Shown piece after piece: positions 1-64,000 of a stretch of DNA of 64,000 bases; within the stretch, counting starts at the first letter, position 1, and the number at the start of each line of letters is the position of its first letter. The translations under genes were made by a program, and so were the position numbers. Below the pieces are notes generated by a model. That model worked only from the letters and a program-made list of their open reading frames with translations. It was not told where the DNA came from and did no database searches. The stretch is from NCBI GenBank assembly GCA_905331295.1, contig CAJNYD010000503.1, forward strand, positions 1 through 64,000, in the 5' to 3' direction. The DNA is from Rotaria socialis. Taxonomy: Eukaryota.

Positions 1-1571
1 TATTTTCAGGCTCAATAATACCACTATCCAATACTATTATATCATTAAATATCATATTATCAATGATAAAATACGTGACGCACAAATGAAACGTCATTTA
101 ATGTTTTGCTTTATTCCGATCGATCAAAATTCATTCAAAAGATTATATTATATGAACATGACACCATTATACATAATTTTCTAATTTTTTTACAATACAA
201 AGCAATTCAATATGTCATACATTTTTGCTTTTATATGTGAGATTATTAATTAATATAAATTTTCTTTCGAATAAAAAATAATATTCATATCCAACAGAAT
301 CATTTTTCATTTATTGTTATACTAACTTTTAAAAACCTCAGTGCCTTCTTCAGTTTGTCTTATATATTCGTACACTTTTGTTCAAGAAAAACAGAACAAA
401 TACTTCTATATCAAAGATAATAATTTATTTACGTCAATGTTTTTTGTCAGTTAATGCTTAGAAATGATTTCTAAATCGAATATCAATATCTATTCTTTAT
501 AGCATTTTAATATTCAATAAGAATTACAATGTTCAGAATGTTTGACATTCAAATTACAAAATTCAATTTAAAAATAAATAAGTATCTGATATTATTGTGC
601 TATATAACTCGTTGTGTATTTCCGTAGAAAGAGCAGGGGGTGGGAAAAGGCGGATAAAAGATTAACAATTAACAATAAAGAAAACACAGTTGAATAAGAT
701 TGTTGTTTATTAAAATTGCATATAATCAAAGCGCGCCTTTTACAGATTGTTTACGGCAGTAAATCGATGAAACGTTACTGAATTGGTACGAAATGAAAAG
801 TGCACCGATGCATGAATGGCTGCATTGTGAGAAAATGATTGAATTAACATGTTTATTATATTAAATTATTTGAAGTGCCCTGTGAGAAATTTTCCTGATA
901 TATATATATCAATTGAAAAAGTGTAATCCTTTGAACGGAGAATAAAAAACCCTTTTGATGATGGAGTAGAACAATAAATTCATCACCGCAGAATAAAATA
1001 CTCTTGGAGATAAAATCATATACCTTTCTCCTTAAATCTCAGATTAATAAACCCTTTTTTTCTTGTATCATCTTTTTTTCATATACCCTTCAAGGGTTTA
1101 GCATGATTTGTAGAAAGGACAAGGGTTTATTATTCTACTCTTTTTTTTACAGTGTAGTTCTGGTTCGGTGCATGCCTTATAAGAACGAGGTTATTGAATA
1201 AACTTTTCACTATATTCTATTGGTCTGATTCTTGAAGATTGAAGGTTTTTTAGCTGAAGCTCTTCACATTTAGACTCATAAAGATTTATCAAGAAGCGTT
1301 GAAGTAGATATTTGTTTGCTGATTGATAGCAAATGTTACGAGCTATAAAATCATATACTTTTCATTTTCAACAAAGCTTGGCCAACTGAGAAATCGCATA
1401 GAGAGTATTCAAAAGGTAGGATTTTGTGCATTTTTGGTTACTTTTTGGCAGCTACTTTCAGAGAAAGTTACTATTATAACAAAAAAATAATAACACACCT
1501 GGAATCAGCATCCAAGACTAAGTTAGTTTACAAGTATTTCTACTTGTTCTTTAAACTTTTAATTTTTTTCG

Positions 1572-1770
1572 AAAAATTCACCTGTGCTATCCCTCAGGCT
1601 TCGGTCAAAAATGAATTTCATCTAAAACTAGTTTAGATGATTGTAATTAACGGCGAAGCTCAAGAAATCTACTTTAAACATGAAATGATGAGTATTCGAA
1701 TTATGAAAGAAAGATTTTGAGAAAACTCATTTTTGGTCAGAGCCTGAGGGGTAGCACAGGTGAATTTTTT
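1572..1770. mobile_element. MITE-like inverted-repeat element whose right arm ends at a telomere-like tract
   Basis: aaaaattcacctgtgctatccctcaggct (1572-1600) is nearly the reverse complement of agcctgaggggtagcacaggtgaattttt (1741-1769); weaker pairing continues inward. Confidence 0.6.
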
Positions 1771-1826
1771 GGGTGTGGGTGTGATTTATTTCTATGGATA
1801 CGCATCCACACCCACACGCCACACCC
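1771..1826. repeat. Inverted telomere-like junction (TGTGGG)n-spacer-(CCCACA)n
   Basis: gggtgtgggtgtg...catccacacccacacgccacaccc. Confidence 0.85.
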
Positions 1827-1906
1827 AACTTTATTTTTTATTTTTTATTGTTATTTTTATTATTGAGAATAACGAACCAAGAGAATAAAGACGTTTAACA
1901 AAAGAA

Positions 1907-1965
1907 GGGTGTGGCTGTGGGTGTAGGTGAAGATATAATTCTACTGTTCACCCACACCCACACCC
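1907..1965. repeat. Inverted telomere-like junction
   Basis: gggtgtggctgtgggtgtaggtgaa...ttcacccacacccacaccc. Confidence 0.9.
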
Positions 1966-2115
1966 AATTACAAGGAATAACAAAAGTTGATAATAATTAA
2001 TCACATTAAAATTATTTAAAAGGTAATAAAAAAAATTCACATATCGGATGATTTACTATTATTTTTATGCAGAATCATGAGGTACTTTTCACATGAAATA
2101 AAGCCGTTGAATTTG

Positions 2116-5100
2116 TCAAAATCTGTCCGATGTAATTGATGATTTTATTTCATTACTTTTTTGTTCCACTTTCCACTGTTGAATTTCTACTAATGGTCGA
2201 GCACAATTATCTCTTTTGTCAGCTACTGGAAATTTTAAATTTGTTAATTTTTGTAATCTTAAAATTCGTACTGCTTCGAACATTTCTTTATTTTTACAAA
2301 TTTCAATAGTTGAGTATGAATGTAAATCACTTAAAATTGCCTGTAATTTAAATAGTTGTTTTGCTTTATTTGTGCAACCACACCAAGGAAAAGAACTCCA
2401 GAATTTGCTATCAATATATTCATGTAATGATTGAATTAATAAATACAACCAATTATTCTTGTCTGTACTATGTTTATTTGCCGTATTACTTTCTTTTTTA
2501 ATTACACTAGCGATTTCATTCATTAATTGATCTGTTGACTGAAATTCGACACTTTCTCGATCGTATTCACGCTCAATAATCGACATAACAAGACCAACTA
2601 GAATTTGATTGAAATTATAGCTATTTGAATAATTTGTGAATATACAATTCGCTAATTCGCATTTTTCACTGATTATCAAATGAGATTTTTCGAATCCTCG
2701 GTAAAATAAAATGGCACATAACAATCTACCGAATTGTGAAGTCAAATATATTTTTGTTTGGACAGTCCTTTGACTTTGAGCTTCATTATATACTTCATCA
2801 ACTACAATCTTACAGTCGTGAGAATGTAGTACAATTTCATCGTGTTGTTCTGTATTTACTTCATCCTGTAATATGAAAGGTACATGAGATTTGGTTAACC
2901 GAGGATCATCACAAGTGACCATAATTACTCGATTACCGATTTGAGAATCTAAAGTAGATTTATATACATATTTATTACCATAAACAACATTCATAAAATG
3001 TGTGGAATCTTCATTTATTGTATTGTCATATACTACTTGATATAAAAATCTATGATCTTCTTGTTTTTCATAATTTGTTCTAATTTTATTAGCTTTCGCA
3101 TTCAATTCCATGGTATGTGGCCTTCTAAATCCAATGCCCGACCAACGATGATTAGTCGCTTCAGATTTAGTTTGTTGCTTTTCATCAATAAATTGTAAAT
3201 TATCGTAATCGAATAAAGTGAAATCCAATTCATCCGGGTGTCCACTACCGATACAAATAAAACCAGCTTTATTAGAGGACTTCATATGTTGTAAAAATAA
3301 ATCAGATTTAATTTTACGAAATGTTGATTCAGGATTTGAATAAATAAAGATTATTAAATCTGCTGTATTCAACCATTTTATTTCTGGATGATGAAATGCA
3401 CCATATCGTTTGATATCCCATATTTGATTTGAATAGTTAAATAACTTAAATAGATTCTGATATGCAAGAAACTCCGCTCGCTTAAATTTAGAATTTGTAA
3501 CAAGAAGTACATCAGTATGAATATTTGGTGTAAATATTGGTACAACTTCAGTGGTATTTCTACGTTTTTCAATTTGTGTGTCACGTAACAGTAAATCAAT
3601 ATCCCAAAATAAACTTTTATAGTAATGATTAACACTTTTGTCGTGTAAAGTAATTTTAAATTTAATAAGTTCTGTTGACTTAGGTGAGATTTCTTTATTA
3701 ATTTTATAATAAGTTCGTCCATCAGGCATTATTTGGTAACCATATTTTTCATTCATGGGCAAAAATTTAATTAAAGAATGAGTGGAGAATATAAATTCTA
3801 CTGGACCAGCTGAATCTTGACATACACCATACGATCGTGTAGAAATATTAGCAAATTTTACTGTCACAACGGCTTGCTCATTTGGCGCTAGGTGAGTTGG
3901 AATTTCAATATTTTCTATTTGAATTGGATATTGACAGGTTAACATAGTTGAAACTTCACTACCGTTGAATGAACGATTTAGTAGATTAATTTGTGATGTT
4001 ATTTTTACGGATTGAATGAACGGTTGATTAATTGAAAGAGCCGATGTAGCATTGATATGACATTTAAATCGATGAGAATCGAGTAAAACTTGATTAATAT
4101 TAGCACCTGTCAATACACTAACATCTTTTATATCAGTGGAAATATATTCTGTAGATGGAAATGATAATAAAGATCCACTAGGTAAGGTCATTGCTCCGTT
4201 ATTTGCCCATTTAACATCTGTAATATGAAAATCTGAGTCGGGCTCGTAGATTCCATCATTGTTTTGGTCAGTAATAGTATAACAAATGACACTAGCATGA
4301 TATTTATCAGAACTAGTTTCAATTATGTTACCATCTATATCGATCACAGCGTATTGAATTGAGCCATCCATTGCAGCACGACCATTACGACCATTGGAAC
4401 CACTTATACCTGATGAACCACTACTACCACAGGATCCAGATCTACCATTAGAGCCATTCATACCGCTGCGACCATCTGGTCCACCACTACCGCCAGATCC
4501 ACCGGAACCGCCAGCTCCACCGGAACCGCGAGAACCAAATTGGCCACCGCTGCCACCTTGACCACCTTCACCTTTTGTGCCTGCCCGGCAATCCAACTCA
4601 ATTAACATGAATAATCGAGAATCTCTACTGCGAACTTGAACATGACCACCGGCGCCTGCATTTCCTCCATTCCCACCGGATCCACCGTTACCGCCGTTAC
4701 CTCCATCCCCTCCGTTACCTCCAGGTCCACCATCACTTCCGTCGGCACCATTAATACCTTCCATCCAAGTACTGGATCCACATGGGCCATTATAACCATG
4801 ACCACCAGATCCTCCATCCCCTCCTCTTCCTCCGTTACCTCCTCGCCCTCCATCTCCTCCGTTGCCACCTACAGCCTTCACAAGAATGATCCCCTTCGAT
4901 TTAGCCAATCGAAAATCATAATTGACATCGTCATGCAGTTGAGCGAAATTCCAGTCAATATCAGTGGAATCCTTCGATGGATTATTTGAGTTATGAAATG
5001 TTGCCAGTTGCAAGTTCAAGTTTTCAATCGTTCCTTTTAACCAAATCAGTGCATGTTGAGCATCCGTACCAGATTGACCTGAATGACCATCAAACCCATT

Positions 5101-5337
5101 ACTACCATTACCGCCTGTACTACCACAACCACTCGTCGCATCACGGTACCCAATAATCCCAGGTGAACCACTAGTACCAGGAATCCCAGATGAACCACTA
5201 GTACCAGAACAACCATCTGAGCCTGACTTGCCGCTAATAGAAATTACATGATCCACAGGTTTCACTAAAGATCTTGTACTAACGTTATAAACATCGAAAG
5301 GAAAAATTGGTAATTCAACCTCTGTTACTATACTCAT
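2116..5337 (-). CDS. Intronless 1073-aa protein with an N-terminal Gly-rich (GGNGGDGG, collagen/PGRS-like) region and uncharacterised globular C-terminal domains
   Basis: Long uninterrupted ORF from ATG; G-x-x-G repeats over roughly aa 35-325. Confidence 0.85.
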
Positions 5338-5704
5338 TATACTACGTTGATTAAAATGAAGAAAATCGTGTGTTATTTGACTGTTATCGAATAGAGAATA
5401 TATCTTCAGCTACTGCTATGTGTCTTGTAAAAAACAAATCAGTCTTCTTATCATTATGAATGAATACATGTGAATCAAGTGGCCACGTTAATTTTTCGTT
5501 TTTATGCTCATACGTCATTCTACATGCGCCTGTTTTTTATCTTGCCTATTATCATCGATAAGAACTTAAAAGGGTCTCATCATAAATAAAATAAAATGTT
5601 TTATGAAATTCACTCTTTTCGAGGAAACTGATTTCGCTCTCTGAAAAAAGAAGTACTATTTTCGGGAATTTGCTCGCTTTCTGAAGAATTTTACGATAGA
5701 TATA

Positions 5705-6007
5705 CAGTATAACCTCTCTATAGTGGACACCCAAGGGCCCTTTTCAAAGTGTCCACTTTTGGGAGGTTTTTTTGGTTTTTTTTTACTTCGAAGTCATTTT
5801 TTAGTTACCAAAGTGTATGATCGACAGTCTCTTTATCAATGACACTTTGCAAAGAAGTGCGTGTTCAAGATAGTTTCTATCATAATTTATTAAAAACTAA
5901 TTAAACTTCGTCATTTTTTTTCGAAATAGTCAGTAATACAACTTTCTTAGGGCACTGTCCAGTCAAGATAAACGTCAGTCACCTTCGACTCGATTTCGCT
6001 GATGAGT
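5705..6007 (+). mobile_element. Left end of a pogo/Tc1-like DNA element, truncated
   Basis: ta|cagtataacctctctatagtggacac followed by a subterminal palindrome (gtggacac...gtgtccac); no matching right end seen before the junction at 6008. Confidence 0.45.
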
Positions 6008-6058
6008 ACGGGTGTGGATGTGGCTGAGGTTGAAGCGATTATCAACACTCACACCCGT
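6008..6058. repeat. Inverted telomere-like junction
   Basis: acgggtgtggatgtgg...actcacacccgt. Confidence 0.8.
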
Positions 6059-6672
6059 TAATTCTCTAAGAATTAGAATTTCTTTTTGGAATTATGCATG
6101 AAAAACAATCAGCAATAATTCTGTATCCTACTGGCAAAGTGTACTCAGGATATTGAACATTTTTTCGATATTTTGTCAAGTTATGCGTCTGTACAACAGA
6201 TATGGTTGACTCCTGTGGGTCTGGACCATTAGGACTAGGATCAGAAAATTGTTCAATATATTTAATCGATAACCAATGAATTTTAAAAAATTGAGTGCAC
6301 GAAAATTGGTAACTTCACATAGTTCAAAAGATGGAATGTTCTAACTCAGTTTGCTTTTATGCTCAACTATAAACAGATTTCATAGATTAAGTTTGAATAT
6401 AATGACAGAAGAAATTTTTATAGAGAGTAAGCCACCCATAGAAACAAAACACTAAAAATTTACAATAAAATAATGTTGAAAACAAATAAAAGCTCGAATT
6501 CATGGATTGGAATGAACAATTTTTTGAATTTCTTTGTATGATTTCAGTGAAAAGTATCTATGCCTGTTCTTACATTACATTTTCTACTTAAAAGACTTCA
6601 ATTGAAAATCTACATTCGATAATTTTTCTCAAATAACAAAAACTGTAAATTCGCAAAACAAAATCTAAATAC

Positions 6673-7355
6673 CAAGAAGAAACAGCAACCAGTTGATCAT
6701 TTGTACTAAATTCACAATATGATAAAGGACGATTATCACTCAATTAACTGCAATGTAATGTTGTGGTCTAGAAAAGATAATTAGAAAAAAAATAGACGAA
6801 CAAGAAAAATTTACTCGTAAATTCACGATATAAACCTTGAATGTTAGCTGTTCGATATACTTCAGGTATAGCAACATATTCTTTTAATTTTTCAATACGT
6901 TCTTTTGCTCTAGAATATAATTTAAAATAATATTTCTATGCAAATATAGATCTTTTACCTTGACAAGGAATATTCTGCAATCCAATATCGTACTGTTTGT
7001 AATTCATCAGGACCGTCATGATACCAAGCTACTCTGTTAAAAAAATTAAAAACAAAAAAGCCAATAAAAAATTTAAATAAATTATTTTTTTGCTTTTATT
7101 TGTCTTGTATCTTCAACTTTTTCATTGTCTTCTTCATTTTTACGTAATATCTTTGGAATTTCATTATCAGATAAAGATGATATTAGGTTTTGAAGACGTT
7201 TACGTCGTTCGGCTGGACGTTCTCCAAATAAACCTAAATGAAACCAAGAAATAATAACATTACTGTAAAAACCGTATCAATTTTTTCTTGCAGATAGGTT
7301 GTTCTAGTTGACGTAACGTTGCTTGGATTTTAATATTATCAGTTGTGGCGTTCAT
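6673..7355 (-). pseudogene. PRPF4: U4/U6 snRNP protein Prp4 N-terminal fragment (5 exons) with an in-frame stop; WD40 repeats lost
   Basis: Spliced translation LRQLEQPI/CLFGERPAERRKRLQNL...AWYHDGPDELQTVRYWIAEYSLSRAKERIE...LHCS*LSDNRPLSYCEFS matches the Prp4 N-terminus; TAA at 6744-6746 falls at the conserved Gln. Confidence 0.85.
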
Positions 7356-7544
7356 TTTTCGATGCTTGTCACTATAAAACATAGTTTTATTACAAAAAAT
7401 AATCTAATAGAGAAAAACAGAAACAGCAACTGACTGTAACAAAAAAACGAATAACGTAGGTCGCAAACAGACTAGGCAATTTATATTGATACGTGCTGCG
7501 TAAGCCAGTCGGAGATCGTGTCGATAATATACGCTAACGACGAG

Positions 7545-7738
7545 TAGGGGAGTCACATTTTAATTTTAATTTAAAATAAATGCAATTTTTTTAATGAAAA
7601 GTTAAAGCTAGTCACTCTTCTACGAATTGTGCTATTAAATATATATTTATGGGTATCCCGATATTTTGAAGAAGAAAGATGGCCGATCCTGCATAATTTG
7701 TAGAGAAATTTTGATTATTATGAACAAATGTTAACCTT
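7545..7738 (+). mobile_element. Truncated copy of the hAT MITE at 44047-44631
   Basis: Starts taggggagtca; 7608-7738 aligns with about 44252-44380; breaks off at the G-rich tract at 7739. Confidence 0.75.
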
Positions 7739-7790
7739 GGGGGTGGGATGTGTGTGTGTAAATGAAGAGAAGATCGATACCCACACACTC
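7739..7790. repeat. Inverted telomere-like junction (degenerate)
   Basis: gggggtgggatgtgtgtgtg...acccacacactc. Confidence 0.65.
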
Positions 7791-9284
7791 AACTAACGAG
7801 AGAACCTTTCTAGATCATAAAATCCTTTTGAAATAGGACACTTCATTAGATAGCTCCTATCAAGGCCAGACAAAGTCTAGAATGATTCATGCTCACGATA
7901 GTCATTTTATTGGTTAAGATAATCTACACATAACACAATATTGTGCGCAACTTATCCCAGAGCATGCGAGTCAATGGAATTGCATTTCTTTCTTTATTCT
8001 TATCTCTTCAGAAATTCTTTTACTTTGACGTATATTGAAAAAATGTTCATAACCACATATATGTTAGTTGAAGTACAATATATTTTTTTAAATATCAAAT
8101 TTCCCCCATGAAAATATAGTAAATGCTGAAGTTAAACTCATGCAGATATATTATTTTCAATCTATATTATAGATTGAAAATAATAAAACTACTAAAAATA
8201 AATAAATCTGTCTTTCAAATCGAATTAATATTCCTTGATTTGCATTCATTTCTAGAGAAATCTGTGTACTCTCAAAGAAAATTTCTTTCTTACTCAAGTT
8301 TTGGATTATTTTTCGGTGATACAATGAATTTTTCTGACTGACTCATTCCTTGTTTCAATTTGGATTTTATCTTGCAAATAAATTTAAAGAAAAATTTCCA
8401 GGCAAGATGGTTAAGTATTAGTTGGCTAAGAAGCTAATTTTCAAAATACAGAAGCAACAAAATCAATTATCTCATCGTGTAACTACGTGATATAAAATGC
8501 TTGTTGTATAAGTTTGTTCCAAGAAAATTTCATAGAAAAAATAATTTACACTTACGTTAGTGATATATACAAAACTCAAGTCCTTATTAAAAATCTCCTG
8601 ATAGTCATTAATCTGTTGGGTTTGAAGATTTAGAACTTTTAGTTACGAATCTTCTGGAAATATCCACGGATAAAAAACGAAACTTTTTCTGATGATGCAA
8701 AGTGAGGTTTTCAATACATCTAGTAGCTATTTAGCAAATGTATATCACTAGCATCATTTTTTTCTAACCAGAGAACATAACCAAGTGTCGAATAGAACTA
8801 AGAAAATCTTAAAAGGCTTTTGGTCAAGAATATCAATACTTTCAGTGCCGAGATAAAATATATATTTCAAAAGATGCAAGTGTTAACTTAATAGTAGTAC
8901 GTAATAAAATTGTTGCTTATATCCAATGATCAATTTGTCCTAGTAGCACGTCTAAATAAAACTCAAGGAATTTAATCTTATCTGACTTTAAGAAACCTTC
9001 TAGACGACAATGTAAGGATGCAGTATTCCTTATAGGATTCATTTAAAAGAATCTATGGATATTTCTAGAAATGATTTATGTCTTTAAGCAATCATAAATG
9101 CTGTATGAATATCTTAATTACAGAAATTATAATAGGAAAATATCTTTAATAGATTATTGTTTTCGTTCGACACAGAATAATAATAAAAATACCAAAAAGT
9201 TGCCTGTTAGTAAATTTAGTAAAATCGATATATTATTTCGATAACTGTTTATAAATTACATTGAGAAAAATAATACGAATTTTT

Positions 9285-9900
9285 TTAACTTTTGAAAACC
9301 CGCACGACACTCGTGATGGGACATCGGCATATAGGACAGTCAGATAATTGTTTACCACAACGAATACACGTACATAGATGACCACAATTAAGAACGACAC
9401 AATCAATATTTGCATCCAAACAAACTTTGCATAGATTTTCGTTGGGGTCTTCTTTAGAGACTTAAATAACAAAATCAACCACAAATGATGTAGAAAAAAA
9501 CAAAAATTATTTTACTTTTTGCATTTGATTCTTTTTTTTGTTTTTCATCACGATAAAGTAATTTAACTTTACTAGTTAATTCTGATTTTTCAACACATCC
9601 AGCAATCGATACATAACTATGTACAAGAATTTGTTGTAATTGTTGAGTTGTTAAGTCATCTATTGATTCTAATGTTGATATATCATTGAGAGTCATGCAA
9701 GCATAATTTAATTTTGGTGAAGCATCTTCAATTGGAGCTATCGGTTCTGAATGTTCACTTACACATGATGAGTTGATATTTGACGATGGTGTCTAAAAGC
9801 AAATCGTAAAAGAAACTAAATAAAAGGATAAGACATGAATCATTCATATCAAAATTTTACGGACTGAACAATCATCATACTATTGTTGAGATACATCTTG
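9285..9900 (-). pseudogene. RNF34: 3' fragment of an RNF34/RFFL (CARP-family) RING E3 ligase; N-terminal FYVE-like part missing
   Basis: Exon 9518-9792 has LTTQQLQQIL...GCVEKSELTSKV; last exon has C3HC4 RING LCKVCLDANIDCVVLNCGHLCTCIRCGKQLSDCPICR...VRVFKS*; upstream exon is cut at 9900. Confidence 0.75.
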
Positions 9901-9972
9901 AGGGTGTGGGTGCGAGGGTAGAAGTCATTTCATAACACTCTCACTCCACGTCCACGTCCACGCCCACACCCT
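9901..9972. repeat. Inverted telomere-like junction
   Basis: (cttg)agggtgtgggtgcgaggg...ccacgtccacgtccacgcccacaccct. Confidence 0.9.
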
Positions 9973-10453
9973 ATCTTTCTGTAAATCAAGACTTGCAGAA
10001 CAATACGTCTAGTTCCAGAATGGCTTCATCAAATGCAATGAAAGTCTCATAATATATAGCCAGAGTAAGTCGACCCCTGACTCATAAAGTATTTCTATTG
10101 CATAGTTATGAGTTTTGCAATAGTGACAGCCAGCATGTATTATTAGTGTTCTGTGGCTAATTCAATAGAGGCGAGAGTTTTGTTTCTGACCTATACTGAG
10201 CGAAAGCTATGCAACCTACATGTTTTTAGAGTCATACCTATTAGGGAAGCTGAAATCCGAGCAGCAGTGGCAGAATTCTGCTGTTCAATAGAACGCCATA
10301 AACTATTCATTGATGTTGCTATTCCTTTTTCTCAGCTTCAATTTTTCTCGTATTTCTACCAAATTTATTCTGCACAGATTCTTGGAACAGGTTTCTAAAA
10401 TTATTCGTGCTACCATGCACTGCAAAAAATTTCTCCGCTAAAAGTCTCACTTT

Positions 10454-10512
10454 CCCAGTCAGACAAGTTTTGAAAAAAAAACGGTGTTTTTTTCAACGCT
10501 TGTCTGACTGGG
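10454..10512. repeat. Short hairpin (mini-MITE-like)
   Basis: cccagtcagacaag...cttgtctgactggg, a perfect 14-bp outer inverted repeat with internal A/T arms. Confidence 0.7.
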
Positions 10513-13500
10513 TTAGGAGTAAGCTCAGCATGGTTTTAAAATTATGAGAGATGGTTGCTTAAATTTTTTCTCGCTCACTAGTTGTTTTACTTTTTCTACT
10601 TCCTACAATTTTCATCAGCATCCATTGTCGCGTTGAGAAGATAGGTTTTTGAGGGAGGAGGACCGGGTTTCCCGTTAATTTACATAAAATAGATCTCGTT
10701 TTCCCTAAACTCAGTTCAATTTGAAACTTTTGAACATTCGGTCGGTTAGGTTAGCAAAAATGCCAACCGATCCCATCTCTGTTCCCCACCAGTCGTATAC
10801 TTCACTAGTTATATATTGTTGCAAAGAGATTTCTGTCTTTTTGGAAAATGATATTGCCCCAAATTCAAATTCCTCAACATATGTACTTATAAACTATCGC
10901 ATGATTGCCAGTATTTATCATTAAGATTTTAGATAAAATGAAAGATTTCTACATTCTATTTATTCTTACGTTGGATAATGTTGATTTATTTGAAACATTA
11001 CTCGAACGTTTTGCTCGCCTAAATCGTTCCAAATTATAACGTGCAAAATATAATTTATAACATTCAAAACCTTTTTTGATATAAAATATAGAAAAAGAAA
11101 CAAATAATATATTCTAAACATTTGATTTGTAATTGGTACCTTTAGGTGATAAATTTGTTAGATCAAGTTTTGATACACGTTTTTCAAATAAAGCTAATTG
11201 TGAGTCTCGATTAAAATCTTCTACACATGTTATAAACCAATTTAAGCCAAGTTCACGACCAAATGAACTTGCATTTTCATTTGTGATTAATGTATCCCAT
11301 AATTCTTCACTACGTTTTAATATTAAATAAAGATTTCCTTTTTTTAATAAAAATGATAATAAATCTAAATGAGTTTTAATTGATTCTTGATGTGTAAAAC
11401 GCCCATCAACTAATGTATCAATCGTTACATGTCCATGTGTTTTATTCCAAACATCTAATTGACATGTTGATAAACTTCGAATTAATGCTGATATAACATC
11501 ATGCTTATGAACTAATAGTGATATTAAATCTGGTTCTGAACGTTTAAATGTATTTGTTGGATTATGAAGTAATAATTCATATAAATGTTTTAACGCTGAT
11601 ACAAGCCAACCTTGATTACGTTGTAAATCAGTCATACATTTAAGACAATAATCACGTTTAAGTTCATCATAAGATGAGCGACCCTCACTAAATACACGCA
11701 AATGACAATATAGAAGATGATCAAGCATTGAACGATGAAGTCGATCTTCATGTGCCATATCCCAAAGCACTTCTAAAACACGAGCAGCAGAATCTTCTTG
11801 ACATCCTCGACCGATAGCACCAAGTAATTCAATAAGCTTTTCTTTTATAGGAATGGTTTCAGTTTTCCATGACTGTATAAATAATATTCAATTATATATG
11901 TGGGCAACAACAAAAATTATTTATATTACGTTATCAATGAAACCAATTAGACAGTTGAGTTGTTCTAGATTAAATTTCGTTGCGGCAGATGCAATCAGAC
12001 TCAATAAATGATCCACTGTGGCTAATGATCGACCATGCTGAAAAAAACCCAAACACTAAATACGCTGTTCTTGCTGCGTACTCAAAAGAAAAAGAGTACA
12101 CTATAGAATCGGCCAGTGTGTCCGCCCGTCCGGCCGTTTACACGATAACTCTTCACAATTACATTCGATTGAGCTGAAATTTTGTGCACAGAATTGTCTC
12201 ATCAATATCTAGGTCGAGTTCGAAGATGAGAAGAATCCGTCAAGAAATGACTGAGTTATCGAAAAAATTGCCATTTTTGATCAGACCATCCTTGAGGGGG
12301 AGTACAGGGATTTATCAAAAAAACTTTTTTTTTCCAGAATTATCCACAACATATATAAATCGACTCAGTTTTTAACGCTGATTCTGAATCTGATATTAGT
12401 TTTGAACTAAATCGTAGCTTTCTAACGAAACATCGCCTGAAAAGCGTCTCAAAATGCACAAAAACTGCATCCAGAAATCAAGCTGCCTAGTTTCTCATGA
12501 TAATTTTGGCGTTCAGACATTCTAGAATGACTCATATGTCCCATGCACTTTTTGCAGTACACATAACTCTCGGATGAAATCTGAAGTTTTCACATTTATT
12601 TATTTTAAAGTCTAGTAGAATCGGTAGACTCGAAAAAAGTTATCCATTGAAATTATGAACAGCTGAATTAATTTGTAGCTTAGTTTCTTTTCTTGATTAC
12701 GTTGTAACTCATTCGCATCACCCGGTGAGTCACAAGAGTATTGTCGTGTGTTCTATCGAGTTTTTGATCAATTTCTTCACGATCCCTTTATTTGATCTCC
12801 TTCAAAATATTAATTAAAACTTACTTAATATATTATAACGAGACAATATTTCTATACGATCATACATCAATAGCATATCTTCTGACTTAAATGAATAATT
12901 CGTTGCTAATTTGCCAACTAAGTGTGATTTGGAGGAGGTCAGAAATTCTACATTTATACTTTAACAGTTATTTTAGATTGCGTTTCACAAATGAAAGATT
13001 GCGATTCAACAGGAAAAATAAATTTTCAGTATGTACAAATCTGATACGAATATAAAAAGGGAACAACATTAGAAGTTATTTTACTGTTGACACCTAGAAT
13101 CTGATCAGAAAACTATATATATCGTACTTTCGATAAGCCATTTAACCCATTGAGTAGGAGCTAGCCTACAGTGATAGCATAAATCAGCCGAATCAAAGCA
13201 CGATTTAGGATTTAAATAATGTAAAATATTTATTATCCGTTCGAACTCTGAGAAGACTCTTATAACGTTTGGGCAAAATTATTTTCTCATCAACATCAAA
13301 CTTTTAACAGAGTATAATGTTTGTGCAAAGTGTCTATTGCTCAAGAGACCTTTTTTTATATGCAGACTTGCAAAAGTTGCAAGATAGAGCAGATTAATTG
13401 AAGTGAAAACTGTGACACTGGTATTCTTAAAGAATTTCGTTATTCATTAGTCTCAATAAATATCAGTTTTCATTTTAAGTGATAATTTTTCTCGGAATAT

Positions 13501-14089
13501 ATCAAGAAGGAAACGACGTACTCTCGCATTATTGGAGTCCAGAAAGTACAAGAGGCACACGAAGTTTAATATAAAACGTGTTTAACTCAATTAAAAATGG
13601 CATATTCTCATATTTTCTGGATAGCTGTAGCTCCTGAACTCCGACAGCACATTGGGAATGCGAAGATACATCGTTCCGATTTGTACTCTCTGTAGCGCAG
13701 ATCATGCTCACATATGTTGCATTCGGTAAGAATTCGATTCCCTTTAGTTTAATGCTTGGAGAGTATTATGACGTTAAACTCTAGTTGCCATTTGTAACGG
13801 TATTACGAGATCAATGGTCATATTTCGTATTAAGTAGTATTTACAATTTCTAAATTACCAATTCATCGTTCTTTAAACTAGTAAATAATTAAGTCTCTGC
13901 AAACCTTATTAAATTTAATTACATTCTTCTGGTAAAACTGGTAAAATTTAAAAAAGTTGTTAGCGCAATCCCTTTGGGATTAAAAGTGTGAAACACGATG
14001 AAACTTCTTTTCTGGAATTCGTCCATTACTATCACTGGTGGTCTGTGGAGCTTCTCTATTACAGTCTGTATTATGATGTATGGAGTCTC

Positions 14090-14233
14090 TAGAAACCATC
14101 ACAGACCGTGACAGAGGGACTTCAGAAACCATCACAGACCGTGACAGAGACCTCAGAAACTATCGCAGACCGGGACAGAGAAATGAATTAATTAATCAGC
14201 TAACTAATTAATTAATTTCTCTGTCCCTGTCTG
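14090..14233. repeat. About 3 tandem ~31-33 bp units running into a hairpin next to the assembly gap
   Basis: agaaaccatcacagaccgtgacagag repeated; cagaccgggacagagaaat...atttctctgtccctgtctg inverted repeat. Confidence 0.7.
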
Positions 14234-14239
14234 TGGGGG

Positions 14240-14249
14240 NNNNNNNNNN
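14240..14249. other. Assembly gap (10 N) within a USP24 intron
   Basis: N run flanked by a G run and a C run. Confidence 0.95.
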
Positions 14250-16506
14250 CCCCCCCCAAGTTGCTACCCTATATACTTCAACACTCCTTTCAGATCGTGT
14301 TCCACAAAATATTACCGAACTAATAAGTAACTTGAACCTATAGCTACCTCAAATCTAATATAATGAGTGTGAGATTCGCATGTATTCTTTTCAGACATCA
14401 ATCATTTTTGTTTGCTTCTTTTGACTTGTCCTATTTTCTGCTGTCTAATTTCCAACAAAAGATAAGTAAATCTTCATTCATGCACGAGAGAAGAGTACAG
14501 ATTAAAAATCTTATTCAACTAACTTGTTGAATATTTCAAGGAGAAAAAGATATAAATAATATTGAAAAATATATACCTGCATTTTCCATATCATTTCAAT
14601 ATCTTCTTTTAACATGCTTGGTGCGATGAAATCCACGAATGTTCGAGCTTTTTCTACATATTGAATTTGATCAATATCTCCTATTCAAATAAAATAAAAG
14701 ATAAATAAAATAAAAATTTTATTTCTACCTTCTAATACTTTCGAGAGAATAGAATGTTCAATGATCCATTTACTAACAATATCACGTGGAATTGATGTAG
14801 GATTTTCAATTATTTTTGAAAGCTGCCAAAAAGAAACAATTAAAATAAATATTTCAATCATAAAATTTATTTTACTCCTTTTAATGAATTCATTTTAGCA
14901 TTAAAATCTGATAGATTAACCATTTTAAGTAATATATTTAAATGTAGTTCTTCCATTTGCGCAACGCGGTTTTCCCACACAACAGAAGATATTTTACGTA
15001 AAGTTGTAAGTAATTCAAATATTGAACTTGCTGACTAAACAGTTTACATAAAGATAATTTTATTCAGAGGAAGAAAGTAATAAAATCTAACAAACTTCTG
15101 TTTTATAATCTTCTTCTTTACAATTTTTAACGTAATTTAAAGCTTCTTCAACATGTTCACTAAATAATTGTTGATATTTGTCTATGAATAGATAATCCAT
15201 ACATTGAACAAAAGGTGAAAGCAATGCATTGTATTCCTATATTTATCAAATAATTAGCAAAGAAAATTTAGAAAGAAACGAGAGATTTGAATTCTTACAA
15301 GAGCTGTCAATGGTTTTTCACTTTTAAATTGTCTTTTTAAATTTTGTATTCCATCTTTTAAAACAAAACGGTTTATTATTTCACGCAACCAACCATATTG
15401 TTCATTTTCATTAGAATCAGAAAATGTTGACGATGATGACTTAGCCAATAAACGTTCACCCAATTGTTCATCATAATGTGAACCGTTATATGATCGGTTT
15501 TTATTTTTTTGTTGAAAAACTGAATCATGATCAAAGAGTATAGCTAAAGTTTCAAGTAATTGTGTTGGTACTGGAGAGTAAGCAAGACGAGCAGCTATCA
15601 GATCAACTAATAATTGCATCATATCAAAGATACCTAATTGAACCATAGTTGACCAAGTATTAACAGGATCAGAGCATTGTAACTAAAATATCACACTATA
15701 TAAACCAATAAAAAACAAAATCGATTTTTCATACTTTTTGAAAAGCAGCTGGAATTAATATTTCCATAAATTTTTTGCAATGCTCATCTTGATCAGCGAT
15801 TCCTAAAATTTTAAAATTACAAAAAAATTAACTAACTATTAGTTTAACCATCAACTGCAAGTCTCGTAGCAGATAAAAGGCAACGACCAAGGTTTTCTTC
15901 ACCTAAATATGCGCAAACGAAACATTTAGTCGTAAGAACATTTATTCGTATTAAATTTACGTTTAATAGGAATCGACCATTTGTCTCGATAGACGCTGTT
16001 CTCAAGATCCAGAAAAGCACTTGTTGTAAATGAAGCCGAAGTTTCCATCGGTAATTCATTCGACGATGTATTGGAAGTTTTGTCTAAGGTGATCTTTAGA
16101 GAGAAAAGAAAAGCGGTTTAAATTAAAATCGAATTCTTAATTTTACGTTTTGTTGTTGTTCTATTTGGTCTTCAGTAAGTGAACCAGTAAATATTGATGT
16201 TGGTCTTTGCTCGTTGAAAGTAACAAAGTCGTCATTAAAAAAGATTGGCCCCGTCAGAAAAGTAATAGCTTCAACAATATCATTTTCAGCTTGAGTTAAA
16301 GCCTGGCGATTTAATTCTCGATCGATAAAACCCATATTTTCTAAAATTCCCATATTTTCTTCCATATTTGGTAAATTAGTTGCTGTTGATGATGCAGTTA
16401 ATAATATAATTATAAAAAGGAAACGTTCTAAAGAAATACAACCTGAATTTAATCTCTACCGAGCAACACAATTTTTACTATCTTTATCAATGTGAGAACC
16501 ATCCGA

Positions 16507-16550
16507 AGGGTGTAGGTATCAGAGAAAAATGGCCACCTACACTCATACAC
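16507..16550. repeat. Inverted telomere-like junction (degenerate)
   Basis: agggtgtaggt...acctacactcatacac. Confidence 0.65.
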
Positions 16551-17016
16551 AAGCTCACTGACACTTATCCACACGTCATCGAGTTCATAGGAAACTCGAA
16601 TTTGCCGCAAAATTATTTTCCAGAAAAAGAAGCATCTTAGCCACAAAATATAACTTACGAGATATAATCTGGCATGAGGCTGCATAAATCTTGATGCCAC
16701 TTATACCTCGCATAAATACTGTGGAGAAAATGATTTTGCTGCAAGTTCAAATTTGTCAAATTACGGCTTCACCCAGGTTAGCATTATTGTTACAATCACA
16801 ATCCCACAGACGTGATCCTCCTCGCAAAAATATAATACTGGAGAAAGCCAAAATAATGTCACTGTCTTCATTGGTTCTTATCAAAATGTAAGTTGAAAGG
16901 AAGTCAGAGAGCTTCGTTGGTGTGGGTCGAAAGGTTTTGTTTTTGCAGAACGCCAAGCACATTTTGCCTCAATGACTGTTCCTTATTCTGCAACGAGAGA
17001 TATTGTATTAGACGTC

Positions 17017-17064
17017 GGTGCGGGACTTCTCTTGTATTAGCCACATGTCCGCACCTACACCCTC
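17017..17064. repeat. Inverted telomere-like junction (degenerate)
   Basis: ggtgcggga...ccgcacctacaccctc. Confidence 0.55.
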
Positions 17065-17912
17065 AAAGCAAGGGAAGAACTCGAATTTAGTGAACTTGCT
17101 AATACAATTTCTATGCAGAATATTAGATATTTTTTATCATACGCGACGCTGAGATTTATAAAGAAGATAAAAATGAATAACTGTGAAAAATGCAATGGAA
17201 CTACGATTCTCTAGCATTATGCACAATTTCTTTTGAATTCTACACGGAAAACTTCTCTGTTATAAACAACTAAGTTTCAGTTTACTACTATAGTAGAGCA
17301 GAACAAGATGCAAAAAGAAAACAAAAGATATGTCTCATTTAAATAATAACTCTATTTTATAGCCGACAGACTTCAACAGCTTGGCTTTTGTTGCATCAGA
17401 GAAAACAATGTTTTCTGCGGAAGTACAGAAATGCATTTGCCAACTTGGAAAAAGAAATCAACAACAACACCTTTAGAACGCAAGAAAAAAACAGGGTATT
17501 ACGAAAGGAATGATGATAGAGAAAACAATCCTCTGATGAATAAAATCTGACTAAAGAAACGCAAAAAGTCATTGTTCTGTAGTGTTTTTCGTGTGTTATA
17601 TGACGCAGTAATTATGCAATTTCTGCACATAATGTGCAATAATCATTCAAGATTACGATGGAGGTGGGGTAGATGTCGGCATAGCTGCTGCTGAATGTTA
17701 ATCTCCCTTCAACTACAATTATATCAATGAATGAAAACAAAAATCATCAATAGTCTTTATGAAAGTGAAAACACATGGTTTCATTTAAACTATGTGAGAT
17801 CAACGTTTTAGAAATTTCACACTAACATTTTCTGGTTGGAGAATGAATGAGGTATTTTTCAGCTTAAAATTTGCTTCCAATTGATCTTCAGGATAGATTG
17901 AATAGTGTCGAA

Positions 17913-17969
17913 GTGGTGTGGGCCTGAAGTGAATATCTTGAGTTCTATCCACATCCACGCCCACACCAC
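17913..17969. repeat. Inverted telomere-like junction
   Basis: gtggtgtgggc...atccacatccacgcccacaccac (perfect 11-bp outer inverted repeat). Confidence 0.85.
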
Positions 17970-18462
17970 CGACGTTCGATTGGACAATAACTGATGAAAG
18001 GAGAGTAGCATCGCTCTATAATTTATTTCTGTGGCTACACAGAAATTGATTGTACGTGAGATCAGAGAGGTTGTTACGATGCTTTTTAAAACGTGTTCTA
18101 AATTAACTTTCTGTAGTTGATCCAGAGTTGCATCCTTAATCGAGTGCACTGATCAAGTCATCGGTCTGAGAAAAACGAGTCCACATTTTCCCGCAAGTCA
18201 GTATTGTGACAGACAGCAGTGCAATAATACTTTCAGGTTGTACGAGACAAAAAATGCGTTCTAAATCGGATTTGTATGCCGAACTGAAATTAAGTTTCAA
18301 TCGATCATAGCTATTGGTGACCACATATAGATTTTTACAAACTAGACGAACCGAAAGAAGAATGTTTTGAACATTCAGATGATCGAATATGAGATGAAGA
18401 AGCTCGATCGGTAGTGTAAATTGAGATGCGTTACACATCGATGGATGGTTTTTTGCATGCAT
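17970..18462 (-). pseudogene. F-box(-LRR) gene fragment, frame-disrupted and cut off at the junction
   Basis: F-box FTLPIELLHLIFDHLNVQNILLSVRLVCKNLY; continuation split across ORFs 18136-18462 and 17859-18149, the latter running into the repeat tract. Confidence 0.7.
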
Positions 18463-18605
18463 AACTCAGTGGAGAACGAAAGAAAAAAAATCTTTATTTA
18501 CTAAATTGTCAGTATAAATTGGTGCATTCTCTTGATTGCGTAAGTACGCCAACAAGCTGTTATGACTCATACATAAACAATTTTAGACTTCTACGTCGAT
18601 TTGTT

Positions 18606-18663
18606 GAGGGTGTCTGTGTGCGTGTGGGAATTAGAAAAGAGTATCCATATCAACACCAACCCA
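18606..18663. repeat. Inverted telomere-like junction (degenerate)
   Basis: gagggtgtctgtgtgcgtgtggg...caacaccaacccaa. Confidence 0.6.
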
Positions 18664-19626
18664 ATCAATTGTCCTACTTTCTGATTGAATTCATTGGATC
18701 ATTTCTTCGAGAAAAATCGCGATGGTTTTTTTTAAATAGAATTGATAATTCGAAATTGTAATGTGTAAGGTTCCAATAGGCCAACTTGACTTAATTGATT
18801 TAATGCAGACGAATAAAAAGAAACTCTATTTACGATAATATAGAGATTCATACCTATGCAGATTTGCGTCTTATTTTATCGGCTGATGAACGCAGAAAAA
18901 ATCTTTCCGATTACTTGTTACCCTTTTTTCACAACAACATTTTAATTGTTTTCATGACTTTCTTTTCATCAGCATTAGTTTTGCATACGTTCTTAAAATT
19001 ACCGATGTTTCTCGCATTTTTTTCTTCAATCAAATACAGTTTTCGATTGATTATGATATGCGCTCCTATAGCGATACTTGTTTTAGAAAATATGAAATTT
19101 GATTTGTGAAAGTCAGATGCGAAGCAATGGAACAATAAAAATAGGATGATGATGATCCTGAAACGATTGCATTGAAGCTACGATGCATTGGAATAGATTC
19201 GTGTCACATTTCAAAGTCTGTTCAACAAACAATACAAAGTTGGTAGTTTTCGCTGAGAAAAATAAAGACACGCATGAGAGCTGATAACAATCTGAGAGTC
19301 AACTGTGATCATCAGAAATAGCTTACATCTCTGATTCAAACAACAGTTGAGAGATTAAGAGATCGTCATGTGGAGTGCGAGAGAAGAGCAGATTCTCATC
19401 CTCGTTGATAGTAGAATCAACTTCAGCTGGATCAACAGATATTTGCTACTAGGCAATACGATCGTTCTCTTCTCAATTCGAATGAGAAAGAAACAGCAGT
19501 TCATTTAAACAAAGCGGTCTAGGCCTGTTGTGTCAAGTGTTCATTGTTGATGATTGGTGGATACAAATGTCTGCACATATGAACTTTAAATAAGATGAGA
19601 AAATCGAATATTACTGAATCATAAAG

Positions 19627-20752
19627 ATGTTTAGCTTCTCCTTCGCACTTTTTCTTCGGCATGCTCCATCATCAGCTACCATATCCACTCTCGAACTCTT
19701 ACCGAACGAGATTTTGTTTGACATTCTCTCTTATCTCTCGGTCTCAGATCTTGCCTATGGTTGGTTAGATCTGAATAGTCGCTTTGACGCCATTGTGCAC
19801 AGCTGTCCTATTCGACACGTTTACAATGAACCAAAATGGTGAATGATCAACTGATGATTTTCTCAGAATTGAATAAAAACTTATATTTATTTTAGGCTAT
19901 GGCGACTGCTGCGGTGGTTTGCTTGGAGTTATCCTACTGATGTCGAACTTCTTCAATACTTTGCTTCTCAAGTTGTTTTTCTTGAAATTCATCAACATTT
20001 CACTTTATCCGATGTGAGCACAATTAATATTCTTCAGTACCCAAATCTTCGTCGATTGACTATTCGTCGAACTACTACATCTCAAGTGAATGCCATTCAA
20101 GCAAACAATTTTCCTTATCTGGAATATCTTACTCTTTCTGCAACGGAAAATATCAGCTTCAATATTCTCTGTCAGTTCAAATTACTTCGTTCGTGTGGCT
20201 TAGGATCAATTCAAATCGACGATCAAGATATTTGTTCGTCGTCATCGATTCGATCGTTGATTCTTCAAAAATGCGATCCGTCGCAATTGCTTCATTTACT
20301 GCATCATCTTCCTCAGCTGATTTATTTCAAAGTGGCTTTTTTGGACTCGGCATTCCGTTCAACCATTCGATTTTACAACTGATTTTGTCCATCAGAATCT
20401 GAGATCATTACATATTTCCATGTTCAATGATGATTTTTCGGGAGAAGCGATTGATACCGATCGATGTGCCGTTGTTACCACATTATTCGCTAGTTTATCA
20501 CTTGACCAACGTATTCGGTGTCATTTACAGCTGTTTGGCATGTCCAACTTCAATTTTGAGCAACTTCAACGGGCTCTACGCAGATTAAATTCGTGTCGCT
20601 TGTCATGTTTTCTCATCTATCACCTTCGATGGCATTCATTGCCAGATATCGATCATATTCGACAATTGTCATTATTCAATAAAATTCGACCAAGTCCTTG
20701 TAATGCTAACAACCTTCATACATACCGCTTAACATGGACGAATGTTCATTAA
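19627..20752 (+). CDS. F-box/LRR-like protein; one intron (~19839-19895) and an apparent +1 frameshift near 20370
   Basis: LELLPNEILFDILSYLSVSDLAYGWLDLNSRFDAIV; LRR-like YPNLRRLTI, FPYLEYLTL; frame changes at cgattttacaact. Confidence 0.7.
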
Positions 20753-20821
20753 AATTTTTAAAATAAAATCGATGGCGGTGACTGAATTCACACATTTGAC
20801 GTCATACAAGAGTTACGTGGC

Positions 20822-20866
20822 GGGGTGTGGGTGTGAGTGCGAATGGCCCCTTTGAAACCCACTCCC
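20822..20866. repeat. Inverted telomere-like junction
   Basis: ggggtgtgggtgtgagtg...acccactccc, 70 nt after the F-box stop. Confidence 0.8.
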
Positions 20867-21326
20867 TGTCACAGCGTTACGTTTGGACAAGCCGATATAT
20901 AGAGTATTATCTTGTTCAAAGTCTATACTGTAAGGTAAACTATTATGAAGAAATGTAACCCAATAGGCATAAAACAACAACTTTTAGAACATTGTCTATA
21001 GCAGCTACATCGTGTTTCACATTTTTAATTTAGCAAGGGATTGCGCTAACAGCTTTTGATGTATACTGGTTGCTCTTGAATTTCTCCTGTGAATAAGTAA
21101 ATAATGTTATCGGTTTGAGTTGGTAATATAAAAACTACGATAAGTTACCAGAACTCTATTGCATCTCCATTGATTAGGTGACTTGAGTGTAAATGTGTGC
21201 AGGGTAAGTTGTTTTTCATATTGTGTACTTTGATTGAGCAAAAAGTTCTGTTATGACCTTATCGTATAATACTTGAACCCTTATCCTATCTTAATATGTA
21301 AAACTTCTATACCTACTTTTTCATAC

Positions 21327-21375
21327 GAGGGTGTGATTGTGGCTGTGGGTGATCAAACAAGGAAAACTCACACCC
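21327..21375. repeat. Inverted telomere-like junction
   Basis: gagggtgtgattgtggctgtgggtg...ctcacaccc. Confidence 0.8.
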
Positions 21376-22000
21376 AAATACTTGCATCCAATGTTGAATT
21401 TATCTCTGAAAGAATTGTTATCGGTTGTAAATGTTCGTAGTCAAAGATGAATTGTTCAAGGTAGAGATAAAACTCATTTTGTTTCTGAAATATGTACAAA
21501 TAAACAACTGATTACTCTGATGAATTTTCACTTATATAGATACATTCGTTTGTGAACATGGACTCATCAAATGTTAATGTGAGTTCATCTAATTGATGTT
21601 CAATAAGATAAAATAATTTTCGAACTACTGGTTCAATTGATTCACATCAAATAAGAATAAGAAATTTAAGATTTGGAAAATTAAGAATATTATGATTAAA
21701 TAATCATTCATAAATAAGATCAGAAACAATTGAATTTGTTTCATCAAAACGAATACGTTGAATAGGAAAAAGAAAGAGATGGTGATTTCAAAATTAATAA
21801 AAATAAAGTCGAACATTTATTACAAGGTAAATCTGACGTGATTCGAAGACCAGTGTTCAGTCGATTATGATTTATAGAAATGATTGAACTCACAAGAGAA
21901 TTGAAACGACTATGTAATGATCAAAAAGACGTTAACATATCAAACCATGATAGATAAGAAAGAATATAATGAAGAATTTCATTTTGTAATGTTTCTATAC
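21376..22000 (-). pseudogene. Decayed F-box/LRR-family fragment
   Basis: Stop-riddled ...ILNFPNLKFLILI*CESIEPVVRKLFYLIEHQLDELTLTFD; upstream LHSRFNSLVSS resembles an F-box tail. Confidence 0.45.
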
Positions 22001-22045
22001 TAGTTCTGGGAATCATTTTATCTAAAGAAGAAAGTTATTTTATGC

Positions 22046-22086
22046 TGAGGGTGTGGGTGTTGTACAGATTCAACCCCACACCCTCA
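22046..22086. repeat. Inverted telomere-like junction (cleanest copy)
   Basis: tgagggtgtggg-tgttgtacagattcaac-cccacaccctca, a perfect 12-bp outer inverted repeat. Confidence 0.9.
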
Positions 22087-22109
22087 AGATATTGCTTTTC
22101 AGTCCGAGA

Positions 22110-22520
22110 TCAATACTTCGCGGCGATAGAAGATGGCTCATTTCTGCCGACGCCACCCGACGACGTTTTTATCCAACATGTAGACGAGCCAAAATTTAAA
22201 GTAAATGCTCTGCAGGAGGACGTGGCTAAACACCATGCACAACAGACACTAAATGTCATCGGTGATGCATTTACTAGTTCGTTGTTGGGATAGTCCCAAT
22301 TCGTGCTGACTGTAAAATTTGAACAAGTGTTTATAGCTAAAACACGAATTTACATCTTGACAGCACAAAAGAGAAGAGAAAAGGGGACGATTACCTGTCG
22401 TCGTTGTCGTTGTCGTCGTCGTCGTCGCTGTTGTTGTTGTTGTCGTGGCCGTTGTTGTTGTGGTAGTAACCGTTGTAACCGTAGTTGTCGTGGTAGTCGT
22501 CGATATATCTGTATAAACTT
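22110..22520 (-). CDS. 3' exons of a protein with a poly-Thr (mucin-like) stalk and a C-terminal PAN/Apple domain
   Basis: Exon ~22394-22520 is poly-Thr (ACN repeats); last exon reads NWDYPNNELVNASPMTFSVCCAWCLATSSCRAFTLNFGSSTCWIKTS...KY*. Confidence 0.7.
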
Positions 22521-22687
22521 AGCCATTTTTCTATTATTAAATATTCGTTTGCGCTTGTTCAATGACGCATGAAAACGCAGTTTGATATGAAGCAAATTGA
22601 CATGCGATTAAAAATATTTAGAAACGCTTTCGGATGCAGTTTTTCTATACAATGCGTTTAGCCGCAATCAGAAGGGAAAATTAACCT

Positions 22688-22725
22688 GGGTGTTGGTGTG
22701 TCTACAAATCAGTTCACCCACACCC
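22688..22725. repeat. Inverted telomere-like junction
   Basis: gggtgttggtgtg...cacccacaccc. Confidence 0.85.
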
Positions 22726-23059
22726 TAACTGTCCTCTGTCGTTTGGTATGTTGCATGAAAAGAGTCTCTGATTTCTAATAATCAAATTTTTATGAATATG
22801 TATGAAAAATCTATCCCTATTGTTGGTCACATTAGAATGACGGTAGTCCTAGTCAAATAGGACTAACTCCACTATAGAGAGCTCTATTGGGAAAAAAATT
22901 TGGATTTAGAGGTTCCAAACTTTGTGTTTTTGAATGTAAGCATAAATTTTGAAATAAAAATCTATCGAGTGCTTCGAATGCTTGATGCTCTCACAGACCC
23001 TTCCTTAAGCTTTTGATCTGAAGAGTGATCTGTAGGGAAAAAATTCTTTTGAGAGCATA

Positions 23060-23764
23060 AGGACCCTTCAACACTCATCAGTGTCAGAGTTGGTAATGAT
23101 GTTTGAAGATTTATTTGGTTTTCCATCAGATCCACACAATAACAGTAAAGACGATGCATTTTATGTTTTCTCTCTGCATCCTCAAGGTTTAAAAGCAATC
23201 TCATCATACCAGTCGTTGTAGTCACTGTTTGCTCGTTGAATTTAGAAACGATCACATATACACTAACAGTCATGACTGCAAAGGCACATGCTATAATTAT
23301 CGGCAGCATGAAAATGTGTATCCGGCATGGTTTCGCTTTAATCGTTGTAAGATCTTTTGCCAATCTCCTAAAATAGACAATATAATGTAAAGGTAGAAAA
23401 TTATATCTCAGAAATCCTTTGGCATGCTTAGTCAATATATAAATATAGACTTCTCTGCCAATTTTAACTCCCACTCTCCCACAATATCCTTAGTACAGAA
23501 GCCTTTTGGCACAGTTTCACTAACGTTTCAGGCGAAGATTGATGATTCATAGACGGTGTAAGTATTCGAGGTGAATGAACAAGCGAAGATAAAGGATGAT
23601 GCTTCTGCTGCTGATTTTCAACCTGTAGTTTGACCTAAACAAAAGATTTTATTTTCGAGTCGTTCTTCGGAAGATGATTGTGATGAACATTTTGATAATA
23701 TATCGATAGCTGTACATACCTGGGATATATGCTCAAATAGTGTGCTGTTTGGGGAATGAAGCAT
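23060..23764 (-). pseudogene. 5' exons of a type II membrane protein (TM helix followed by a Thr run), disrupted
   Basis: ATG 23764 with a GT donor at 23719; TM segment IFMLPIIIACAFAVMTVSVYVIV followed by TVTTTT and a GT donor; no clean downstream continuation. Confidence 0.4.
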
Positions 23765-24541
23765 GTGTACAAGTTAAAGAATATGTATTGAAAATATTCT
23801 GAGCTTTTACACTACTTGATAAACAAACAGATTCAATAATATTTGAGTTTTCTGCCTTCTTAGTTATTCTTCTTCGTCGTATGGCTATCGTGTGACCTGT
23901 CGAGAGACCTGGAGACCAAATCTATAACTTGTTGTGCACATTTCTGGTTTATATCATATAAATTTAGAAAACTTTCATTTTGTTTTTGTCAAATCAAAAA
24001 CTTACTTCTTATTTAGAAAAGAGAAAACATCATAAAGTAAATAAAGTTAATTTCATATCATATACATTGAAAACAATTTTTTTATTGAGTTAGTTTTATG
24101 TGACATTTATCATACTTTGACATATTTGTTTCCTATTTTACTTTTAAAATGATTGTTCTGTGAGACTCATTATTGTTCAAATAGTAGCATGAGCTAATCA
24201 ATATTAATTATTATGAGATTGAATCTTCGTGATTTATATCCTATTACTTATCGTTTTATTTTTAATAAGAAAATGAAAAAGAAATATTTATACAAACTAA
24301 TCCTATTTAAGGATATTTACAGCTGCTATTTGAAAAGAAAATATCCAATTAAATTCGATAAAAATTAAAACAGATCATTTGTTTTCTCTATCAATTATAT
24401 CGATTATATTTATTAATGAAAAATAAGCAGTACAAGATCAAAACAAAATAACAAGAAAAGGAAAATACAATAATAAGGAAACAAAAATCTGACCAGTTAA
24501 TTGTCCATGAGTTAAATGAATCACCTGTATTATTTTGTACA

Positions 24542-27500
24542 TCAGAACAATATTTTAATACGACGCTTGACAGGTTCAAAATCTGATGAATTCGATACAT
24601 TTTCGATTAAATTTATTAGATCATTATAATATTCATTGTTCTGTTTTAGATTAAGCCAAAATTTGTAAAATCCAGCAACTCTTTCTAGAAGAGGTAAATG
24701 TTTCAATAACTTGAATTCATTTGCAATTTTATAATCCTTCATATACATTACAACGTTTAATGCACATTGTAGATCAAAAGTTCTTTCGTAATTATAGTTA
24801 ATATAATCTGTTGTGGCGGTTAATTCTTGTAAATAGGATTTCAAAAATTGTAGACCACCAAATGAAACAACACCTGCAATTTCTAATTCTATTGTATTTT
24901 CATTATCTTCAAGTGTTGTAGCAAAACCAAAATCGATCAATTTTAAATGATTACATGTTTTATTGACCATCAAGTTTTCTGGACGTATATCTCGATGAAT
25001 GATACGACATTTATGTAAATATTCAATGATGCTAATAAGTTGTTCTGCCTGAGGTACTTTTATTGATTTTAAAGGTTTCAAAAAATTTTCAAATAATATA
25101 AATTTACCTAGAAAGAAAAACAAAAACTATTATGAACCAGAATAAATATTATTTGAATGATGCTAAAAAAAATATCGGACAAAAAACAAAATATTTCTTA
25201 TTATTTTAATAAATAAGAGTTTAATTTAAATTAGATGACTTCTTTTGATTATTTAATGATTTAACACGATTCATAATTTAGACTAGAGTTTTTCTTTTGA
25301 AACTTCAAAATTGTTTTGTTTAATAACAATTAGAAAATTTTATCTTAGAATTATTTTCATTTTTAAAATAAAAAAGAAACATCTTTCAAGATATAATTAA
25401 TAATAATCGAAGAGCATTCTAATAAACTTTTAATAATAAACGTTTTCTAATTTTCATTGATTTATTTTCGATTAATCTATAGATTTGAATTATTATAAAT
25501 TTTCATTTAATATAAATTAAGAATTTTTCTATGTTAAACAATTGATTATTGTCATGATAGAATGATATTAAATATTAATTCTTATTGATTTAACTTTATA
25601 TTTAAATTCATTTACTTAACATATAAACTAAATAAAACTAATCAATCAGCTATTATCTAACTTATTATTATTTTTCTTTTTCAACAGGTTTATATAAATA
25701 TATATATCGATTTTCTGAATTGATGCTTTTATTAGAATAAATCTGATAAATTTCATTTAATTCAAGTTTAATACATTAAACAAAACAATCTTTTATTTCA
25801 ATCTAAATTTCTCCAAATGCTTAAAAAATATTCGAGAAAATCTTTGTTCATTAATTTATACTAGGATTTTTCTATTACTTATTGAAAATTTCTAATGAAT
25901 TACTTGATCTACATTCATAAATAAAATTAAAATATTCTCTACTCTTAAAAAACAAAGAATCATTTCATTCATTTGAAGAATAAATAAATTCAACATGTTT
26001 TCTTCTTTTTAATCTAATTTAACCTTCAACAACTTATGCATATAAATACTATTATGAAGAAAAAAGATAAATTTTATTCATTAAATTAGAATTTCAATAA
26101 GAGTCCTTTCATTTGGAATTTTATAGCTGTTTATATATAAATAACTCTAAACTTCTGTAGTTTCTTTTTTCTCTTAATTATTTGTGTTCATAAAAATCTT
26201 TAAAAAAACTCGAATATTAGAAAATGTCGTTGTCAATTATTTTTAAAATTTAGATCGTTTTTTCTTCAAATTCATTTTCTACGGAACCAATAAAAAGAAA
26301 AAACATATTCCACGTTAGATTTTGTTCTTAAAAAAAATAATCTTTTGATTATTCATTTATTCTATATGTACTTGTTTTTCTTTTATTCTAACTCTCATTC
26401 AAATAAATTCTATTCAAATCTCTCTTTCATTGTAGTTCTCAAAATTCTTCCAAAAATCAATCGAAATGTTTTCTATTCTCTATTTTTAGTAGATTCTCAA
26501 TTCATTGAATAAATTCTAAACACCAATCAATTTTTCAGCAGAAAAATGTTACCTTCAAGTGATGCTTCTTCGATATTTGAAAAAAATAATTTCAAGTTAT
26601 TTGTATCATTCAAATTTTTTAATTCTAGGAATATATTAATTTCATTCATAAACATGTCGCAATAGTCTTCACTTTTGCAAATTTTCATTACACGAGATTG
26701 TCGATCACTAAGTGATTCATTATAGTTGTTATGAACCAATAGGTAAACCATTGAAGTAAGACCGCATCCTAATCTTGTTCTTATATAATATTGATCGCCA
26801 AATAAATTATCACCGGGATTTATGTTTAACATGTTATATTCATAAAAACCAGCATTCATGGTTAAAAATTTAATCAATATTTTCATTGTATCGTTATTAA
26901 GATGTCTTCGTCTTAATTGTTCGTTTGATATTTGTTTATTAACAGCTGATGACGAGGAGGAAGACGATGTTGATTTCGATGGCATATAAAACATTTCTAA
27001 TTTATCACTTTGGTAAAAATTATAATTACAGGAAGACGAATTTCGTTCTTTTACAACATAGTAAAATCTTATATGTTGAAGATTCGTTATAAAGCCATAG
27101 ATTTTTTGACGATTTTGTAGTTTTAATACATCAGTCAAATAACTGCACAATTGTCCGATGTGTTTGAATGCATCAATAGATTCATTTGATGACTTTACTT
27201 CACCAAGACAAACCACAAAATCTTGTAAAGATCCATATTCATCACGAATATTAATATTAATATTTTTATATGTAAAAGTACAATCAGGACTTTTATTTTG
27301 CATGAGATATTTATGATGAGTTGTATTCAGATATTTTAATGATGATAAATTTTTAAATTTATCATTTTTGTCAAATAATTTATGTATTGAATCCTCCAAT
27401 ACAACTTGCATATTGTTTTCTAATATAATTCTATCTAAAACCGATGAATAAAAACACTCTTCAAAAATGTTGATCATATCATCGTTAATATTATCGTTAT

Positions 27501-27954
27501 CATTTAATAACGATTCAATATCGAATCGATATAAATCTTTTTTTACAATCGAATTGTAATAAGACGCATTATCTAATGCTGAAGAATGATTTTGACTAGA
27601 GGTTGACGTTTGTTGTTCGTCTTGTGACTTCAGTCGTTTTTGTGCGTCATTTTCTTCAACGTGTTCTCGTTTTTCTCTTTCAAGTTCCAATCGTTTTGTT
27701 TCTTCTTTTTGTCTTTCCAATTTGATCTCTTCTGTTTTATGTCTTGCTTCTTCTGCTTGATGATTTTGTACTGTGATAAATGCATCTATTTCTTTTTGTT
27801 GAAATTTTAATTCTTTTGCTTTACGATTTTGTTCTGCGATAAATGCATCTATTATTTTTTGTTGCAGTCGTGCTTCTTCTGTTTTATATTTTTCTTCTTG
27901 GAGTTGTATCAGTAGTGGTAATAAATCTTTTGGAATATTAAACTGTTGATTCAT
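24542..27954 (-). CDS. ~655-aa protein: coiled coil + PD-(D/E)xK-like nuclease fold + Ser/Thr kinase (Crinkler/FunK1-like); exons 27954-26553 and 25107-24542
   Basis: KSPDCTF...CLGEVK; kinase motifs LGCGLTSMVY, VMKI, HRDIRPENLM, LIDFGFA; a phase-1 GT-AG intron joins the two ORFs in frame. Confidence 0.8.
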
Positions 27955-28520
27955 TAATCTTCTAATCGAGTAGTCGTGATTCGAAGTTTATCTATAACAA
28001 ACGAAAAAGTTTCCTATGATAGAAATATCAAAATTATTATGAATATCGATAAGAACTCGATTTATATATTTTTTTAGAAATAAAAACATCATTGTGTAAC
28101 ATATACCTTCGATGCAGAAAATACGAAAGAGGGCGCCCGATGATGGTTATAATATATAATCAATATTTTTTTATAGAATAGATCTGAAATCGAAGCTGGA
28201 ATATTATCATTTTAAAAATTCGTAGTATTATCTCGATTCTTTTTTTCGCAAAATACTCGAGATTTAATTGATTACATTATCCATCTATTTTATTATACTT
28301 GGAAAGTTTTTATTGGAGTATGATGTCAAGATGAAACGACAGATTAATTCCTAGATATTATCGAAATGAATACAAGAGAAGAAAGATTGTTTTTTCTATT
28401 TTAAACTTTGAGCGTGTCTTCAAATAGAACATATGTTTGCCTATTCGATTTTATAGTAACGAACAGAGAAAAACATTATACCTCAATTATATTAATCCAA
28501 AGTGGATTTAAAGTTAACTA

Positions 28521-29366
28521 TCGGGTGGCCCGTGTTAAATGTTCCTATCAGTGGTTTTTGAATAACTTCATCATTTTTATTCTCTAGACCTTAGTTATTC
28601 AATTCTCTACAAGATCGAAATCAAAAATTTTCCTGTGGAAAAGATTATTCAACAGGTACAACAGCATCAACTTTCAAAGCGACTTTTAAAACAAACTTTT
28701 GCCAATTTTTTACAATGGCACACAAAACGAACAGAAGCAAAGATGTTACTGAGTACTTTGAAGTGTACTCTTTCTCGTCGTGTAGCTCAGAACTCGTTGA
28801 AATCAAACGAAAGATCGAAAAATCTGACTTTTCGAAAATTCTCTTCAAAATAGCTTAAATTAGATATTTGGCGTTAGATGAATTGAAGAAAAAAATGAAG
28901 ACTCAAATTTTGCGTCCGACTTTGGTAAATTAGGCCATTTCGATCAAAATGAAAAAAACGAATGCAAAAATGATATTTTGGCTTAATTACGCTTCTTTTC
29001 CTAAAAGTATCGAAATTGCAGATTAAAAGAGCTGAATTCTGGCAACTCTGAAAGATGAGATACTTAGAGCGCGCATTAAAAGGGTCGGTGTGGAAACTCC
29101 TCAAATATGATCGGAAGATAGAGCTTGTTGAGTGCTGCAAAATACCTGCATTATTTAATTTTTATCGTCGCTGAGCAACGAAAAACTCTACAAAAACTAT
29201 TTTCCAGCTTTGAGAGTTGATGCTGTTATACCTGTTGAATAATCTTTTCCACAGGAAAATTTTTGATTTCGATCTTGTAGAGAATTGAATAACTAAGGTC
29301 TAGAGAATAAAAATGATGAAGTTATTCAAAAAACACTGATAGGGACACTTTACCTGGGTCACCCGA
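28521..29366. mobile_element. Tc1/mariner-type MITE with ~160-bp TIRs and a TA target duplication
   Basis: ta|tcgggtggcc...ggtcacccga|ta; 28521-28680 is the near reverse complement of 29207-29366. Confidence 0.85.
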
Positions 29367-30715
29367 TACTATAATGACTATAACGCTCTCATCAGAGGCC
29401 AATGCAATATTCATTCACTTCCATTCGCCATTTGTTATATGAATAAATATTCTAGTAAATTTCATGAAGGTTTATTCTTAACGGTTCATAAACTATGTAT
29501 GCAAACTCTACTCCATTCATTCGAGTATGATTTCTTGTTACTCGAATCTCCCAAACTTTTACAGTAAAAAATCGAAGGATAATAATTATGATCGGTATTC
29601 TAGGCTTTGTCATTTTTCTTTTACTACTCTTTTTGTTTTACATGCTAAATGAACTATTTAATTAAAAATCCGTTTCTATATAGTATAATGTATTATTCTA
29701 TTACTCGATTATTATTGTCGTATATCTTGCTCTTTAGTCGCCACTTATTACGGAGATACATTGATCGACAAATCATGCTCTTGTAAGTCTGTAATATATC
29801 GAACATTATTGATAGTGGATGAATTTTTAGAAATATTGCTTGTAAACAATAGTAGCACGTCAATATTATCAAACAACCATAAGTTATGTAAAATGTGAGA
29901 TGGCAGCAATGAATAAGAATCATAACCCTTTATAAAAATAAAAAGTCGTGGTGAGTCGGTATTGAAAGTGAATTCTGATGAATTTAAAATAAAAAGTTAA
30001 TCTTAACGCTGAAAACTTTTATGGAATTATACTGAATTTCTATCGATATTCAACTGAATTATGGTCTGTGTTATGTCCATTATATCTAGATCTACATACG
30101 CCTATAGTGATATGGTTTAACATGATGTTCGTTGGGAAATAAAATATGTGTAATTTTATCTGTAAAACATCTATAAAACACTATAGACTACTGATCACTT
30201 TCACACGGATCATGCATATAATACATCATTATTCATGTGCACGCGAACTAATTGGTTGCCAGGCATATTGACAGGGAAAACTGGTGATAACTCAGTAATA
30301 GATATCGATCGCGATCAACCATAGGTAAATGAAAATAATAATATTTACTCGATTGAATGTCATGTTGTACAATAAGAAGAGAAAAATACATGAACTCATA
30401 AATCCAAGCAACCTGACAACTTGAATACGCTGTTATTTCAACGAATTATTCGATTAATACTCTTTTAAAAGTAGCGTTAATTCGGTTGCGATAAAGAATT
30501 TTTGATGATGTAACCGTCGGTGGTTACATTTGGGTGTTGATGTTTGAGACAGAGTGCAAAAAGGAAATGAAATTAGAAACAGTACTTTCAGTCATCACAA
30601 CCGGGAAAATATTTCGAAGTTCCCTGAAAAATGAAATATATCTGACAGTATTTATTCTAGGAAACAGGTCTATATAAATTTATCAAGAGTTCTATAATAA
30701 AAGAATTTTGTTTTT

Positions 30716-30796
30716 GGTGGAACTCACATATATTTTCGAAGAAAATGTTCAGTGTAAGTTTAAAAGCGAAATTTTTGCGGCTGCCCCTTCCCCATG
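30716..30796 (+). repeat. Dispersed MITE-end fragment shared with ~43592-43668
   Basis: gtggaactcacatatattttcgaagaaaatgttcagtgtaagtttaaaagcg...ccccat found at both sites. Confidence 0.7.
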
Positions 30797-31253
30797 ACAA
30801 ATATTAATGAGTTCTAAATTGTGCTACACTAGGAACTTGACTAATTAGGCTGCTGCTACTTCTTGTTTTTTAGATTACAGGCTTCACGGAAAAAGTCAGA
30901 TTTGCCCATTACAGATCAAAGCAACTAGTCTCTGAAATTGCTAAAGATAGCAGCTAACAACTTACTATGGGGGAAAATGGATTCATTTTTCAATAACTGA
31001 ATATTCTTCATTTCTTTTCTTTATATCGTACTATTTCGAAAGAATAAACGTTCGTTTCACCGTTAGACTTGGATTGGACCGGCGGCCCAAAAGAAAAAAA
31101 CGTTTCTTCGATTCATTTGCTCGCTCATACATAGTCAACTTGACTTATAGGATAATGCATCTTTGTTTCCTCTGACGATATCAGGCAATTAGATGAAAGA
31201 AATATGCGTATATAAATAATCACATTTCTGAGTTACAAAAGACACATACAGAA

Positions 31254-33042
31254 ATGAAAATAAACAGGGAGCATTCAACGATTCAATTGGATAATTTACC
31301 TGATGAAATTCTTATTATGATTTTAAAAAAGATGTCCCAAACTGATGTACTCTATTCTTTGATAGATGTTAATCAACGACTTAATGCGATTGCACATGAT
31401 CCTATTTTTACTAATCATTTAACCTTACGGGAATTTATCTCGAATGATTCCATCAATCCATCAACTGACTCAATGTTTGATCGATTTTGTTCGCACATTT
31501 TACCCAAAATTAACGATAAAATCAAATGGCTTGATCTTGACTCATCATGTATGGAACGTATCCTTCGAGCTACTAATTATCCTAGTCTATATGGACTTAC
31601 TCTATATAATATGAACGTAGAAATATCTATGCACTACGCAACTGGTAAGATCTATTATTTCAATAGTTTTTATTCAGAATAAATAAGAAGTTTTTAGAAA
31701 GAAAAAAATTACCATCATCGTTTCTTTGAATCTAACATGCGAAACTTTGTATTTATTTTTAGATGAAACTATTTTAAGTAATCTATTTAAAAATCAAATT
31801 TTATCACTTAATATTCATCTGAGAGAAGCGGAAGAAGAATTTTATGCAGCCTCGTTGAATGCAGTTATATTTATGGATATTATTAATACGTTCACCAACC
31901 TACAAAATTTAAATTTCTGTCCATCTTCAATTTCGAATTCAGCGTTATCATTTAATACTTATATTCTAAGAATGACTTCTTCAACTCTCTTAGAACTACA
32001 TATCCGTGTGACAGATTTCAACGATTGTCTTTATTTACTTGATGGACGTTTCAGTCAACTTCGTAGGTTGTATGTTAATATTTCTTCCGTTTACACGTTA
32101 TCATTCCGAACCGAAAATACGGTAGACTAATTTTGATTTTTATCTAATTTATCCGAATGAAAAAATGGGATGTGTTCTCTTTTCTAGGAGAATCTGCCTA
32201 ATTTAAAATGCTTTTCACTGAATTGCAAAAACACGTTATATTATTATGATGAATTAATTGTTCCACTTTTAAACCGAATGATCAATCTAGACGAACTTGG
32301 TTTATATATAATAGTTAGTATCAGGAACACATTTGTTGATGGTAATGATTTGAAAAACAAAATTATCAATAAAATGTCACGATTGAATAAATTTCACTTT
32401 AACATTCGTTCAACTATTGCTCTTCGGAATCAAATTAATTTACAATCAAATGAAGATATTCAATATACATTCAAAGATTTTCGTGATAATCATATTATTT
32501 CTTGTGTTGATTATTTTTCAGAGACTCGACAAGGTCAATCTCATATCTATTCATATCCTTATACATTGGACAATTATCATAGAATAACTAATACTTTTCC
32601 AGGCGGATTATTTAAATGTATCTCTAAAATATCATTATATGATGAACGACCTTTTGAACACGAATTTTTTCTTCGAATTGCTCAATCATTTCCATTGGTA
32701 AAAGATTTAACTTTGGTTAATGTGAAACCTCAAAATGGTAAAGAAACTGATGGCAACCAAAATTTGCCAATCATTGAATATGCTCATCTTACCACGCTTG
32801 ATCTTATTAAATCTCATTTCGATTATATCGAACAATTTCTACTTGATACAAAAACGACTTTGTCAAGAAATGTTGATCTTTCTGTGGTTTATCAAGCACT
32901 GAGAAAAGTAACACAAAAATTTGAAAGCAATGCTACACGAAGCAATTGTTCGAAATTGAGTGGTTTAGCTATTGTTGGCCAACATCGAATTCCTAAATAT
33001 GTACAAAAATATTTTCCTCATACAGAAATATCCATTTGTTAA
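31254..33042 (+). CDS. F-box/LRR-like protein, 3 exons (31254-31644, 31763-32121, 32188-33042)
   Basis: LDNLPDEILIMILKKMSQTDVLYSL; family motifs DCLYLLDGRFSQL, HIYSYPY, DERPFEHEFFLRIAQSFP; in-frame GT-AG splicing. Confidence 0.85.
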
Positions 33043-35393
33043 TTTTTATCAAATATTGTTTAAATAAAATGTGTTCAAAACGAAATCATTATGAAATGAA
33101 TGAGAAAAAATACTTTCAAAAATCTGAATTGATAGGAAAGAAATTATGTACTATCATAGTCAGAAAGAATCATTTGAATCCAACGAATGCCATAAATTAT
33201 ATTATTATCTATTGAATTAATAGATAATATATCATTTACATTTTGTCCATTTATTTTCTATATTATACTTTATTTATCTTTCGTAAGAATTGAGTAAGAT
33301 GTTTATTTTTATGATGTTCGAATTTACAGGGAAATTGAAAGAAAATGGCACTCAGATAAAAACTGTATAAGTCGTGAATTCAATTTTATTTTTTTCGAAC
33401 TTCAAAAAATAGGATTTAAAAAAAGAAGCTTTCAATCTTCTACTATCAAGTTTGTTTTAATAATCGTTTTGAATATCAATCTTCTAAATTTGTGATTTAA
33501 ATCAAAATATTATATTTCACATCATCTTGGTCATTGTATGAAAGAAAGCGACACAAAACCATGATCGTATTTTCCAATCTTTTTATTTTCTCATCAATAT
33601 AAACATGAACCCATTTTCATATAGACAGTTCTATTGTATTTATAACTTCTTCTTTGTAGTGAGGATGTAATATATCTAGGTCTTTCGAATTCGATATGAT
33701 TTTGAATTTGTGATTTAGTCTCAAAGTTATTTTAATTCTAATATAAGTCTAATGCTAAAGCTGTGGGTTTGTTGTTTATCTACTTTGCAAATAAGCAATT
33801 GATTCAATTCATATGATTTCGATAGTTTATAAAGTTTTATCAAGAGAGAAAGTGCAGATTTGGAACTCTCAGCACTAGACAGTGATTTTGGTACTTGGTA
33901 CCTGTACTTTCCCCCTTGGCTATTGTTCAATATATATATATGTATATGTATTTAGGAGCCATTTCACGTAAATCACCATCGGAATGGCTCGAACGAGTGT
34001 CGTCAGATTTCCTTCAATTTAGAATCTTCTCGTCGAGTGAAGAATCTTATGAGCTTTGGTGCAACCCGTTTTGAACAAAATTAAACTATAGAGTTTTTAT
34101 CGTTGCTTCACAAAAATGACCTAGATTAAGAGGGCCTTGACAAGACCATATCTCAAACAATGGCATTACCGATTGAGCCGAAATTTTTCAAGGAAATAGA
34201 TTCTCATGAATTATCAGTAATATGAAATTTCCACTATCGATAAACAGCTTACCGGTGAATATCTTTGAAAAATGTGCAACTTTTCATACTCTGCCCTGCC
34301 ATTCATAGGCATGATTTTGAGATAAACTTTTCTTCCAACAAATAAGGATGATTTGAAGGTTGAACTTGCACAATTAGAAGACCCATCTGAGATTTACAAC
34401 ATCATGGTAAAGATTTCCGTATTCGAGAACTAAATTACTAGATCAATGCTATTCTGTATGTTTTAGAAACAAACAGTACTCTGAATCGAAAAAAGTTCAA
34501 GATCAAGCAATAGAATGGTAAATTGCTTTATTTTAATAGTGGTGTTAAGAAATATCAAGCTAGCTATTTTTTCTGGCATAATGCCAATTGCCCTGACCAG
34601 ATTGACTGACCAATTCGAATAATCCGAAGAAGAGTTATTTCGGTCAACTGTATACGACTGCTACCATTACTTTTCCTATGATTTTTTCATCAACATATAG
34701 AGAGGATACGTCAAATTAGTAATGATACAACAAAAACTTGCCTTTCTTCAACGTATCACGATTGAGAACGCACAAAAACAAATTGAGTTCGTAAATTTTT
34801 ATTCGAATTATACCAGATGGCCCTATTCATTAAATAATAACTATCACGACTATCAAGTACATTTTGGTTGAATTTAAGACGAATTTTTTGTTTTCTAGTT
34901 GTAATAAATTCCCGACGTTTACAAAATTTTAAAGAAAGATTATATGTGAAAAATTGATACTTTTATTATATATAACAACAAGAGTATTTTAAATCGATTA
35001 ACATTCAAATATTGAACGAGCTTATTTATATCATCAACGAGTCAGTATTCGTTGTAACAGTCAACCTTTCACTTTCATCAAACTAACTTATGACAGCTAT
35101 ATCTTCTTATTTCTTCTTTGGCACATTCCTGATTGGTGCTAAACTGTTCGTTGTCCTTGAATAATGAGTGAGGCTATTGATGAAAGAAACAGCAAATGAC
35201 TAGACGAGAGCAGTGAATAAGAAAAAATAGTTGAACTACAAATAACTTTTGGGCATCATTCATCGAGTTGTACTATCGATGGTAGACAGAAAAAAAACTA
35301 GGCAAAATTGAACATAGGAAATAAACAAGTGGTAGGACTCATTTATCATATAGATCGTGGTGCGAAAGTTACGGGACAAAATATTTGTTCATT

Positions 35394-36232
35394 TTTTACC
35401 CACTTGAAAGTACTCGAGACAAGTGAAAAGGAATCATGTAGAAACAGAATTCGATGCTCTGTTTGAATATGGGCTCCGAAAGTTTTTGTCTGATTTTTCT
35501 CCGGAGTAGGAAGGGAATCTTAGAAAGACCTGAACAATTTTCCATACATTTTCGTATTTCCATTATTGGAATCGGTAACTAAAAGTCGGAACCTTTATTA
35601 ATACATTAACTTGTAGAGCAAAATTTATCCTACGAAATTCACTATTTCCGTTCTTTTTTTTGTCTTTTGGGAAAACACCTCAATTTTCGTTATTCTTGCA
35701 CTCTTTTTCGTAAAAAGTTCGTTACACACGAAATGCCTATAGTTTTATTTGAGTATAAACTACAGATTAATTCAATATTTCATTTGTAAAAACATATTTG
35801 CTGTACAAAAATTATCGAGTCGGATAAATGTTAGCATCTTTACCATGGGACCTATAGAAGTTAGCTAAACCTGTTATTCATTGCTGGAGATAATCTTTTA
35901 AGCCTTAACAAAATGAAATAACTAATCTCAACCAAAAACAGACAGAAATTTTCCAGGTCAATATTCAGAAAGAGTGCAAAATTTTGGTTCTAGTCCATAG
36001 CTTTTAATGCGTACGACATACTTTCAAGCAAGCCAAAATAAAAAATATACTGTACAGAAACTTCGACCCACTTGTTCCGTCCAAATTAATTTTTTATGCC
36101 TCTTAGATATTCCCTCAATACTCTAGAACAAAATTAGACAAAAAATTTCTGAGCACATTCAGAAAGAGCATCAAATTCTGGTTCTACATGACATATTTTC
36201 ACTTGTCTCGAATACTTTCAAGTGGATCAAAA
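35394..36232. mobile_element. MITE-like element with ~100-bp diverged inverted repeats
   Basis: ccacttgaaagtactcgagacaagtgaaaa...gatgctct pairs with agagcatc...ttttcacttgtctcgaatactttcaagtgg. Confidence 0.65.
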
Positions 36233-38026
36233 ATCTCGTCATATTACTAAAAAAATTGGCATTAACCGAAGACAAAGAATTTTCATGTATTAGTAATGTA
36301 GAAATTTGGTTACTTGTTCACGTCATCATTCGAATTTATATCCAGACATATATCTTTCTCCCAATTAATTTTTCGTTCTACTCTTTATTAATTCCGAATG
36401 GTCTGATTTAAACTGTAGCAATAGTGGAATAGTCTTCAACATAATTTGTTTATTAAAACAAGAAGTGATATTAATGTTCATCTACGTGGTTGCTGCATTT
36501 CTCTACACATGTTTTTATTTAACGAAGATCGACTACACCATTACATACGTAGTCCTTATTCGATGGTCCATTGAAGCTACATTGGCTTCGTATATTTTTT
36601 GGCATACTATATTAAAGGTAACGAAGTTTGTCTGAATGGACCTCATTTATCATCTATTTTTGCAATGATTATCAAGGTGCCATTATTCATAATGATACGA
36701 TATACCGAAAGTGAATCTGATTTTTTTCTACATGACTTAGGAAAGTTTCTTTTTCATACGTTATGTTGTGTATCTAAAAATAAAGTATTTGATTTAGAAG
36801 GTAATCATTCATTGAATCGTCAATAGGCCTCGTATTTTTCTTTCGATAAAATATCAATAAATCGAATTCTAGTAAAAAACGATTCTTAATGCGGTAAAAA
36901 TCCCTTCTGGTTTCGATTTGCAAAAAAATTGGAATTTTACTTTCTGACCAAGAAGGAAATTATAGATTTCAAGACTTGAAAATCATTCGGAAATTTATTT
37001 TACAAGTTTCTGAAAAACAAAAGAAAGGCAGAAGTGACAAAAAGGACATTACGAATGAAAGTGAGTGATATCATTCCCAAGAAATGTCAATAGTTTCGGT
37101 TCCGACATGATCCTAAAAGTGTTAATGAAAATTCGAAGCCGATTTCGATTCAAACAAAGTCGATTTGGTGTTATGCCTATCGAAACCAATACTTTTTAAC
37201 GGATTAGACCAAGGTAAAAATTGTAAAATATCAACTTTGTCTGATAGGATAAAATACGTGTCCGAATCGAAAATTTACTTATTAAAATTGTATATAGAAT
37301 TATCAGCATTCAACGTAATTCTAATCATGTTTATTCCTTATTTTTAGAAAGCAAATTTATAGTTCTGTAATTGATATTCAGCATTGCATAGTATTGTTTT
37401 TTAGGCTGTCATCTTCTCAGAATGAGAGTTGTCTGTCGATCGTCTCAAGAAAAAATACGTAGAATATATAACAATGAGCACATTTAAGTAGACTTATCAA
37501 ACAAGTTTATTTTCTATCAAACGAAGAAAAATAATTTGATTGACTGCAGATGAATCTAAGGTATGATGGGAAAATGTCGAAAACAAAATTGAGGGATGAA
37601 AATGTGGATGTAACAGTAAGGGTGATGTTTTCGATATTTTTCCATCCATTCACTTCGATACGACATATACATGCCTAACGAAAGAGAGAATAGACGTTTG
37701 TTGTAACAATCAAAGTGCGTTCGACCAATGATAACGCTAATAGGAAATGACCGGTAAACAAGCACGGCGACAGAAAGGAAGAGAAACGACGGACGTTCTT
37801 TTTCCGTTCGTCATCTCCTATGCTGCTCAACTGCTTCAACCGTAACACTGTTGAGCAAACAATATCATTTTTAATAAGCGAATAAGACTGAAAAAAAGTC
37901 GATTCGATTCGACTTCTTTTTGGATTGCTTTTTGGATTGCTTTTTGTTGATTCGATTCTCAATGATTAACTATCCTTTAGTTCGAAATATATTGTTTTTG
38001 TTCTCAGACAAAAAATAAATAGATCA

Positions 38027-39770
38027 ATGAGTGATACACCGAAAAAGAAACGAATTGAAGAAAGCGAACAGGTTGTTGATGAAAAATACGAATATATTAC
38101 AAAACTACCTGATGGAGGTTATGGTTGAGTAATTGCTATTACTGCGATGGTATTTTATTTTTTAAATTTATTATCATTAATATTTATTTTATTTTATTTT
38201 GCTCATCGACTTAGCTTTGTAATCTTGTTTGTGATGGGACATTGTTTACTTTCGATAGCATGAAATTTAATTTACAAAAACATTTTGGATGTTCTGACAT
38301 GATTATTCTTCTCGCGGTATCTGCTCCTTGTGGCATTTATTTATTAGTTGGTATGTTTAATTTCGTCTTTTTACGAAAACTAAAACAGTTATTTTTTTTT
38401 TGTAAAGGTCCAATTGTATCAGTTCTCTCTAAGAGATATAGTTTTCGACTAACAATTATAATTGGAAGCATTGGTTCAGCTGCTTGTACATTTATATTAA
38501 CTATGTCAAGAAATCTTATGGAATTCATAATTATTCATGGAATAATTGGCAGTGTGTTTTTTTGCATGGTTTATCTTTCGTTCGTAGAATTATTTAAAAA
38601 AGAATGTATCCATAATTTTCTTTTTTTCTCGATAAATCTAGATCAATAGTAGTGATTTCATTTTATTTTGACAAAAAACGAGCTATTGTCAATGGTATAT
38701 GATCAGTTAGTCAATGCTGTGTTTAGATTTGTGTATTGCTTGTTTTAGGATTCGTTATGGCTGGCGGAAACATTGGTGCTTTAATATTTTATCCATGGTC
38801 TAAGTATGTGATGGAAACGTTTGGTTGGCAACGTGCTTTACTTACACTTGCTTTTATCATGCTGACATGTATTTTATTCGGAACAATAATGAAACCATTA
38901 AAACCAGAGCGAGTACCAATACAGCGAACGGGTGTAAAATCATTGTAAGTATCTAATCATTTTGTTTATTTATTGTATAATATTACATATAAGGATATCA
39001 TAAAAACAAAACCGGATCTTACAACAGCATCGTCAACTGATGATGCGAATATGGTAAACTTGAAATATATTAATATTTGCAAAAATAAAGTTTATATTTT
39101 CATAGCCATCATCGTTCTACAATCATGCAATGAATACGAATGATCAAATTAATGCTCCTGATGTTTCAAATTTAATTGTAACATCTTCACATGGTGGTAC
39201 TAACACAATATCACCATCACGTCGACCATCATCGAATGCAAATGTTTCTCATCTCTTTGGAGTTCCCGATGCAGAAAATGCATGTCGTCCATTAGATAAA
39301 AAAGATGTACTATTCACTGGCTCAAAACAACAATTTCATACATCACAAAGCAACACGTATGCACCATCGATGATAAATTTTTCAATATTGAAAAATTGGC
39401 AGATGCTACTAATTTATATCGGAAATGTTTTTTCTATGGTTGGATATGGTTTATCAATCGTGAATCTTGTTTTACTTGCAGTTTATGGTCATGGGTTAGA
39501 TATAAGAAGTGCATTACGTTTAAGAAACGTATTTGGTAAATGCAAAAGAAACATAACAACACGATGAGGAACTAAATTATAATCTATTTTTCTTTTTTTA
39601 GAATTTTTCTATACATTAGGCCTACTTTCAGGAGGATTTATGACTATGATACCTCATCTCAGTGCTTTACGCGTTCATAATACATTTTTATTCATTGCTG
39701 GTATTGTAACCGTTTTAGCTGCTTATGCAAATAACTTCATAACTCTTGCGCTCTATGCTGGTGTATTTGG
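38027..39770 (+). pseudogene. Monocarboxylate transporter (SLC16/MCT, MFS) with a nonsense mutation and 3' truncation
   Basis: PDGGYG* (TGA 38126-38128 replaces the conserved Trp); YFDKKRAIVNG, FGWQRALL; coding sequence runs into (GGGTGT)n after YAGVFG, so the final TM helices are missing. Confidence 0.85.
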
Positions 39771-39823
39771 GTGTGGGTGTGGGTGTGCTTGTAGTTATTT
39801 CTATTATGAGCACCCACACTCTC
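39769..39823. repeat. Inverted telomere-like junction
   Basis: gggtgtgggtgtgggtgtgct...agcacccacactctc. Confidence 0.9.
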
Positions 39824-40711
39824 GTAGAAAGAAAATACTCGATATTTTTGGCATTTTATTTTATTTAAAAAGCTTCTCACTCTAGCCTCTCACTTGGGCT
39901 AAAATGTGGAAGTGTCATATATGCTCTAAACTCATTCAATCAATTGAAAAACCCTGTATATAAAAAATTCATTGAGAGACCGATTGTTTTGCAGAATAAT
40001 GGGCCATAAAAATATACACGGTTTTAATGTCTAACTGAAGTTCCTATTTGTCTATGAGCGCCTTATTTTTTCGCACTGTTGCTATTCACTCGTTGTTTGC
40101 CGTTTTTTAAACTCTTTTTTTCCTGATATAATATTGTTAGCGAATGTAATCGTTATATTTAATTTGAAACAAGGTAAGTCTGATATACATATGACCAATA
40201 TCTACAAAATGTTTTAACCAACGAGTTCACCAAGAACTATAATTATTTCCGTTCAGAGCTATTATTTGGCCAATTTTGAAAAACTCTGTACGAAGGTGTG
40301 TGGTTATTACTGTTATTCACATCATAGTTTTAGCATTACACCCGTATTGTATTTAGCCGTGAGTCTAAGTGATGAGGAGACAAACCGTCACACCCCTCCC
40401 CTTCCGTTAATTTACTAGTTGGCTATTTTTTTCGTTGCACCGAAACTGTTCTTGGGTTGCATTAGTTTCGCTCAAAATATTTTCATATTTTGTGCTAGTT
40501 AAGATTTTTTACTGGAAAGTCTTTCATTGGTTCGTACCCTTCCCTTTATGTGAACATATATGTGTGTGTTGAAGGAGAACGTGAGCCTGCTCTCGTGTAT
40601 ACATGAGTTTCATGTTCGTTACTGCTTTATCAGGCTTGTGCGCTTGATCACACACGCGTGCCTGTGCGTACTGAATTTGGATAAACTTTCTCCTTTTACT
40701 GCAATACGACT

Positions 40712-43418
40712 TTATTGAATAGAAAAGCGTTGGATCCTGTGAGGCCCATTTTGACCACTCTCAGAGACGTAAATATTGCCTTGACGGTCGAAAGACAAGC
40801 CTACGGGCCAATTTATCGGAGTATCTACACCGATGATGGCAGTGCCTTGTATTGCTCCTTGAGGCCAACGAGTTACTCGATGGTTTCTCGATTCTGCTAC
40901 ATAGAGCGTACTAAATTCATCAACAAAGAGCCCTTCGGGATGCGACAATTGTGTCAGAGCAACACCTTTTCCTTGACCGCCAGCAGCGACAATTCCTGCT
41001 GTAGCGTTTTTATTCCATTTCATTACACGATGATTGAGATGATCGGACACGTAGACAGCGTTTTGTTGATCGACAAAGATGAAAAGTGGAGCATTGAGTT
41101 GACTGAGACCAGAACCTTTTCCATGTCCACCAGCGACAAGATCTCCATTCCTCATGTCTCCTTCCATTCTATATCGTCTTACTTCTTGTTTCTCATTATC
41201 AGAGACGTATAGACATCGTTGATTATCCATAAATAATCCTCTACAACAGACATTATTGATAAGAATCTCACCTTGTATAGTTTCATTACGACGAGACCAT
41301 CGAACGACTCGTCGATTTTGCCAATCACTAATAATGAGACTATCAGTCTCTTTGTCAATTAATACATCAGTCGGACAACACAATTGATTTAATCCATTTC
41401 CTTGGCCTTTTCCTCCAGCTACGACTTGTCCATTTGTGTCACCTATCTTCCATTGGACGATACGATTATTCCAGCTATCAGCAATGATGATCGTTTGATC
41501 ATCATCAGCAACGGAGAGACTATAAGGCCGACAGAGTTCATTAACGATATTGCCTACTCCATTGTTTCCGGCAACAGTCTTTCCATGTGGTGACCATTGT
41601 GCGTTGACAGGAATCCTAGGAATCACTACAATAGATAAACAATGACAAAAACGATTAAAATAAAAGTTCTAGCAAAGTTAATTCTTCATGTAAATAAAAC
41701 GAAGAATGAACTGCGAAATATATATGGGCGTGGACGTAGGTGTGGATCTTGCGTTTCTCCTCATTCAGACCCACACCCACACCCTTTCTGAAATAAAAAG
41801 TGAATAAATGAAGGAAAAACTAGATGCGTCTGTGATATTGGTAAAATGGTTTCCATTTATTTTCTAGAAAATAGCAGCGAATAAGGCATATACAGAGAAA
41901 AATAGATGACGATAGAGAGTGAAAAAATATTTATACACGAAAATGAATTTTTCCGTCCATTTTGTTTGTTATATCTCGATCGTTTGGCAGTAAAGGCCTT
42001 CGAATCAGGCTCCAAACATCCTTATCTCCGGACTCGGGCCCTGTTTCAAAAACCTGATTTTGCAGCTTTCTATTCGACATAAATATAATGACGAAGGGAC
42101 AGTTTTTGTATTTGCATTGCGGACACTTTCAGATTTATTCAATGGCGTTCCCTGTCAAATTCAGCATCAAAATGTTTTATTTCCACGTCAGTGTTTCCAG
42201 AAATTCGTATGTAGAAAAGTCTTTCAGTTGTTAACCGATGTGGAATACTATTTCGATCAGCTGCATTGTCAGACTTCGCAGTTTAACTATTATCGATATC
42301 TTGGCCCTTCACTCATTCTGTCAGAAGAAGCACTTATGAAAGCTCACTAAATGGCACTGCAATTATTTAAATTCGTGATACTAATTTATTATAGATTGCA
42401 ATCTTCACCTTGATTTCTCTCCCGTGAACTTTTCCCGAGAACTATGATCACATTAGTAAATCTTACCACTCCTTACCATTCCTAAGTAACAGTAGTGTCA
42501 AACTTGAATTCGATTGAAAATTGAAATTTTCAATTGAATTCAAGTTAGACATATATGGAAATTTTTATTGGTTCAGTGCATACTGAAATCTGATTGCATA
42601 ATAGAAAACTATGCAATAAAAATATTCAGGTCATTGTTTGTCTGATGAATTGACCTTGAAAGAACACACCCTCAAAAAGATGAAGGACAAAAACAATGTC
42701 CAATCAGATAAAGAACTAATATAGAGAGAAAGAAGAAAATAACATGCTACTAGAAAGGAAACATCACCAACATATTTGAAAAAGTTAATTCAGATCAATT
42801 TTTGAACAAAGAGTTAAGATGAATTGCTAAATTCTAATGAATTCTGTCGATAGGTTTAATTTTAATATACTCACAGTTCTGTGGTTTACAAATATAAATC
42901 AATTGACTCCAATTAATTTGATCATTATCAATTATGATGGTTTTATTTTCACATTCTTGAATAAATTGTTGAATTTTTCGTTGCGTTTCATTTAATTTCT
43001 GCTTCAGTCTTTCAATATCATTTTCAGCAAAATTTTCTTCTTGTCGATGAGAACGAATTTCTTTTGTAATTGGTTCTAGTTCTTGTATTAGAACTGTTCT
43101 TTGTTTATTGATGAGTTCAGTGAGTTCATGATGAGCATTTTCTGCTGCTTTTTCAACTTTTCTAATTGTTGTCTTTTTCCATTCTTCAATTTGATCAAAA
43201 AGATTGAATGATAAATAATTTGGTTGGTCTAATTTTTGAATTTGATCAAAAAGTTCATCATGTGATTGAACTATTTCGTTATCGAATTTCGTCGATAAAT
43301 CTTGTTCATGTTCTTTGAAATCCTTTGAGCAAAAATAATTTTTACATCCAACACAAAATCGTCTAGCGGCTGGTTTATTACATGTCGAACATAGATTTGA
43401 ATCATCTGTTGTTGCCAT
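40712..43418 (-). CDS. B-box + coiled-coil + NHL-repeat protein; exons 43418-42875 and 41625-40712
   Basis: CSTC...CVGCKNYFCSKDFKEH B-box; NHL repeats (VAGGKGQGNGLNQL..P, YVSDHLNHRVMKW); compatible phase-1 donor and acceptor. Confidence 0.8.
41726..41785. repeat. Inverted telomere-like junction inside the putative B-box/NHL intron
   Basis: gggcgtggacgtaggtgtgg...acccacacccacaccct. Confidence 0.85.
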
Positions 43419-43424
43419 TTCTCT

Positions 43425-43542
43425 TAAAATAAATTCCCATAAATTTTTCTGAACTAAATTCTGAAAATATTTTTATCTAAAATAAATTCCCATAAATTTT
43501 TCTGAACTAAATTCTGAAAATATTTTTATCTAAAATAAATTC
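43425..43542. repeat. Tandem duplication, 53-bp unit x ~2.2, just upstream of the B-box ATG
   Basis: taaaataaattcccataaatttttctgaactaaattctgaaaatatttttatc repeated exactly. Confidence 0.85.
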
Positions 43543-43591
43543 ATATGAAAATTTATAAAGAAACGATCTTATATGACTCCTTTCATATGTT

Positions 43592-43835
43592 GTGAAACTC
43601 ACACATATTTTCGAAGAAAATGTTGAGCGTAAGTTTAAAAGCGAGATTTTTGCGGCTCCCCCTCCCCATTACACCCACTTACAGACACCACCTTGTATTA
43701 CAGATAGTAGCAAGCATGCAAAAACTAAATAAGACTTTTTCTGCCGATCGATTTTCTTGCAGCAAATATCGCACCGCGCATTATGTATAAGCAAATTAGG
43801 CGAAAAATCATATGTGAGTTCCACATTTTAGCCCC
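43592..43835. mobile_element. Short MITE-like element
   Basis: tgtgaaactcacacat pairs with atatgtgagttccaca(ttttagcccc); related ends at 30716 and 39896. Confidence 0.5.
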
Positions 43836-44046
43836 GAAGGACCTGCGCTAACAAGCGTTTTCATTTAGAACTTCAATTGAAATTTCCTTCGCTTCGCATA
43901 TCTATGACTAAGTCTGTGTACTATAAAGTTATATTAGTCGTCAATGAGGTGATATATGTTTGAATCAAACAACTACATGCAACCAATTCGACAAGTTTGT
44001 ATCGTCTTAAACGGCAGGCTTATAAAATAAATTAATGGATGCGCAC

Positions 44047-44631
44047 TAGGGGTGTCATATTTAAATTTTAAAAAATTTATTAAATCGGGAAATAAATTTT
44101 CAAAAATTTAAACTTAAAATAAATTTAAATTAAATTGTTTGAAATTCAAATTAGTTAAATTTTGAAAACTAGCAGATAAAAATAGTTTTTGACTTGATTT
44201 CTACTATTTAAAGTCAAATTTGAGTATGTTTCCTGTTTTCTAAAGTTAAAACTAGTCATTCTTCTATGAATTGTGCTGTTAAATATATTTTTATGAGTAT
44301 CCCAGTATTCTGAAGAAGAAAGATGACGGATCCTGCATAATCTGTAGAGAAATTTTGACTATTATGAATAAATATTAACCTAAAATACTAGATTTTCCTC
44401 TCATTTAGTATTTATTACTGTTAAAGTCACGTATTTCTCTCGTAGCAATGATGTGTATCCATCCAAACAATTTATTAAATTTAAAATTTAAATTTAAAAG
44501 AATTTATTAAATCGAGAAATAAATTTTCAAAAATTTTATTTAAATTTAACTTCATAGAATTTAATTTTAAATTAAATTAACTTTTCACGAAGTTAAGTTT
44601 AAATTAAATAAACTGTAAATTGACACCCCTA
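44047..44631. mobile_element. hAT-type MITE with 11-bp TIRs and an 8-bp TSD
   Basis: atgcgcac|taggggtgtca...tgacaccccta|atgcgcac. Confidence 0.9.
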
Positions 44632-45174
44632 ATGCGCACATTAGTGAAAATTGAACGAAAAGCTATCTGAGTGTAACAAAGTGAATTTCTCTATGAAGTA
44701 TAAGGGTGTTATCAATAAATTTCGCAGTTTAATTTTTGTTTAGACTAGATGTTTGGCCAATTTAGAAAACGATGAACAAACCTAAACTGATTCAGTTTAT
44801 TTCTGCAACCAAACAAGCTTATTCGTCATTTGATGAAACTTTTCTTTTTGGTTTTCGTATGTGAAATATGATGCAAAAAGAAGTGACGAACTTGCACGAA
44901 TGAAAAAATCAGGCCCTTCTTTTCTGCCGAAAGAAAAAAATGAAACAAAAACAAGTCTTCTGAGTAAAAACAATTTTGCAAGAATGATTTTACGGAAGTG
45001 AAATTCTGCTAGAATAGGCCTCTTCAAATGCCAAACACAAAACTATTAAGATGATAACTGCATCCTAGGATTATAGCTCTTCTTGGATTTTCGGGAATAT
45101 CACATTAATTTATAATTAATTTAATAATTTGTTTTGCATTCTCTAGTTATAAATGATTTATTTTTATTTTTTTC

Positions 45175-45363
45175 GGTGACGTTTCGTCAATGACTTCATC
45201 AGACTACTTATATATGTTAAGATTAGAATACATTATCTGTTTAATATAGTGGAACGAACAAGACAGTAGTATTGGACGAAATTTGTCTTTTTCGTTCGTT
45301 CCACTATCTTAAATAGACAATGTATTGTAATCTTAACATATATAAATAGTCTGATGAAGTCAA
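45175..45363. mobile_element. Inverted repeat (~65-bp arms) carrying a minimal hammerhead-like core; probable Penelope-like LTR remnant
   Basis: 45191-45265 pairs with about 45284-45362; the minus strand reads CUGAUGA-A-GUC-AUU-GAC-GAAAC-GUC. Confidence 0.6.
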
Positions 45364-46903
45364 TTTCGTTGTTATATTTGTCACTTGATACTTTTTAATT
45401 AGCGAAAATGAATTACTCATAGTATTGTGTTAGTTCTACTCACCATCACCTTTTGTTGATTCTATAACTCGTTGAAAATTTAATTGTTTGCCATAAAAAA
45501 AAATACTTTTCTTTATATTCATACAGTACCATAAGAGAATAAACGAGCAGCATTCTTTCACGCGCGGAAAGAAAAGTTATTTTTGCTAAGAATACGACAT
45601 GAGTTTGTTTTGAAGTATTTCGATAGTATATGACTCATTAACATACAAGAACAACATAGAGTCAGCTGCAACGAATCGAAATGTTTGTAAAGCATTATTA
45701 TGATGCTAAATCAGCGGAGTGAGGGCGGATGAGCTGATTGGAATCATACTCAATTATTGATAATCATTGCAAATTACAGGCAATCGACGTTGATCAATAG
45801 CAATCGATATTTTTTTAATGGAAATTTTACAAAATGCTTATTCTATACTAGAGCGATAGACGCGTCTGCACATGAAGCAATTGATGAATCGATACAATGT
45901 TGATTAGACAGACTTGACTGAGCAATTATAGAAGAATATTCATTTTATTTTAATTGCATAGATTTATTGGGAACTGAACTATTACTATATTAATGAAAAA
46001 TCTATCATCGCCTATTACGATAAATGAGTTAGACGCGTATGTCCGAATTGTCGAGCATTTTCTTGTTACAAATTCTAACAATGATATCTGATTTCATGCT
46101 TGCTAAAAGAATATGTATAAATGAGTGTCTTCGTATGAGTGTTTTTACATGATCGGCCCAACAATGGCAAAAAACCAGTGCTACATTAGTGTTGCAATCG
46201 TTGAAGAAATCACATGTTTCCGACGTTTTGTCGAAACTGGCTGATAAAAAACATTCGAGGCATCGGGACAGACTGAGCACTCAAATATACTTAGGTTAAT
46301 CCGAACGTTGTGTCGAATATTCTTTGTTTCTGAATAGTAGGCTCAAAGAAATTTTGTTTTTATATGAAATAATAGAGAAAAAGATCTACTATTTTTCAAT
46401 GTTACTTCATCAGTGTGGAACTTAACTTTTGTAATTGATCGAAGCATAGGATGTGAGGCTCTGTTAAACTGTAACAGCTACATCCTTACCAGTGGCGGAA
46501 CCACAATAAGTTTAAGACGAATTCGACTGACATACGGAGATTATCGGATCCGGCCAAACAACGAAATCCGCTCGTATCCCGGGAAATGCAACTGAAAAGA
46601 GATCCAACCGATGAAATATATTTTATTAATCGGCTACTAAGTACTATCTGGCAACATTACGAGAGGCCGATCAAAACTTCCACTGAGATTCTGACAAATG
46701 GCTACAGTAGAATCTGATAACACACAATATTAGGGATTCTTATATCGTTTTCGTGTAATCCAATAAACCTAAACTACGGATTGTACCATGCATATCGATA
46801 GGTTATTGCAATCCGCTTCAATCAAACCACATTTTGATTTAAACGTTAGCACTGACACATGCAAATATAATTATTTTTATGAATTGATAAATAATGGAGA
46901 TCT

Positions 46904-46964
46904 TGAGGGTGTGGGTGTGGGTGAGGGTGTAGATGACCAGAAGAATCACACCCACACCTACATC
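46904..46964. repeat. Inverted telomere-like junction
   Basis: tgagggtgtgggtgtgggtgagggtgt...cacacccacacctacatc. Confidence 0.9.
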
Positions 46965-47257
46965 TTGGAATTACGTAGCGAAAATGAATATGATTTGAAG
47001 CCTACCATTGATCAAATAAAGTACGAAGTTTTTGGCGACGAAAATGTGATGAGTAATGCTCGTACATGTGATTCCGCGGTATCCATTATGGGAAAATATA
47101 CAGATGTTGAAATTTTTTTCAATTATACTCTCAGTGAATTTCCTCCCAATCGTGAAATGAAATCGCAAACACTAAGGCTAGATGATCCTCAGATCGCAGA
47201 TATTCTTTGTAATATGTCTAATACTTATTACAGCAGAAGTGATTACTCGAAAGCGCT
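46965..47257 (+). pseudogene. Internal fragment of a TPR-repeat protein, bracketed by two junctions
   Basis: DDPQIADILCNMSNTYYSRSDYSKALE is TPR-like; no start or stop of its own between the tracts. Confidence 0.6.
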
Positions 47258-47321
47258 TGAGGATGTGGGTGTGAACAGGAGTTGTACACATGCATGACGT
47301 GCACACCCACACCCACACCTT
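47258..47321. repeat. Inverted telomere-like junction
   Basis: tgaggatgtgggtgtg...cacacccacacccacacctt. Confidence 0.9.
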
Positions 47322-47599
47322 AGATTGAATGTTTTCTGTAGTTCAATTATAGCTGAAAGAAAGATCGATGTCTACTTGAATTTTATGAGTAAAATACATA
47401 GTTTCGTTTTAAAAAGCTTTTCTGTCTTTCGTCACTCCATTTTAAATATCATTTCAATAGAATTGAATAGATGCCGATTTTGTGTAATTGACACTGTTTC
47501 TGGTTTATTAATTGGAGTTCTAGCAACGGTAACTTACGTAGATAGGATATAAAAGGAAAAAAAATAGTTTCTTATAATCATTAGATAAAAAATGATCGA

Positions 47600-50175
47600 T
47601 CATGAATCAATGAATGGTGGGATTGAGTCGCATATATGAGGATCATCTGAACGAGCTGTCTTGAAATCACACAATAATTTTCGACGACATTCATGATCAC
47701 ATTGACTCCCATCCTTATACGATTTCGTGTAGTGTTTGTATATGGAACTCATCAATGGGCCGTCAATATCATTTTTTAATCTGTCAATTAAATCATTCCA
47801 ATCGTTTGGGAATAAATTCTTCATTTGATAGGCATCTCGTGCTTCGTATTCGTCTTGTATTATTGTTCTGTTGTACATGTTTGATGCAGTCAAATTCATA
47901 ATTACCGTACGATGATCCAATACCCAATATGAACTTCCTGAATAGTTCCCATCCATTGTATAGATCCGATAGCTTGGATTCGAAAATGGTCGAGGACTCA
48001 AAGAAGGAGTTATATAGGCCTTAAAATGAAGAGAAAACGAAATAGACGATTTGCTTTCCTAAACTACACAAACCATGGAAACAGGACGGTTTGAATCGAC
48101 TTCGTCGTAGAACATATTAAACTCATCATAATGTGTATGACCATAGAATTGACCGGCGATTGTATTCTCATATCTAAACTTGTTTCTACAAGTCAATATA
48201 AAATATTTATTTCAACTTCTCACCGATTGACGATTCGATTAAAATTCCAACTAAAAGCTGCTAGACAAAAACGAGGTGGATGATGTCCAATAATATGAAC
48301 TTTTTCTTCATGATCTTCAGCATATTGCAACCATTGCACCAACTATAGAATAGTGTTTAAGTAGCATTGTTTTTCTTTTATCTACCTTCCTTCTCAAAGC
48401 ATACTCACCCACTGAAGTTGATCAAGTGGATCGGTCGCATTGATCAATAACCAAAAGTTTTGTGGTGAACAATAATTCATATTGAGCGAAATCAGGCGTA
48501 GACCGGGACGTATCACTGTTGTATAGAAAGCTCCATGCAATATACTGTCACGTGTGTTAATAGGTAAACCAAGTTTAATCCAACTACTTGCCAATACTTC
48601 GTACAACCAGGAAATATTTTCTCCTGGAATCATCGGCGTTGGAAAAAGTTCTGAGGGTGCTATAAATAACCGACAAAGTACATAAAACATGAATAGCCAA
48701 TGAAACATAGATCATCGTCGTATTTACCTGCTTCATGATTACCAACTGTCGAATAGAAAGTTTTGTTTGGAAAAATTTTGGCTAACAAGTCATTCATGGT
48801 ATTAATCGTGTAGATTTGATCAGCACGAGACTGATTCCACACATTATGAGGTGGCAAATCTCCAGTATAATAGACGAAATCAATATTCTAAAATAGAAAC
48901 AGACGGGTTATTCACTAGAAAAACATGCAATATTTTCCCTAATGACATTTTCTACTGCTGCGATATGCTGAAACATAGCTTCAGCCGTCCAATAGGGTAA
49001 ATCACAACCACGATAGTCGCCCCTAAACAATTCTTAGATGATATTATTCTACAATAGAACAAGAAAATACATACCAGAAACCGGCACCCGTCTCACTAGG
49101 AACTAAGATGAGATGTAGAATCTTTAGAATTATGATGCACAAACGAAATACTCACGAGGCTGACCAAATCGACAGCAAACAGGTTGAAAACATTCCGCTT
49201 GAGATCCGGGTTTGTATCCAAAATCGACATGAATATCAGACAAATGAAGGACAGTCAATTTCGGCGATTCAGGCTAACATACAAAAAATTTTGTCAAATT
49301 CCTGAGTTTTCTTCGACTGCATGATTTCAGAGACAATAATATTAGAAAAAGGAATTGGTTTTTTTCATTGTATAGAAACATGGGCGTAGTACAAAGTTAA
49401 ATCTCAACTTATCAATATTGAATATCGACGGAAAATTCGAAAATGAATTAAAGTGTATGAGAATCAAATGCAAAATAAGTTCTCATATCTATCAACGGCA
49501 ATGCGAAGAGTGCAAGAAAAATGCAGACATACCGAAGGAGGTTGCGGTGGACGTGGAGGTGGTTTTCGACCGGGCACAGTGATATTCCAGTTCAATTTAG
49601 GAAAATCTGATTGATTCTCACAATCAAGAGCAAGTGCACACAATTCTCTACTAGTGAGTGAAGATGCACCAATAACTTCTATCACACACTCCTATCTGAG
49701 CGAAGATTCAAAAATATTCGATAGTTTAGTTAATCAAAATCGGTTACCCAGTATTCGTATATAGCGCCGACGCAAACATCGATATCAAGCAAGCCAAATT
49801 CTTTACAAAGGTTAAGTGCCAAATGTCTAAATTGTTCGGTTTGATTGTTCTCGATAATTAAACGAGTCTGTGATATCAAGATTAGATTATAGAAATATGA
49901 AGGTTAGATTCGCTCACTACTGGCACGAGTAGATTGCAAGCTTCACAATAAGTTGCAGCATCATATTGATGTTTAAGTGCCCATCGAAATGTGTTGAGAT
50001 TGGGCGAATGTTTAACACGGTGACGAAAATTTGCAAGATCGATAGAATGATCTTTATCACTATTGATTGGACCGTTTACAATTTGATGAACAACATCTTG
50101 CTTAACCGATCGAGCATCGATCGATGTGTGCAAATTAAATAGGGTGACAAGAAGAATGAAGACGAAGTATAACAT
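47600..50175 (-). CDS. SMPD1: Acid sphingomyelinase (signal peptide, saposin B domain, Pro-rich linker, metallophosphoesterase), about 11 exons
   Basis: YCEACNLLV saposin; [68 protein letters not shown]. Confidence 0.9.
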
Positions 50176-51040
50176 CAACGAAGATTTTCTTGAGGTGTAA
50201 AAATGCTACTGAAGACCAAACAATGAAAGAGAAAGACACGATGCTTATCAACATAGTTCTCTTATCTTTTCTTATTTGACTACGAACAATATCTCAAGCT
50301 GATACTTGAGCATATTATCTCTGTTTCGATGGGTTTTGATTTCAAAATGCCACGATTTATTAAACGCAGAAGCCTATTCATTGTGATCTGTTTTACCAGT
50401 CATGTGACATATAAAATCGATTGTTCCGGATTTTTATACTATTCTTAGAGTGTTGGGGAAAAATTTGCGCCTATCCCCTAGAGAATTTTGGCATTACTCA
50501 TTGGCCAAACTCGTGCATCAAATAATATTCATTAAGCACATCCAATTATTTTATTTATCTTTTATTTTCTTGAAAATCATTTTTTGTGCAATTAGTTGAT
50601 TATGGTATTACTAAAAATCGGAGTCCATTGGATTCATCCTGAATTTGGTCAGAAAATTTTCTGTTAGTGCTGGATTCAAATTTGCTTTCAGTTCTTGAAA
50701 CTTAATATTAATCTAGTTTGACTACTAAAATGTTGAACCCGATGAACTTTACTCGTCGGAGAAATGTGTAGACTGCACTACGTAGTCACTGAAGACAAAC
50801 AAAACGAGACGAACTATTTCATATTCTTGGGGGCGACTATCCGATTCAGACTTAAACTCCACCTGCAGTACAATATTCCTGTGATAGAGGTGAAACGCAG
50901 CGAACATAATCGAAGGTCTATGAATCACATCATTTTTCGAAAAATCACCAGCCAAAATCGTGTGCTTATATCAAAATATGCTGATTTTCTACGATTTTAA
51001 ACCGAAAATCGAAATGTCTCTTCTCACACCCTTAAAATCT

Positions 51041-51085
51041 TGAGAGTACGAGTGAACTATACATTTAAACCCACGCCCACACTCA
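51041..51085. repeat. Inverted telomere-like junction (degenerate G arm)
   Basis: tgagagtacgagtg...acccacgcccacactca; an extra cacaccct at 51025. Confidence 0.55.
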
Positions 51086-51770
51086 TGTTGCTTGAAAACC
51101 ATTACAAAGCCAATGCAAAGTCTGTTCAATTTCATAGCTGTTTTAGAACCTGTATATGTTCCTTTCGTCTATTTGACGACAACATCAAATTTCTGGATAT
51201 TAATTAAAACAACGATTCATCGTGTAACTACTTGATGAACGATTCCAACGAATCTCAGCCGTGATTAAACACAACTTAGATCGCCATTATCTCATTAATG
51301 AAGAAAATACTGAAGTGGTGATGATTTGCTTGAGGTTTTCCTCTTGTAATGCTACGTTTTTATAACTTGATTTTTGACGCAGATTTGAAACTACTTGTTC
51401 ATTGGCGTTTTACGAGACGCGTCTCCTGACCACATACAAAAGTGGTTTTATCATATAAACCGTCATTTGTGACTCACCTTTAGTCACAGTTTTATACGCT
51501 TCATGTTCATATGTTGTAACAATTCTCTTCCTAATTATTTATTTAGGATTTCGGTATTTCGCCAATATAACTCGCGGTTACATTGCCGTGATAGTTTTAC
51601 TTGTTAAGATTCCACCAATCACACATCTTGAATAAATATGTAAAAAAATCGTTTGCTTTTATTGCCCCATGTTGCGAAATAACTGAAGCATCATATGTTT
51701 TTCTTGATTTGGCAGAGAAAAATGTGTAAAATCATAAATGTAATTGTGTCGCATATTAGAAAAAGCCGAA

Positions 51771-53503
51771 ATGAGAAGAAAGCGACGACAACGAACTTGT
51801 TCAACACTTTTGGAAGGTTTGCCTAATGAATTATTGGCTCAAATATTCTCTTATTTAAATGGAGTGGATGCTATTTATGCCTTTTCATGTCTTAATAATC
51901 GTTTTAAATGTCTTCTTATCGAAACTTGCGAATTGTTTGATTTTAAATCAATCAGTAAATTAAAATTTGATCTTGTCTTGCAGCATCAAAATACAAAACG
52001 ATGGAAATCATTAAGAATTTCGGATGATGAACATACACCTGGTCATACAGAATACGTTTGTCAAGTTTATTCTTTAAGCAATGATTTTCCTCAATTACAA
52101 TCGTTAGTCCTTTTACATTTACACTCTCAAAAGATGTGCACTGTTTTATCCCAACTTTCATCTTTAAAAACTCTTGTTTCATTAACAATTAAATCTTTAT
52201 GTCGTGAAATAATGCCTCCACTTGATCTTCCAAATCTGAAAAAACTTGTTTTCGGTGCATGTTCTCATATTGATTGGATAAAAGTAAATTTAAAAGCACA
52301 GAACATTGAATCGTTTTCTTTATTACTTTTTTTAGAATTTTTCTCAACTTGAAAGTGTTGAATATACAATAGAAAATTGTCATTGGTTTATAATAAACGA
52401 TTTACCATGGCCATCAACATTAACACATCTTAGAATTATCTTTCATTATGAAGAATGCTGGAGTATTATACAACGTTCACTTTTTCATTTATCATTACTC
52501 AATACTCTTGAAATATATCAAATACAAAGAGCGACAATGCCTCCTAATGGCCAAATCTGGGAAACCTTGATTCGTTCATCTCTTCCATTATTAAAAATCT
52601 TCAAATTTTATTTTAACTTCAAGTATTCATTGCAATCACCTTATCAAATGGATGAGGCCGTAGCATCATTTTCCACGCCGTTCTATATACTGGAAAATAA
52701 ATGGTTTATTCGTTGTGATATATCTGACCGTGGCTGTGCACTTCTGTACTCACTACCATTTCCTTTCGAAACTTACACAGCTTTGCAAGGTAATAACATC
52801 AAAACTATTTCAACTTTTTTTGGATGATTACAACAACGATTTCTATACTAATATATTCTCAAATGTCACAACACTAGAAGTCCTATATAAATCTTCTGAA
52901 CCCGATGAAAACTTCCATTCAAACGGACTGATTAATTTGACTATTCATAATGATTTTGATTCAATTAAATGGATGCATGTATTGAATAAACTACAACATT
53001 TAGAGATGCACTTTCTTACCGCGATGCCACCAAACAATTTTCTTCATATATTGAAAAATGCACCGCATTTACGTTCTTTAGTTACAGAAAAGAGAATTTT
53101 ACAGATAGCGACAGAACATTGGAATAATATTTCTATATGTGATCATCTATCTTGCAAGATTATCTCGTTAAAATTATGTGGACGACACGCACGAACACAA
53201 TATATAAATAAACATGCAACTCAACAAATTATTCGGATTTTTTCCTCGAAATGTCAACATTTATCTTTATGTATTCAGTCATCAGACAATACAATCGGTT
53301 TTATTTTAGAAAACATGCCTCAACTACAAAGTTTACATGTCAATATTTATGGAAAAATAAAATCCTTAATTGATATGACATGGTTACAAAAGGAACAGAC
53401 TATATTCAATAGTTCGAATTGTATTATACTTAGTAATGGAGATGATCATTATTTTTGGTTAGGAAAACATCAATCATACAAGAACTTGAAGTGTGTAAAG
53501 TGA
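51771..53503 (+). CDS. F-box/LRR-like protein (intron ~52284-52335) with a +1 frameshift in the T7 run near 52815-52821
   Basis: LEGLPNELLAQIFSYLNGVDAIYAFSCLNNRF; GQIWETLIRSSLPLLKIFKFYF, FSTPFY, LYSLPF; the frame shifts into ORF 52715-53503. Confidence 0.75.
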
Positions 53504-53587
53504 AATATAGTCTCTTTAAAGTCAATAAAAAGTTCCTTTTCTTGTTCATGAATAAAATTTAATATGTTGATGAAGTGTGGATAGGAC

Positions 53588-53656
53588 TGGTGTGGGTGTG
53601 GGTGTCGACTGGGATCGGAATAAGTAGAAAATAAACATCCACACCCATACCCACCA
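53588..53656. repeat. Inverted telomere-like junction
   Basis: tggtgtgggtgtgggtgt...acatccacacccatacccacca, 85 nt after the F-box stop. Confidence 0.9.
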
Positions 53657-53812
53657 AACGGTAATATGATAGCATAAGAATCATTGAAATAAACTGGTGC
53701 ATAGTCTGTCTCATATGACTCAATCCGGAAGCATTTCGATACGATGGTTACGATATGTGTAAAACTGCATAAAAACGACGTGAAGACAATCTGCAATCAG
53801 CTACTATTTATA

Positions 53813-54799
53813 ACGGGTGTCCCAGAAAGAATGAGACTCTCAGTATTTTAAAGATTTCTCGTCTATTATCCGTGTGATTAAAGCCCTTTTTATTATCAAA
53901 AGAGAGCGCTTGAAATTCTCTACATAACCATATAAGACTAGGCCCACAGACAGTTTTAGATGTATTTGAAAAAAGACTAAAACTAAATACATACAAACAG
54001 CTGCAAAAAGTAAATAAGGGGTGCTCGATAATAAATGGCCGTACTTTGCATTTCATATTTTAATCTCTAAATACGTTTTATTAAAAAACAAAATATATTA
54101 CAAGATGCAGCGTGAAAAGCTCTACAATCTAAACTAAAATTGATTTTAATTGTATCCTTTTGTTTTCAAGAAAAAAAGCAAAACTCTGTGCGACTGATGT
54201 TTGCCATTGCGAAAACCGATCGCACAAAATTTGGAGTCTTTTTAACATAAAAAGTACAGACATAAGATAAATTGCTGTTTGTAAAGTATAGAGTTTTTCA
54301 CGCTGCATCCAGTAGTATATTTTTTTAAAGAAAACATACTAGATGATGAAACAATACAATAAGAAAAAGAAACTCGTTCGTGCAAAAAAAACAACTTTTT
54401 CACAATGACGAAAGTTGGTCATACAGAGTTTTGCCTTTTTTGAAAACAAAAAGTATATGATTAAAATAAACATTAGTTTGTAGATTGCAGAGCTTTCCAC
54501 GTTGTGTCTAGTAGTATATTTTGTTTTTTTAATAAAATGTATTTAGAGATTAAAATATGAAATGCAAAGTACGGCCATTTATTATCGAACACCCCTTATT
54601 TACTTTTTGCAGCTGTTTGTATGTATTTAGTTTTAGTCTTTTTTCAAATATATCTAAAATTGTCTGTGGGTCTAGTCTTATATGGTTATGTAGAGAATTT
54701 CAAGCGCTCTCTTTGATAATAAAAAGGGCTTTAATCACACGGATAATAGACGAGCAATCTTTAAAATACTGAGAGGCCCATTCTTTCTGGGACACCCGT
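53813..54799. mobile_element. Tc1/mariner-type foldback MITE with very long TIRs and a TA target duplication
   Basis: ta|acgggtgtcccagaaagaat...attctttctgggacacccgt|ta; mirrored ORFs 53808-54056 and 54557-54772 reflect the inverted repeat. Confidence 0.9.
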
Positions 54800-54811
54800 T
54801 AGTATTCCATG

Positions 54812-55035
54812 AGCCGCTATGGCTGAATGGTTAAGATGTTCGGCACATATCTACAAGATAGTGTGTTCAAACCTCGGCGCCATCATCCATAGAATAACCG
54901 TGGACAAGTTACTAACGGCTGTTTTGTCTCGGACCACCCATCCGATAGCACGCTGATTACATATGACATACATAAAAATATCCTCATGGATAGTATGTGG
55001 TTAGTCAGTATGCATGGGAAGCTTAAGTAATTAAG
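54812..55035 (+). mobile_element. tRNA-derived SINE-like element
   Basis: Pol III A box tggctgaatgg and B box gttcaaacc in a degenerate tRNA-like head, followed by a non-tRNA body. Confidence 0.5.
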
Positions 55036-55189
55036 CGGAAGGAACTCTGAGTCAGGCCGGCCTTCTGTCCAGAGCTGCAGCTAGTAATAGTTGTAGGAAA
55101 AATATCGGGCTCTTGAAACTGTCTCCGGACAGCACTCTATACTGAAAGGTAGCCGCAAGGCAAGGGTTTCTTTCTTTCTTTTCTTTTCT

Positions 55190-55640
55190 TTCTAGTATTC
55201 CATGTGTGATGTTGTCAACGTATCTCAATCGATTCATATCAAAGCTACCAATAACGTCGATACAGTCAACATGATTCTCGTCTAGTAAAACAGAGTAGTG
55301 TTGATTATTGTGCTTTCATTAGCAGCTCTGATTCTTACGCATAGCCGTGCCAGGGCTCCCCGTTCCCGAGGAATGGAACCACTTGACAATTCATTTCTAC
55401 ATGTTTTTGCACACTCTGGAATGTGTAGACATTTTTTCTTCCATTTTGAAGCAAGTAATGATATATTCCTGGGAACTTAAACCCCCTAGACAATTCTTTT
55501 CTGTGCATTTTTGAACACGCTGGAGTGTTTAGGCATATGTTTTCTTTCATGTTGAGGTAAGTCACTATGGGTTCCGGGTTCCTGGAAACGGAACCCGAAA
55601 CTGACAAACCCAACTTGCGCACATGTTCAATGAACAATTG
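55190..55640 (-). pseudogene. Possible decayed non-LTR (RTE-like) reverse transcriptase remnant
   Basis: IDVIGSFDMNRLRYVDNI resembles the RTE motif IGG..INNLRYADD; multiple frame breaks. Confidence 0.3.
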
Positions 55641-56085
55641 TAAATGGCAGTTTATGAATCGCTGTAAAAACGCTGTATTTCAATCGTTTATTACTATTTA
55701 TAAGTCATTCCATCCCATCTAAATAAATGCTTCTTTTATTGTATAAGACTCCACCAGATTACACTCAAGAATTTTTAAATATTTGTTTTTTGCGTTTTAT
55801 ATGCCACACTATCCGTGCGCATCGTAAAAGGTACGTAAACGAATATTTTTATTTGAAAAACTTAATCTGAAGACTTTTTCTTTTTCTCCCATACACTTAA
55901 TTATTCAGGTAAATACTTTTTTTTTATCTTGTCCTTCATACTACGTCAATAATTTTAGCAAGAATCAGTTATATTTGTCAGTGTCGTCGTCGTTTTTCTT
56001 ATCAAATTCGTTCTGATCCGCAAAAAAAGTGTTATTCATTTCGCTAAATTCATTTCGTGTGACGTCGATTTATTGTCTGCATATC

Positions 56086-57939
56086 ATGTTTCTCCTTTGG
56101 CTATTTTGTGCTTTACCCATGACAATAGTCTCTGGGTTAAGCGGTAGTTTATATTTATTTGCTAATGAATCCGTAGATTCTCCTGTTGTCACTACGACAT
56201 CGGGTAAATTCGCTGGCTTTACTATTCGACAGACAAATGTTTGGGTTGGAATTCCTTTTGCTGCTCCACCTGTTGGCGCATTACGATGGCAAAAGGCTCA
56301 ACCATATGTTGTGACTGATAGCCAAAACGACGCAATACGAAATGCAACTTATTACAGTCCGTTTTGCCCACAAATTGATCGGGGAGGCGATACTTCAGGC
56401 CCATTTAATGAGGATTGCTTATATCTAAATGTCTGGTCACCTACCGCACCATCAACTAAACCAAACGGTTATCCTGTGATGATATGGATTCATGGTGGAG
56501 GATTTAAAGAAGGAAGCGCCACGCTAGTAATCTACGATGGACTTAGTTGGACGAATGCCGCTATACAAGAAAATAACCCATTTATTATGGTTAGTATGAA
56601 CTATCGACTGAATGTGATGGGATTTTTTGCTCAATCGAGCTTATTAGATGAGAATGGACAGACTATTGGAAATCAAGGTATTACTGATCAACGTATGGCA
56701 ATGAAATGGGTTCGCGATAATATTGCACAATTTGGAGGCGATAAAAATTATATTACTCTTATGGGTGAATCGGCAGGATCTCAATCAGTTTGTATACATT
56801 TGATATCACCATTGTCGGCTGGGTTATTCCATGCTAGTATAATGCAAAGCGGACCGTGTGATGCTGTAAGTATGTTGCGTGATAAATCATTTGCATATTC
56901 AACAGCAAATAATCTTGCATTATCTTTTGGCTGTAATATGACTAACTCAAGTCAACAACTAGATTGTTTACGAACTGTTAGCAGTACTCGACTAGTAGCT
57001 GCTATAGGCAACGTGTCTATTCCACTGTCGACATCATTAGCATTCAAAGATCAAGAGAAAATTGGGGAAGCTTTTCCATTTGGCTTGATCGTTGATGGAG
57101 TGGAAATACCTGTTCATCCACTTCAAGCTTTTTTGACGGGACAAGTCAATCAGGTACCTACATTAACAGGAGCAAATCGCGATGAACTTCTTTTACGTGC
57201 TTTGTATCAAGAATATTTTTATCCACCGACCAGCACTGAAGATTACTTAACTCGCATTCTTCCAATTGCAGGGTATAATAATCATGATATTAAGACATTG
57301 TATGCTCCAAGTCAATTCAATGGTAATTATTCGCAAGCGTTTGTGGCCTTATTTTCTGAAGGTATCTTTGTCTGCAGTGCTCGTCGAATGGCGGGATATA
57401 TGACTGAACAGCCGACATATTTATACACATTCACTCATGCACCAGAGTCCTTTTTTTTGACACAACCAGCCTTAATCATGTGGCCTGGCGCATATCATGG
57501 AGCCGAAATATTTAGTTTGTTTCAAACAGTAGCTGCTACATTTTATGGAAATATGATTTTCAACGCCGATGAAATACCCTTGGCTACATCTCTTCGTCGA
57601 TATTGGACAAATATGATTACAAAACATCAGCCTAACGATAATATTAGTTTCACATGGCCTCAGTATTCGTCTACCACTGATCGGGTTTTAGTGCTCAATA
57701 AAAAGACGACTATTACATCCTTCATTGAAATGTATCCGAACTGCGACCTTATATCAGATGTACAAGCCAAAGTTTACGGCGAATATCTTGGCTTCAATGC
57801 TACGTGTACGGTAGGAAACAAATGCTTTATTGTTGATTCCACCACAACCACTAGACAAACATCTACTAGCAATAATCTACGTTGCTGTCAGTTTAAATTG
57901 CTCTTTTTGCTTTTTTCATGCATTATACTTTTGTTCTAA
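56086..57939 (+). CDS. Type-B carboxylesterase, intronless, with a signal peptide and a hydrophobic (GPI-like) C-terminus
   Basis: GIPFAAPPVGALRW, EDCLYLNVW, WIHGGGF, GESAG nucleophile, GANRDE acid, AYHGAE His. Confidence 0.92.
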   Translation: MFLLWLFCALPMTIVSGLSGSLYLFANESVDSPVVTTTSGKFAGFTIRQTNVWVGIPFAAPPVGALRWQKAQPYVVTDSQNDAIRNATYYSPFCPQIDRGGDTSGPFNEDCLYLNVWSPTAPSTKPNGYPVMIWIHGGGFKEGSATLVIYDGLSWTNAAIQENNPFIMVSMNYRLNVMGFFAQSSLLDENGQTIGNQGITDQRMAMKWVRDNIAQFGGDKNYITLMGESAGSQSVCIHLISPLSAGLFHASIMQSGPCDAVSMLRDKSFAYSTANNLALSFGCNMTNSSQQLDCLRTVSSTRLVAAIGNVSIPLSTSLAFKDQEKIGEAFPFGLIVDGVEIPVHPLQAFLTGQVNQVPTLTGANRDELLLRALYQEYFYPPTSTEDYLTRILPIAGYNNHDIKTLYAPSQFNGNYSQAFVALFSEGIFVCSARRMAGYMTEQPTYLYTFTHAPESFFLTQPALIMWPGAYHGAEIFSLFQTVAATFYGNMIFNADEIPLATSLRRYWTNMITKHQPNDNISFTWPQYSSTTDRVLVLNKKTTITSFIEMYPNCDLISDVQAKVYGEYLGFNATCTVGNKCFIVDSTTTTRQTSTSNNLRCCQFKLLFLLFSCIILLF

Positions 57940-58029
57940 TCCAGTAAAGTTTTTCAGAAAAAATTGACTAACAGTAAAAAATTACTAATACTAATTAATA
58001 GTAAAAAATAGTATAATAGCGTAGTCAGA

Positions 58030-58084
58030 AGGGTGTGTGCGGGTGTGGATGTGTGTTACAGTGACGTCGCTAGTATACACACTC
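58030..58084. repeat. Telomere-like G tract with a weak C arm, abutting a putative LTR
   Basis: agggtgtgtgcgggtgtggatgtg...tacacactc. Confidence 0.65.
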
Positions 58085-58284
58085 GGCATATATATGTTAT
58101 CCTCTATCATCTTCTTTAATCTTCATTTGTCTTTTCTCTTTTCTCTTCTCTTCTCTCTTCTCTTGTCGTTCTCGCTATATATTTCATGTAATATAGAATT
58201 AAGGGTATTCTTGTTAAATAAAGTTAACGTACGCGTTGTACGCACACACATACTTCTCTCATTTTAACATTTGACGACCCTGCA
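58054..58284 (+). mobile_element. Putative LTR (TG...CA, ~216 bp) followed by a primer-binding site
   Basis: tgttaca...tatata...aataaa...ttaaca, then tttgacgaccctgc, a near match to a TGGCGACC-type PBS. Confidence 0.5.
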
Positions 58285-59423
58285 AAACAACATTAAGCAA
58301 TAAAAAAAAAGAAAAATTCAACAACATCCAGCAAGAATCAATCATTACTTAATTCTATCAAGTTATAATTCATAACAAACAGAGCCTCTCGTGAAAAGAG
58401 ACTTGAATTTTTATTTTTTTGAACAAATAAAATTATTAATTGATATTAAACATTGTCATTCATTTATAGGTGAGAAAATATTTTCTAAGCAATGAAATTA
58501 TTCATTTAAGGACTATCAGGAATACTTTTGAGTAAACTCTATAATTTTCAAACAAGAAACTAATATTGCAAAATTTTTTTTGGATATCAAATTCTACATT
58601 GAGAGGAGGAAAAATCAACCTAAGAGAAATCAAATAACTTTCTTGGGATAAACAATTGTAAACAGAGATTCTAAGAAGAATTTCGTTCATGTTTTTTTGC
58701 ATTATATCGATTCATACATTGATCCATTTTCATTGACAATAACCATTTCTCATATAATATAATCATAACGGCTACGGGAACAAGATCAGAAATCAAGAAA
58801 AATAATACAAAGCCATTACCGTACACAATAATCATCTATCATTCAACACGTCAAAAAATCAACATTATATCGTCAAGTTACGACCGACGTGTTACTTCCA
58901 ATATTCGAACGCAATTATTCATAACAGGACCTCTTACATAGAGATTCGTTTAACAAAATATGTCAAACTAATGGAATAATTAACTATTGTTAGATTTACT
59001 TTACATAATATGATTTAGCATACCATGATCGGGGAGCATGAATTCCCCTCACCCACTGATTATGAAGGACTATTGTATTTAATTTGGAAAATATTTAATT
59101 ATTATTATTACTCTGTTATACGGGATTTTATTTATTGATTAAATATATTAATTGATTAATTCTGTCAGATTCTTACAGCAGCAATGAAAATCGAAATAGA
59201 AGATGAAATTTCTTATCACTTATATTGACATATCCTACAATGAATAATTATACATATAGATATATATGCACAATATAAATCGAATAAAATTTTTCTTCGC
59301 ACTACCTCACTGAAATAATTAGCCATAGATTCATATCCTAATAGAATTGTTTAACATTAATTTCAGATTCACTATTTAGTGAATCGGTAAATATCCAAAA
59401 TAATTTTTTTCTCTATTGTAGTT

Positions 59424-60113
59424 ATGTTATCTCCAGCGGAATATAATAAAATCGCATGGCAACTAGAAAATATAACAGCAATAGTTACAGGTAGACCGCG
59501 ACAAAACCTTCTCAATAAATTAAAAAAGAAACTTTATGAACATGAATTTGCATCTCGTTTTCCGCCATTTCAACTCTATCATTATCGACAATATTTGATT
59601 AGTTATAACACCAGCGAACAAATATTACAACATCTTATTGAAGCTGTAAAAAATTCAGCATCGTTTACTTTAGATACAGAATCAGTGTGTATTCCCTACC
59701 GATAAAATAAACCCGCACTTATTCAATTACAAGTCATACAAGAAAATTTATTTTCATATAATATACTTATAGAAGTTTACCATTTACCACATGAAAATAC
59801 AGAAAAATTTGAATTAATTCGATAATTATTCGGTTATTTATTCGATCTGAACAATGATATATACGTATGGGGATCAATCGATGAGTTAGAAAAATTTATG
59901 GAATTTCATTTATTCTCATCCAATCAAATTTATCGATCGAATAATATTAATTCTCAAGATGATTTTAAAAATTATTGGTACGATCATCATCCTCATCAAT
60001 TAATATTATCGTCAACTACCAATGATACATCATGTACTTGTGAAACATGTCTTGGTATTCAATTAAATAATCCTTGGTCATTGCAAGATGCAGTAGGATA
60101 TTCAAGTTATTAA
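59424..60113 (+). pseudogene. DEDD(y)-type 3'-5' exonuclease ORF with a nonsense codon and 3' truncation; probably retroelement-borne
   Basis: ExoI motif FTLDTES; TAA at 59703 then in-frame NKPALIQLQ, IYVWG...EL, NSQDDF, WSLQDAV. Confidence 0.7.
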
Positions 60114-60221
60114 ACCTTCAAAAGGTTTCGAAGGTCCATACCATAACTCTTAGGGTTTAATAAGGTACCACCAAGCATTAAAGGTTCCATACAACACCTT
60201 CATTTTTTTCAGTGTAGGCAT

Positions 60222-61567
60222 CAGACACGTGCACAGGACAAATTTTTCTCCGGTCCTGCCCTGTTTTGTCCTGTTTACTTATTCCACTTTGGTAGATGAT
60301 AGAAGTGCCAATGTGCCAGTCCTTATTTTGACTTTCAACGATCAAAGTGCACAAGACTACTAGTTATCCTGTAGCTAAATTGTGTAATATAATTTTTCAA
60401 AACAATAATTCCACTGTCATTAATCATTTATAACTATTATAGATACAACAAACTATTGCATAATCGTGATTTGTTAATTCGTTCCTGAAAATCCGAAGTT
60501 TTCCTGGATAAAGAAAAGTAGCCGATTACGAAAAGGTGGATTACGGATCCTCATCATGCTTTTATTTAAGCTAAAAAATGTCGACGTGTTCTTGCTGTTG
60601 AATTACAGGGTCTACATTGGAAGGGGTGCTTGCTTGATCGTATAGAAAAAGAGAAAAAGAGGAAATGTTAATGTAAAATGTGGCTTGGAGTAGAACCTAT
60701 GATCTTAACAGTTCACTGACATTTTTAATCAGCTTACATGCTTTCTTATCCACATATTTGATATACAAAAAATTCCTCATATTTCATAAAAATATCCAGA
60801 AAAATAACTTCTCTTCGATATATTATATCTCTAGAGGAAAACATTCGTTCTTGGTAAAAGTTCTAGAGCATTATAAGTAAATTAACTTCAGGTCTATTGG
60901 TGGTCAAATCTCAAACACAATCATCTTGCTTTCGATTTCTTAATTTGCCTAAGTATTCAATCTGAATATTTCTTGCTAGAAACATTATCCTGATAATGGC
61001 ATCACGTATCAGTAGACCGCTTAAGAATTCATCGACTCGTTCCATCAGATATCTCAATGATGCACTTAGCAACATCGCTTAAAAAAGGTCAAAAATTCAT
61101 GTTGTGGTTATGAATAAACACAATTTTCACTGGAAAAATTGCGCTTCTAAATTCATGAGTTTTGAAAGATTTAATGTTTTGATTGCTCTTCACTAAAAAA
61201 CAATCTTTCTCTCTCTCTCTGTATAATCGATGAGTTTATCCTGGTTCAAAAGAAAACTGATTTTTTTTTCGTATACAACCTTATGCAGATTTTACGGCAA
61301 TTAAGATACAACCCTCAAAAAGAAACACTAGACTCTTATTTGTTAATAACCCGTTTATGAGAGGAAAGGAAGATTTTTAAAATTTGAATGGATTAGCTTC
61401 AAGGTGAGCACAGGGCAACTTTTTTCTGTCCTGTTCGAGAATCCCGTCCTGGCGGGCAGCAGGATAGAACCAAATTTGAAATTGCATTCTGTCCTGGAGG
61501 ACAGGACAGGACAGGGCAGGGCAGGACACCAGAATAGCAGGACCGTTCTGTCCTGTGCACCTCTCTG
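60222..61567. mobile_element. hAT-type non-autonomous element with an 8-bp TSD and CAGGA subterminal repeats
   Basis: gtaggcat|cagacacgtgcacaggaca...tgtcctgtgcacctctctg|gtaggcat. Confidence 0.9.
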
Positions 61568-64000
61568 GTAGGCATGGATCGAATGAGATTATTTTTTCGA
61601 AGATAAACTAACGCCTCGCACACAATTAGCACATGAAAAAACATCCAAAGATGAATAAACGGGAAAGTCGTCTTTGATTTCGATGTAAACGAAAAAAGGG
61701 CTTATGAGTTTGCAGCGGTGCATAAACTCTTTTTCTGTATATCATGAAGATGACGAACGATTTATCCGTGTATGATTTGGAAAAATATTTATTGAGTATC
61801 TCAAAAAAGGAAAAAAGACTTGTTATCTATTGCTAACTCATAAACGCTTATCTTTTACAGTGCGCGCAGACAGTATATTTGGCTTTATCTCACGAGTAAC
61901 TTTATTTGCTTTTGTTGATGTCATCCATGCTGAAATCGGTCGTTAGTTTGATGACGATGAAAAAATTTATGACCTTAAACAATAAAGTAGCAGCCTTCCA
62001 TTATATACCATTCGCCATATGTTATTTACTACCTTCTCATATTTCTTTTTATCACTACAGAATTCATCTCATTGTTGTGAAAAGCATTGATCTAAGAAAC
62101 AAAATTAAGTTGTAAAACAACAACAATAGCGAACGAACGGAAAAATCAACCGAATCGAACTGAACTCGAATCAGTAAGATTCAGTTTGATTCAATCTCTG
62201 ATTCCTAATAATAATATATTCACCAAGTATAGTATCGACTACCTGCTCAAGAGTGAGCCTCTGAGAAAATCAGACGTTTGTAGTACAACGTTGGCAGTTG
62301 ATCATTTTAGATTTGGCTGATTTTTAATATGCTATAGCTAGGGTAGCCAATATTCTTTCGTGAAAGTTTCAGCGAAATAGCTTGTATCGGTCAGATGTGA
62401 ACATCATGGTATTGGTGGCAATTTTTATTCATATTTTCCACCGAGATATTTTCTCATCATATTGTAGCGCATGGATGTTAATCAAGCATATTGTTTCAAT
62501 CGTTGAAAACATATTGCAAAATGAGAACAAATAGTTAGCATAATTGCGATGGACACCACAAGTTATGACTTCTTTTGTGACCAACTCCGATAATAAATAG
62601 TCGTGGCTGCTATTTTCATTTTTTTGTTTCTTTACTTACTTAACAGCATACTATGCTACTCGTGCCATCACATTTGCATCCAAACTTTTCTTTGACACAA
62701 TTGCTTTTAGGCTTATCATCGAACAACAGAACATAAAAGAAAAATACGTTATGTTTATTTGTTCTCTACTGCCTTAGCTATGCTTTCACATTCTTATTCC
62801 CTCGCATCGTAAAAAAAGTACTCAAACATTCAGGTAACTTTCACATTATCATCACTACTTGTATTTTAAAAAATAATAAAAATGGGTTGTTCAAATAGCA
62901 GTATCGTTCACCCTTCCGCAGTGAAACAACTTTCGACGACATTATCCTTGATTAAGTCATCGTCTTCAAAAGAAGGTAGAACGAAAAAGACTATCTTTCG
63001 CCTACAAAAGTGTTAGGATTTTGCACGAATACTATTCAAACAGCTTGATTAAGGCGAAATGGGTAAGAAAAAAAAATGCAAATAACGATGTGAAATGGTT
63101 GCAGATTCATTCCATAAAATGATTTTTTGGTAGTTATGAAAGCGACTAATTCATCACACATAGAATTGTTTCCGTTACCACAATTTTACGCATTTCTTAC
63201 AAATCATTCGAAGGCATTCTCCTATGATCGTTTCGTGTCGTTATTCTTATTTTTTAAATAATTATTTGCGTATATATTTTATTCTTCTCAATACCTCATT
63301 GTCTCCGACTCTTACTATCTTCCACTTCTCTTTTCGTGTACCGCCCTGCCTCTCCCGCCAGAGTAAAAACCGATCGATCTTTCATATCGCGATCGTTTCG
63401 CGACATTCCTGGTTCAGGTATGGATATGAATATTCACTTCAAGCATGCTCACGTTCAGACCCATATGATCACACCCTCTATATACGTCTCAGTTATCTAC
63501 GGCAATAGACTAAAGTACTTCTTATATTGCTGTCTAGGAGTAAAAGAAAGTACATGAAATGTTTTGTAAGAGTGGAAATAAAAAATCCAATATTCGATTA
63601 AGTGAACCAGTCGTTAAAAATGAAAAACTATCAAGGGAAATTAAATTGTCAATAGTTGACATCTTGTTTTCTGATGTTAAGATAGATCACAAAGTTTCAT
63701 TTTAATGGAACAAAATAGAGAATTTGTAACGTGCTTTATTACTAACAGCGTAAAGCTCACACAAGCTCTTACTCCCGCTAGAGTTCTACATAGTTTCAAC
63801 CATCTCAAACTACATAGAACCACAGCACAAAAAAAGCAATAGGCAGATATACTCAGTATTGTTCTTTCATTGCAATACAAAAGAACACAGATTGGTCGCA
63901 TATCACCGCTTCACTGAGGCGAGCCTCCATTAATGAATAAAAACGCATTGAGAAAAAGATGACATCTTTGGAAATTTACAGCGCTAGTTGAGCTTTAGCC

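Follow-up and report, generated by a model that had tools for sequence, protein, structure and literature searches.

A spliced USP24-RNF34 chimeric gene common to four Rotaria species lies among telomere-like hairpins

Chimeric exon-shuffled genes such as TRIMCyp and jingwei are assembled from pieces of two parental genes that are spliced in frame and kept by selection, and in TRIMCyp a RING is paired with a foreign recognition domain. The joining of an eraser's scaffold to a writer's catalytic part is a design known more from engineering than from nature. Here we describe a gene of the bdelloid Rotaria socialis in which the front of USP24 and the back of RNF34 form a single spliced, open and transcribed unit, common to four Rotaria species. 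Unlike TRIMCyp and jingwei, both donors keep their introns (no retrocopy), they are the eraser and the writer of the same mark, and telomere-like hairpins stand at the joint. The chimera resembles USP24/USP9X-type deubiquitinases in its UBA-like start and ARM_UBP24_USP9X-Y repeat, but its USP24 part stops after ~770 residues and a RING replaces the UCH domain. With the RNF34/RFFL (CARP) E3 ligases it shares an RNF34L helical domain and a C-terminal, IAP-like C3HC4 RING, whereas the USP24 scaffold stands where their FYVE and SAP parts were. At this locus an ancient asexual animal has gained a conserved gene from pieces of two housekeeping genes, and the likely joining scars can still be read.

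Three described systems resemble the surrounding DNA. TERC-ITS are internal short telomeric repeats that come after a small number of constant non-repeat bases, as copying beside the telomerase template would produce, according to PMC2246262 and PMC8537989; the Rotaria tracts differ in that their arms always come as head-to-head pairs, 6-30 nt of spacer lying between them. Athena/Terminon elements, as described in PMC6431247 and PMC5537684, are likewise bdelloid, with telomeric stretches at junctions and host genes caught with their introns. The Rotaria hairpins, however, are head-to-head rather than head-to-tail, no Rfam hammerhead reached the gathering score in the window (the 64,000 nt of R. 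socialis DNA analysed here), which divergent ones may escape, and no reverse transcriptase was found in the 23 ORFs scanned out of the 118 listed for the window. Helitron/Pack-MULE capture (PMC6431247) also yields pieces of several genes, introns included, that all point the same way, but the hairpins show no CTRR excess after their ends (3/32 ends vs. 17% background), no target-site duplications (the same as the null at 53 hairpins) and no long TIR. Tests of Helitron, TIR/MITE and local templated-insert origins of the hairpins were all negative, and no copying of the spacers from their 2-kb flanks was found.

Intron-containing partial copies of PRPF4, RNF34 and USP24 lie side by side in the window, as the initial annotation had reported, and all are on the minus strand (Table 1). 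It was also right that the RNF34 piece has no N-terminus, only the two last exons being present, and that the twelve USP24 exons encode no UCH domain. The Prp4 piece does lack nearly all its WD40 repeats, but the N-terminal ~82 residues are missing too, i.e. it is truncated at both ends. The description of all three as unrelated scraps holds for PRPF4 and fails for the other two, which are parts of one spliced, open gene. Duplication from other loci is borne out by the intact-type R. socialis RNF34 P0061, by two parental USP24 contigs (9,042 and 4,525 nt, 90.5% identity) found in the same DNA runs, and by a 1,658-nt spliced, intact-type PRPF4 contig that is ~10% diverged. Intact-type USP24 parents, P0033 and P0039, are also present in sister species.

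Table 1. Features of the PRPF4-RNF34-USP24 locus (window positions)
Feature	Position	Strand	Remarks
PRPF4, RNF34, USP24 partial genes	side by side at 6058..16507	-	introns kept
Telomere-like hairpin	6010..6056	.	head-to-head; G arm 24, spacer 11, C arm 12
PRPF4 pseudogene piece	6672..7382 (exons 7355-6672)	-	5 exons; parent residues ~83-239 of 514-aa Rotaria PRPF4
High-copy 140-bp repeat	7598..7737	.	89% copy at 44242-44381
Degenerate head-to-head hairpin between PRPF4 and RNF34 pieces	7738..7791	.	
Chimera last exon	9285..9460	-	complete C3HC4 RING and stop; Pfam zf-C3HC4_3 48.5 bits
RNF34-derived exon, first after fusion	9516..9792	-	linker and RNF34L-like helical domain; Pfam PF22968 39.3 bits
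Hybrid intron with USP24/RNF34 breakpoint	9793..10969	-	1,177 nt, GT-AG, phase 0
Head-to-head hairpin within hybrid intron, candidate fusion scar	9899..9972	.	
USP24-derived part of chimera	10970..16365	-	12 exons, 766 codons, open; UBA-like start, ARM repeat
Gene-conversion tract from parental USP24	11240..11440	-	R. socialis only
Intron 9 of chimera	12038..14576	-	2.5 kb, very high-copy repeats, 10-N scaffold gap 14240-14249
Remnant of parental USP24 first exon	16366..16488	-	parent residues 28-67, now with TAG
Degenerate head-to-head hairpin	16507..16574	.	19 bp beyond USP24 homology start

The chimera model has 14 exons and 916 codons without a stop, the USP24 5′ part being in frame with the RNF34 3′ part. 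The fusion joint (9792/10970) is spliced in contigs from two studies, X9, with 101 nt on its shorter side and 6 differences over 235, and X13, with 99 nt on that side; 1177 nt are skipped, the ends being CT..AC. A second joint, 9460/9516, is also spliced in contigs. The 3′ UTR reaches at least 9139, and contigs X13 (9139-9457) and X10 (9204-9460) read through the RING and the stop. Because the contigs continue through the RING into stop and UTR, we reject the triple-fusion models USP24-RNF34-PRP4 (P0012, P0016-P0018) as likely prediction artefacts; the chimera structure corrects the public R. socialis models that merge these genes. The transcript contigs are partial, none covering the whole chimera in one molecule; their depth is low, at 2.5 and 6.7, and the RNA status of their runs is a guess, none of those listed being recorded as RNA. 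Almost no cover of the chimera exons was seen in run X15, which has the same species label as the DNA runs; this is not evidence of absence. No next USP24 exon or earlier RNF34 exon was detected in the hybrid intron, and no USP24 match in the window extends past P0033 residue 723. A 40-nt candidate for a decayed RNF34 exon, which runs from the 9899 hairpin to a GT at 9860, gave no significant alignment. The remnant of the parental first exon lies upstream of the start Met that all four chimeras use.

The ARM_UBP24_USP9X-Y repeat is matched at 353-358 bits (Pfam). The UBA-like match falls below the Pfam cut-off in the chimeras (E 1e-4 to 5e-4) and above it in P0033. The UCH domain is present in the parents P0033 and P0039, and the FYVE and SAP parts absent from the chimeras are both found in P0061. 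The nearest solved structures are USP9X (chain 7yxx) for the front and the XIAP/cIAP RINGs for the back. An AlphaFold model of P0214 (12-row alignment) was set aside (pLDDT 45, pTM 0.27), and the ESM Atlas had no usable match to P0214.

Full-length chimeras also occur in R. magnacalcarata, R. sordida and R. sp. Silwood2. These proteins, P0214 (920 aa), P0031 (943) and P0026 (913), have 75-87% identity to the R. socialis model and an identical junction, and the Pfam order ARM-RNF34L-RING is the same in P0031 and P0026. The chimeras form one clade in trees of the USP24 part (99/99 and 100/99) and of the RNF34 part (100/100), showing that they have a single origin. Their USP24 part is 68-75% identical to the Rotaria parents and their RNF34 part 56-62% identical to Rotaria RNF34s; the RNF34 stem has a length of 0.36, and in places the chimeras evolve faster than the parents. 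No chimera was seen outside the four species in word-index searches limited to 451-2000 and 185-2000 aa, which is weak evidence. The frame is open in 4/4 species, and a rough dN/dS of ~0.19 (10/470 vs. 15/133, Fisher p 3e-5), resting on only 25 changes and on the assumption that the X13 allele resembles P0214, suggests purifying selection. Only 1/300 copies simulated at 5% random change was stop-free.

Gene conversion has overwritten some 200 bp of the R. socialis chimera with parental USP24. The tract carries 19 consecutive parent-type informative residues (0/20,000 permutations) and its tree alone has 99/99 support; the parent and the chimera contigs both stop at 11448. This is an exchange between non-allelic copies, a paralog and the parent from which it is 25% diverged.

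The window contains 36 telomere-like tracts, against 0-6 in 15 shuffles. The hairpins of the window consist of a TGTGGG arm, a spacer of 10-29 nt and a CCCACA arm, head to head; there are 16 G-then-C pairs vs. 0 C-then-G (20 local shuffles gave no more than 1 each). TGTGGG is given as the bdelloid telomere unit in PMC8494291 and PMC7943196. Density is 1 per 4 kb, and the arms, from 8 to >100 nt, are irregular in length and unit. Arms starting with TGAGGG are preceded by TCT in 16/28 cases (2% background), and CTTCT recurs next to arms. Tracts do lie at 6010, 7738, 9899 and 16507, where each piece had been said to be bounded by a junction, at 19 bp to ~1.3 kb from recognisable homology ends; the Poisson chance of these four placements, calculated post hoc, is ~1e-4. 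Of the four, only the one at 16507 forms a tight boundary, the others being farther from homology ends (e.g. ~600 bp for the PRPF4 3′ end), and parent USP24 residues 1-27 are absent beyond it. The RNF34 piece is not cut at 9900, as had been proposed: its recognisable homology begins only at the splice acceptor (9792), leaving 106 bp up to the tract, with no significant exon remnant between. The 9899 hairpin, also ~1 kb from USP24 homology, is therefore a candidate breakpoint only, and its arms are so recognisable that it could postdate the fusion. At the 6010 hairpin, a contig of 653 nt matches 6019-6555 at 97%, its first 116 letters not fitting.

We consider it probable, as a joint explanation, that the chimera is a likely RING ligase aimed by a USP24 scaffold, likely joined at breaks capped with telomere repeats, next to a PRPF4 piece that is a broken duplicate. 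Broken DNA ends would each have been given a few telomerase-type repeats and then joined nose to nose via a short spacer; telomeric repeats at experimental breakpoints are described for Adineta vaga in PMC13564844. The join would have landed in phase-0 introns of both USP24 and RNF34, so that the scar would be spliced out. More broadly, we tentatively propose that telomerase-assisted head-to-head end joining shuffles intron-bearing subtelomeric pieces in bdelloids, and that it made a sign-flipped E3 against USP24 clients, kept since the ancestor of the four Rotaria species and still exchanging with its parent. This would link bdelloid break repair to gene birth in a testable way, the hairpins being scorable genome-wide as breakpoints.

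It is unlikely, in our view, that the hairpins instead inserted later and independently, as a tiny palindromic element or as repair fill-ins, and that the fusion arose by ordinary intron-intron rearrangement or intron-keeping Penelope/Athena copying. The frequency of hairpins, their shared outer motif, which resembles an element end, and the hundreds of bases between most of them and the homology ends fit such insertions. In addition, bdelloid Penelope elements are reported to move intron-containing host genes (PMC3846280), and Terminons to trap host genes (PMC6431247). Kept introns are for this reason no proof of DNA-level capture, as the initial annotation had supposed. However, neither target-site duplications nor, in the window, an Rfam hammerhead were seen, arm length varies widely, and one homology end lies 19 bp from the 16507 hairpin, as part of the improbable set of four placements. 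Even so, joining at the DNA level remains more likely, given the hairpin joints and the absence of target-site duplications.

As to function, the chimera would be without the UCH eraser and the membrane-targeting FYVE part of its parents but would retain the RING writer, and would therefore ubiquitinate USP24 partners; a later ectopic conversion would then have renewed ~200 bp of its scaffold. All four chimera RINGs keep 8/8 zinc ligands, as well as the Arg following the final CxxC and the terminal Phe, and the RING is the best-kept part (44-45/49 residues vs. the nearest chimera). Judged by these residues, the protein is likely a ubiquitin ligase of new make. That it is a decoy or adaptor, its scaffold competing with USP24 for partners and its RING serving mainly in dimerisation or self-turnover, seems to us rather improbable: five-sixths of the protein is USP24 scaffold and the conversion raised its likeness to the parent, but the RING is conserved as in an active ligase.

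Very little speaks for three dead scraps with splicing as transcriptional noise, an idea that is largely refuted for USP24 and RNF34. Transcript depth is low, but open chimeras of 913-943 aa persist in three other species, whose proteins are ~25% diverged, the joint is spliced in two studies and dN/dS is low. For PRPF4 the idea holds. The piece has an in-frame TAA at 6744-6746 and is 63-73% identical to intact Rotaria PRPF4, while intact PRPF4 is 88-99% alike across bdelloids. In the tree it joins other partial copies from R. socialis and R. magnacalcarata and is separated from intact PRPF4 (100/99); it is a broken duplicate and member of a decayed-copy family. It had no match among the listed transcript-search contigs, which is not evidence of absence. 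A short-read scaffold misassembly, suggested by the 10-N gap within repeats, has practically no credibility: it is refuted for 7210-12107, where contigs from 4 DNA runs in 2 studies overlap, one X7 contig spanning 7653-10401, and for the gap itself the continuity rests on gene models P0012, P0016 and P0018 of other assemblies, which span it.

Hairpins of this kind were also collected from metagenomes. The scan gave at least 119 loci, of which 73 GC-rich ones were set aside and 46 were AT-rich; 12 of the 46 were dropped before analysis (bacterial or plant-like, low complexity, one duplicate). These loci were chosen for the hairpin pattern and so give no frequency. Only one of them, L061, was assigned to Rotifera (Atlas), and four others share DNA repeats with the window.

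The initial annotation read the PRPF4, RNF34 and USP24 pieces as captured scraps of separate genes; the observation holds in part, and so does the interpretation. All three are indeed present on the minus strand, introns included, within AT-rich animal DNA with short introns and F-box, NHL and kinase-like genes, and R. socialis gene models match the window's USP24 exons at 98-100% identity, which makes the source a bdelloid rotifer. However, the USP24 and RNF34 pieces belong to a single gene. The intron between them has a phase-0 donor (10969) and a phase-0 acceptor (9793), so that 916 codons in 14 exons read through without a stop. Contigs from two of the four runs presumed to be RNA, which come from two studies, lack precisely the segment 9793-10969, whose ends are GT-AG. 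Since the intron loss is exact, these contigs represent spliced molecules. The joint contig of run X9 has a short side of 101 nt and 6 differences in 235, and that of run X13 a short side of 99 nt, with three neighbouring introns skipped as well (depth is low, 2.5 and 6.7, and the RNA run type is a guess). The RNF34 parent (P0061, R. socialis) also has FYVE and SAP domains, beyond the content of the RNF34 piece, and the USP24 parents of sister species (P0033, P0039) continue into a UCH domain, unlike the USP24 piece.

Features of the window, by position
Feature	Position	Strand	Description
Intronless ORF	2116-5409	-	1,097 codons; Gly-rich collagen-like repeats, DUF7932; possibly foreign
Hairpin	6010		paralogous contig (97%) loses match at 6019
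PRPF4 piece	7355-6672	-	5 exons; ~residues 83-239 of 514-aa Rotaria PRPF4
RNF34 piece	9792-9516, 9460-9285	-	two exons; RNF34L domain and full RING
Hairpin	9899		within hybrid intron; RNF34 acceptor 106 bp away
USP24 piece	16365-10970	-	12 exons; UBA-like start and ARM repeat
Intron 9 repeats	12100-12600, 13950-14233		two MITE-like repeats, very high-copy; summed contig depth thousands-fold over flanks
Scaffold gap	14240-14249		10 N
Hairpin	16507		19 bp from USP24 homology start at 16488 (parent residue 28)
Upstream first exon	16642-16713	-	beyond 16507 hairpin; added by R. socialis and R. magnacalcarata models
Kinase pieces	24542-27987	-	pieces of fungal-type kinase, with DUF6826
Inverted-repeat element	28519-29368		long; arms 162 nt, 94%
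Transporter-like gene	38215-39790	+	MFS/monocarboxylate-transporter-like; enters 39768 hairpin, seemingly cut there
Inverted-repeat element	53811-54801		long; arms 195 and 90 nt, 96-97%
Carboxylesterase	56017-57939	+	no introns; COesterase 357 bits; possibly foreign
Other hairpins (12)	1770, 1906, 17915, 20823, 21327, 22046, 22687, 39768, 41725, 46904, 47258, 53589

The arrangement is not a misassembly between 7210 and 12107, a stretch spanned by overlapping contigs of four DNA runs from two studies, with a single contig covering 7653-10401. These runs, one of which may be the window's source, were taken from eight containing at least half of the words, and their contigs were aligned over 5800-14230. 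Contigs of 9,042 and 4,525 nt (90.5% alike) and another at 85% match the big USP24 exon only and represent additional USP24 loci of these genomes.

Full-length chimeras with the same junction are annotated, without a name, in R. magnacalcarata (P0214), R. sordida (P0031) and R. sp. Silwood2 (P0026). The chimeras form one clade in trees of the USP24 part (99/99; 100/99) and of the RNF34 part (100/100, for the three species whose models are complete), within which R. socialis pairs with R. magnacalcarata and R. sordida with Silwood2. The chimera therefore had one origin, predating the split of these species. Four public R. socialis models (P0012, P0016-P0018) that predict a single protein made of USP24, a cut RING and PRP4 are likely a prediction artefact. 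In Silwood2, a USP24 model (P0037; 96% to parent P0039) begins directly after the chimera's breakpoint; its contig and that of P0026 have equal size (4,646,637) and close accessions, and the chimera and this USP24 copy may be neighbours. No description of the chimera was found in the literature covered on USP24/RNF34 fusion and on bdelloid chimeric genes, ubiquitin genes and telomeres.

Residues ~672-738 of the R. socialis chimera (window 11440-11240) have undergone gene conversion from parental USP24: identity is 97% with the parent from R. magnacalcarata vs. 72% with the chimera's own ortholog. The tract holds 19 consecutive parent-type informative residues (the longest run in 20,000 permutations was 10), and in its tree the R. 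socialis chimera shifts to among the parents (99/99). In the DNA runs, contigs of both parent and chimera terminate at 11448, as expected if the two become near-identical there.

The chimeric gene is conserved and transcribed, and its order of domains is new. Its reading frame is open in all four species, at 75-87% protein identity; stop-free copies numbered 1 in 300 in simulations at 5% random change and 0 in 300 at 10%. Replacement changes number about 10 across 470 sites and silent ones 15 across 133, a ratio of ~0.19 (p 3e-5), calculated from X13 differences over two stretches plus P0214 residues and assuming that the X13 allele resembles P0214. The eight zinc ligands of the RING, the next Arg and the terminal Phe are retained in 4/4 chimeras. 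Among solved structures, the front comes closest to USP9X and the back to the RINGs of XIAP/cIAP. The product has retained the UBA-like and ARM scaffold of USP24 but not the protease; its end is a RING that looks intact, and the FYVE of RNF34 is missing. Provided that the gene is real, it is fairly probable that the protein binds USP24-type partners, to which it would add ubiquitin instead of removing it; the main alternative is a decoy role.

The PRPF4 piece, by contrast with the other two, is a decayed duplicate, in line with the original reading of duplicated scraps. It carries a TAA at 6744-6746, no further WD40 exon was found down to 5800, and it clusters with partial copies of R. socialis and R. 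magnacalcarata outside the intact genes (100/99). These partial copies are 55-73% identical to intact Rotaria PRPF4, vs. 88-99% among intact bdelloid genes over the same region. A spliced 1,658-nt contig of run X15, ~10% different and positioned like a full-length mRNA, is likely the parent.

The chimera lies in a mosaic that resembles a subtelomere and is marked by hairpins of telomere repeats. At 16 places in the window, a G-rich telomere-like arm is followed by a spacer of 10-29 nt and then by a C-rich arm (at most one such pair per shuffle in 20 shuffles), and no pair has the reverse order; 23 of 28 strong telomere-like tracts lie inside such pairs. Density is ~1 per 4 kb, G arm first in every case. 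The bdelloid telomere unit is TGTGGG, according to passages in PMC8494291 and PMC7943196. Four hairpins (6010, 7738, 9899 and 16507) lie around the gene pieces; apart from the close placements given in the table, distances are 350 bp to 1.3 kb (Poisson figure for the placements ~1e-4, computed post hoc). Parent USP24 residues 1-27 were absent beyond the 16507 hairpin; the chimera has lost the parent's 5' end, and its promoter may therefore derive from across the joint.

The motif was also found in metagenome contigs of high AT content, one of which is demonstrably rotifer (34 loci retained of at least 119, after leaving out 73 GC-rich and 12 of 46 AT-rich loci that were bacterial or plant-like, of low complexity, or, in one case, a duplicate). 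Across 55 hairpins, arm length and unit are irregular, TCT precedes 16 of 28 arms beginning TGAGGG, and no target-site duplications were found; window spacers were not copied from their flanks. These features fit a putative mechanism in which two broken ends would be extended by telomerase-type synthesis and then join. The pattern resembles vertebrate TERC-ITS, whose repeats are preceded by template-adjacent bases (PMC2246262, PMC8537989). Telomeric repeats have been reported at A. vaga deletion breakpoints (PMC13564844). Head-to-head hairpins were not described in the part of the bdelloid telomeric literature that was covered.

The retained introns had been taken to indicate DNA-level capture. 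Introns alone do not exclude an RNA step, because A. vaga Penelope elements copied a host gene, intron included (a passage of PMC3846280). DNA-level joining is nonetheless likelier, given the lack of target-site duplications, of a hammerhead match and of a reverse transcriptase among 23 ORFs scanned. Three metagenome hairpins (L118:179, L064:68, L042:946) have 55-150 nt arms of irregular TGTGGG/TGAGGG/TGGG units and a common GAGAAG beside the C arm, a combination useful for deducing the telomerase template.

Follow-up and report, generated by a model that had tools for sequence, protein, structure and literature searches.

A non-autonomous hAT-type element at position 7737 and a monocarboxylate transporter gene at position 39771 are both truncated at short scars of facing telomere-like repeats in a 64-kb stretch of Rotaria socialis DNA (the window, positions 1 to 64,000 of contig CAJNYD010000503.1). 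The arms of the scars keep a fixed order, the flanks on their two sides are unrelated, and the junction beside the element is present in several samples. This pair of intact-versus-cut controls, element and transporter, is one new contribution of the window. We read a scar as the joint of two broken ends from different places, each of which would have received an RNA-templated cap before cap-to-cap joining, and put the probability of this reading at about 0.68.

The scar beside the element is a 54-base facing pair of telomere-like repeats in the order (TGTGGG)n, 20-base purine-rich core and (CCCACA)n (Table 1). The motif at this junction is a pair of facing bdelloid telomere repeats around a short core, TGTGGG being named as the bdelloid telomere repeat in the accessible text of two papers (PMC7943196, PMC8494291). 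The first bases of the G-rich arm are absent from the element consensus and were therefore added; at 7738, the bases added after the element's own CT agree with the outer motif ATCTTGAGGG. A near copy of the core is found at a second locus of the same organism, where contigs have 7756-7790 in common with the window but carry other flanks, and similar cores occur in three metagenome loci (L067, L058 and L011). Proteins of the window match R. socialis at up to 100%, and eight runs from two studies contain 83-88% of the sampled words of 1000-10900. The junction at 7739 is bridged by one contig, with at least 38 bases on the left, in all six runs compared from two studies; one run could be the source of the window itself. 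The piece to the right of the scar corresponds mostly to one contig per run at 88% likeness. Thirteen letters in 8627-8740 differ between the window and all of four runs, reflecting another haplotype or an assembly switch.

Table 1. Features of the window discussed in the text (coordinates are positions in the 64-kb window).
Feature	Position	Strand	Details
Cut hAT-type non-autonomous element	7545..7737	+	5′ TIR 7545-7567, internal deletion, 140-bp body
G-rich arm, degenerate (TGTGGG)n	7738..7758	+	
Purine-rich core	7759..7778	+	20 bases, carries the AAGAGAAGA motif
C-rich arm, degenerate (CCCACA)n, facing the G arm	7779..7791	+	
Unrelated piece right of the scar	7792..9284	.	3′ flank of the USP24-RNF34 hybrid gene
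Hybrid gene USP24-RNF34	9285..16365	-	14 exons, 916 codons, no stop, 13 GT-AG introns
Orphan 68-nt GT..AG unit and 38-nt exon-like remnant into the scar	9793..9898	-	GT..AG unit 9860-9793
Scar in the joining intron of the hybrid gene	9899..9971	+	
Scar abutting inverted-repeat element	1770..1827	+	element 1572-1769
Scar ending one-TIR element	6010..6056	+	element 5705-6008
Monocarboxylate transporter copy	38027..39771	+	cut at residue 443 of 550, one premature stop
Scar cutting the transporter gene	39768..39819	+	
Full-length control copy of the element, 585 bp	44047..44631	+	TIRs, 8-bp TSD 44039-44046 and 44632-44639
Other scars (within 1907..53654)	starts 1907, 16508, 17014, 17915, 18605, 20823, 21329		
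Other scars (within 1907..53654), further	starts 22046, 22687, 41725, 46904, 47258, 53589		
Weaker scars	near 635, 16916, 51025-51085, 58031		

The cut element can be judged against a complete copy in the same window. With its 585 bp, terminal inverted repeats perfect over 11 bp and the 8-bp target duplication ATGCGCAC on both sides, the complete copy belongs to the hAT-type non-autonomous (MITE-like) elements by the rules of the family, namely TAGGG.. terminal repeats and an 8-bp TSD. Such elements are short, AT-rich and multi-copy, as is the case here: the element body is matched by 15-33 contigs per run, and the full copy holds no ORF of 120 aa. The transposon itself is ordinary and serves only as a control. 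The truncated copy agrees with it at the 5′ end (21/25 over 7543-7567) and in the body, where 125 of 140 aligned positions are identical (7598-7737 versus 44242-44381), and also has an internal deletion of approx. 140 bp, but lacks the 3′ 250 bp and the 3′ TIR. This missing segment (44382-44631) aligns with 7739-9900 no better than 30 shuffles do on either strand, and no match to it was found elsewhere in the window outside the full copy. In four of four runs, contigs of other family copies part from the window at 7737 and carry the sequence of the full copy onwards (6, 4, 3 and 9 such contigs in runs X1, X2, X3 and X8). Thus, the homology to the TSD-flanked element which the original prediction had placed at 7545-7738 is borne out with its end at 7737; it stops at the junction both in the alignment and by the family contigs that read on, and a resumption beyond 7790, named beforehand as the finding that would speak for an inserted motif, was looked for by alignment and did not appear.

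The second control is coding. The transporter copy follows a 550-residue R. socialis protein (P0001) almost letter for letter up to residue 443, and the scar arm at 39768 starts on the gene's own TTTGG. Residues 444-550 are absent from the window.

Two further elements had been predicted to end at junctions. The one at 5705-6008 has a single TIR with no partner before the scar and no full-length control copy; truncation at the scar is compatible with its structure. The element at 1572-1769 does abut a scar, yet both of its inverted arms are present (58 bp, 83%) and its truncation is unsupported. The wider proposal that the junctions mark breakpoints in non-coding DNA too is upheld by the lack of resumed homology, the read-through copies, the lack of flush target duplications and the uncorrelated GC content described below.

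Periodic alignment of the whole window yielded 16 pairs in the order G-then-C and none in the order C-then-G, with none at all in four shuffles. At a lower threshold there were 18 facing pairs in the 64 kb, again none in reverse. G-then-C is the order left by two capped ends meeting, and the polarity thus argues for such a joint. Arms are 8-37 bases long and the cores are mostly unalike. Between 21 candidate junctions lie pieces of 80 to 17043 bases with a median of approx. 1.8 kb; one stretch of 17 kb (22726-39767) is free of scars. At 51015-51085, two scars stand directly against each other: the core and C arm of one lead straight into a degenerate outer motif and the G arm of the next, and hardly any piece separates them. 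Variant hexamers recur in adjacent units at 9935-9971, 41725-41745 and 17949-17967 (GGACGT twice in 9947-9959). They look like an error that was copied on, which is unlike plain telomerase; later slippage could also produce them. In R. magnacalcarata, gene model P0044 begins with residues matching DNA past the scar at 16508-16551 (window 16508-16551 and 16630-16713), and the joint at 16508 seems to predate the split between R. magnacalcarata and R. socialis. A stop-free frame of 174 codons (46773-47297) passes through the scar at 46904 and enters a 296-bp TPR-like piece, which the following scar cuts in turn. A search with the open frame 46773-47294 gave no homologs at E 0.001.

The window also holds an intron-free carboxylesterase gene (56017-57939, 640 codons) and an intron-free gene for a DUF7932 protein with a Gly-rich stretch (2116-5409, 1097 codons), whose lack of introns suggests a possible foreign or retroposed origin. 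An F-box-like gene piece with stops lies between two scars (21377-22045, minus strand), and a sphingomyelin phosphodiesterase gene has decayed (47600-50150, minus strand). Foldback or TIR elements that look complete were seen at 28519-29368, 35391-36234, 45191-45362 and 53811-54801.

For comparison, at least 119 loci with facing repeats were collected in a metagenome scan. Loci with a GC content up to 0.43 were kept (52 loci), 13 perfect hairpins or repeats of one family were dropped before counting, and 44 scars from 42 low-GC loci among those listed were counted. Their bdelloid origin is mostly assumed; four of the 42 loci have a repeat or gene in common with the window away from the scar. 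Contigs L067, L073 and L020 carry four, two and two scars of the same polarity in 5.6, 3.1 and 1.2 kb, respectively.

Both the edges and the cores of the scars contain recurrent motifs. The outer motif ATCTTGAGGG is complete at 3 of 36 arm edges in the window and at 9 of 88 in the listed metagenome loci. Arms often begin with only a part of it, and conservation is graded outward: preceding GAGGG, the leading letters A, T, C, T and T are present in 23, 21, 17, 22 and 31 of 38 edges. The rows of alignment A1 were picked by hand. At 47258, CTTGAG looks native as it lies in the reading frame of the cut TPR-like piece, and both this edge and the one at 7738 are as expected if a few bases matching a longer template served for priming. 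The cores have a purine skew (p 0.03 in the window; 0 of 1000 random sets for the metagenome), and AAGAGAAGA, allowing one mismatch, occurs in 2 of the 18 cores from the window and in 11 of the 44 from metagenome loci, compared with means of 0.2 and 0.9 for random segments. As the remaining 16 window cores are without AAGAGAAGA (GAAGAC is found in 0 of 18), read-through would explain only some cores, and other filler is present as well. The fidelity of the repeats falls from arm edge to centre, which is partly a product of arm anchoring and was given no weight. Taken together, the recurrent outer motif ATCTTGAGGG and the core motif AAGAGAAGA point to an RNA template, by analogy with the vertebrate TERC-ITS.

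On the favoured reading, a double-strand break would cut the element and its 3′ end would prime on 2-6 matching bases of a template reading ATCTTGAGGGTGTGGGTG as DNA, from which the variable start of each arm within ATCTTGAGGGTGTGGGTG would follow. Two to five repeats would be added. At one of the ends, synthesis would pass beyond the repeat template into adjacent pyrimidine-rich RNA and thereby produce the purine-rich core before both capped ends are ligated. Repeated rounds would leave a chain of pieces like that in the window, with its median of approx. 1.8 kb. As the enzyme, telomerase with its own RNA is somewhat favoured over the reverse transcriptase of Athena/Terminon elements; neither a template RNA nor a polymerase turned up in the material analysed.

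A different history would be the insertion of a tiny mobile hairpin with telomere-like terminal repeats, followed by deletion or recombination that joined unrelated flanks. The outer motif is symmetric at both ends, one core is common to two loci without the flanks, and five of six tested scars fold as hairpins (z -2.3 to -4.7), all as such an element would have it, but the scar at 7739 folds no better than its shuffles (z -0.6). Pairing is also stronger between the two arms of one scar than between arms of different scars (36.7 versus 28.7 in the metagenome; 20.2 versus 18.9 in the window, p 0.06), a result that fits fold-back as well as a mobile hairpin and is biased by the search pattern. 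At two of the three ATCTTGAGGG scars (9899 and 46904), ATCTT(G) recurs on the far side, and these direct repeats fit a simple insertion at one break. Flush target duplications are nevertheless no more frequent than expected by chance, both in 18 scars of the window and in 21 from metagenome loci. With 6-base slack and a local null, short direct repeats are slightly in excess at window scars (3.39 versus 2.79, p 0.0125), in one of eight tests and with no such excess in metagenome loci. A regular TSD had at first appeared against permuted pairs (3.39 versus 2.60) and faded with the local null and less slack. The constant flush TSD and conserved interior expected of a TIR mini-transposon are thus not seen in scars with arms of such variable length and mostly unalike cores. 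Moreover, arm starts overlap native bases, and both cases with an intact control are cuts rather than insertions. GC content speaks in the same sense: its rank correlation across scars is -0.26 to -0.74 compared with +0.36 to +0.50 for randomly chosen positions (all 8 settings, p up to 0.014). The mean absolute difference in GC content between the two sides of a scar does not reach significance (p 0.06-0.26). On this evidence, a mobile hairpin is quite improbable.

The reverse transcriptase of Athena/Terminon elements might instead build the junction in one step, priming on one end, copying the C-rich tail of a retroelement RNA and jumping to the G-rich 3′ end of another capped piece, so that the scars would be by-products of terminal retrotransposition. 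According to the accessible text of the Athena report, these elements carry tails of (ACACCC)n or (TCACCC)n, and host genes are taken up between their units (PMC6431247); both hexamer variants are present in the arms. In addition, one survey is reported to have failed to find TERT in A. vaga (PMC5405514). On the other hand, apart from one tRNA, neither a hammerhead nor any other Rfam match was obtained at the gathering threshold in the window or in 19 loci, a search which divergent hammerheads could escape, and no RT domain was present in 18 window frames scanned with Pfam. The pieces are found in either orientation, with introns and intergenic DNA retained, and the Terminon chains described run head to tail. 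We regard this route as unlikely while keeping it in consideration. An artefact of whole-genome amplification or assembly is largely refuted and hardly credible. A gap of 10 N in the window and the 13 differing sites in 8627-8740 speak for it, but the same junction is bridged in every run compared from both studies, the scars are decayed, and flank remnants at two of them recur in R. magnacalcarata gene models. Amplification primers as the source of the scars are ruled out by the G-then-C polarity, given the make-up of these primers.

Capping and joining of broken ends may also bear on the neighbouring gene. What is new here is that a scar lies in the intron joining the USP24-like and RNF34-like halves of an open 916-codon gene. 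Its front comprises a UBA domain and a USP24/USP9X-type ARM half matching residues 130-767 of the 2579 of human USP9X, the rest of which is missing, and its back comprises an HeH domain and the RING half of RNF34/RFFL type. Along protein P0038, the similarity to USP9X gives out at residue 746, and the coding sequence is interrupted by an intron after residue 766. The match to an RNF34 relative begins with the first codon past this intron, which extends from 10969 to 9793 and contains the scar. The orphan GT..AG unit next to the scar has, with 68 bases, the intron size usual here, and together with the exon-like remnant it is likely a leftover of the cut RNF34 gene. The remnant is predicted as the N-terminus of three R. 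magnacalcarata proteins (P0015, P0023 and P0026); it gave no significant alignment with intact RNF34 relatives. Protein predictions for R. magnacalcarata, R. sordida and R. sp. Silwood2 contain this fusion too, with 76-92% identity in both halves. In an Atlas search, the whole hybrid gave only scores under 0.8, and the RNF34 half led to RFFL/RNF34 clusters at 0.95; no relatives of this half were found in viral contigs. The event at 9899-9971 would have joined the front to the back, and splicing across the scar would yield the open hybrid gene. Judged from gene structure, the hybrid was probably born at this scar. We go no further because the chance of a scar falling in the fusion intron is approx. 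1 in 4 (1177 of about 4300 intron bases), the remnant is unaligned and a direct repeat flanks the scar.

It has long been asked how gene fragments and foreign DNA come to be taken up at the chromosome ends of bdelloids. A broader reading, which we offer only tentatively and consider rather doubtful as a whole, is that RNA-templated capping and joining is a routine form of end ligation in bdelloids that shuffles DNA on the kb scale and makes new genes such as USP24-RNF34, and that the scar consensus spells the template of telomerase RNA with its flanks. As a part of this tentative whole, the hybrid would have exchanged the catalytic part of a deubiquitinase for a RING ligase, and four Rotaria species would have retained it. 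With scars that can be counted and intact donors that are known, genomes can be read for where breaks fall, how priming works and how large the pieces are. The motifs provide a search string for the template RNA, i.e. CACACCCUCAAGAU preceded by a UCUUCUCUU-like pyrimidine-rich stretch. A conserved hybrid gene with a scar at its seam would mean that such repair creates genes, and in R. socialis, presumably a non-desiccating species, drying would not be the only source of breaks.

Neither the two-arm unit in bdelloids nor a gene fusion at it is described in the openly accessible literature searched. Gladyshev 2008 and 2010 reportedly mention telomere repeats in both orientations. As in Athena/Terminon chains, telomere repeats are placed at truncation points with host genes between units; unlike them, judging by the accessible parts of the reports (PMC6431247, PMC8557442), the window has facing arms; no hammerhead was found beside the C-rich stretches at the Rfam gathering threshold, and no RT in the 18 frames scanned. 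Interstitial repeats from telomere-telomere fusion have in common with the scars the head-to-head polarity (16 to 0 here), as far as the accessible text of PMC8537989 goes. They differ in that the arms of the scars are short (8-37 bases), are separated by a spacer and have no subtelomere behind them, and in that cut genes lie at the edges; instead of former chromosome ends with long tracts, arms start inside an element or exon.

The vertebrate TERC-ITS are closer. In the accessible text of PMC8537989, short telomere repeats are written into a double-strand break and adjacent template RNA is copied, types B and C representing template read-through, and head-to-head tracts are explained by capping of both ends. 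Short telomeric repeats likewise stand at the break sites in the window, in a cut element and a cut gene. The vertebrate set comprises 41 loci in 22 genomes, three of them head to head, defined against empty orthologous sites, whereas 18 scars in 64 kb are all head to head and join unrelated pieces, with the RNA represented by motifs only. Contiguous flanks of an insertion are not seen at 7739 or 39768, where the flanks are unrelated, nor by the GC test. Within bdelloids, the accessible parts of three papers (PMC13564844, PMC8494291, PMC2861651) describe neotelomeres and short interstitial (TGTGGG)n in subtelomeres, the same repeat in the same clade at breakpoints, including neotelomere repeats at deletion breakpoints in A. 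vaga (PMC13564844). Like the window, these subtelomeres are rich in TEs, pseudogenes and F-box, NHL and TPR genes. Their accessible accounts concern single caps or repeat density, and it is the window that adds the facing two-arm unit, the motifs at edge and core and the gene fusion.

Follow-up and report, generated by a model that had tools for sequence, protein, structure and literature searches.

How a gene can come to end in the middle of an exon on telomere-type repeats is the question raised by one locus of Rotaria socialis, which was examined in a 64,000-nucleotide stretch of DNA (the window). The original prediction was that a broken exon had been healed by de novo telomere addition and that the healed end was later joined to another capped end. 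Accordingly, the gene, the repeats and the contigs of sequencing runs were compared.

The truncated transporter gene and its long relatives

The truncated SLC16/MCT allele occupied positions 38027–39770 of the plus strand and covered residues 1–443 of 550, as determined by translation and by tblastn of P0001, a 550-aa R. socialis monocarboxylate transporter with an MFS_1 domain (PF07690). The remnant of the broken exon (39602–39770, plus strand) encoded 56 aa at 100% identity to P0001. In frame 39604, the codons ending in ALYAGVFG were followed directly, without interruption, by TGGGTG repeats, at the point where P0001 reads FAIAPH after FG, and the third base of the last Gly codon (39771) already belonged to the tract. 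Exon codons therefore passed straight into telomeric repeats (39768–39787), as had been claimed, and the same joint was found in run contigs. Identity to the intact copy, expected to end at about 39770, ended exactly after 39770. The rest of the transporter was also missing downstream as predicted, the last 107 residues of P0001 having no match better than E 5 by tblastn within the 64-kb window.

The long form with the 107-residue C-terminus was found in 11 of the 14 protein records of the two nearest clusters, including both Rotaria magnacalcarata records. Among the other three, one ended at FG, one ended an exon earlier, and one was spliced onto the downstream sequence of the window. Since the C-terminus was present in these 11 records and aligned with paralogues, the long transporter form was considered ancestral. 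Translation also revealed a stop at codon 34 (38126–38128) of the copy in the window. At this base, the contigs of runs X5 and X6 agreed with the window, and those of X1 and X4 had the other base. Judged from its sequence, the short allele looks like a heritable broken allele, of which a stop at codon 34 would be expected. The loss of one transporter copy is in itself unremarkable.

Structure of the cassette at the joint

A perfect (TGGGTG)3.3 tract of 20 nt was located at 39768–39787; the bdelloid telomere repeat is given as TGTGGG in passages of two papers (PMC7943196, PMC8494291). The G arm, a 19-nt perfect telomere-type repeat, occupied 39769–39787 of the plus strand and was found in the intact allele too (X4 record 3 and X5 record 8). 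It was followed by a 23-nt spacer (39788–39810), of which the first 11 nt were visible in the intact path, and by a 9-nt C arm (39811–39819), G-rich on the minus strand, which was obtained from a scan for G-tracts and C-tracts. The arms were able to pair as single-stranded DNA (z -2.6), and the order of a G array followed by a C array was that of a fusion-type head-to-head interstitial telomeric sequence (ITS). At the 39770 joint, unique DNA was followed at once by G-strand repeats oriented as in a telomere, and the in-register seed at the break was TGG (3 nt), which was equalled at 6.2% of positions. The downstream DNA common to both alleles (39820–41367) lay in a single contig from 39769 on in X4, X5 and X6. 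Further downstream, at 41342–42542, a second haplotype was visible in the contigs, diverged and differing by several small indels.

The two alleles in the sequencing runs

The region was present in eight DNA runs from two studies. The contigs of X1, X4, X5 and X6 were compared, and the joint was viewed close up in X4 and X5, one run from each study. The gene-side contig stopped at 39770 in all four runs, and the downstream contig started at 39769 in X4, X5 and X6; a contig of X1, which may be the window's own source, spanned 39741–41367. A 58-nt junction contig covering 39741–39798 with zero differences was recovered from both close-up runs (X4 record 2, X5 record 6). In X4, a second path of 794 nt (record 3), known by its two ends with 734 letters between them, started with 39741–39770 and ended with 39769–39798. 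X4 thus formed a bubble whose two paths, the junction of 58 nt and the intact one of 794 nt, differed in size by 736 bp. In X5, record 8 carried 133 other letters before 39769–39798, that is, a different left flank of the G arm; none of the four X5 records listed was an intact branch departing from 39770, and the full 794-nt path was that of X4.

The branch depths summed to approximately the flank depth in both runs, namely, 25.6 (intact) and 38.4 (junction) against flanks of 61.2 and 53.1 in X4, and 42 (junction) and 20.6 against flanks of 61.3 and 71.8 in X5. In X4 and X5 alike, more depth fell on the junction branch than on the intact one (38 v 26 and 42 v 21), contig depth being a poor measure that gives no share of cells.

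At the deletion joint (39769–39770, plus strand), the two nucleotides GG were common to exon and arm and were kept in one copy, and 736 bp of the intact allele were absent. These bases, together with TGG in the repeat register, were the few G/T bases that had been predicted at the switch. In the intact allele, a C stood immediately before the G arm. The arm had the same length in both alleles, with zero net repeat bases added and no base inserted; the cassette was whole in the deletion allele, and the joint lay at its outer edge. The 736 bp would be enough room for 107 codons, introns and 3' flank. Taken together, these observations indicate that the short allele is a 736-bp deletion which landed on the first bases of a pre-existing telomere-repeat cassette at the same locus, with a probability of about 0.9. 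This value is a judgement and was not computed, as are the weights of slightly above one half and of just under one third placed on the two leading accounts of how the ends were joined.

Accordingly, part of the expected history had to be revised. The exon was joined not to another capped end but to DNA of its own locus from 736 bp further on, and arm and spacer were already present in the intact path. Whether the intact copy has the same GT tract had been named as a check, and the intact allele does carry the 19-nt G arm, 736 bp downstream. The fusion of two separately capped ends at this event was rejected because the intact allele has both flanks, with 736 bp between them. The insertion of a short ITS at the break, which presupposes an empty allele, was also rejected, since the tract is present in the other allele too. 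The joint, which had been taken as a clue to the formation of such cassettes, informs on the reuse of a cassette and not on its first origin. As for the de novo telomere addition itself, the polarity and the TGG seed agreed with it, but the repeats were not new compared with the intact allele, and the addition is possible only as a hidden step.

Proposed explanation and its alternatives

Most likely, the deletion was joined after the broken exon end had been extended by a few telomere repeats and these had annealed to the G arm already in place. A break would have occurred in or near the lost stretch, and the exon end would have been trimmed to the G/T-rich TGG, at which telomerase or a telomerase-like reverse transcriptase could prime and add repeats. 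The new repeats would then pair with the C-rich strand of the arm, whether by single-strand annealing with the fragment across the break or by strand invasion of the sister or homologue, and the register would be one in which the arm keeps its 19 nt. Finally, flap trimming and gap filling would complete the joint. Single-strand annealing, strand invasion and flap trimming are general repair steps.

A joint at the apparent arm edge follows from this account because any capture by repeat pairing ends there. A random point would fall within 3 nt of the outer edge of an arm with p of about 0.003, although the locus was picked for that trait and the value is no test. The exon break end ranked in the top 2–6% of positions 37800–39770 on five related measures of telomere-likeness, which were chosen post hoc. 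On the other hand, the account of repeat addition is weakened by the fact that no net repeat was left though several registers were open. Bdelloid telomerase reverse transcriptase (TERT) has reportedly been cloned. One survey, in the passage cited, did not find the TERT gene in Adineta vaga (PMC5405514), and naked repeats can invade in random registers (PMC7367193).

The short overlap GG is also sufficient for plain microhomology joining, which gives the same product letters as repeat annealing. Thus, the next account, that a protein-bound or fragile arm fixed one end while the other was trimmed by 736 bp and joined through GG by microhomology-mediated end joining, has to be weighed, and it was considered possible but clearly less probable. 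The 2-nt overlap, the zero inserted bases and the unchanged arm suit such a joining without repeat addition, and three or more interstitial repeats promoted breaks in the blast fungus, as described in part of PMC7367193. Moreover, in a TPR-gene fragment of the window, described below, the codons of a conserved Leu-Glu and a motif that recurs outside the arms had 6 nt in common, an overlap that resembles microhomology with an end already there. However, a base-exact barrier would be required, for which a 19-nt tract is probably short, and the telomere-likeness of the exon end is left unexplained. A G-quadruplex stall as the cause was rejected, since the arm at 39769 had three G-runs instead of a four-run G motif and the tract survived; deletions induced by G-quadruplexes (G4) are described in a passage of PMC4654259 as being without the G4 motif afterwards.

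Two further accounts were considered very improbable, to the same degree. According to the first, the cassette arose when the exon end, newly capped with a telomere, was at a later time fused to another capped end. Although polarity and the TGG seed suit healing and the head-to-head anatomy suits fusion, arm and spacer were already in the intact allele and the DNA beyond was common to both alleles; healing followed by fusion may well be the route by which cassettes first arise. According to the second, the cassette acts as a signal for programmed elimination, as the SFE of nematodes does, and somatic cells lose the 736 bp. The cassette is similar to the SFE presented in PMC13060919 in being palindromic with a telomere seed on each side, and the greater depth of the junction branch in both runs would fit, though it does not measure a share of cells. 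However, the cut lay outside the cassette rather than in its middle, and the ends were rejoined instead of both being healed. The prevalence of the long form among the protein records (11/14) also argues against elimination, and the codon-34 stop on the short allele, absent from other contigs, fits a heritable broken allele. The least credible account was an assembly artefact at a short repeat, because, although the bridging contigs held just 30 exon-side letters, one below the bridging threshold, the 58-nt contig had unique sequence on either side of the 19-nt arm in runs of two studies, and the gene model P0013, possibly not independent of the window, ends in the window's downstream sequence.

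Cassettes and arm edges within the window

The cassette at the transporter was one of a family. A C-tract followed within 60 nt after 11 of the 16 G-tracts in the window, a G-tract followed none of the 14 C-tracts, and order-3 Markov simulations gave zero G-tract/C-tract pairs in 8/8 cases. Therefore, the tract is not due to chance. Three more cut genes or repeats of the window terminated on arm edges. The TPR-gene fragment (300 nt, 46962–47261, plus strand) was cut mid-frame at the edge of a C arm on the left and of a G arm on the right. Within the open reading frame (ORF) at 46773–47294, the TPR match extended only from residue 64–65 to 161–165 in 57 HMMER matches, corresponding to 46962 to about 47261. 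The best homologue extended past both arm edges, but had no other match in the window. This ORF reads through the cassette and the TPR fragment, and the arms encode GVGV and HTHT peptides. A repeat copy at 7598–7737 (plus strand), 89% identical to 44242–44381, ended 2 nt before the G arm at 7740. The joints of the TPR fragment and of this repeat copy may represent either first formation or reuse.

The insertion of two tracts around native DNA in a continuous gene (46904–47319) was rejected because the match of P0024 was confined to the DNA between the arms, the rest of the window giving none at E 0.01. A miniature inverted-repeat element (MITE) with telomeric inverted ends was rejected as well, since the spacers of the 14 window cassettes varied in length (12–33 nt) and sequence. 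In the window, Rfam gave zero matches at the gathering score, from which a divergent hammerhead could escape, and no reverse transcriptase was detected in the 14 of 18 long ORFs scanned. The frame 22087–22290 had no match in a word-index search. The cassettes were undescribed in the titles, abstracts and passages searched; fig. S25 of PMC13564844 may bear on them.

Several other features of the window were recorded. An inverted-repeat element at 1572–1769 had its end precisely where the G arm at 1770 begins and is possibly a further arm-edge joint. Cassettes at 1907–1966, 6010, 41725, 47258–47319, 53589 and 58031 lay about 60–700 nt from the starts or stops of long ORFs, which included DUF7932, NHL, sphingomyelinase, F-box-like and esterase-like ORFs; genes thus lay in arm-bracketed blocks. 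A UBP24/USP9-type gene fragment (PF25010) at 11020–11887 on the minus strand, with neighbouring exons not in view, ended off the arms. MITE-like elements with long terminal inverted repeats were found at 53811–54801, 28519–29368, 35391–36234 and 44045–44630. The stretch 43467–44870 was high-copy in the runs, and a 10-N assembly gap (14240–14249) adjoined a 68-nt palindrome (14166–14233).

Cassettes in metagenomes and recurring motifs

A perfect-arm scan of metagenomes returned at least 119 stretches. From the AT-rich loci among the matches listed, 59 cassettes were called, of which 46 were kept after 13 had been dropped as having self-complementary spacers, as viral (one), as microsatellite-like or as near-duplicates. 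Only L017 and L103 among the matches listed matched window-like proteins. The viral scan gave one locus, unrelated-looking. Perfect hairpins with self-complementary loops (L008, L019, L039, L083, L109 and others) formed a separate class and were left out of the counts.

Two short motifs recurred, although the expected counts used the window composition as background and related copies may inflate the numbers. GAGAAG occurred in 7 of the 46 metagenome spacers among the matches listed, with 0.26 expected. TCTTGA was found just outside 8 of the 85 scorable arms among the matches listed (0.04 expected) and 3 of the 25 window arms (0.01 expected). Neither motif was clear in the focal cassette. The extended form (A)TCTTGA adjoined the G arm externally at window positions 9897, 22088 (minus), 23186 (minus), 46902 and 47256, and was also observed outside the G arm in L023, L026, L041, L049, L063, L065, L070 and L076. 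In AT-rich loci between L012 and L116 among the matches listed, a purine core, AAGAGAAG, was common to the spacers beside the C arm, and several loops were 9 nt long. The motif shared by the spacers of the metagenome set (among the matches listed) reached a training score of 252 versus 176–190 in four controls; in the 14 window spacers held out from training its support was marginal (p 0.05 and 0.09), and the focal spacer showed it weakly. A purine skew of the spacers was absent in the window set (p 0.32). The literature search found no bdelloid telomerase RNA. (A)TCTTGA is regarded as a putative flank of the arm-writing template.

Significance of the joint

The two alleles represent a before-and-after pair for a type of junction that riddles variable bdelloid DNA. 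Such inverted pairs of telomere repeats probably serve broken DNA ends as landing sites that can be used again, and would not be new scars on every occasion. A gene may therefore end on a telomere arm that did not originate at that break, and such scars would be counted and dated differently. The role of telomerase in the interstitial repair of the break-tolerant bdelloids becomes a count of arm-length differences between alleles at heterozygous joints.

As the G arm on each strand faces inward, a cassette would catch capped ends from both sides, and the flanks would thus be exchangeable while the cassette stays. A bolder reading, which is doubtful at present, takes the cassettes as two-way landing pads, on whose arms capped ends would land and be continued, so that flanks are swapped around a lasting cassette and rotifer subtelomeres acquire both their gene-sized patchwork and an entry for foreign DNA, and takes AAGAGAAG just inside and TCAAGAT just outside the C-rich arm as the flanks of the template of an arm-writing RNA. 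If true, the motifs would provide a handle on bdelloid telomerase RNA or on a terminon end.

Comparison with known systems

The literature parallels below refer to the passages cited from each source. In telomerase mutants of C. elegans, telomeric ends start synthesis in interstitial tracts of 13–25 nt (10.1101/2022.09.04.506531). The Rotaria joint is similar in that a repeat-bearing end would pair with a short perfect tract and continue into the DNA beyond, and its product does run from the interstitial tract into the tract's own downstream DNA. However, the same source describes an eroded natural telomere with 47–232 bp of repeats kept, whereas the Rotaria joint involves a mid-exon break, no net repeat and an arm of an inverted pair (10.1101/2022.09.04.506531). 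In Adineta vaga, neotelomeres with repeats occur at deletion breakpoints (PMC13564844). BIHER in that species shares the repeat and the animal group, with capped broken ends later extended on the homologue, but restores lost DNA, while re-engagement at an interstitial arm in Rotaria would fix a deletion (PMC13564844).

Vertebrate short ITS and TERC-ITS also show a few in-register nucleotides at the break and a flanking deletion, but they are defined by an empty allele, whereas in Rotaria the tract is present in the other allele (PMC7215372, PMC8537989). As in yeast SiRTA, TG-rich interstitial sites would draw broken ends to telomere addition or rearrangement; unlike the SiRTA translocations to subtelomeres, the Rotaria event is a local deletion onto an inverted cassette (PMC12709191). 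In the microhomology-mediated deletions of polymerase theta, including those induced by G4, one junction is likewise fixed at a G-rich motif with a short overlap, but the G4 motif does not survive and the second end is situated about 50–300 bp off, while Rotaria has three G-runs, a kept tract and 736 bp (PMC4654259). The 3' ends of terminons and Athena elements resemble the cassette in having short reverse-complement repeats, with which G-rich ends pair so that copying can proceed further; in contrast to them, the window is without an Rfam family and without reverse transcriptase in the 14 of 18 long ORFs scanned (PMC6431247). Overall, the joint fails as fresh healing, as a fusion at this event and as an inserted ITS, and works like telomere-to-interstitial-tract capture or a microhomology deletion.

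What the first reader, a model, noticed from the sequence alone, without database searches (positions are those of the whole stretch)
46904..47321. Minimal cassette: a ~290-bp internal TPR fragment capped on both sides
Seen: a startless and stopless TPR-like coding piece begins right after a CCCACA arm and ends (YSKALE, gcgcttgag) on the TTGAGG start of the next G arm. Inference: so small a piece from the middle of a gene has no obvious use for a promoter or terminator, which favours fragment capping over a regulatory role for the motif.
Basis: partly seen in the sequence, partly recalled or inferred. Interest (0 to 1): 0.75.

Follow-up and report, generated by a model that had tools for sequence, protein, structure and literature searches.

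The report
Gene scrap between two telomere-repeat scars
A 293-base piece from the middle of a rotifer-type ADP-ribosyltransferase/TPR gene sits between two short face-to-face runs of the bdelloid telomere repeat, which are likely scars of broken DNA ends that were capped like chromosome ends and then joined, one small seam in a region that looks stitched together from about nineteen such pieces.

Summary
At 46903-46964 and 47258-47321 a (TGTGGG)n-type G tract faces a (CCCACA)n tract across a 14- or 28-nt non-telomeric spacer. Between them lies an open, startless and stopless 293-bp piece.

- **Homology:** 85 of 115 ART-TPR and other TPR proteins hit the piece. None of the 115 hits the 2 kb on either side. 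The piece matches residues 318-445 of a 608-aa relative.
- **Support in reads:** contigs from two studies carry the whole structure. At 80% likeness or more, no second copy of the piece appeared in two DNA runs, so no close parent gene was seen.
- **Context:** the window holds about 19 such junctions, always in G-then-C order. They mostly lie between genes.

I could not tell whether the piece was ever a free fragment or is what remains between two local breaks.

One arm of several junctions starts with a fixed 10-nt leader, ATCTTGAGGG. The same leader occurs in other loci of this genome and in metagenome contigs. That suggests RNA-templated addition from a defined template end.

Earlier agents of this scan reported the same junction type in other bdelloid genomes. 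The piece is not the smallest cassette here: an 85-bp one lies at 1821-1905.

The parts
46788..47297 (+). 169-codon ORF that runs from an upstream ATG through the left junction and the gene piece to a stop inside the right junction. Most likely accidental.
   Evidence: One search lists the ORF. Residues 1-39 match no family member. Telomere hexamers contain no stop codon in any frame (read from the sequence).
46900..46909 (+). Leader ATCTTGAGGG between unique DNA and the G tract of the left junction.
   Evidence: One search finds 3 exact copies in the window (9895+, 22081-, 46900+), all at tract starts. One search finds the leader plus TGTGGG in L013, L018, L037 and L047. In one search, table 7, X1 contigs diverge from the window just left of 46900 (7 contigs) and 46901 (5 contigs).
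46903..46932 (+). G tract of the left junction: TGAGGG TGTGGG TGTGGG TGAGGG TGTAG. It caps the right end of the 5.1-kb segment to its left.
46933..46946 (.). 14-nt non-telomeric spacer, ATGACCAGAAGAAT.
   Evidence: It has no match of 7 nt or more in the +-400-nt flanks beyond shuffle expectation.
46947..46964 (+). C tract of the left junction, CACACCCACACC. It caps the left end of the gene piece. The following TACATC may already be gene sequence.
   Evidence: In the alignment, YI pairs with WV/VI of P0002.
46965..47257 (+). Internal piece of an ADP-ribosyltransferase/TPR family gene: the linker after the ART domain plus the first TPR. It equals residues 318-445 of the 608-aa P0002.
   Evidence: It is single-copy at 80% likeness or more in X1 and X6.
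47256..47273 (+). Partial leader CTTGAGG, which overlaps the codons Leu-Glu of the conserved ...KALE, followed by the G tract ATGTGGGTGTG. It caps the right end of the piece.
   Evidence: D1: 94% identical to 46902-46919. Alignments end at residues 156-158.
47274..47301 (.). 28-nt non-telomeric spacer.
47302..47321 (+). C tract of the right junction, CACACCCACACCCACACC. It caps the left end of the segment 47322-51036, which holds the acid-sphingomyelinase-like gene. The F-box gene lies in the next segment, 51086-53586, beyond the degenerate junction at 51037-51085.
   Evidence: In one search, table 7, 12 X1 contigs and 10 X3 contigs diverge right after 47319.

Best explanation
The 293-bp piece is a leftover from the middle of a bdelloid-type ADP-ribosyltransferase/TPR gene, and the two face-to-face telomere-repeat modules that bound it are likely scars of double-strand breaks whose 3' ends were extended with telomere repeats and then joined to other ends capped in the same way.

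Shown:
- The tracts are the bdelloid telomere hexamer.
- On both sides of the piece, and at every other junction in the window, the G-rich strand runs 5'->3' towards the end of its segment. That is the polarity of addition to a 3' end.
- Homology to the gene family starts and stops at the tracts.
- The flanks are unrelated to the gene.
- The structure is present in contigs of two studies.

Inferred:
- An RNA-templated polymerase made the tracts. This could be telomerase or the reverse transcriptase of a telomere-attached retroelement.
- Some ends were primed at a fixed point of the template, which gives the leader ATCTTGAGGG before the repeats. Other ends were primed inside the repeat and start with GGGTGT.
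- At the right end of the piece, the gene's own ...CTTGAG probably paired with the leader part of the template.
- Two capped ends were then joined by end joining with 10-35 nt of filler.

Not decided: whether the piece was a free, doubly capped fragment that was later captured, or what remained in place after two nearby breaks.
For: **Polarity and number.** With a strict match (up to 1 mismatch) there are 8 complete G-then-C pairs and no C-then-G pair. With up to 2 mismatches there are 17 pairs within 60 nt. Two more degenerate junctions lie at 18605 and 51037.

**Edges of the homology.** 85 of 115 proteins hit the piece and 0 of 115 hit either 2-kb flank. 12 of 58 alignments start exactly at residue 60, and most end at residues 156-158. 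No other part of P0002 or of the 11 other top-12 hits occurs elsewhere in the window.

**Not a repeated mobile unit.** The interior is single-copy at 80% likeness or more in X1 and X6.

**Not an assembly artefact.** X1 and X3 contigs span the whole structure with 3 and 0 differences.

**Genome-wide family.** At least 24 other contigs join a like G tract to a like C tract through other spacers. The 12 shown are 17-37 nt long (table 5c: 12 shown, 12 more not shown).

**The leader.**
- 3 exact copies of ATCTTGAGGG occur in the window, all at tract starts.
- The same 16-mer occurs in 4 metagenome loci, and TCTTGAGGG next to a tract in 2 more, L010 and L036.
- TGAGGG is the first unit in 7 of its 8 uses. 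TGTGGG is first in 6 of 16.

**Literature.**
- TGTGGG is the bdelloid telomere repeat (passages of PMC7943196 and PMC8494291).
- Telomeric repeats and Athena fragments were seen at deletion breakpoints in A. vaga lines (passages of PMC13564844).
- Terminon 3' ends carry (ACACCC)n or (TCACCC)n (passage of PMC6431247).

**A parallel case.** In locus L008 a gene of the same family matches residues 1-301 of the 554-aa P0083, and the match stops at a G tract.
Against: - Most junctions lie between apparently whole genes, not inside them. Examples are the DUF7932 ORF at 2119-5409 and the carboxylesterase ORF at 56017-57936. Random breakage would not give this without selection or a bias in where breaks fall.
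- The spacers are unexplained. They are not copied from the +-400-nt flanks. In the window they share 6-mers no more than shuffles do (p=0.14).
- In five metagenome loci the centre is conserved: AAAGAG(A/C)A(G/C), seen. One RNA(?) contig of X10 carries this very spacer inside other flanks (table 8, record 8). Both observations fit a module that is copied as a unit.
- The leader sits on only one arm of a junction.
- No parent gene was found. Yet the piece keeps 97 open codons while being only 38% identical to its nearest relative. That fits poorly with an old, neutrally decaying scrap.
- Nothing here shows which enzyme made the tracts.
Confidence: 0.62

Rival explanations
1. The G tract, spacer and C tract form one unit: a foldback patch copied from a hairpin-shaped RNA or DNA template and laid into breaks or joins in a single step. 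On this reading the tracts were never separate caps on the ends of the piece.
For: - The leader is on one arm only, as expected if copying starts at one fixed template end.
- The centre AAAGAG(A/C)A(G/C), flanked by GAGGGT/ACCCTC, is conserved in L010, L018, L036, L037 and L047. In 4 of those 5 it has the same orientation relative to the leader.
- An X10 contig holds 46926-46957, the same spacer with 1 difference, within other flanks.
- Three or four window spacers share (A/G)TAGAA(A/T)-type words.
Against: - The 19 window spacers, and the 12 others listed from the genome, differ in sequence and in length (10-37 nt).
- 6-mer sharing among the spacers is not significant (p=0.14). Enrichment of purine runs is marginal (P=0.03 and 0.13).
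- Arm lengths differ independently on the two sides.
- There are no target-site duplications (read).
- This model still needs a break on each side of the gene piece.
Confidence: 0.2
2. The hairpin modules are functional intergenic elements, such as terminators, insulators or origins. They are kept by selection between genes, and the TPR piece is an incidental pseudogene remnant lying between two of them.
For: - Most junctions lie 70-900 bp outside ORFs and bound gene-sized units.
- Each can fold as a DNA hairpin better than shuffles do (z -2.6 to -6.5).
- The RNA(?) contig of the sphingomyelinase-like gene ends at 47542, before the junction.
Against: - Two modules bracket a 97-codon mid-gene scrap, and two more bracket an 85-bp AT-rich stretch, where nothing needs regulating.
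- Arm length, spacer and degree of decay vary widely, and several junctions are badly degenerate.
- A function would not explain why gene homology stops exactly at the tracts.
Confidence: 0.06
3. Each cassette (C tract ... G tract) is a mobile element with telomere-like terminal inverted repeats that has picked up host gene pieces. It would resemble the telomere-bearing transposons of ciliates (recalled) or gene-fragment-carrying MITE-like elements.
For: - The cassette has inverted telomeric ends (I15: 11-nt arms, 100% complementary).
- A leader-like subterminal motif exists.
Against: - The interior is single-copy.
- The leader is present at only one end of this and of other cassettes.
- There are no target-site duplications.
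- Cassettes tile the region with only 10-35 nt between them.
- No transposase was found among ORFs of 75 aa or more.
Confidence: 0.03
4. The 169-codon ORF is a real chimeric gene, or the left module is a short intron within it.
For: - The frame is open for 169 codons and starts with ATG.
- The module length (about 60 nt) is near the 66-68-nt introns seen in the neighbouring gene (joints 48342>48409 and 48659>48728).
Against: - The 39 upstream codons match nothing in the family, where an ART domain should precede.
- Telomere hexamers are free of stop codons in every frame, so read-through is expected by chance.
- Family homology resumes in frame right after the C tract, so no splicing is needed.
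Confidence: 0.03

Closest known systems
Neotelomeres, 'fusions of neotelomeres' and inward telomere fusions (TTAGGG)n-(CCCTAA)n in human cancer genomes (PMC11293586: summary and discussion passages read)
   Same: Telomere repeats are added at an internal break in the standard orientation. Such ends are then fused, which leaves short interstitial tracts. Short non-telomeric insertions occur at the joins.
   Different: - Here the scars are germline and fixed. They are identical in runs of two studies.
- The tracts are very short, only 2-5 repeats.
- The scars are dense, about 19 in 64 kb.
- They come in pairs around every segment, including pieces of 85 and 293 bp.
- Many start with a fixed leader.
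Short interstitial (TGTGGG)n stretches and Athena/Terminon chains in bdelloid subtelomeres (PMC2861651, PMC6431247 and PMC3846280 passages). Gladyshev & Arkhipova 2007 and Arkhipova et al. 2017 were not held.
   Same: It is the same repeat and the same kind of genome region: TPR, NHL and F-box families and foreign-looking genes. Tracts are added to truncated ends. The variant unit TCACCC/TGAGGG is known from Terminon 3' ends.
   Different: - As described, those arrays are head-to-tail, with tracts in one orientation and retroelement bodies between them.
- Here the tracts face each other across a short spacer.
- No reverse transcriptase domain was found in ORFs of 75 aa or more.
- No hammerhead ribozyme family reached threshold.
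Neotelomere and Athena signatures at deletion breakpoints in irradiated or mutation-accumulation lines of Adineta vaga (PMC13564844, discussion and methods passages)
   Same: This is direct evidence that broken bdelloid chromosome ends receive telomere repeats.
   Different: That work reports single capped ends at deletions. It does not report paired face-to-face tracts that bound small gene pieces.
TERC-ITS: vertebrate interstitial telomeric repeats with an adjoining stretch copied from telomerase RNA
   Same: A fixed non-repeat sequence beside the tract would mark copying of template-flanking RNA.
   Different: No bdelloid template RNA is known to me, and the origin of the leader is untested.

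Membership tests
Fusion-type (head-to-head) interstitial telomeric sequence | Two tracts of the organism's own telomere repeat, G strand then C strand, at one site | tested here: met
   The repeat identity rests on passages of PMC7943196 and PMC8494291.
Fusion-type (head-to-head) interstitial telomeric sequence | The sequences on the two sides are unrelated, i.e. a true breakpoint | tested here: met
   85 of 115 proteins hit the piece and 0 of 115 hit either flank. One search finds no other part of the gene in the window.
Fusion-type (head-to-head) interstitial telomeric sequence | Derived from the ends of two whole chromosomes | tested here: not met
   About 19 junctions in 64 kb bound pieces as short as 85 and 293 bp. 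These cannot each be a chromosome-arm fusion.
De novo telomere addition (neotelomere) | Repeats begin at a non-telomeric breakpoint, with the G strand 5'->3' towards the end | tested here: met
   This holds at both ends of the piece and at all 17-19 junctions.
De novo telomere addition (neotelomere) | Made by telomerase | not testable with these tools
   There is only an indirect hint: the fixed leader and the preference for TGAGGG as the first unit.
Athena/Terminon (endonuclease-deficient Penelope-like retroelements) | Reverse transcriptase ORF and a 3' hammerhead ribozyme motif followed by reverse-complement telomere repeats | tested here: not met
   No RT domain was found in the 93 ORFs of 75 aa or more. 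No Rfam family reached its gathering score in the window.
Athena/Terminon (endonuclease-deficient Penelope-like retroelements) | Head-to-tail arrays with tracts in one orientation | tested here: not met
   All paired tracts converge. The feature is taken from a passage of PMC6431247.
Foldback / MITE / TIR DNA transposon | Target-site duplication, conserved termini at both ends, and many copies | tested here: not met
   No duplications flank the modules or the cassettes. The leader is on one side only. The interior is single-copy.
Spliceosomal intron / introner | Interrupts an otherwise continuous coding sequence and is removed from RNA | tested here: not met
   The upstream flank has no family homology. 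Removal from RNA could not be tested.
Bdelloid ART-TPR protein family (the gene piece) | Sequence homology to family members across the linker and the first TPR | tested here: met
   The best is P0064/P0002 at 38% identity, E about 1e-28.
Bdelloid ART-TPR protein family (the gene piece) | A complete gene: ART domain, TPR array, start and stop | tested here: not met
   Only residues 318-445 of the 608-aa P0002 are represented. The piece has no start or stop of its own.

The most novel reading that the evidence does not exclude
Bdelloid rotifers cap both ends of loose DNA pieces, even ones of 85-293 bp. The enzyme is an RNA-templated polymerase that starts at a defined template end, ...CCCACACCCUCAAGAU-3', and so leaves the leader ATCTTGAGGG. 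The capped mini-linear molecules are then strung together. This builds gene-patchwork regions and gives a physical route by which stray DNA, including foreign DNA, becomes chromosomal. The leader predicts the sequence of the still unidentified template RNA.
Probability: 0.22. Interest if true: 0.85.

Novelty: new variant of a known kind. Interest (0 to 1): 0.62.

Why it matters
Bdelloid rotifers survive massive DNA breakage and carry unusually many foreign genes. How broken or stray DNA is stabilised and built into their chromosomes is still open.

This small cassette is a clean natural control. A mid-gene scrap needs no promoter or terminator, so the tracts around it are best read as end caps. 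That reading then carries over to the gene-sized blocks nearby.

The leader motif, if it holds genome-wide, turns the question of which enzyme heals the ends into a searchable one: find the RNA that ends in its complement.

The searches of the open literature made here found no description of paired, spacer-separated tracts bounding small pieces, and none of the leader. Two key papers were not available, so priority cannot be settled here.

Earlier agents of this scan reported the same junction type in other bdelloid genomes.

Tried and rejected
- **Longer relatives by word search:** none found. The exhaustive search and a family search supplied them instead.
- **RNA evidence:** no RNA holder was listed for the stretch. 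X9 and X10, whose RNA status is itself a guess, laid nothing on the piece. This says nothing about expression.
- **Allele without the cassette:** none seen. The 'skips' from 46929 to 47302 all carry other letters between the two sides, so they come from other loci.
- **Spacers copied from nearby DNA:** not supported.
- **A motif shared by the window's spacers:** not significant (p=0.14). Enrichment of purine runs is marginal (P=0.03 and 0.13).
- **Pfam on small cassettes:** 114 short ORFs gave only a PRP4-like hit and a RING hit. No second clear mid-gene scrap could be shown. A PAN-domain ORF at 22113-22349 in the 598-bp cassette is a candidate.
- **Metagenome scan:** of 48 loci, about two thirds are ordinary GC-rich perfect hairpins unrelated to telomeres. 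Only about 14 AT-rich loci were used. I chose that subset by eye.
- **Rfam:** no family reached threshold.
- **Papers:** PMC5850863 and PMC1890498 are not held. The motif search in papers returned only unrelated primer matches.
- **Earlier notes for this genome:** none.

Full report
**What is there.** The stretch reads as follows: unique AT-rich DNA, then ATCTTGAGGG, a G tract (TGAGGG TGTGGG TGTGGG TGAGGG TGTAG, to 46932), a 14-nt spacer and a C tract (CACACCCACACC, 46947-46958). Next comes a 293-bp coding-looking piece. After it come CTTGAGG-ATGTGGGTGTG (47256-47273), a 28-nt spacer and a second C tract (CACACCCACACCCACACC, 47302-47319). One frame is open from an ATG at 46788 to a stop at 47297. 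The piece itself has neither a start nor a stop. The 12-mer GGGTGTGGGTGT, with up to one mismatch, occurs 30 times in the window against 0.03 expected. TGTGGG is the telomere repeat of bdelloid rotifers according to passages of PMC7943196 and PMC8494291.

**The structure is real.** One X1 contig covers 45500-48304 with 3 differences. One X3 contig, from another study, covers 46079-49323 with none. Either run may be the source of the window. All tracts are shorter than 31 nt and are flanked by unique sequence, so a repeat-induced misjoin is unlikely.

**What the piece is.**
- An exhaustive protein search with the 169-aa ORF gave 63 hits.
- The best match across the N-terminal part is P0002 (608 aa). 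BLASTP aligns ORF residues 54-158 with P0002 residues 310-447 at 38% identity, E 5e-28, with one 31-residue gap.
- A family search with P0002 returned 53 proteins. Their sources name them from Rotaria, Adineta vaga and Didymodactylos. Many carry ART or ADP-ribosyltransferase domains followed by TPR_12.
- The piece therefore corresponds to the linker after the ART domain plus the first TPR, roughly 52-73% of the way along the protein.
- Pfam TPR models on the piece alone stay below threshold.

**Do the alignments stop at the tracts?**
- Of the 58 BLASTP alignments listed, 12 start exactly at residue 60 (= 46965).
- Eight start earlier. Only one, P0003 at 20% identity, reaches left of the junction.
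- Four end after residue 158, none beyond 169.
- To avoid extension effects I searched the parts separately. Of 115 proteins, 85 hit the 293-bp piece at E<=1e-3, and the two best cover bases 1-291. None hits the 2 kb left of the left junction or the 2 kb right of the right junction (best E 0.017 and 0.012).
- No other part of P0002 or of the 11 other top-12 hits is found elsewhere in the window.
- The DNA-level version of the test could not be done as written. No genome is held. At 80% likeness or more, the interior is matched only by the locus itself in X1 and X6.
- So there is no close parent copy in those contig sets. That is odd for a scrap that still has 97 open codons.

**Context.**
- With a looser match, the window holds 17 G-then-C pairs within 60 nt. 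Two more degenerate junctions lie at 18605 and 51037.
- No C-then-G pair occurs at such a distance.
- The junctions cut the window into segments of 85 bp to 17 kb.
- Most junctions lie outside ORFs and bound gene-sized units: a DUF7932 ORF at 2119-5409, an NHL-repeat ORF, an acid-sphingomyelinase-like gene (47322-51036), an F-box gene (51086-53586), and a carboxylesterase ORF at 56017-57936.
- The focal piece is the smallest cassette with recognisable coding content. An 85-bp AT-rich cassette at 1821-1905 is smaller.
- Genome-wide, at least 24 other contigs join a similar G tract to a similar C tract through other spacers. The 12 shown are 17-37 nt long (table 5c: 12 shown, 12 more not shown).

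**A new detail: a leader.**
- Exactly three copies of ATCTTGAGGG occur in the window, at 9895(+), 22081(-) and 46900(+). Each sits between unique DNA and the first repeat of a tract.
- A one-mismatch copy at 51037 heads a degenerate junction. Shorter forms head the tracts at 47256 (CTTGAGG), 18605 (TTGAGGG) and 22046 (TGAGGG).
- Among hexamer units followed by TGT, TGAGGG is the first unit in 7 of its 8 uses. TGTGGG is first in 6 of 16. Most other tracts start with GGGTGT.
- In X1, contigs that match the G tract become unlike the window just left of 46900 (7 contigs), 46901 (5) or 46906 (8). There is no consensus further left (table 7, which is cut: 115 rows not shown). So other loci share the leader.
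- A pattern scan of metagenome contigs gave 48 loci. About two thirds are ordinary GC-rich perfect hairpins. About 14 AT-rich loci, picked by eye, carry the telomere-type module.
- Four of these (L013, L018, L037, L047) hold the exact ATCTTGAGGGTGTGGG. TCTTGAGGG sits next to a tract in two more, L010 and L036.
- One of the AT-rich loci, L008, encodes a member of the same ART-TPR family. It matches residues 1-301 of the 554-aa P0083 at 47% identity, E 4e-92, and the match stops at a G tract.
- The leader is present on only one arm of a junction.
- At the right end of the focal piece, the partial leader CTTGAGG coincides with the Leu-Glu codons of the conserved ...KALE. That suggests the gene's own end paired with the leader part of a template.

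**Spacers.**
- They are not copied from the +-400-nt flanks.
- Their shared 6-mers do not exceed shuffles (p=0.14).
- Enrichment of purine runs is marginal (P=0.03 and 0.13).
- By contrast, five metagenome loci share a centre AAAGAG(A/C)A(G/C), flanked by GAGGGT/ACCCTC.
- One X10 contig holds this locus's spacer (46926-46957, 1 difference) between other flanks.
- These points keep alive the rival that the whole module can be copied as a unit.

**Mechanism.**
- The polarity of every tract, the edges of the homology, the unrelated flanks and the single-copy interior fit break ends that received telomere repeats at their 3' ends and were then joined head to head.
- The leader and the preferred first unit suggest a template RNA read from a fixed point. 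This is an inference.
- The review passage on Terminons notes 3' ends with (ACACCC)n or (TCACCC)n. The latter is the complement of the TGAGGG unit.
- No reverse transcriptase domain and no hammerhead family is present in the window.
- Passages of PMC13564844 report telomeric repeats and Athena fragments at deletion breakpoints in A. vaga lines. That shows the capping step occurs in these animals.
- The closest general analogues are neotelomere fusions and inward telomere fusions in cancer genomes (PMC11293586 passages).
- Whether the piece was a free, doubly capped fragment or an in-place remnant cannot be told without the rest of the genome.

**Other readings.**
- A regulatory hairpin is weakened by this cassette and by the 85-bp one, though the modules do fold.
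- A TIR transposon fails on copy number, on target-site duplications and on the one-sided leader.
- The long ORF is most likely accidental, because the hexamers have no stop codon in any frame and its first 39 codons match nothing.
- An intron reading fails because no coding homology lies upstream.

**Earlier notes of this scan** describe the same junction type in other bdelloid genomes. One of them is a 1.7-kb gene remnant bracketed in the same way. I reached the same reading from my own calls. Those notes are not independent evidence.

**Verdict.** It is a new variant of a known kind.

Noticed in passing
window 1821-1905: An 85-bp AT-rich cassette lies between the junctions at 1767-1820 and 1906-1968. 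It is smaller than the TPR cassette and has no coding content.
   Followed up: partly
window 9895-9904(+), 22081-22090(-), 46900-46909(+), 51037-51046(+, 1 mismatch): The fixed leader ATCTTGAGGG sits between unique DNA and the first telomere repeat, on one arm of a junction only. It also occurs in L013, L018, L037 and L047.
   Followed up: yes
window 46926-46957, as seen in a 1093-nt contig of run X10: The same spacer and the adjoining arm parts (1 difference) occur in a contig whose flanks on both sides differ from the window. No explanation so far accounts for this.
   Followed up: no
L008:35-907 with the tracts at 884-899 and 915-972: A metagenome contig encodes the N-terminal 301 residues of an ART-TPR family protein (47% identical to P0083). 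The match stops at a long G tract that faces a C tract.
   Followed up: partly
L010, L018, L036, L037, L047 (junction centres): The centre AAAGAG(A/C)A(G/C), between GAGGGT and ACCCTC, is conserved in these loci. The spacers in the window, by contrast, are diverse.
   Followed up: partly
window 47542-50200 (-): This is an acid-sphingomyelinase-like gene. RNA(?) contigs of X9 show two minus-strand introns of 66 and 68 nt (48343-48408 and 48660-48727) and end at 47542, about 220 nt before the junction.
   Followed up: partly
window 2119-5409 (-) and 56017-57936 (+): Two long uninterrupted ORFs (a 1097-aa DUF7932 plus collagen-like repeat ORF, and a 640-aa carboxylesterase ORF) each fill a cassette between junctions. 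Their origin, native or foreign, was not examined.
   Followed up: no
window 22730-39764: A 17-kb stretch has no junction. It contrasts with seven junctions in 16.5-22.7 kb.
   Followed up: no
window 22088-22685: A 598-bp cassette has a PAN-domain ORF (22113-22349, minus strand, E 3e-5). It may be a second capped gene scrap.
   Followed up: no
window 42665-42675: An isolated ACACACCCTCA lies here with no clear partner tract. It may be a decayed junction.
   Followed up: no
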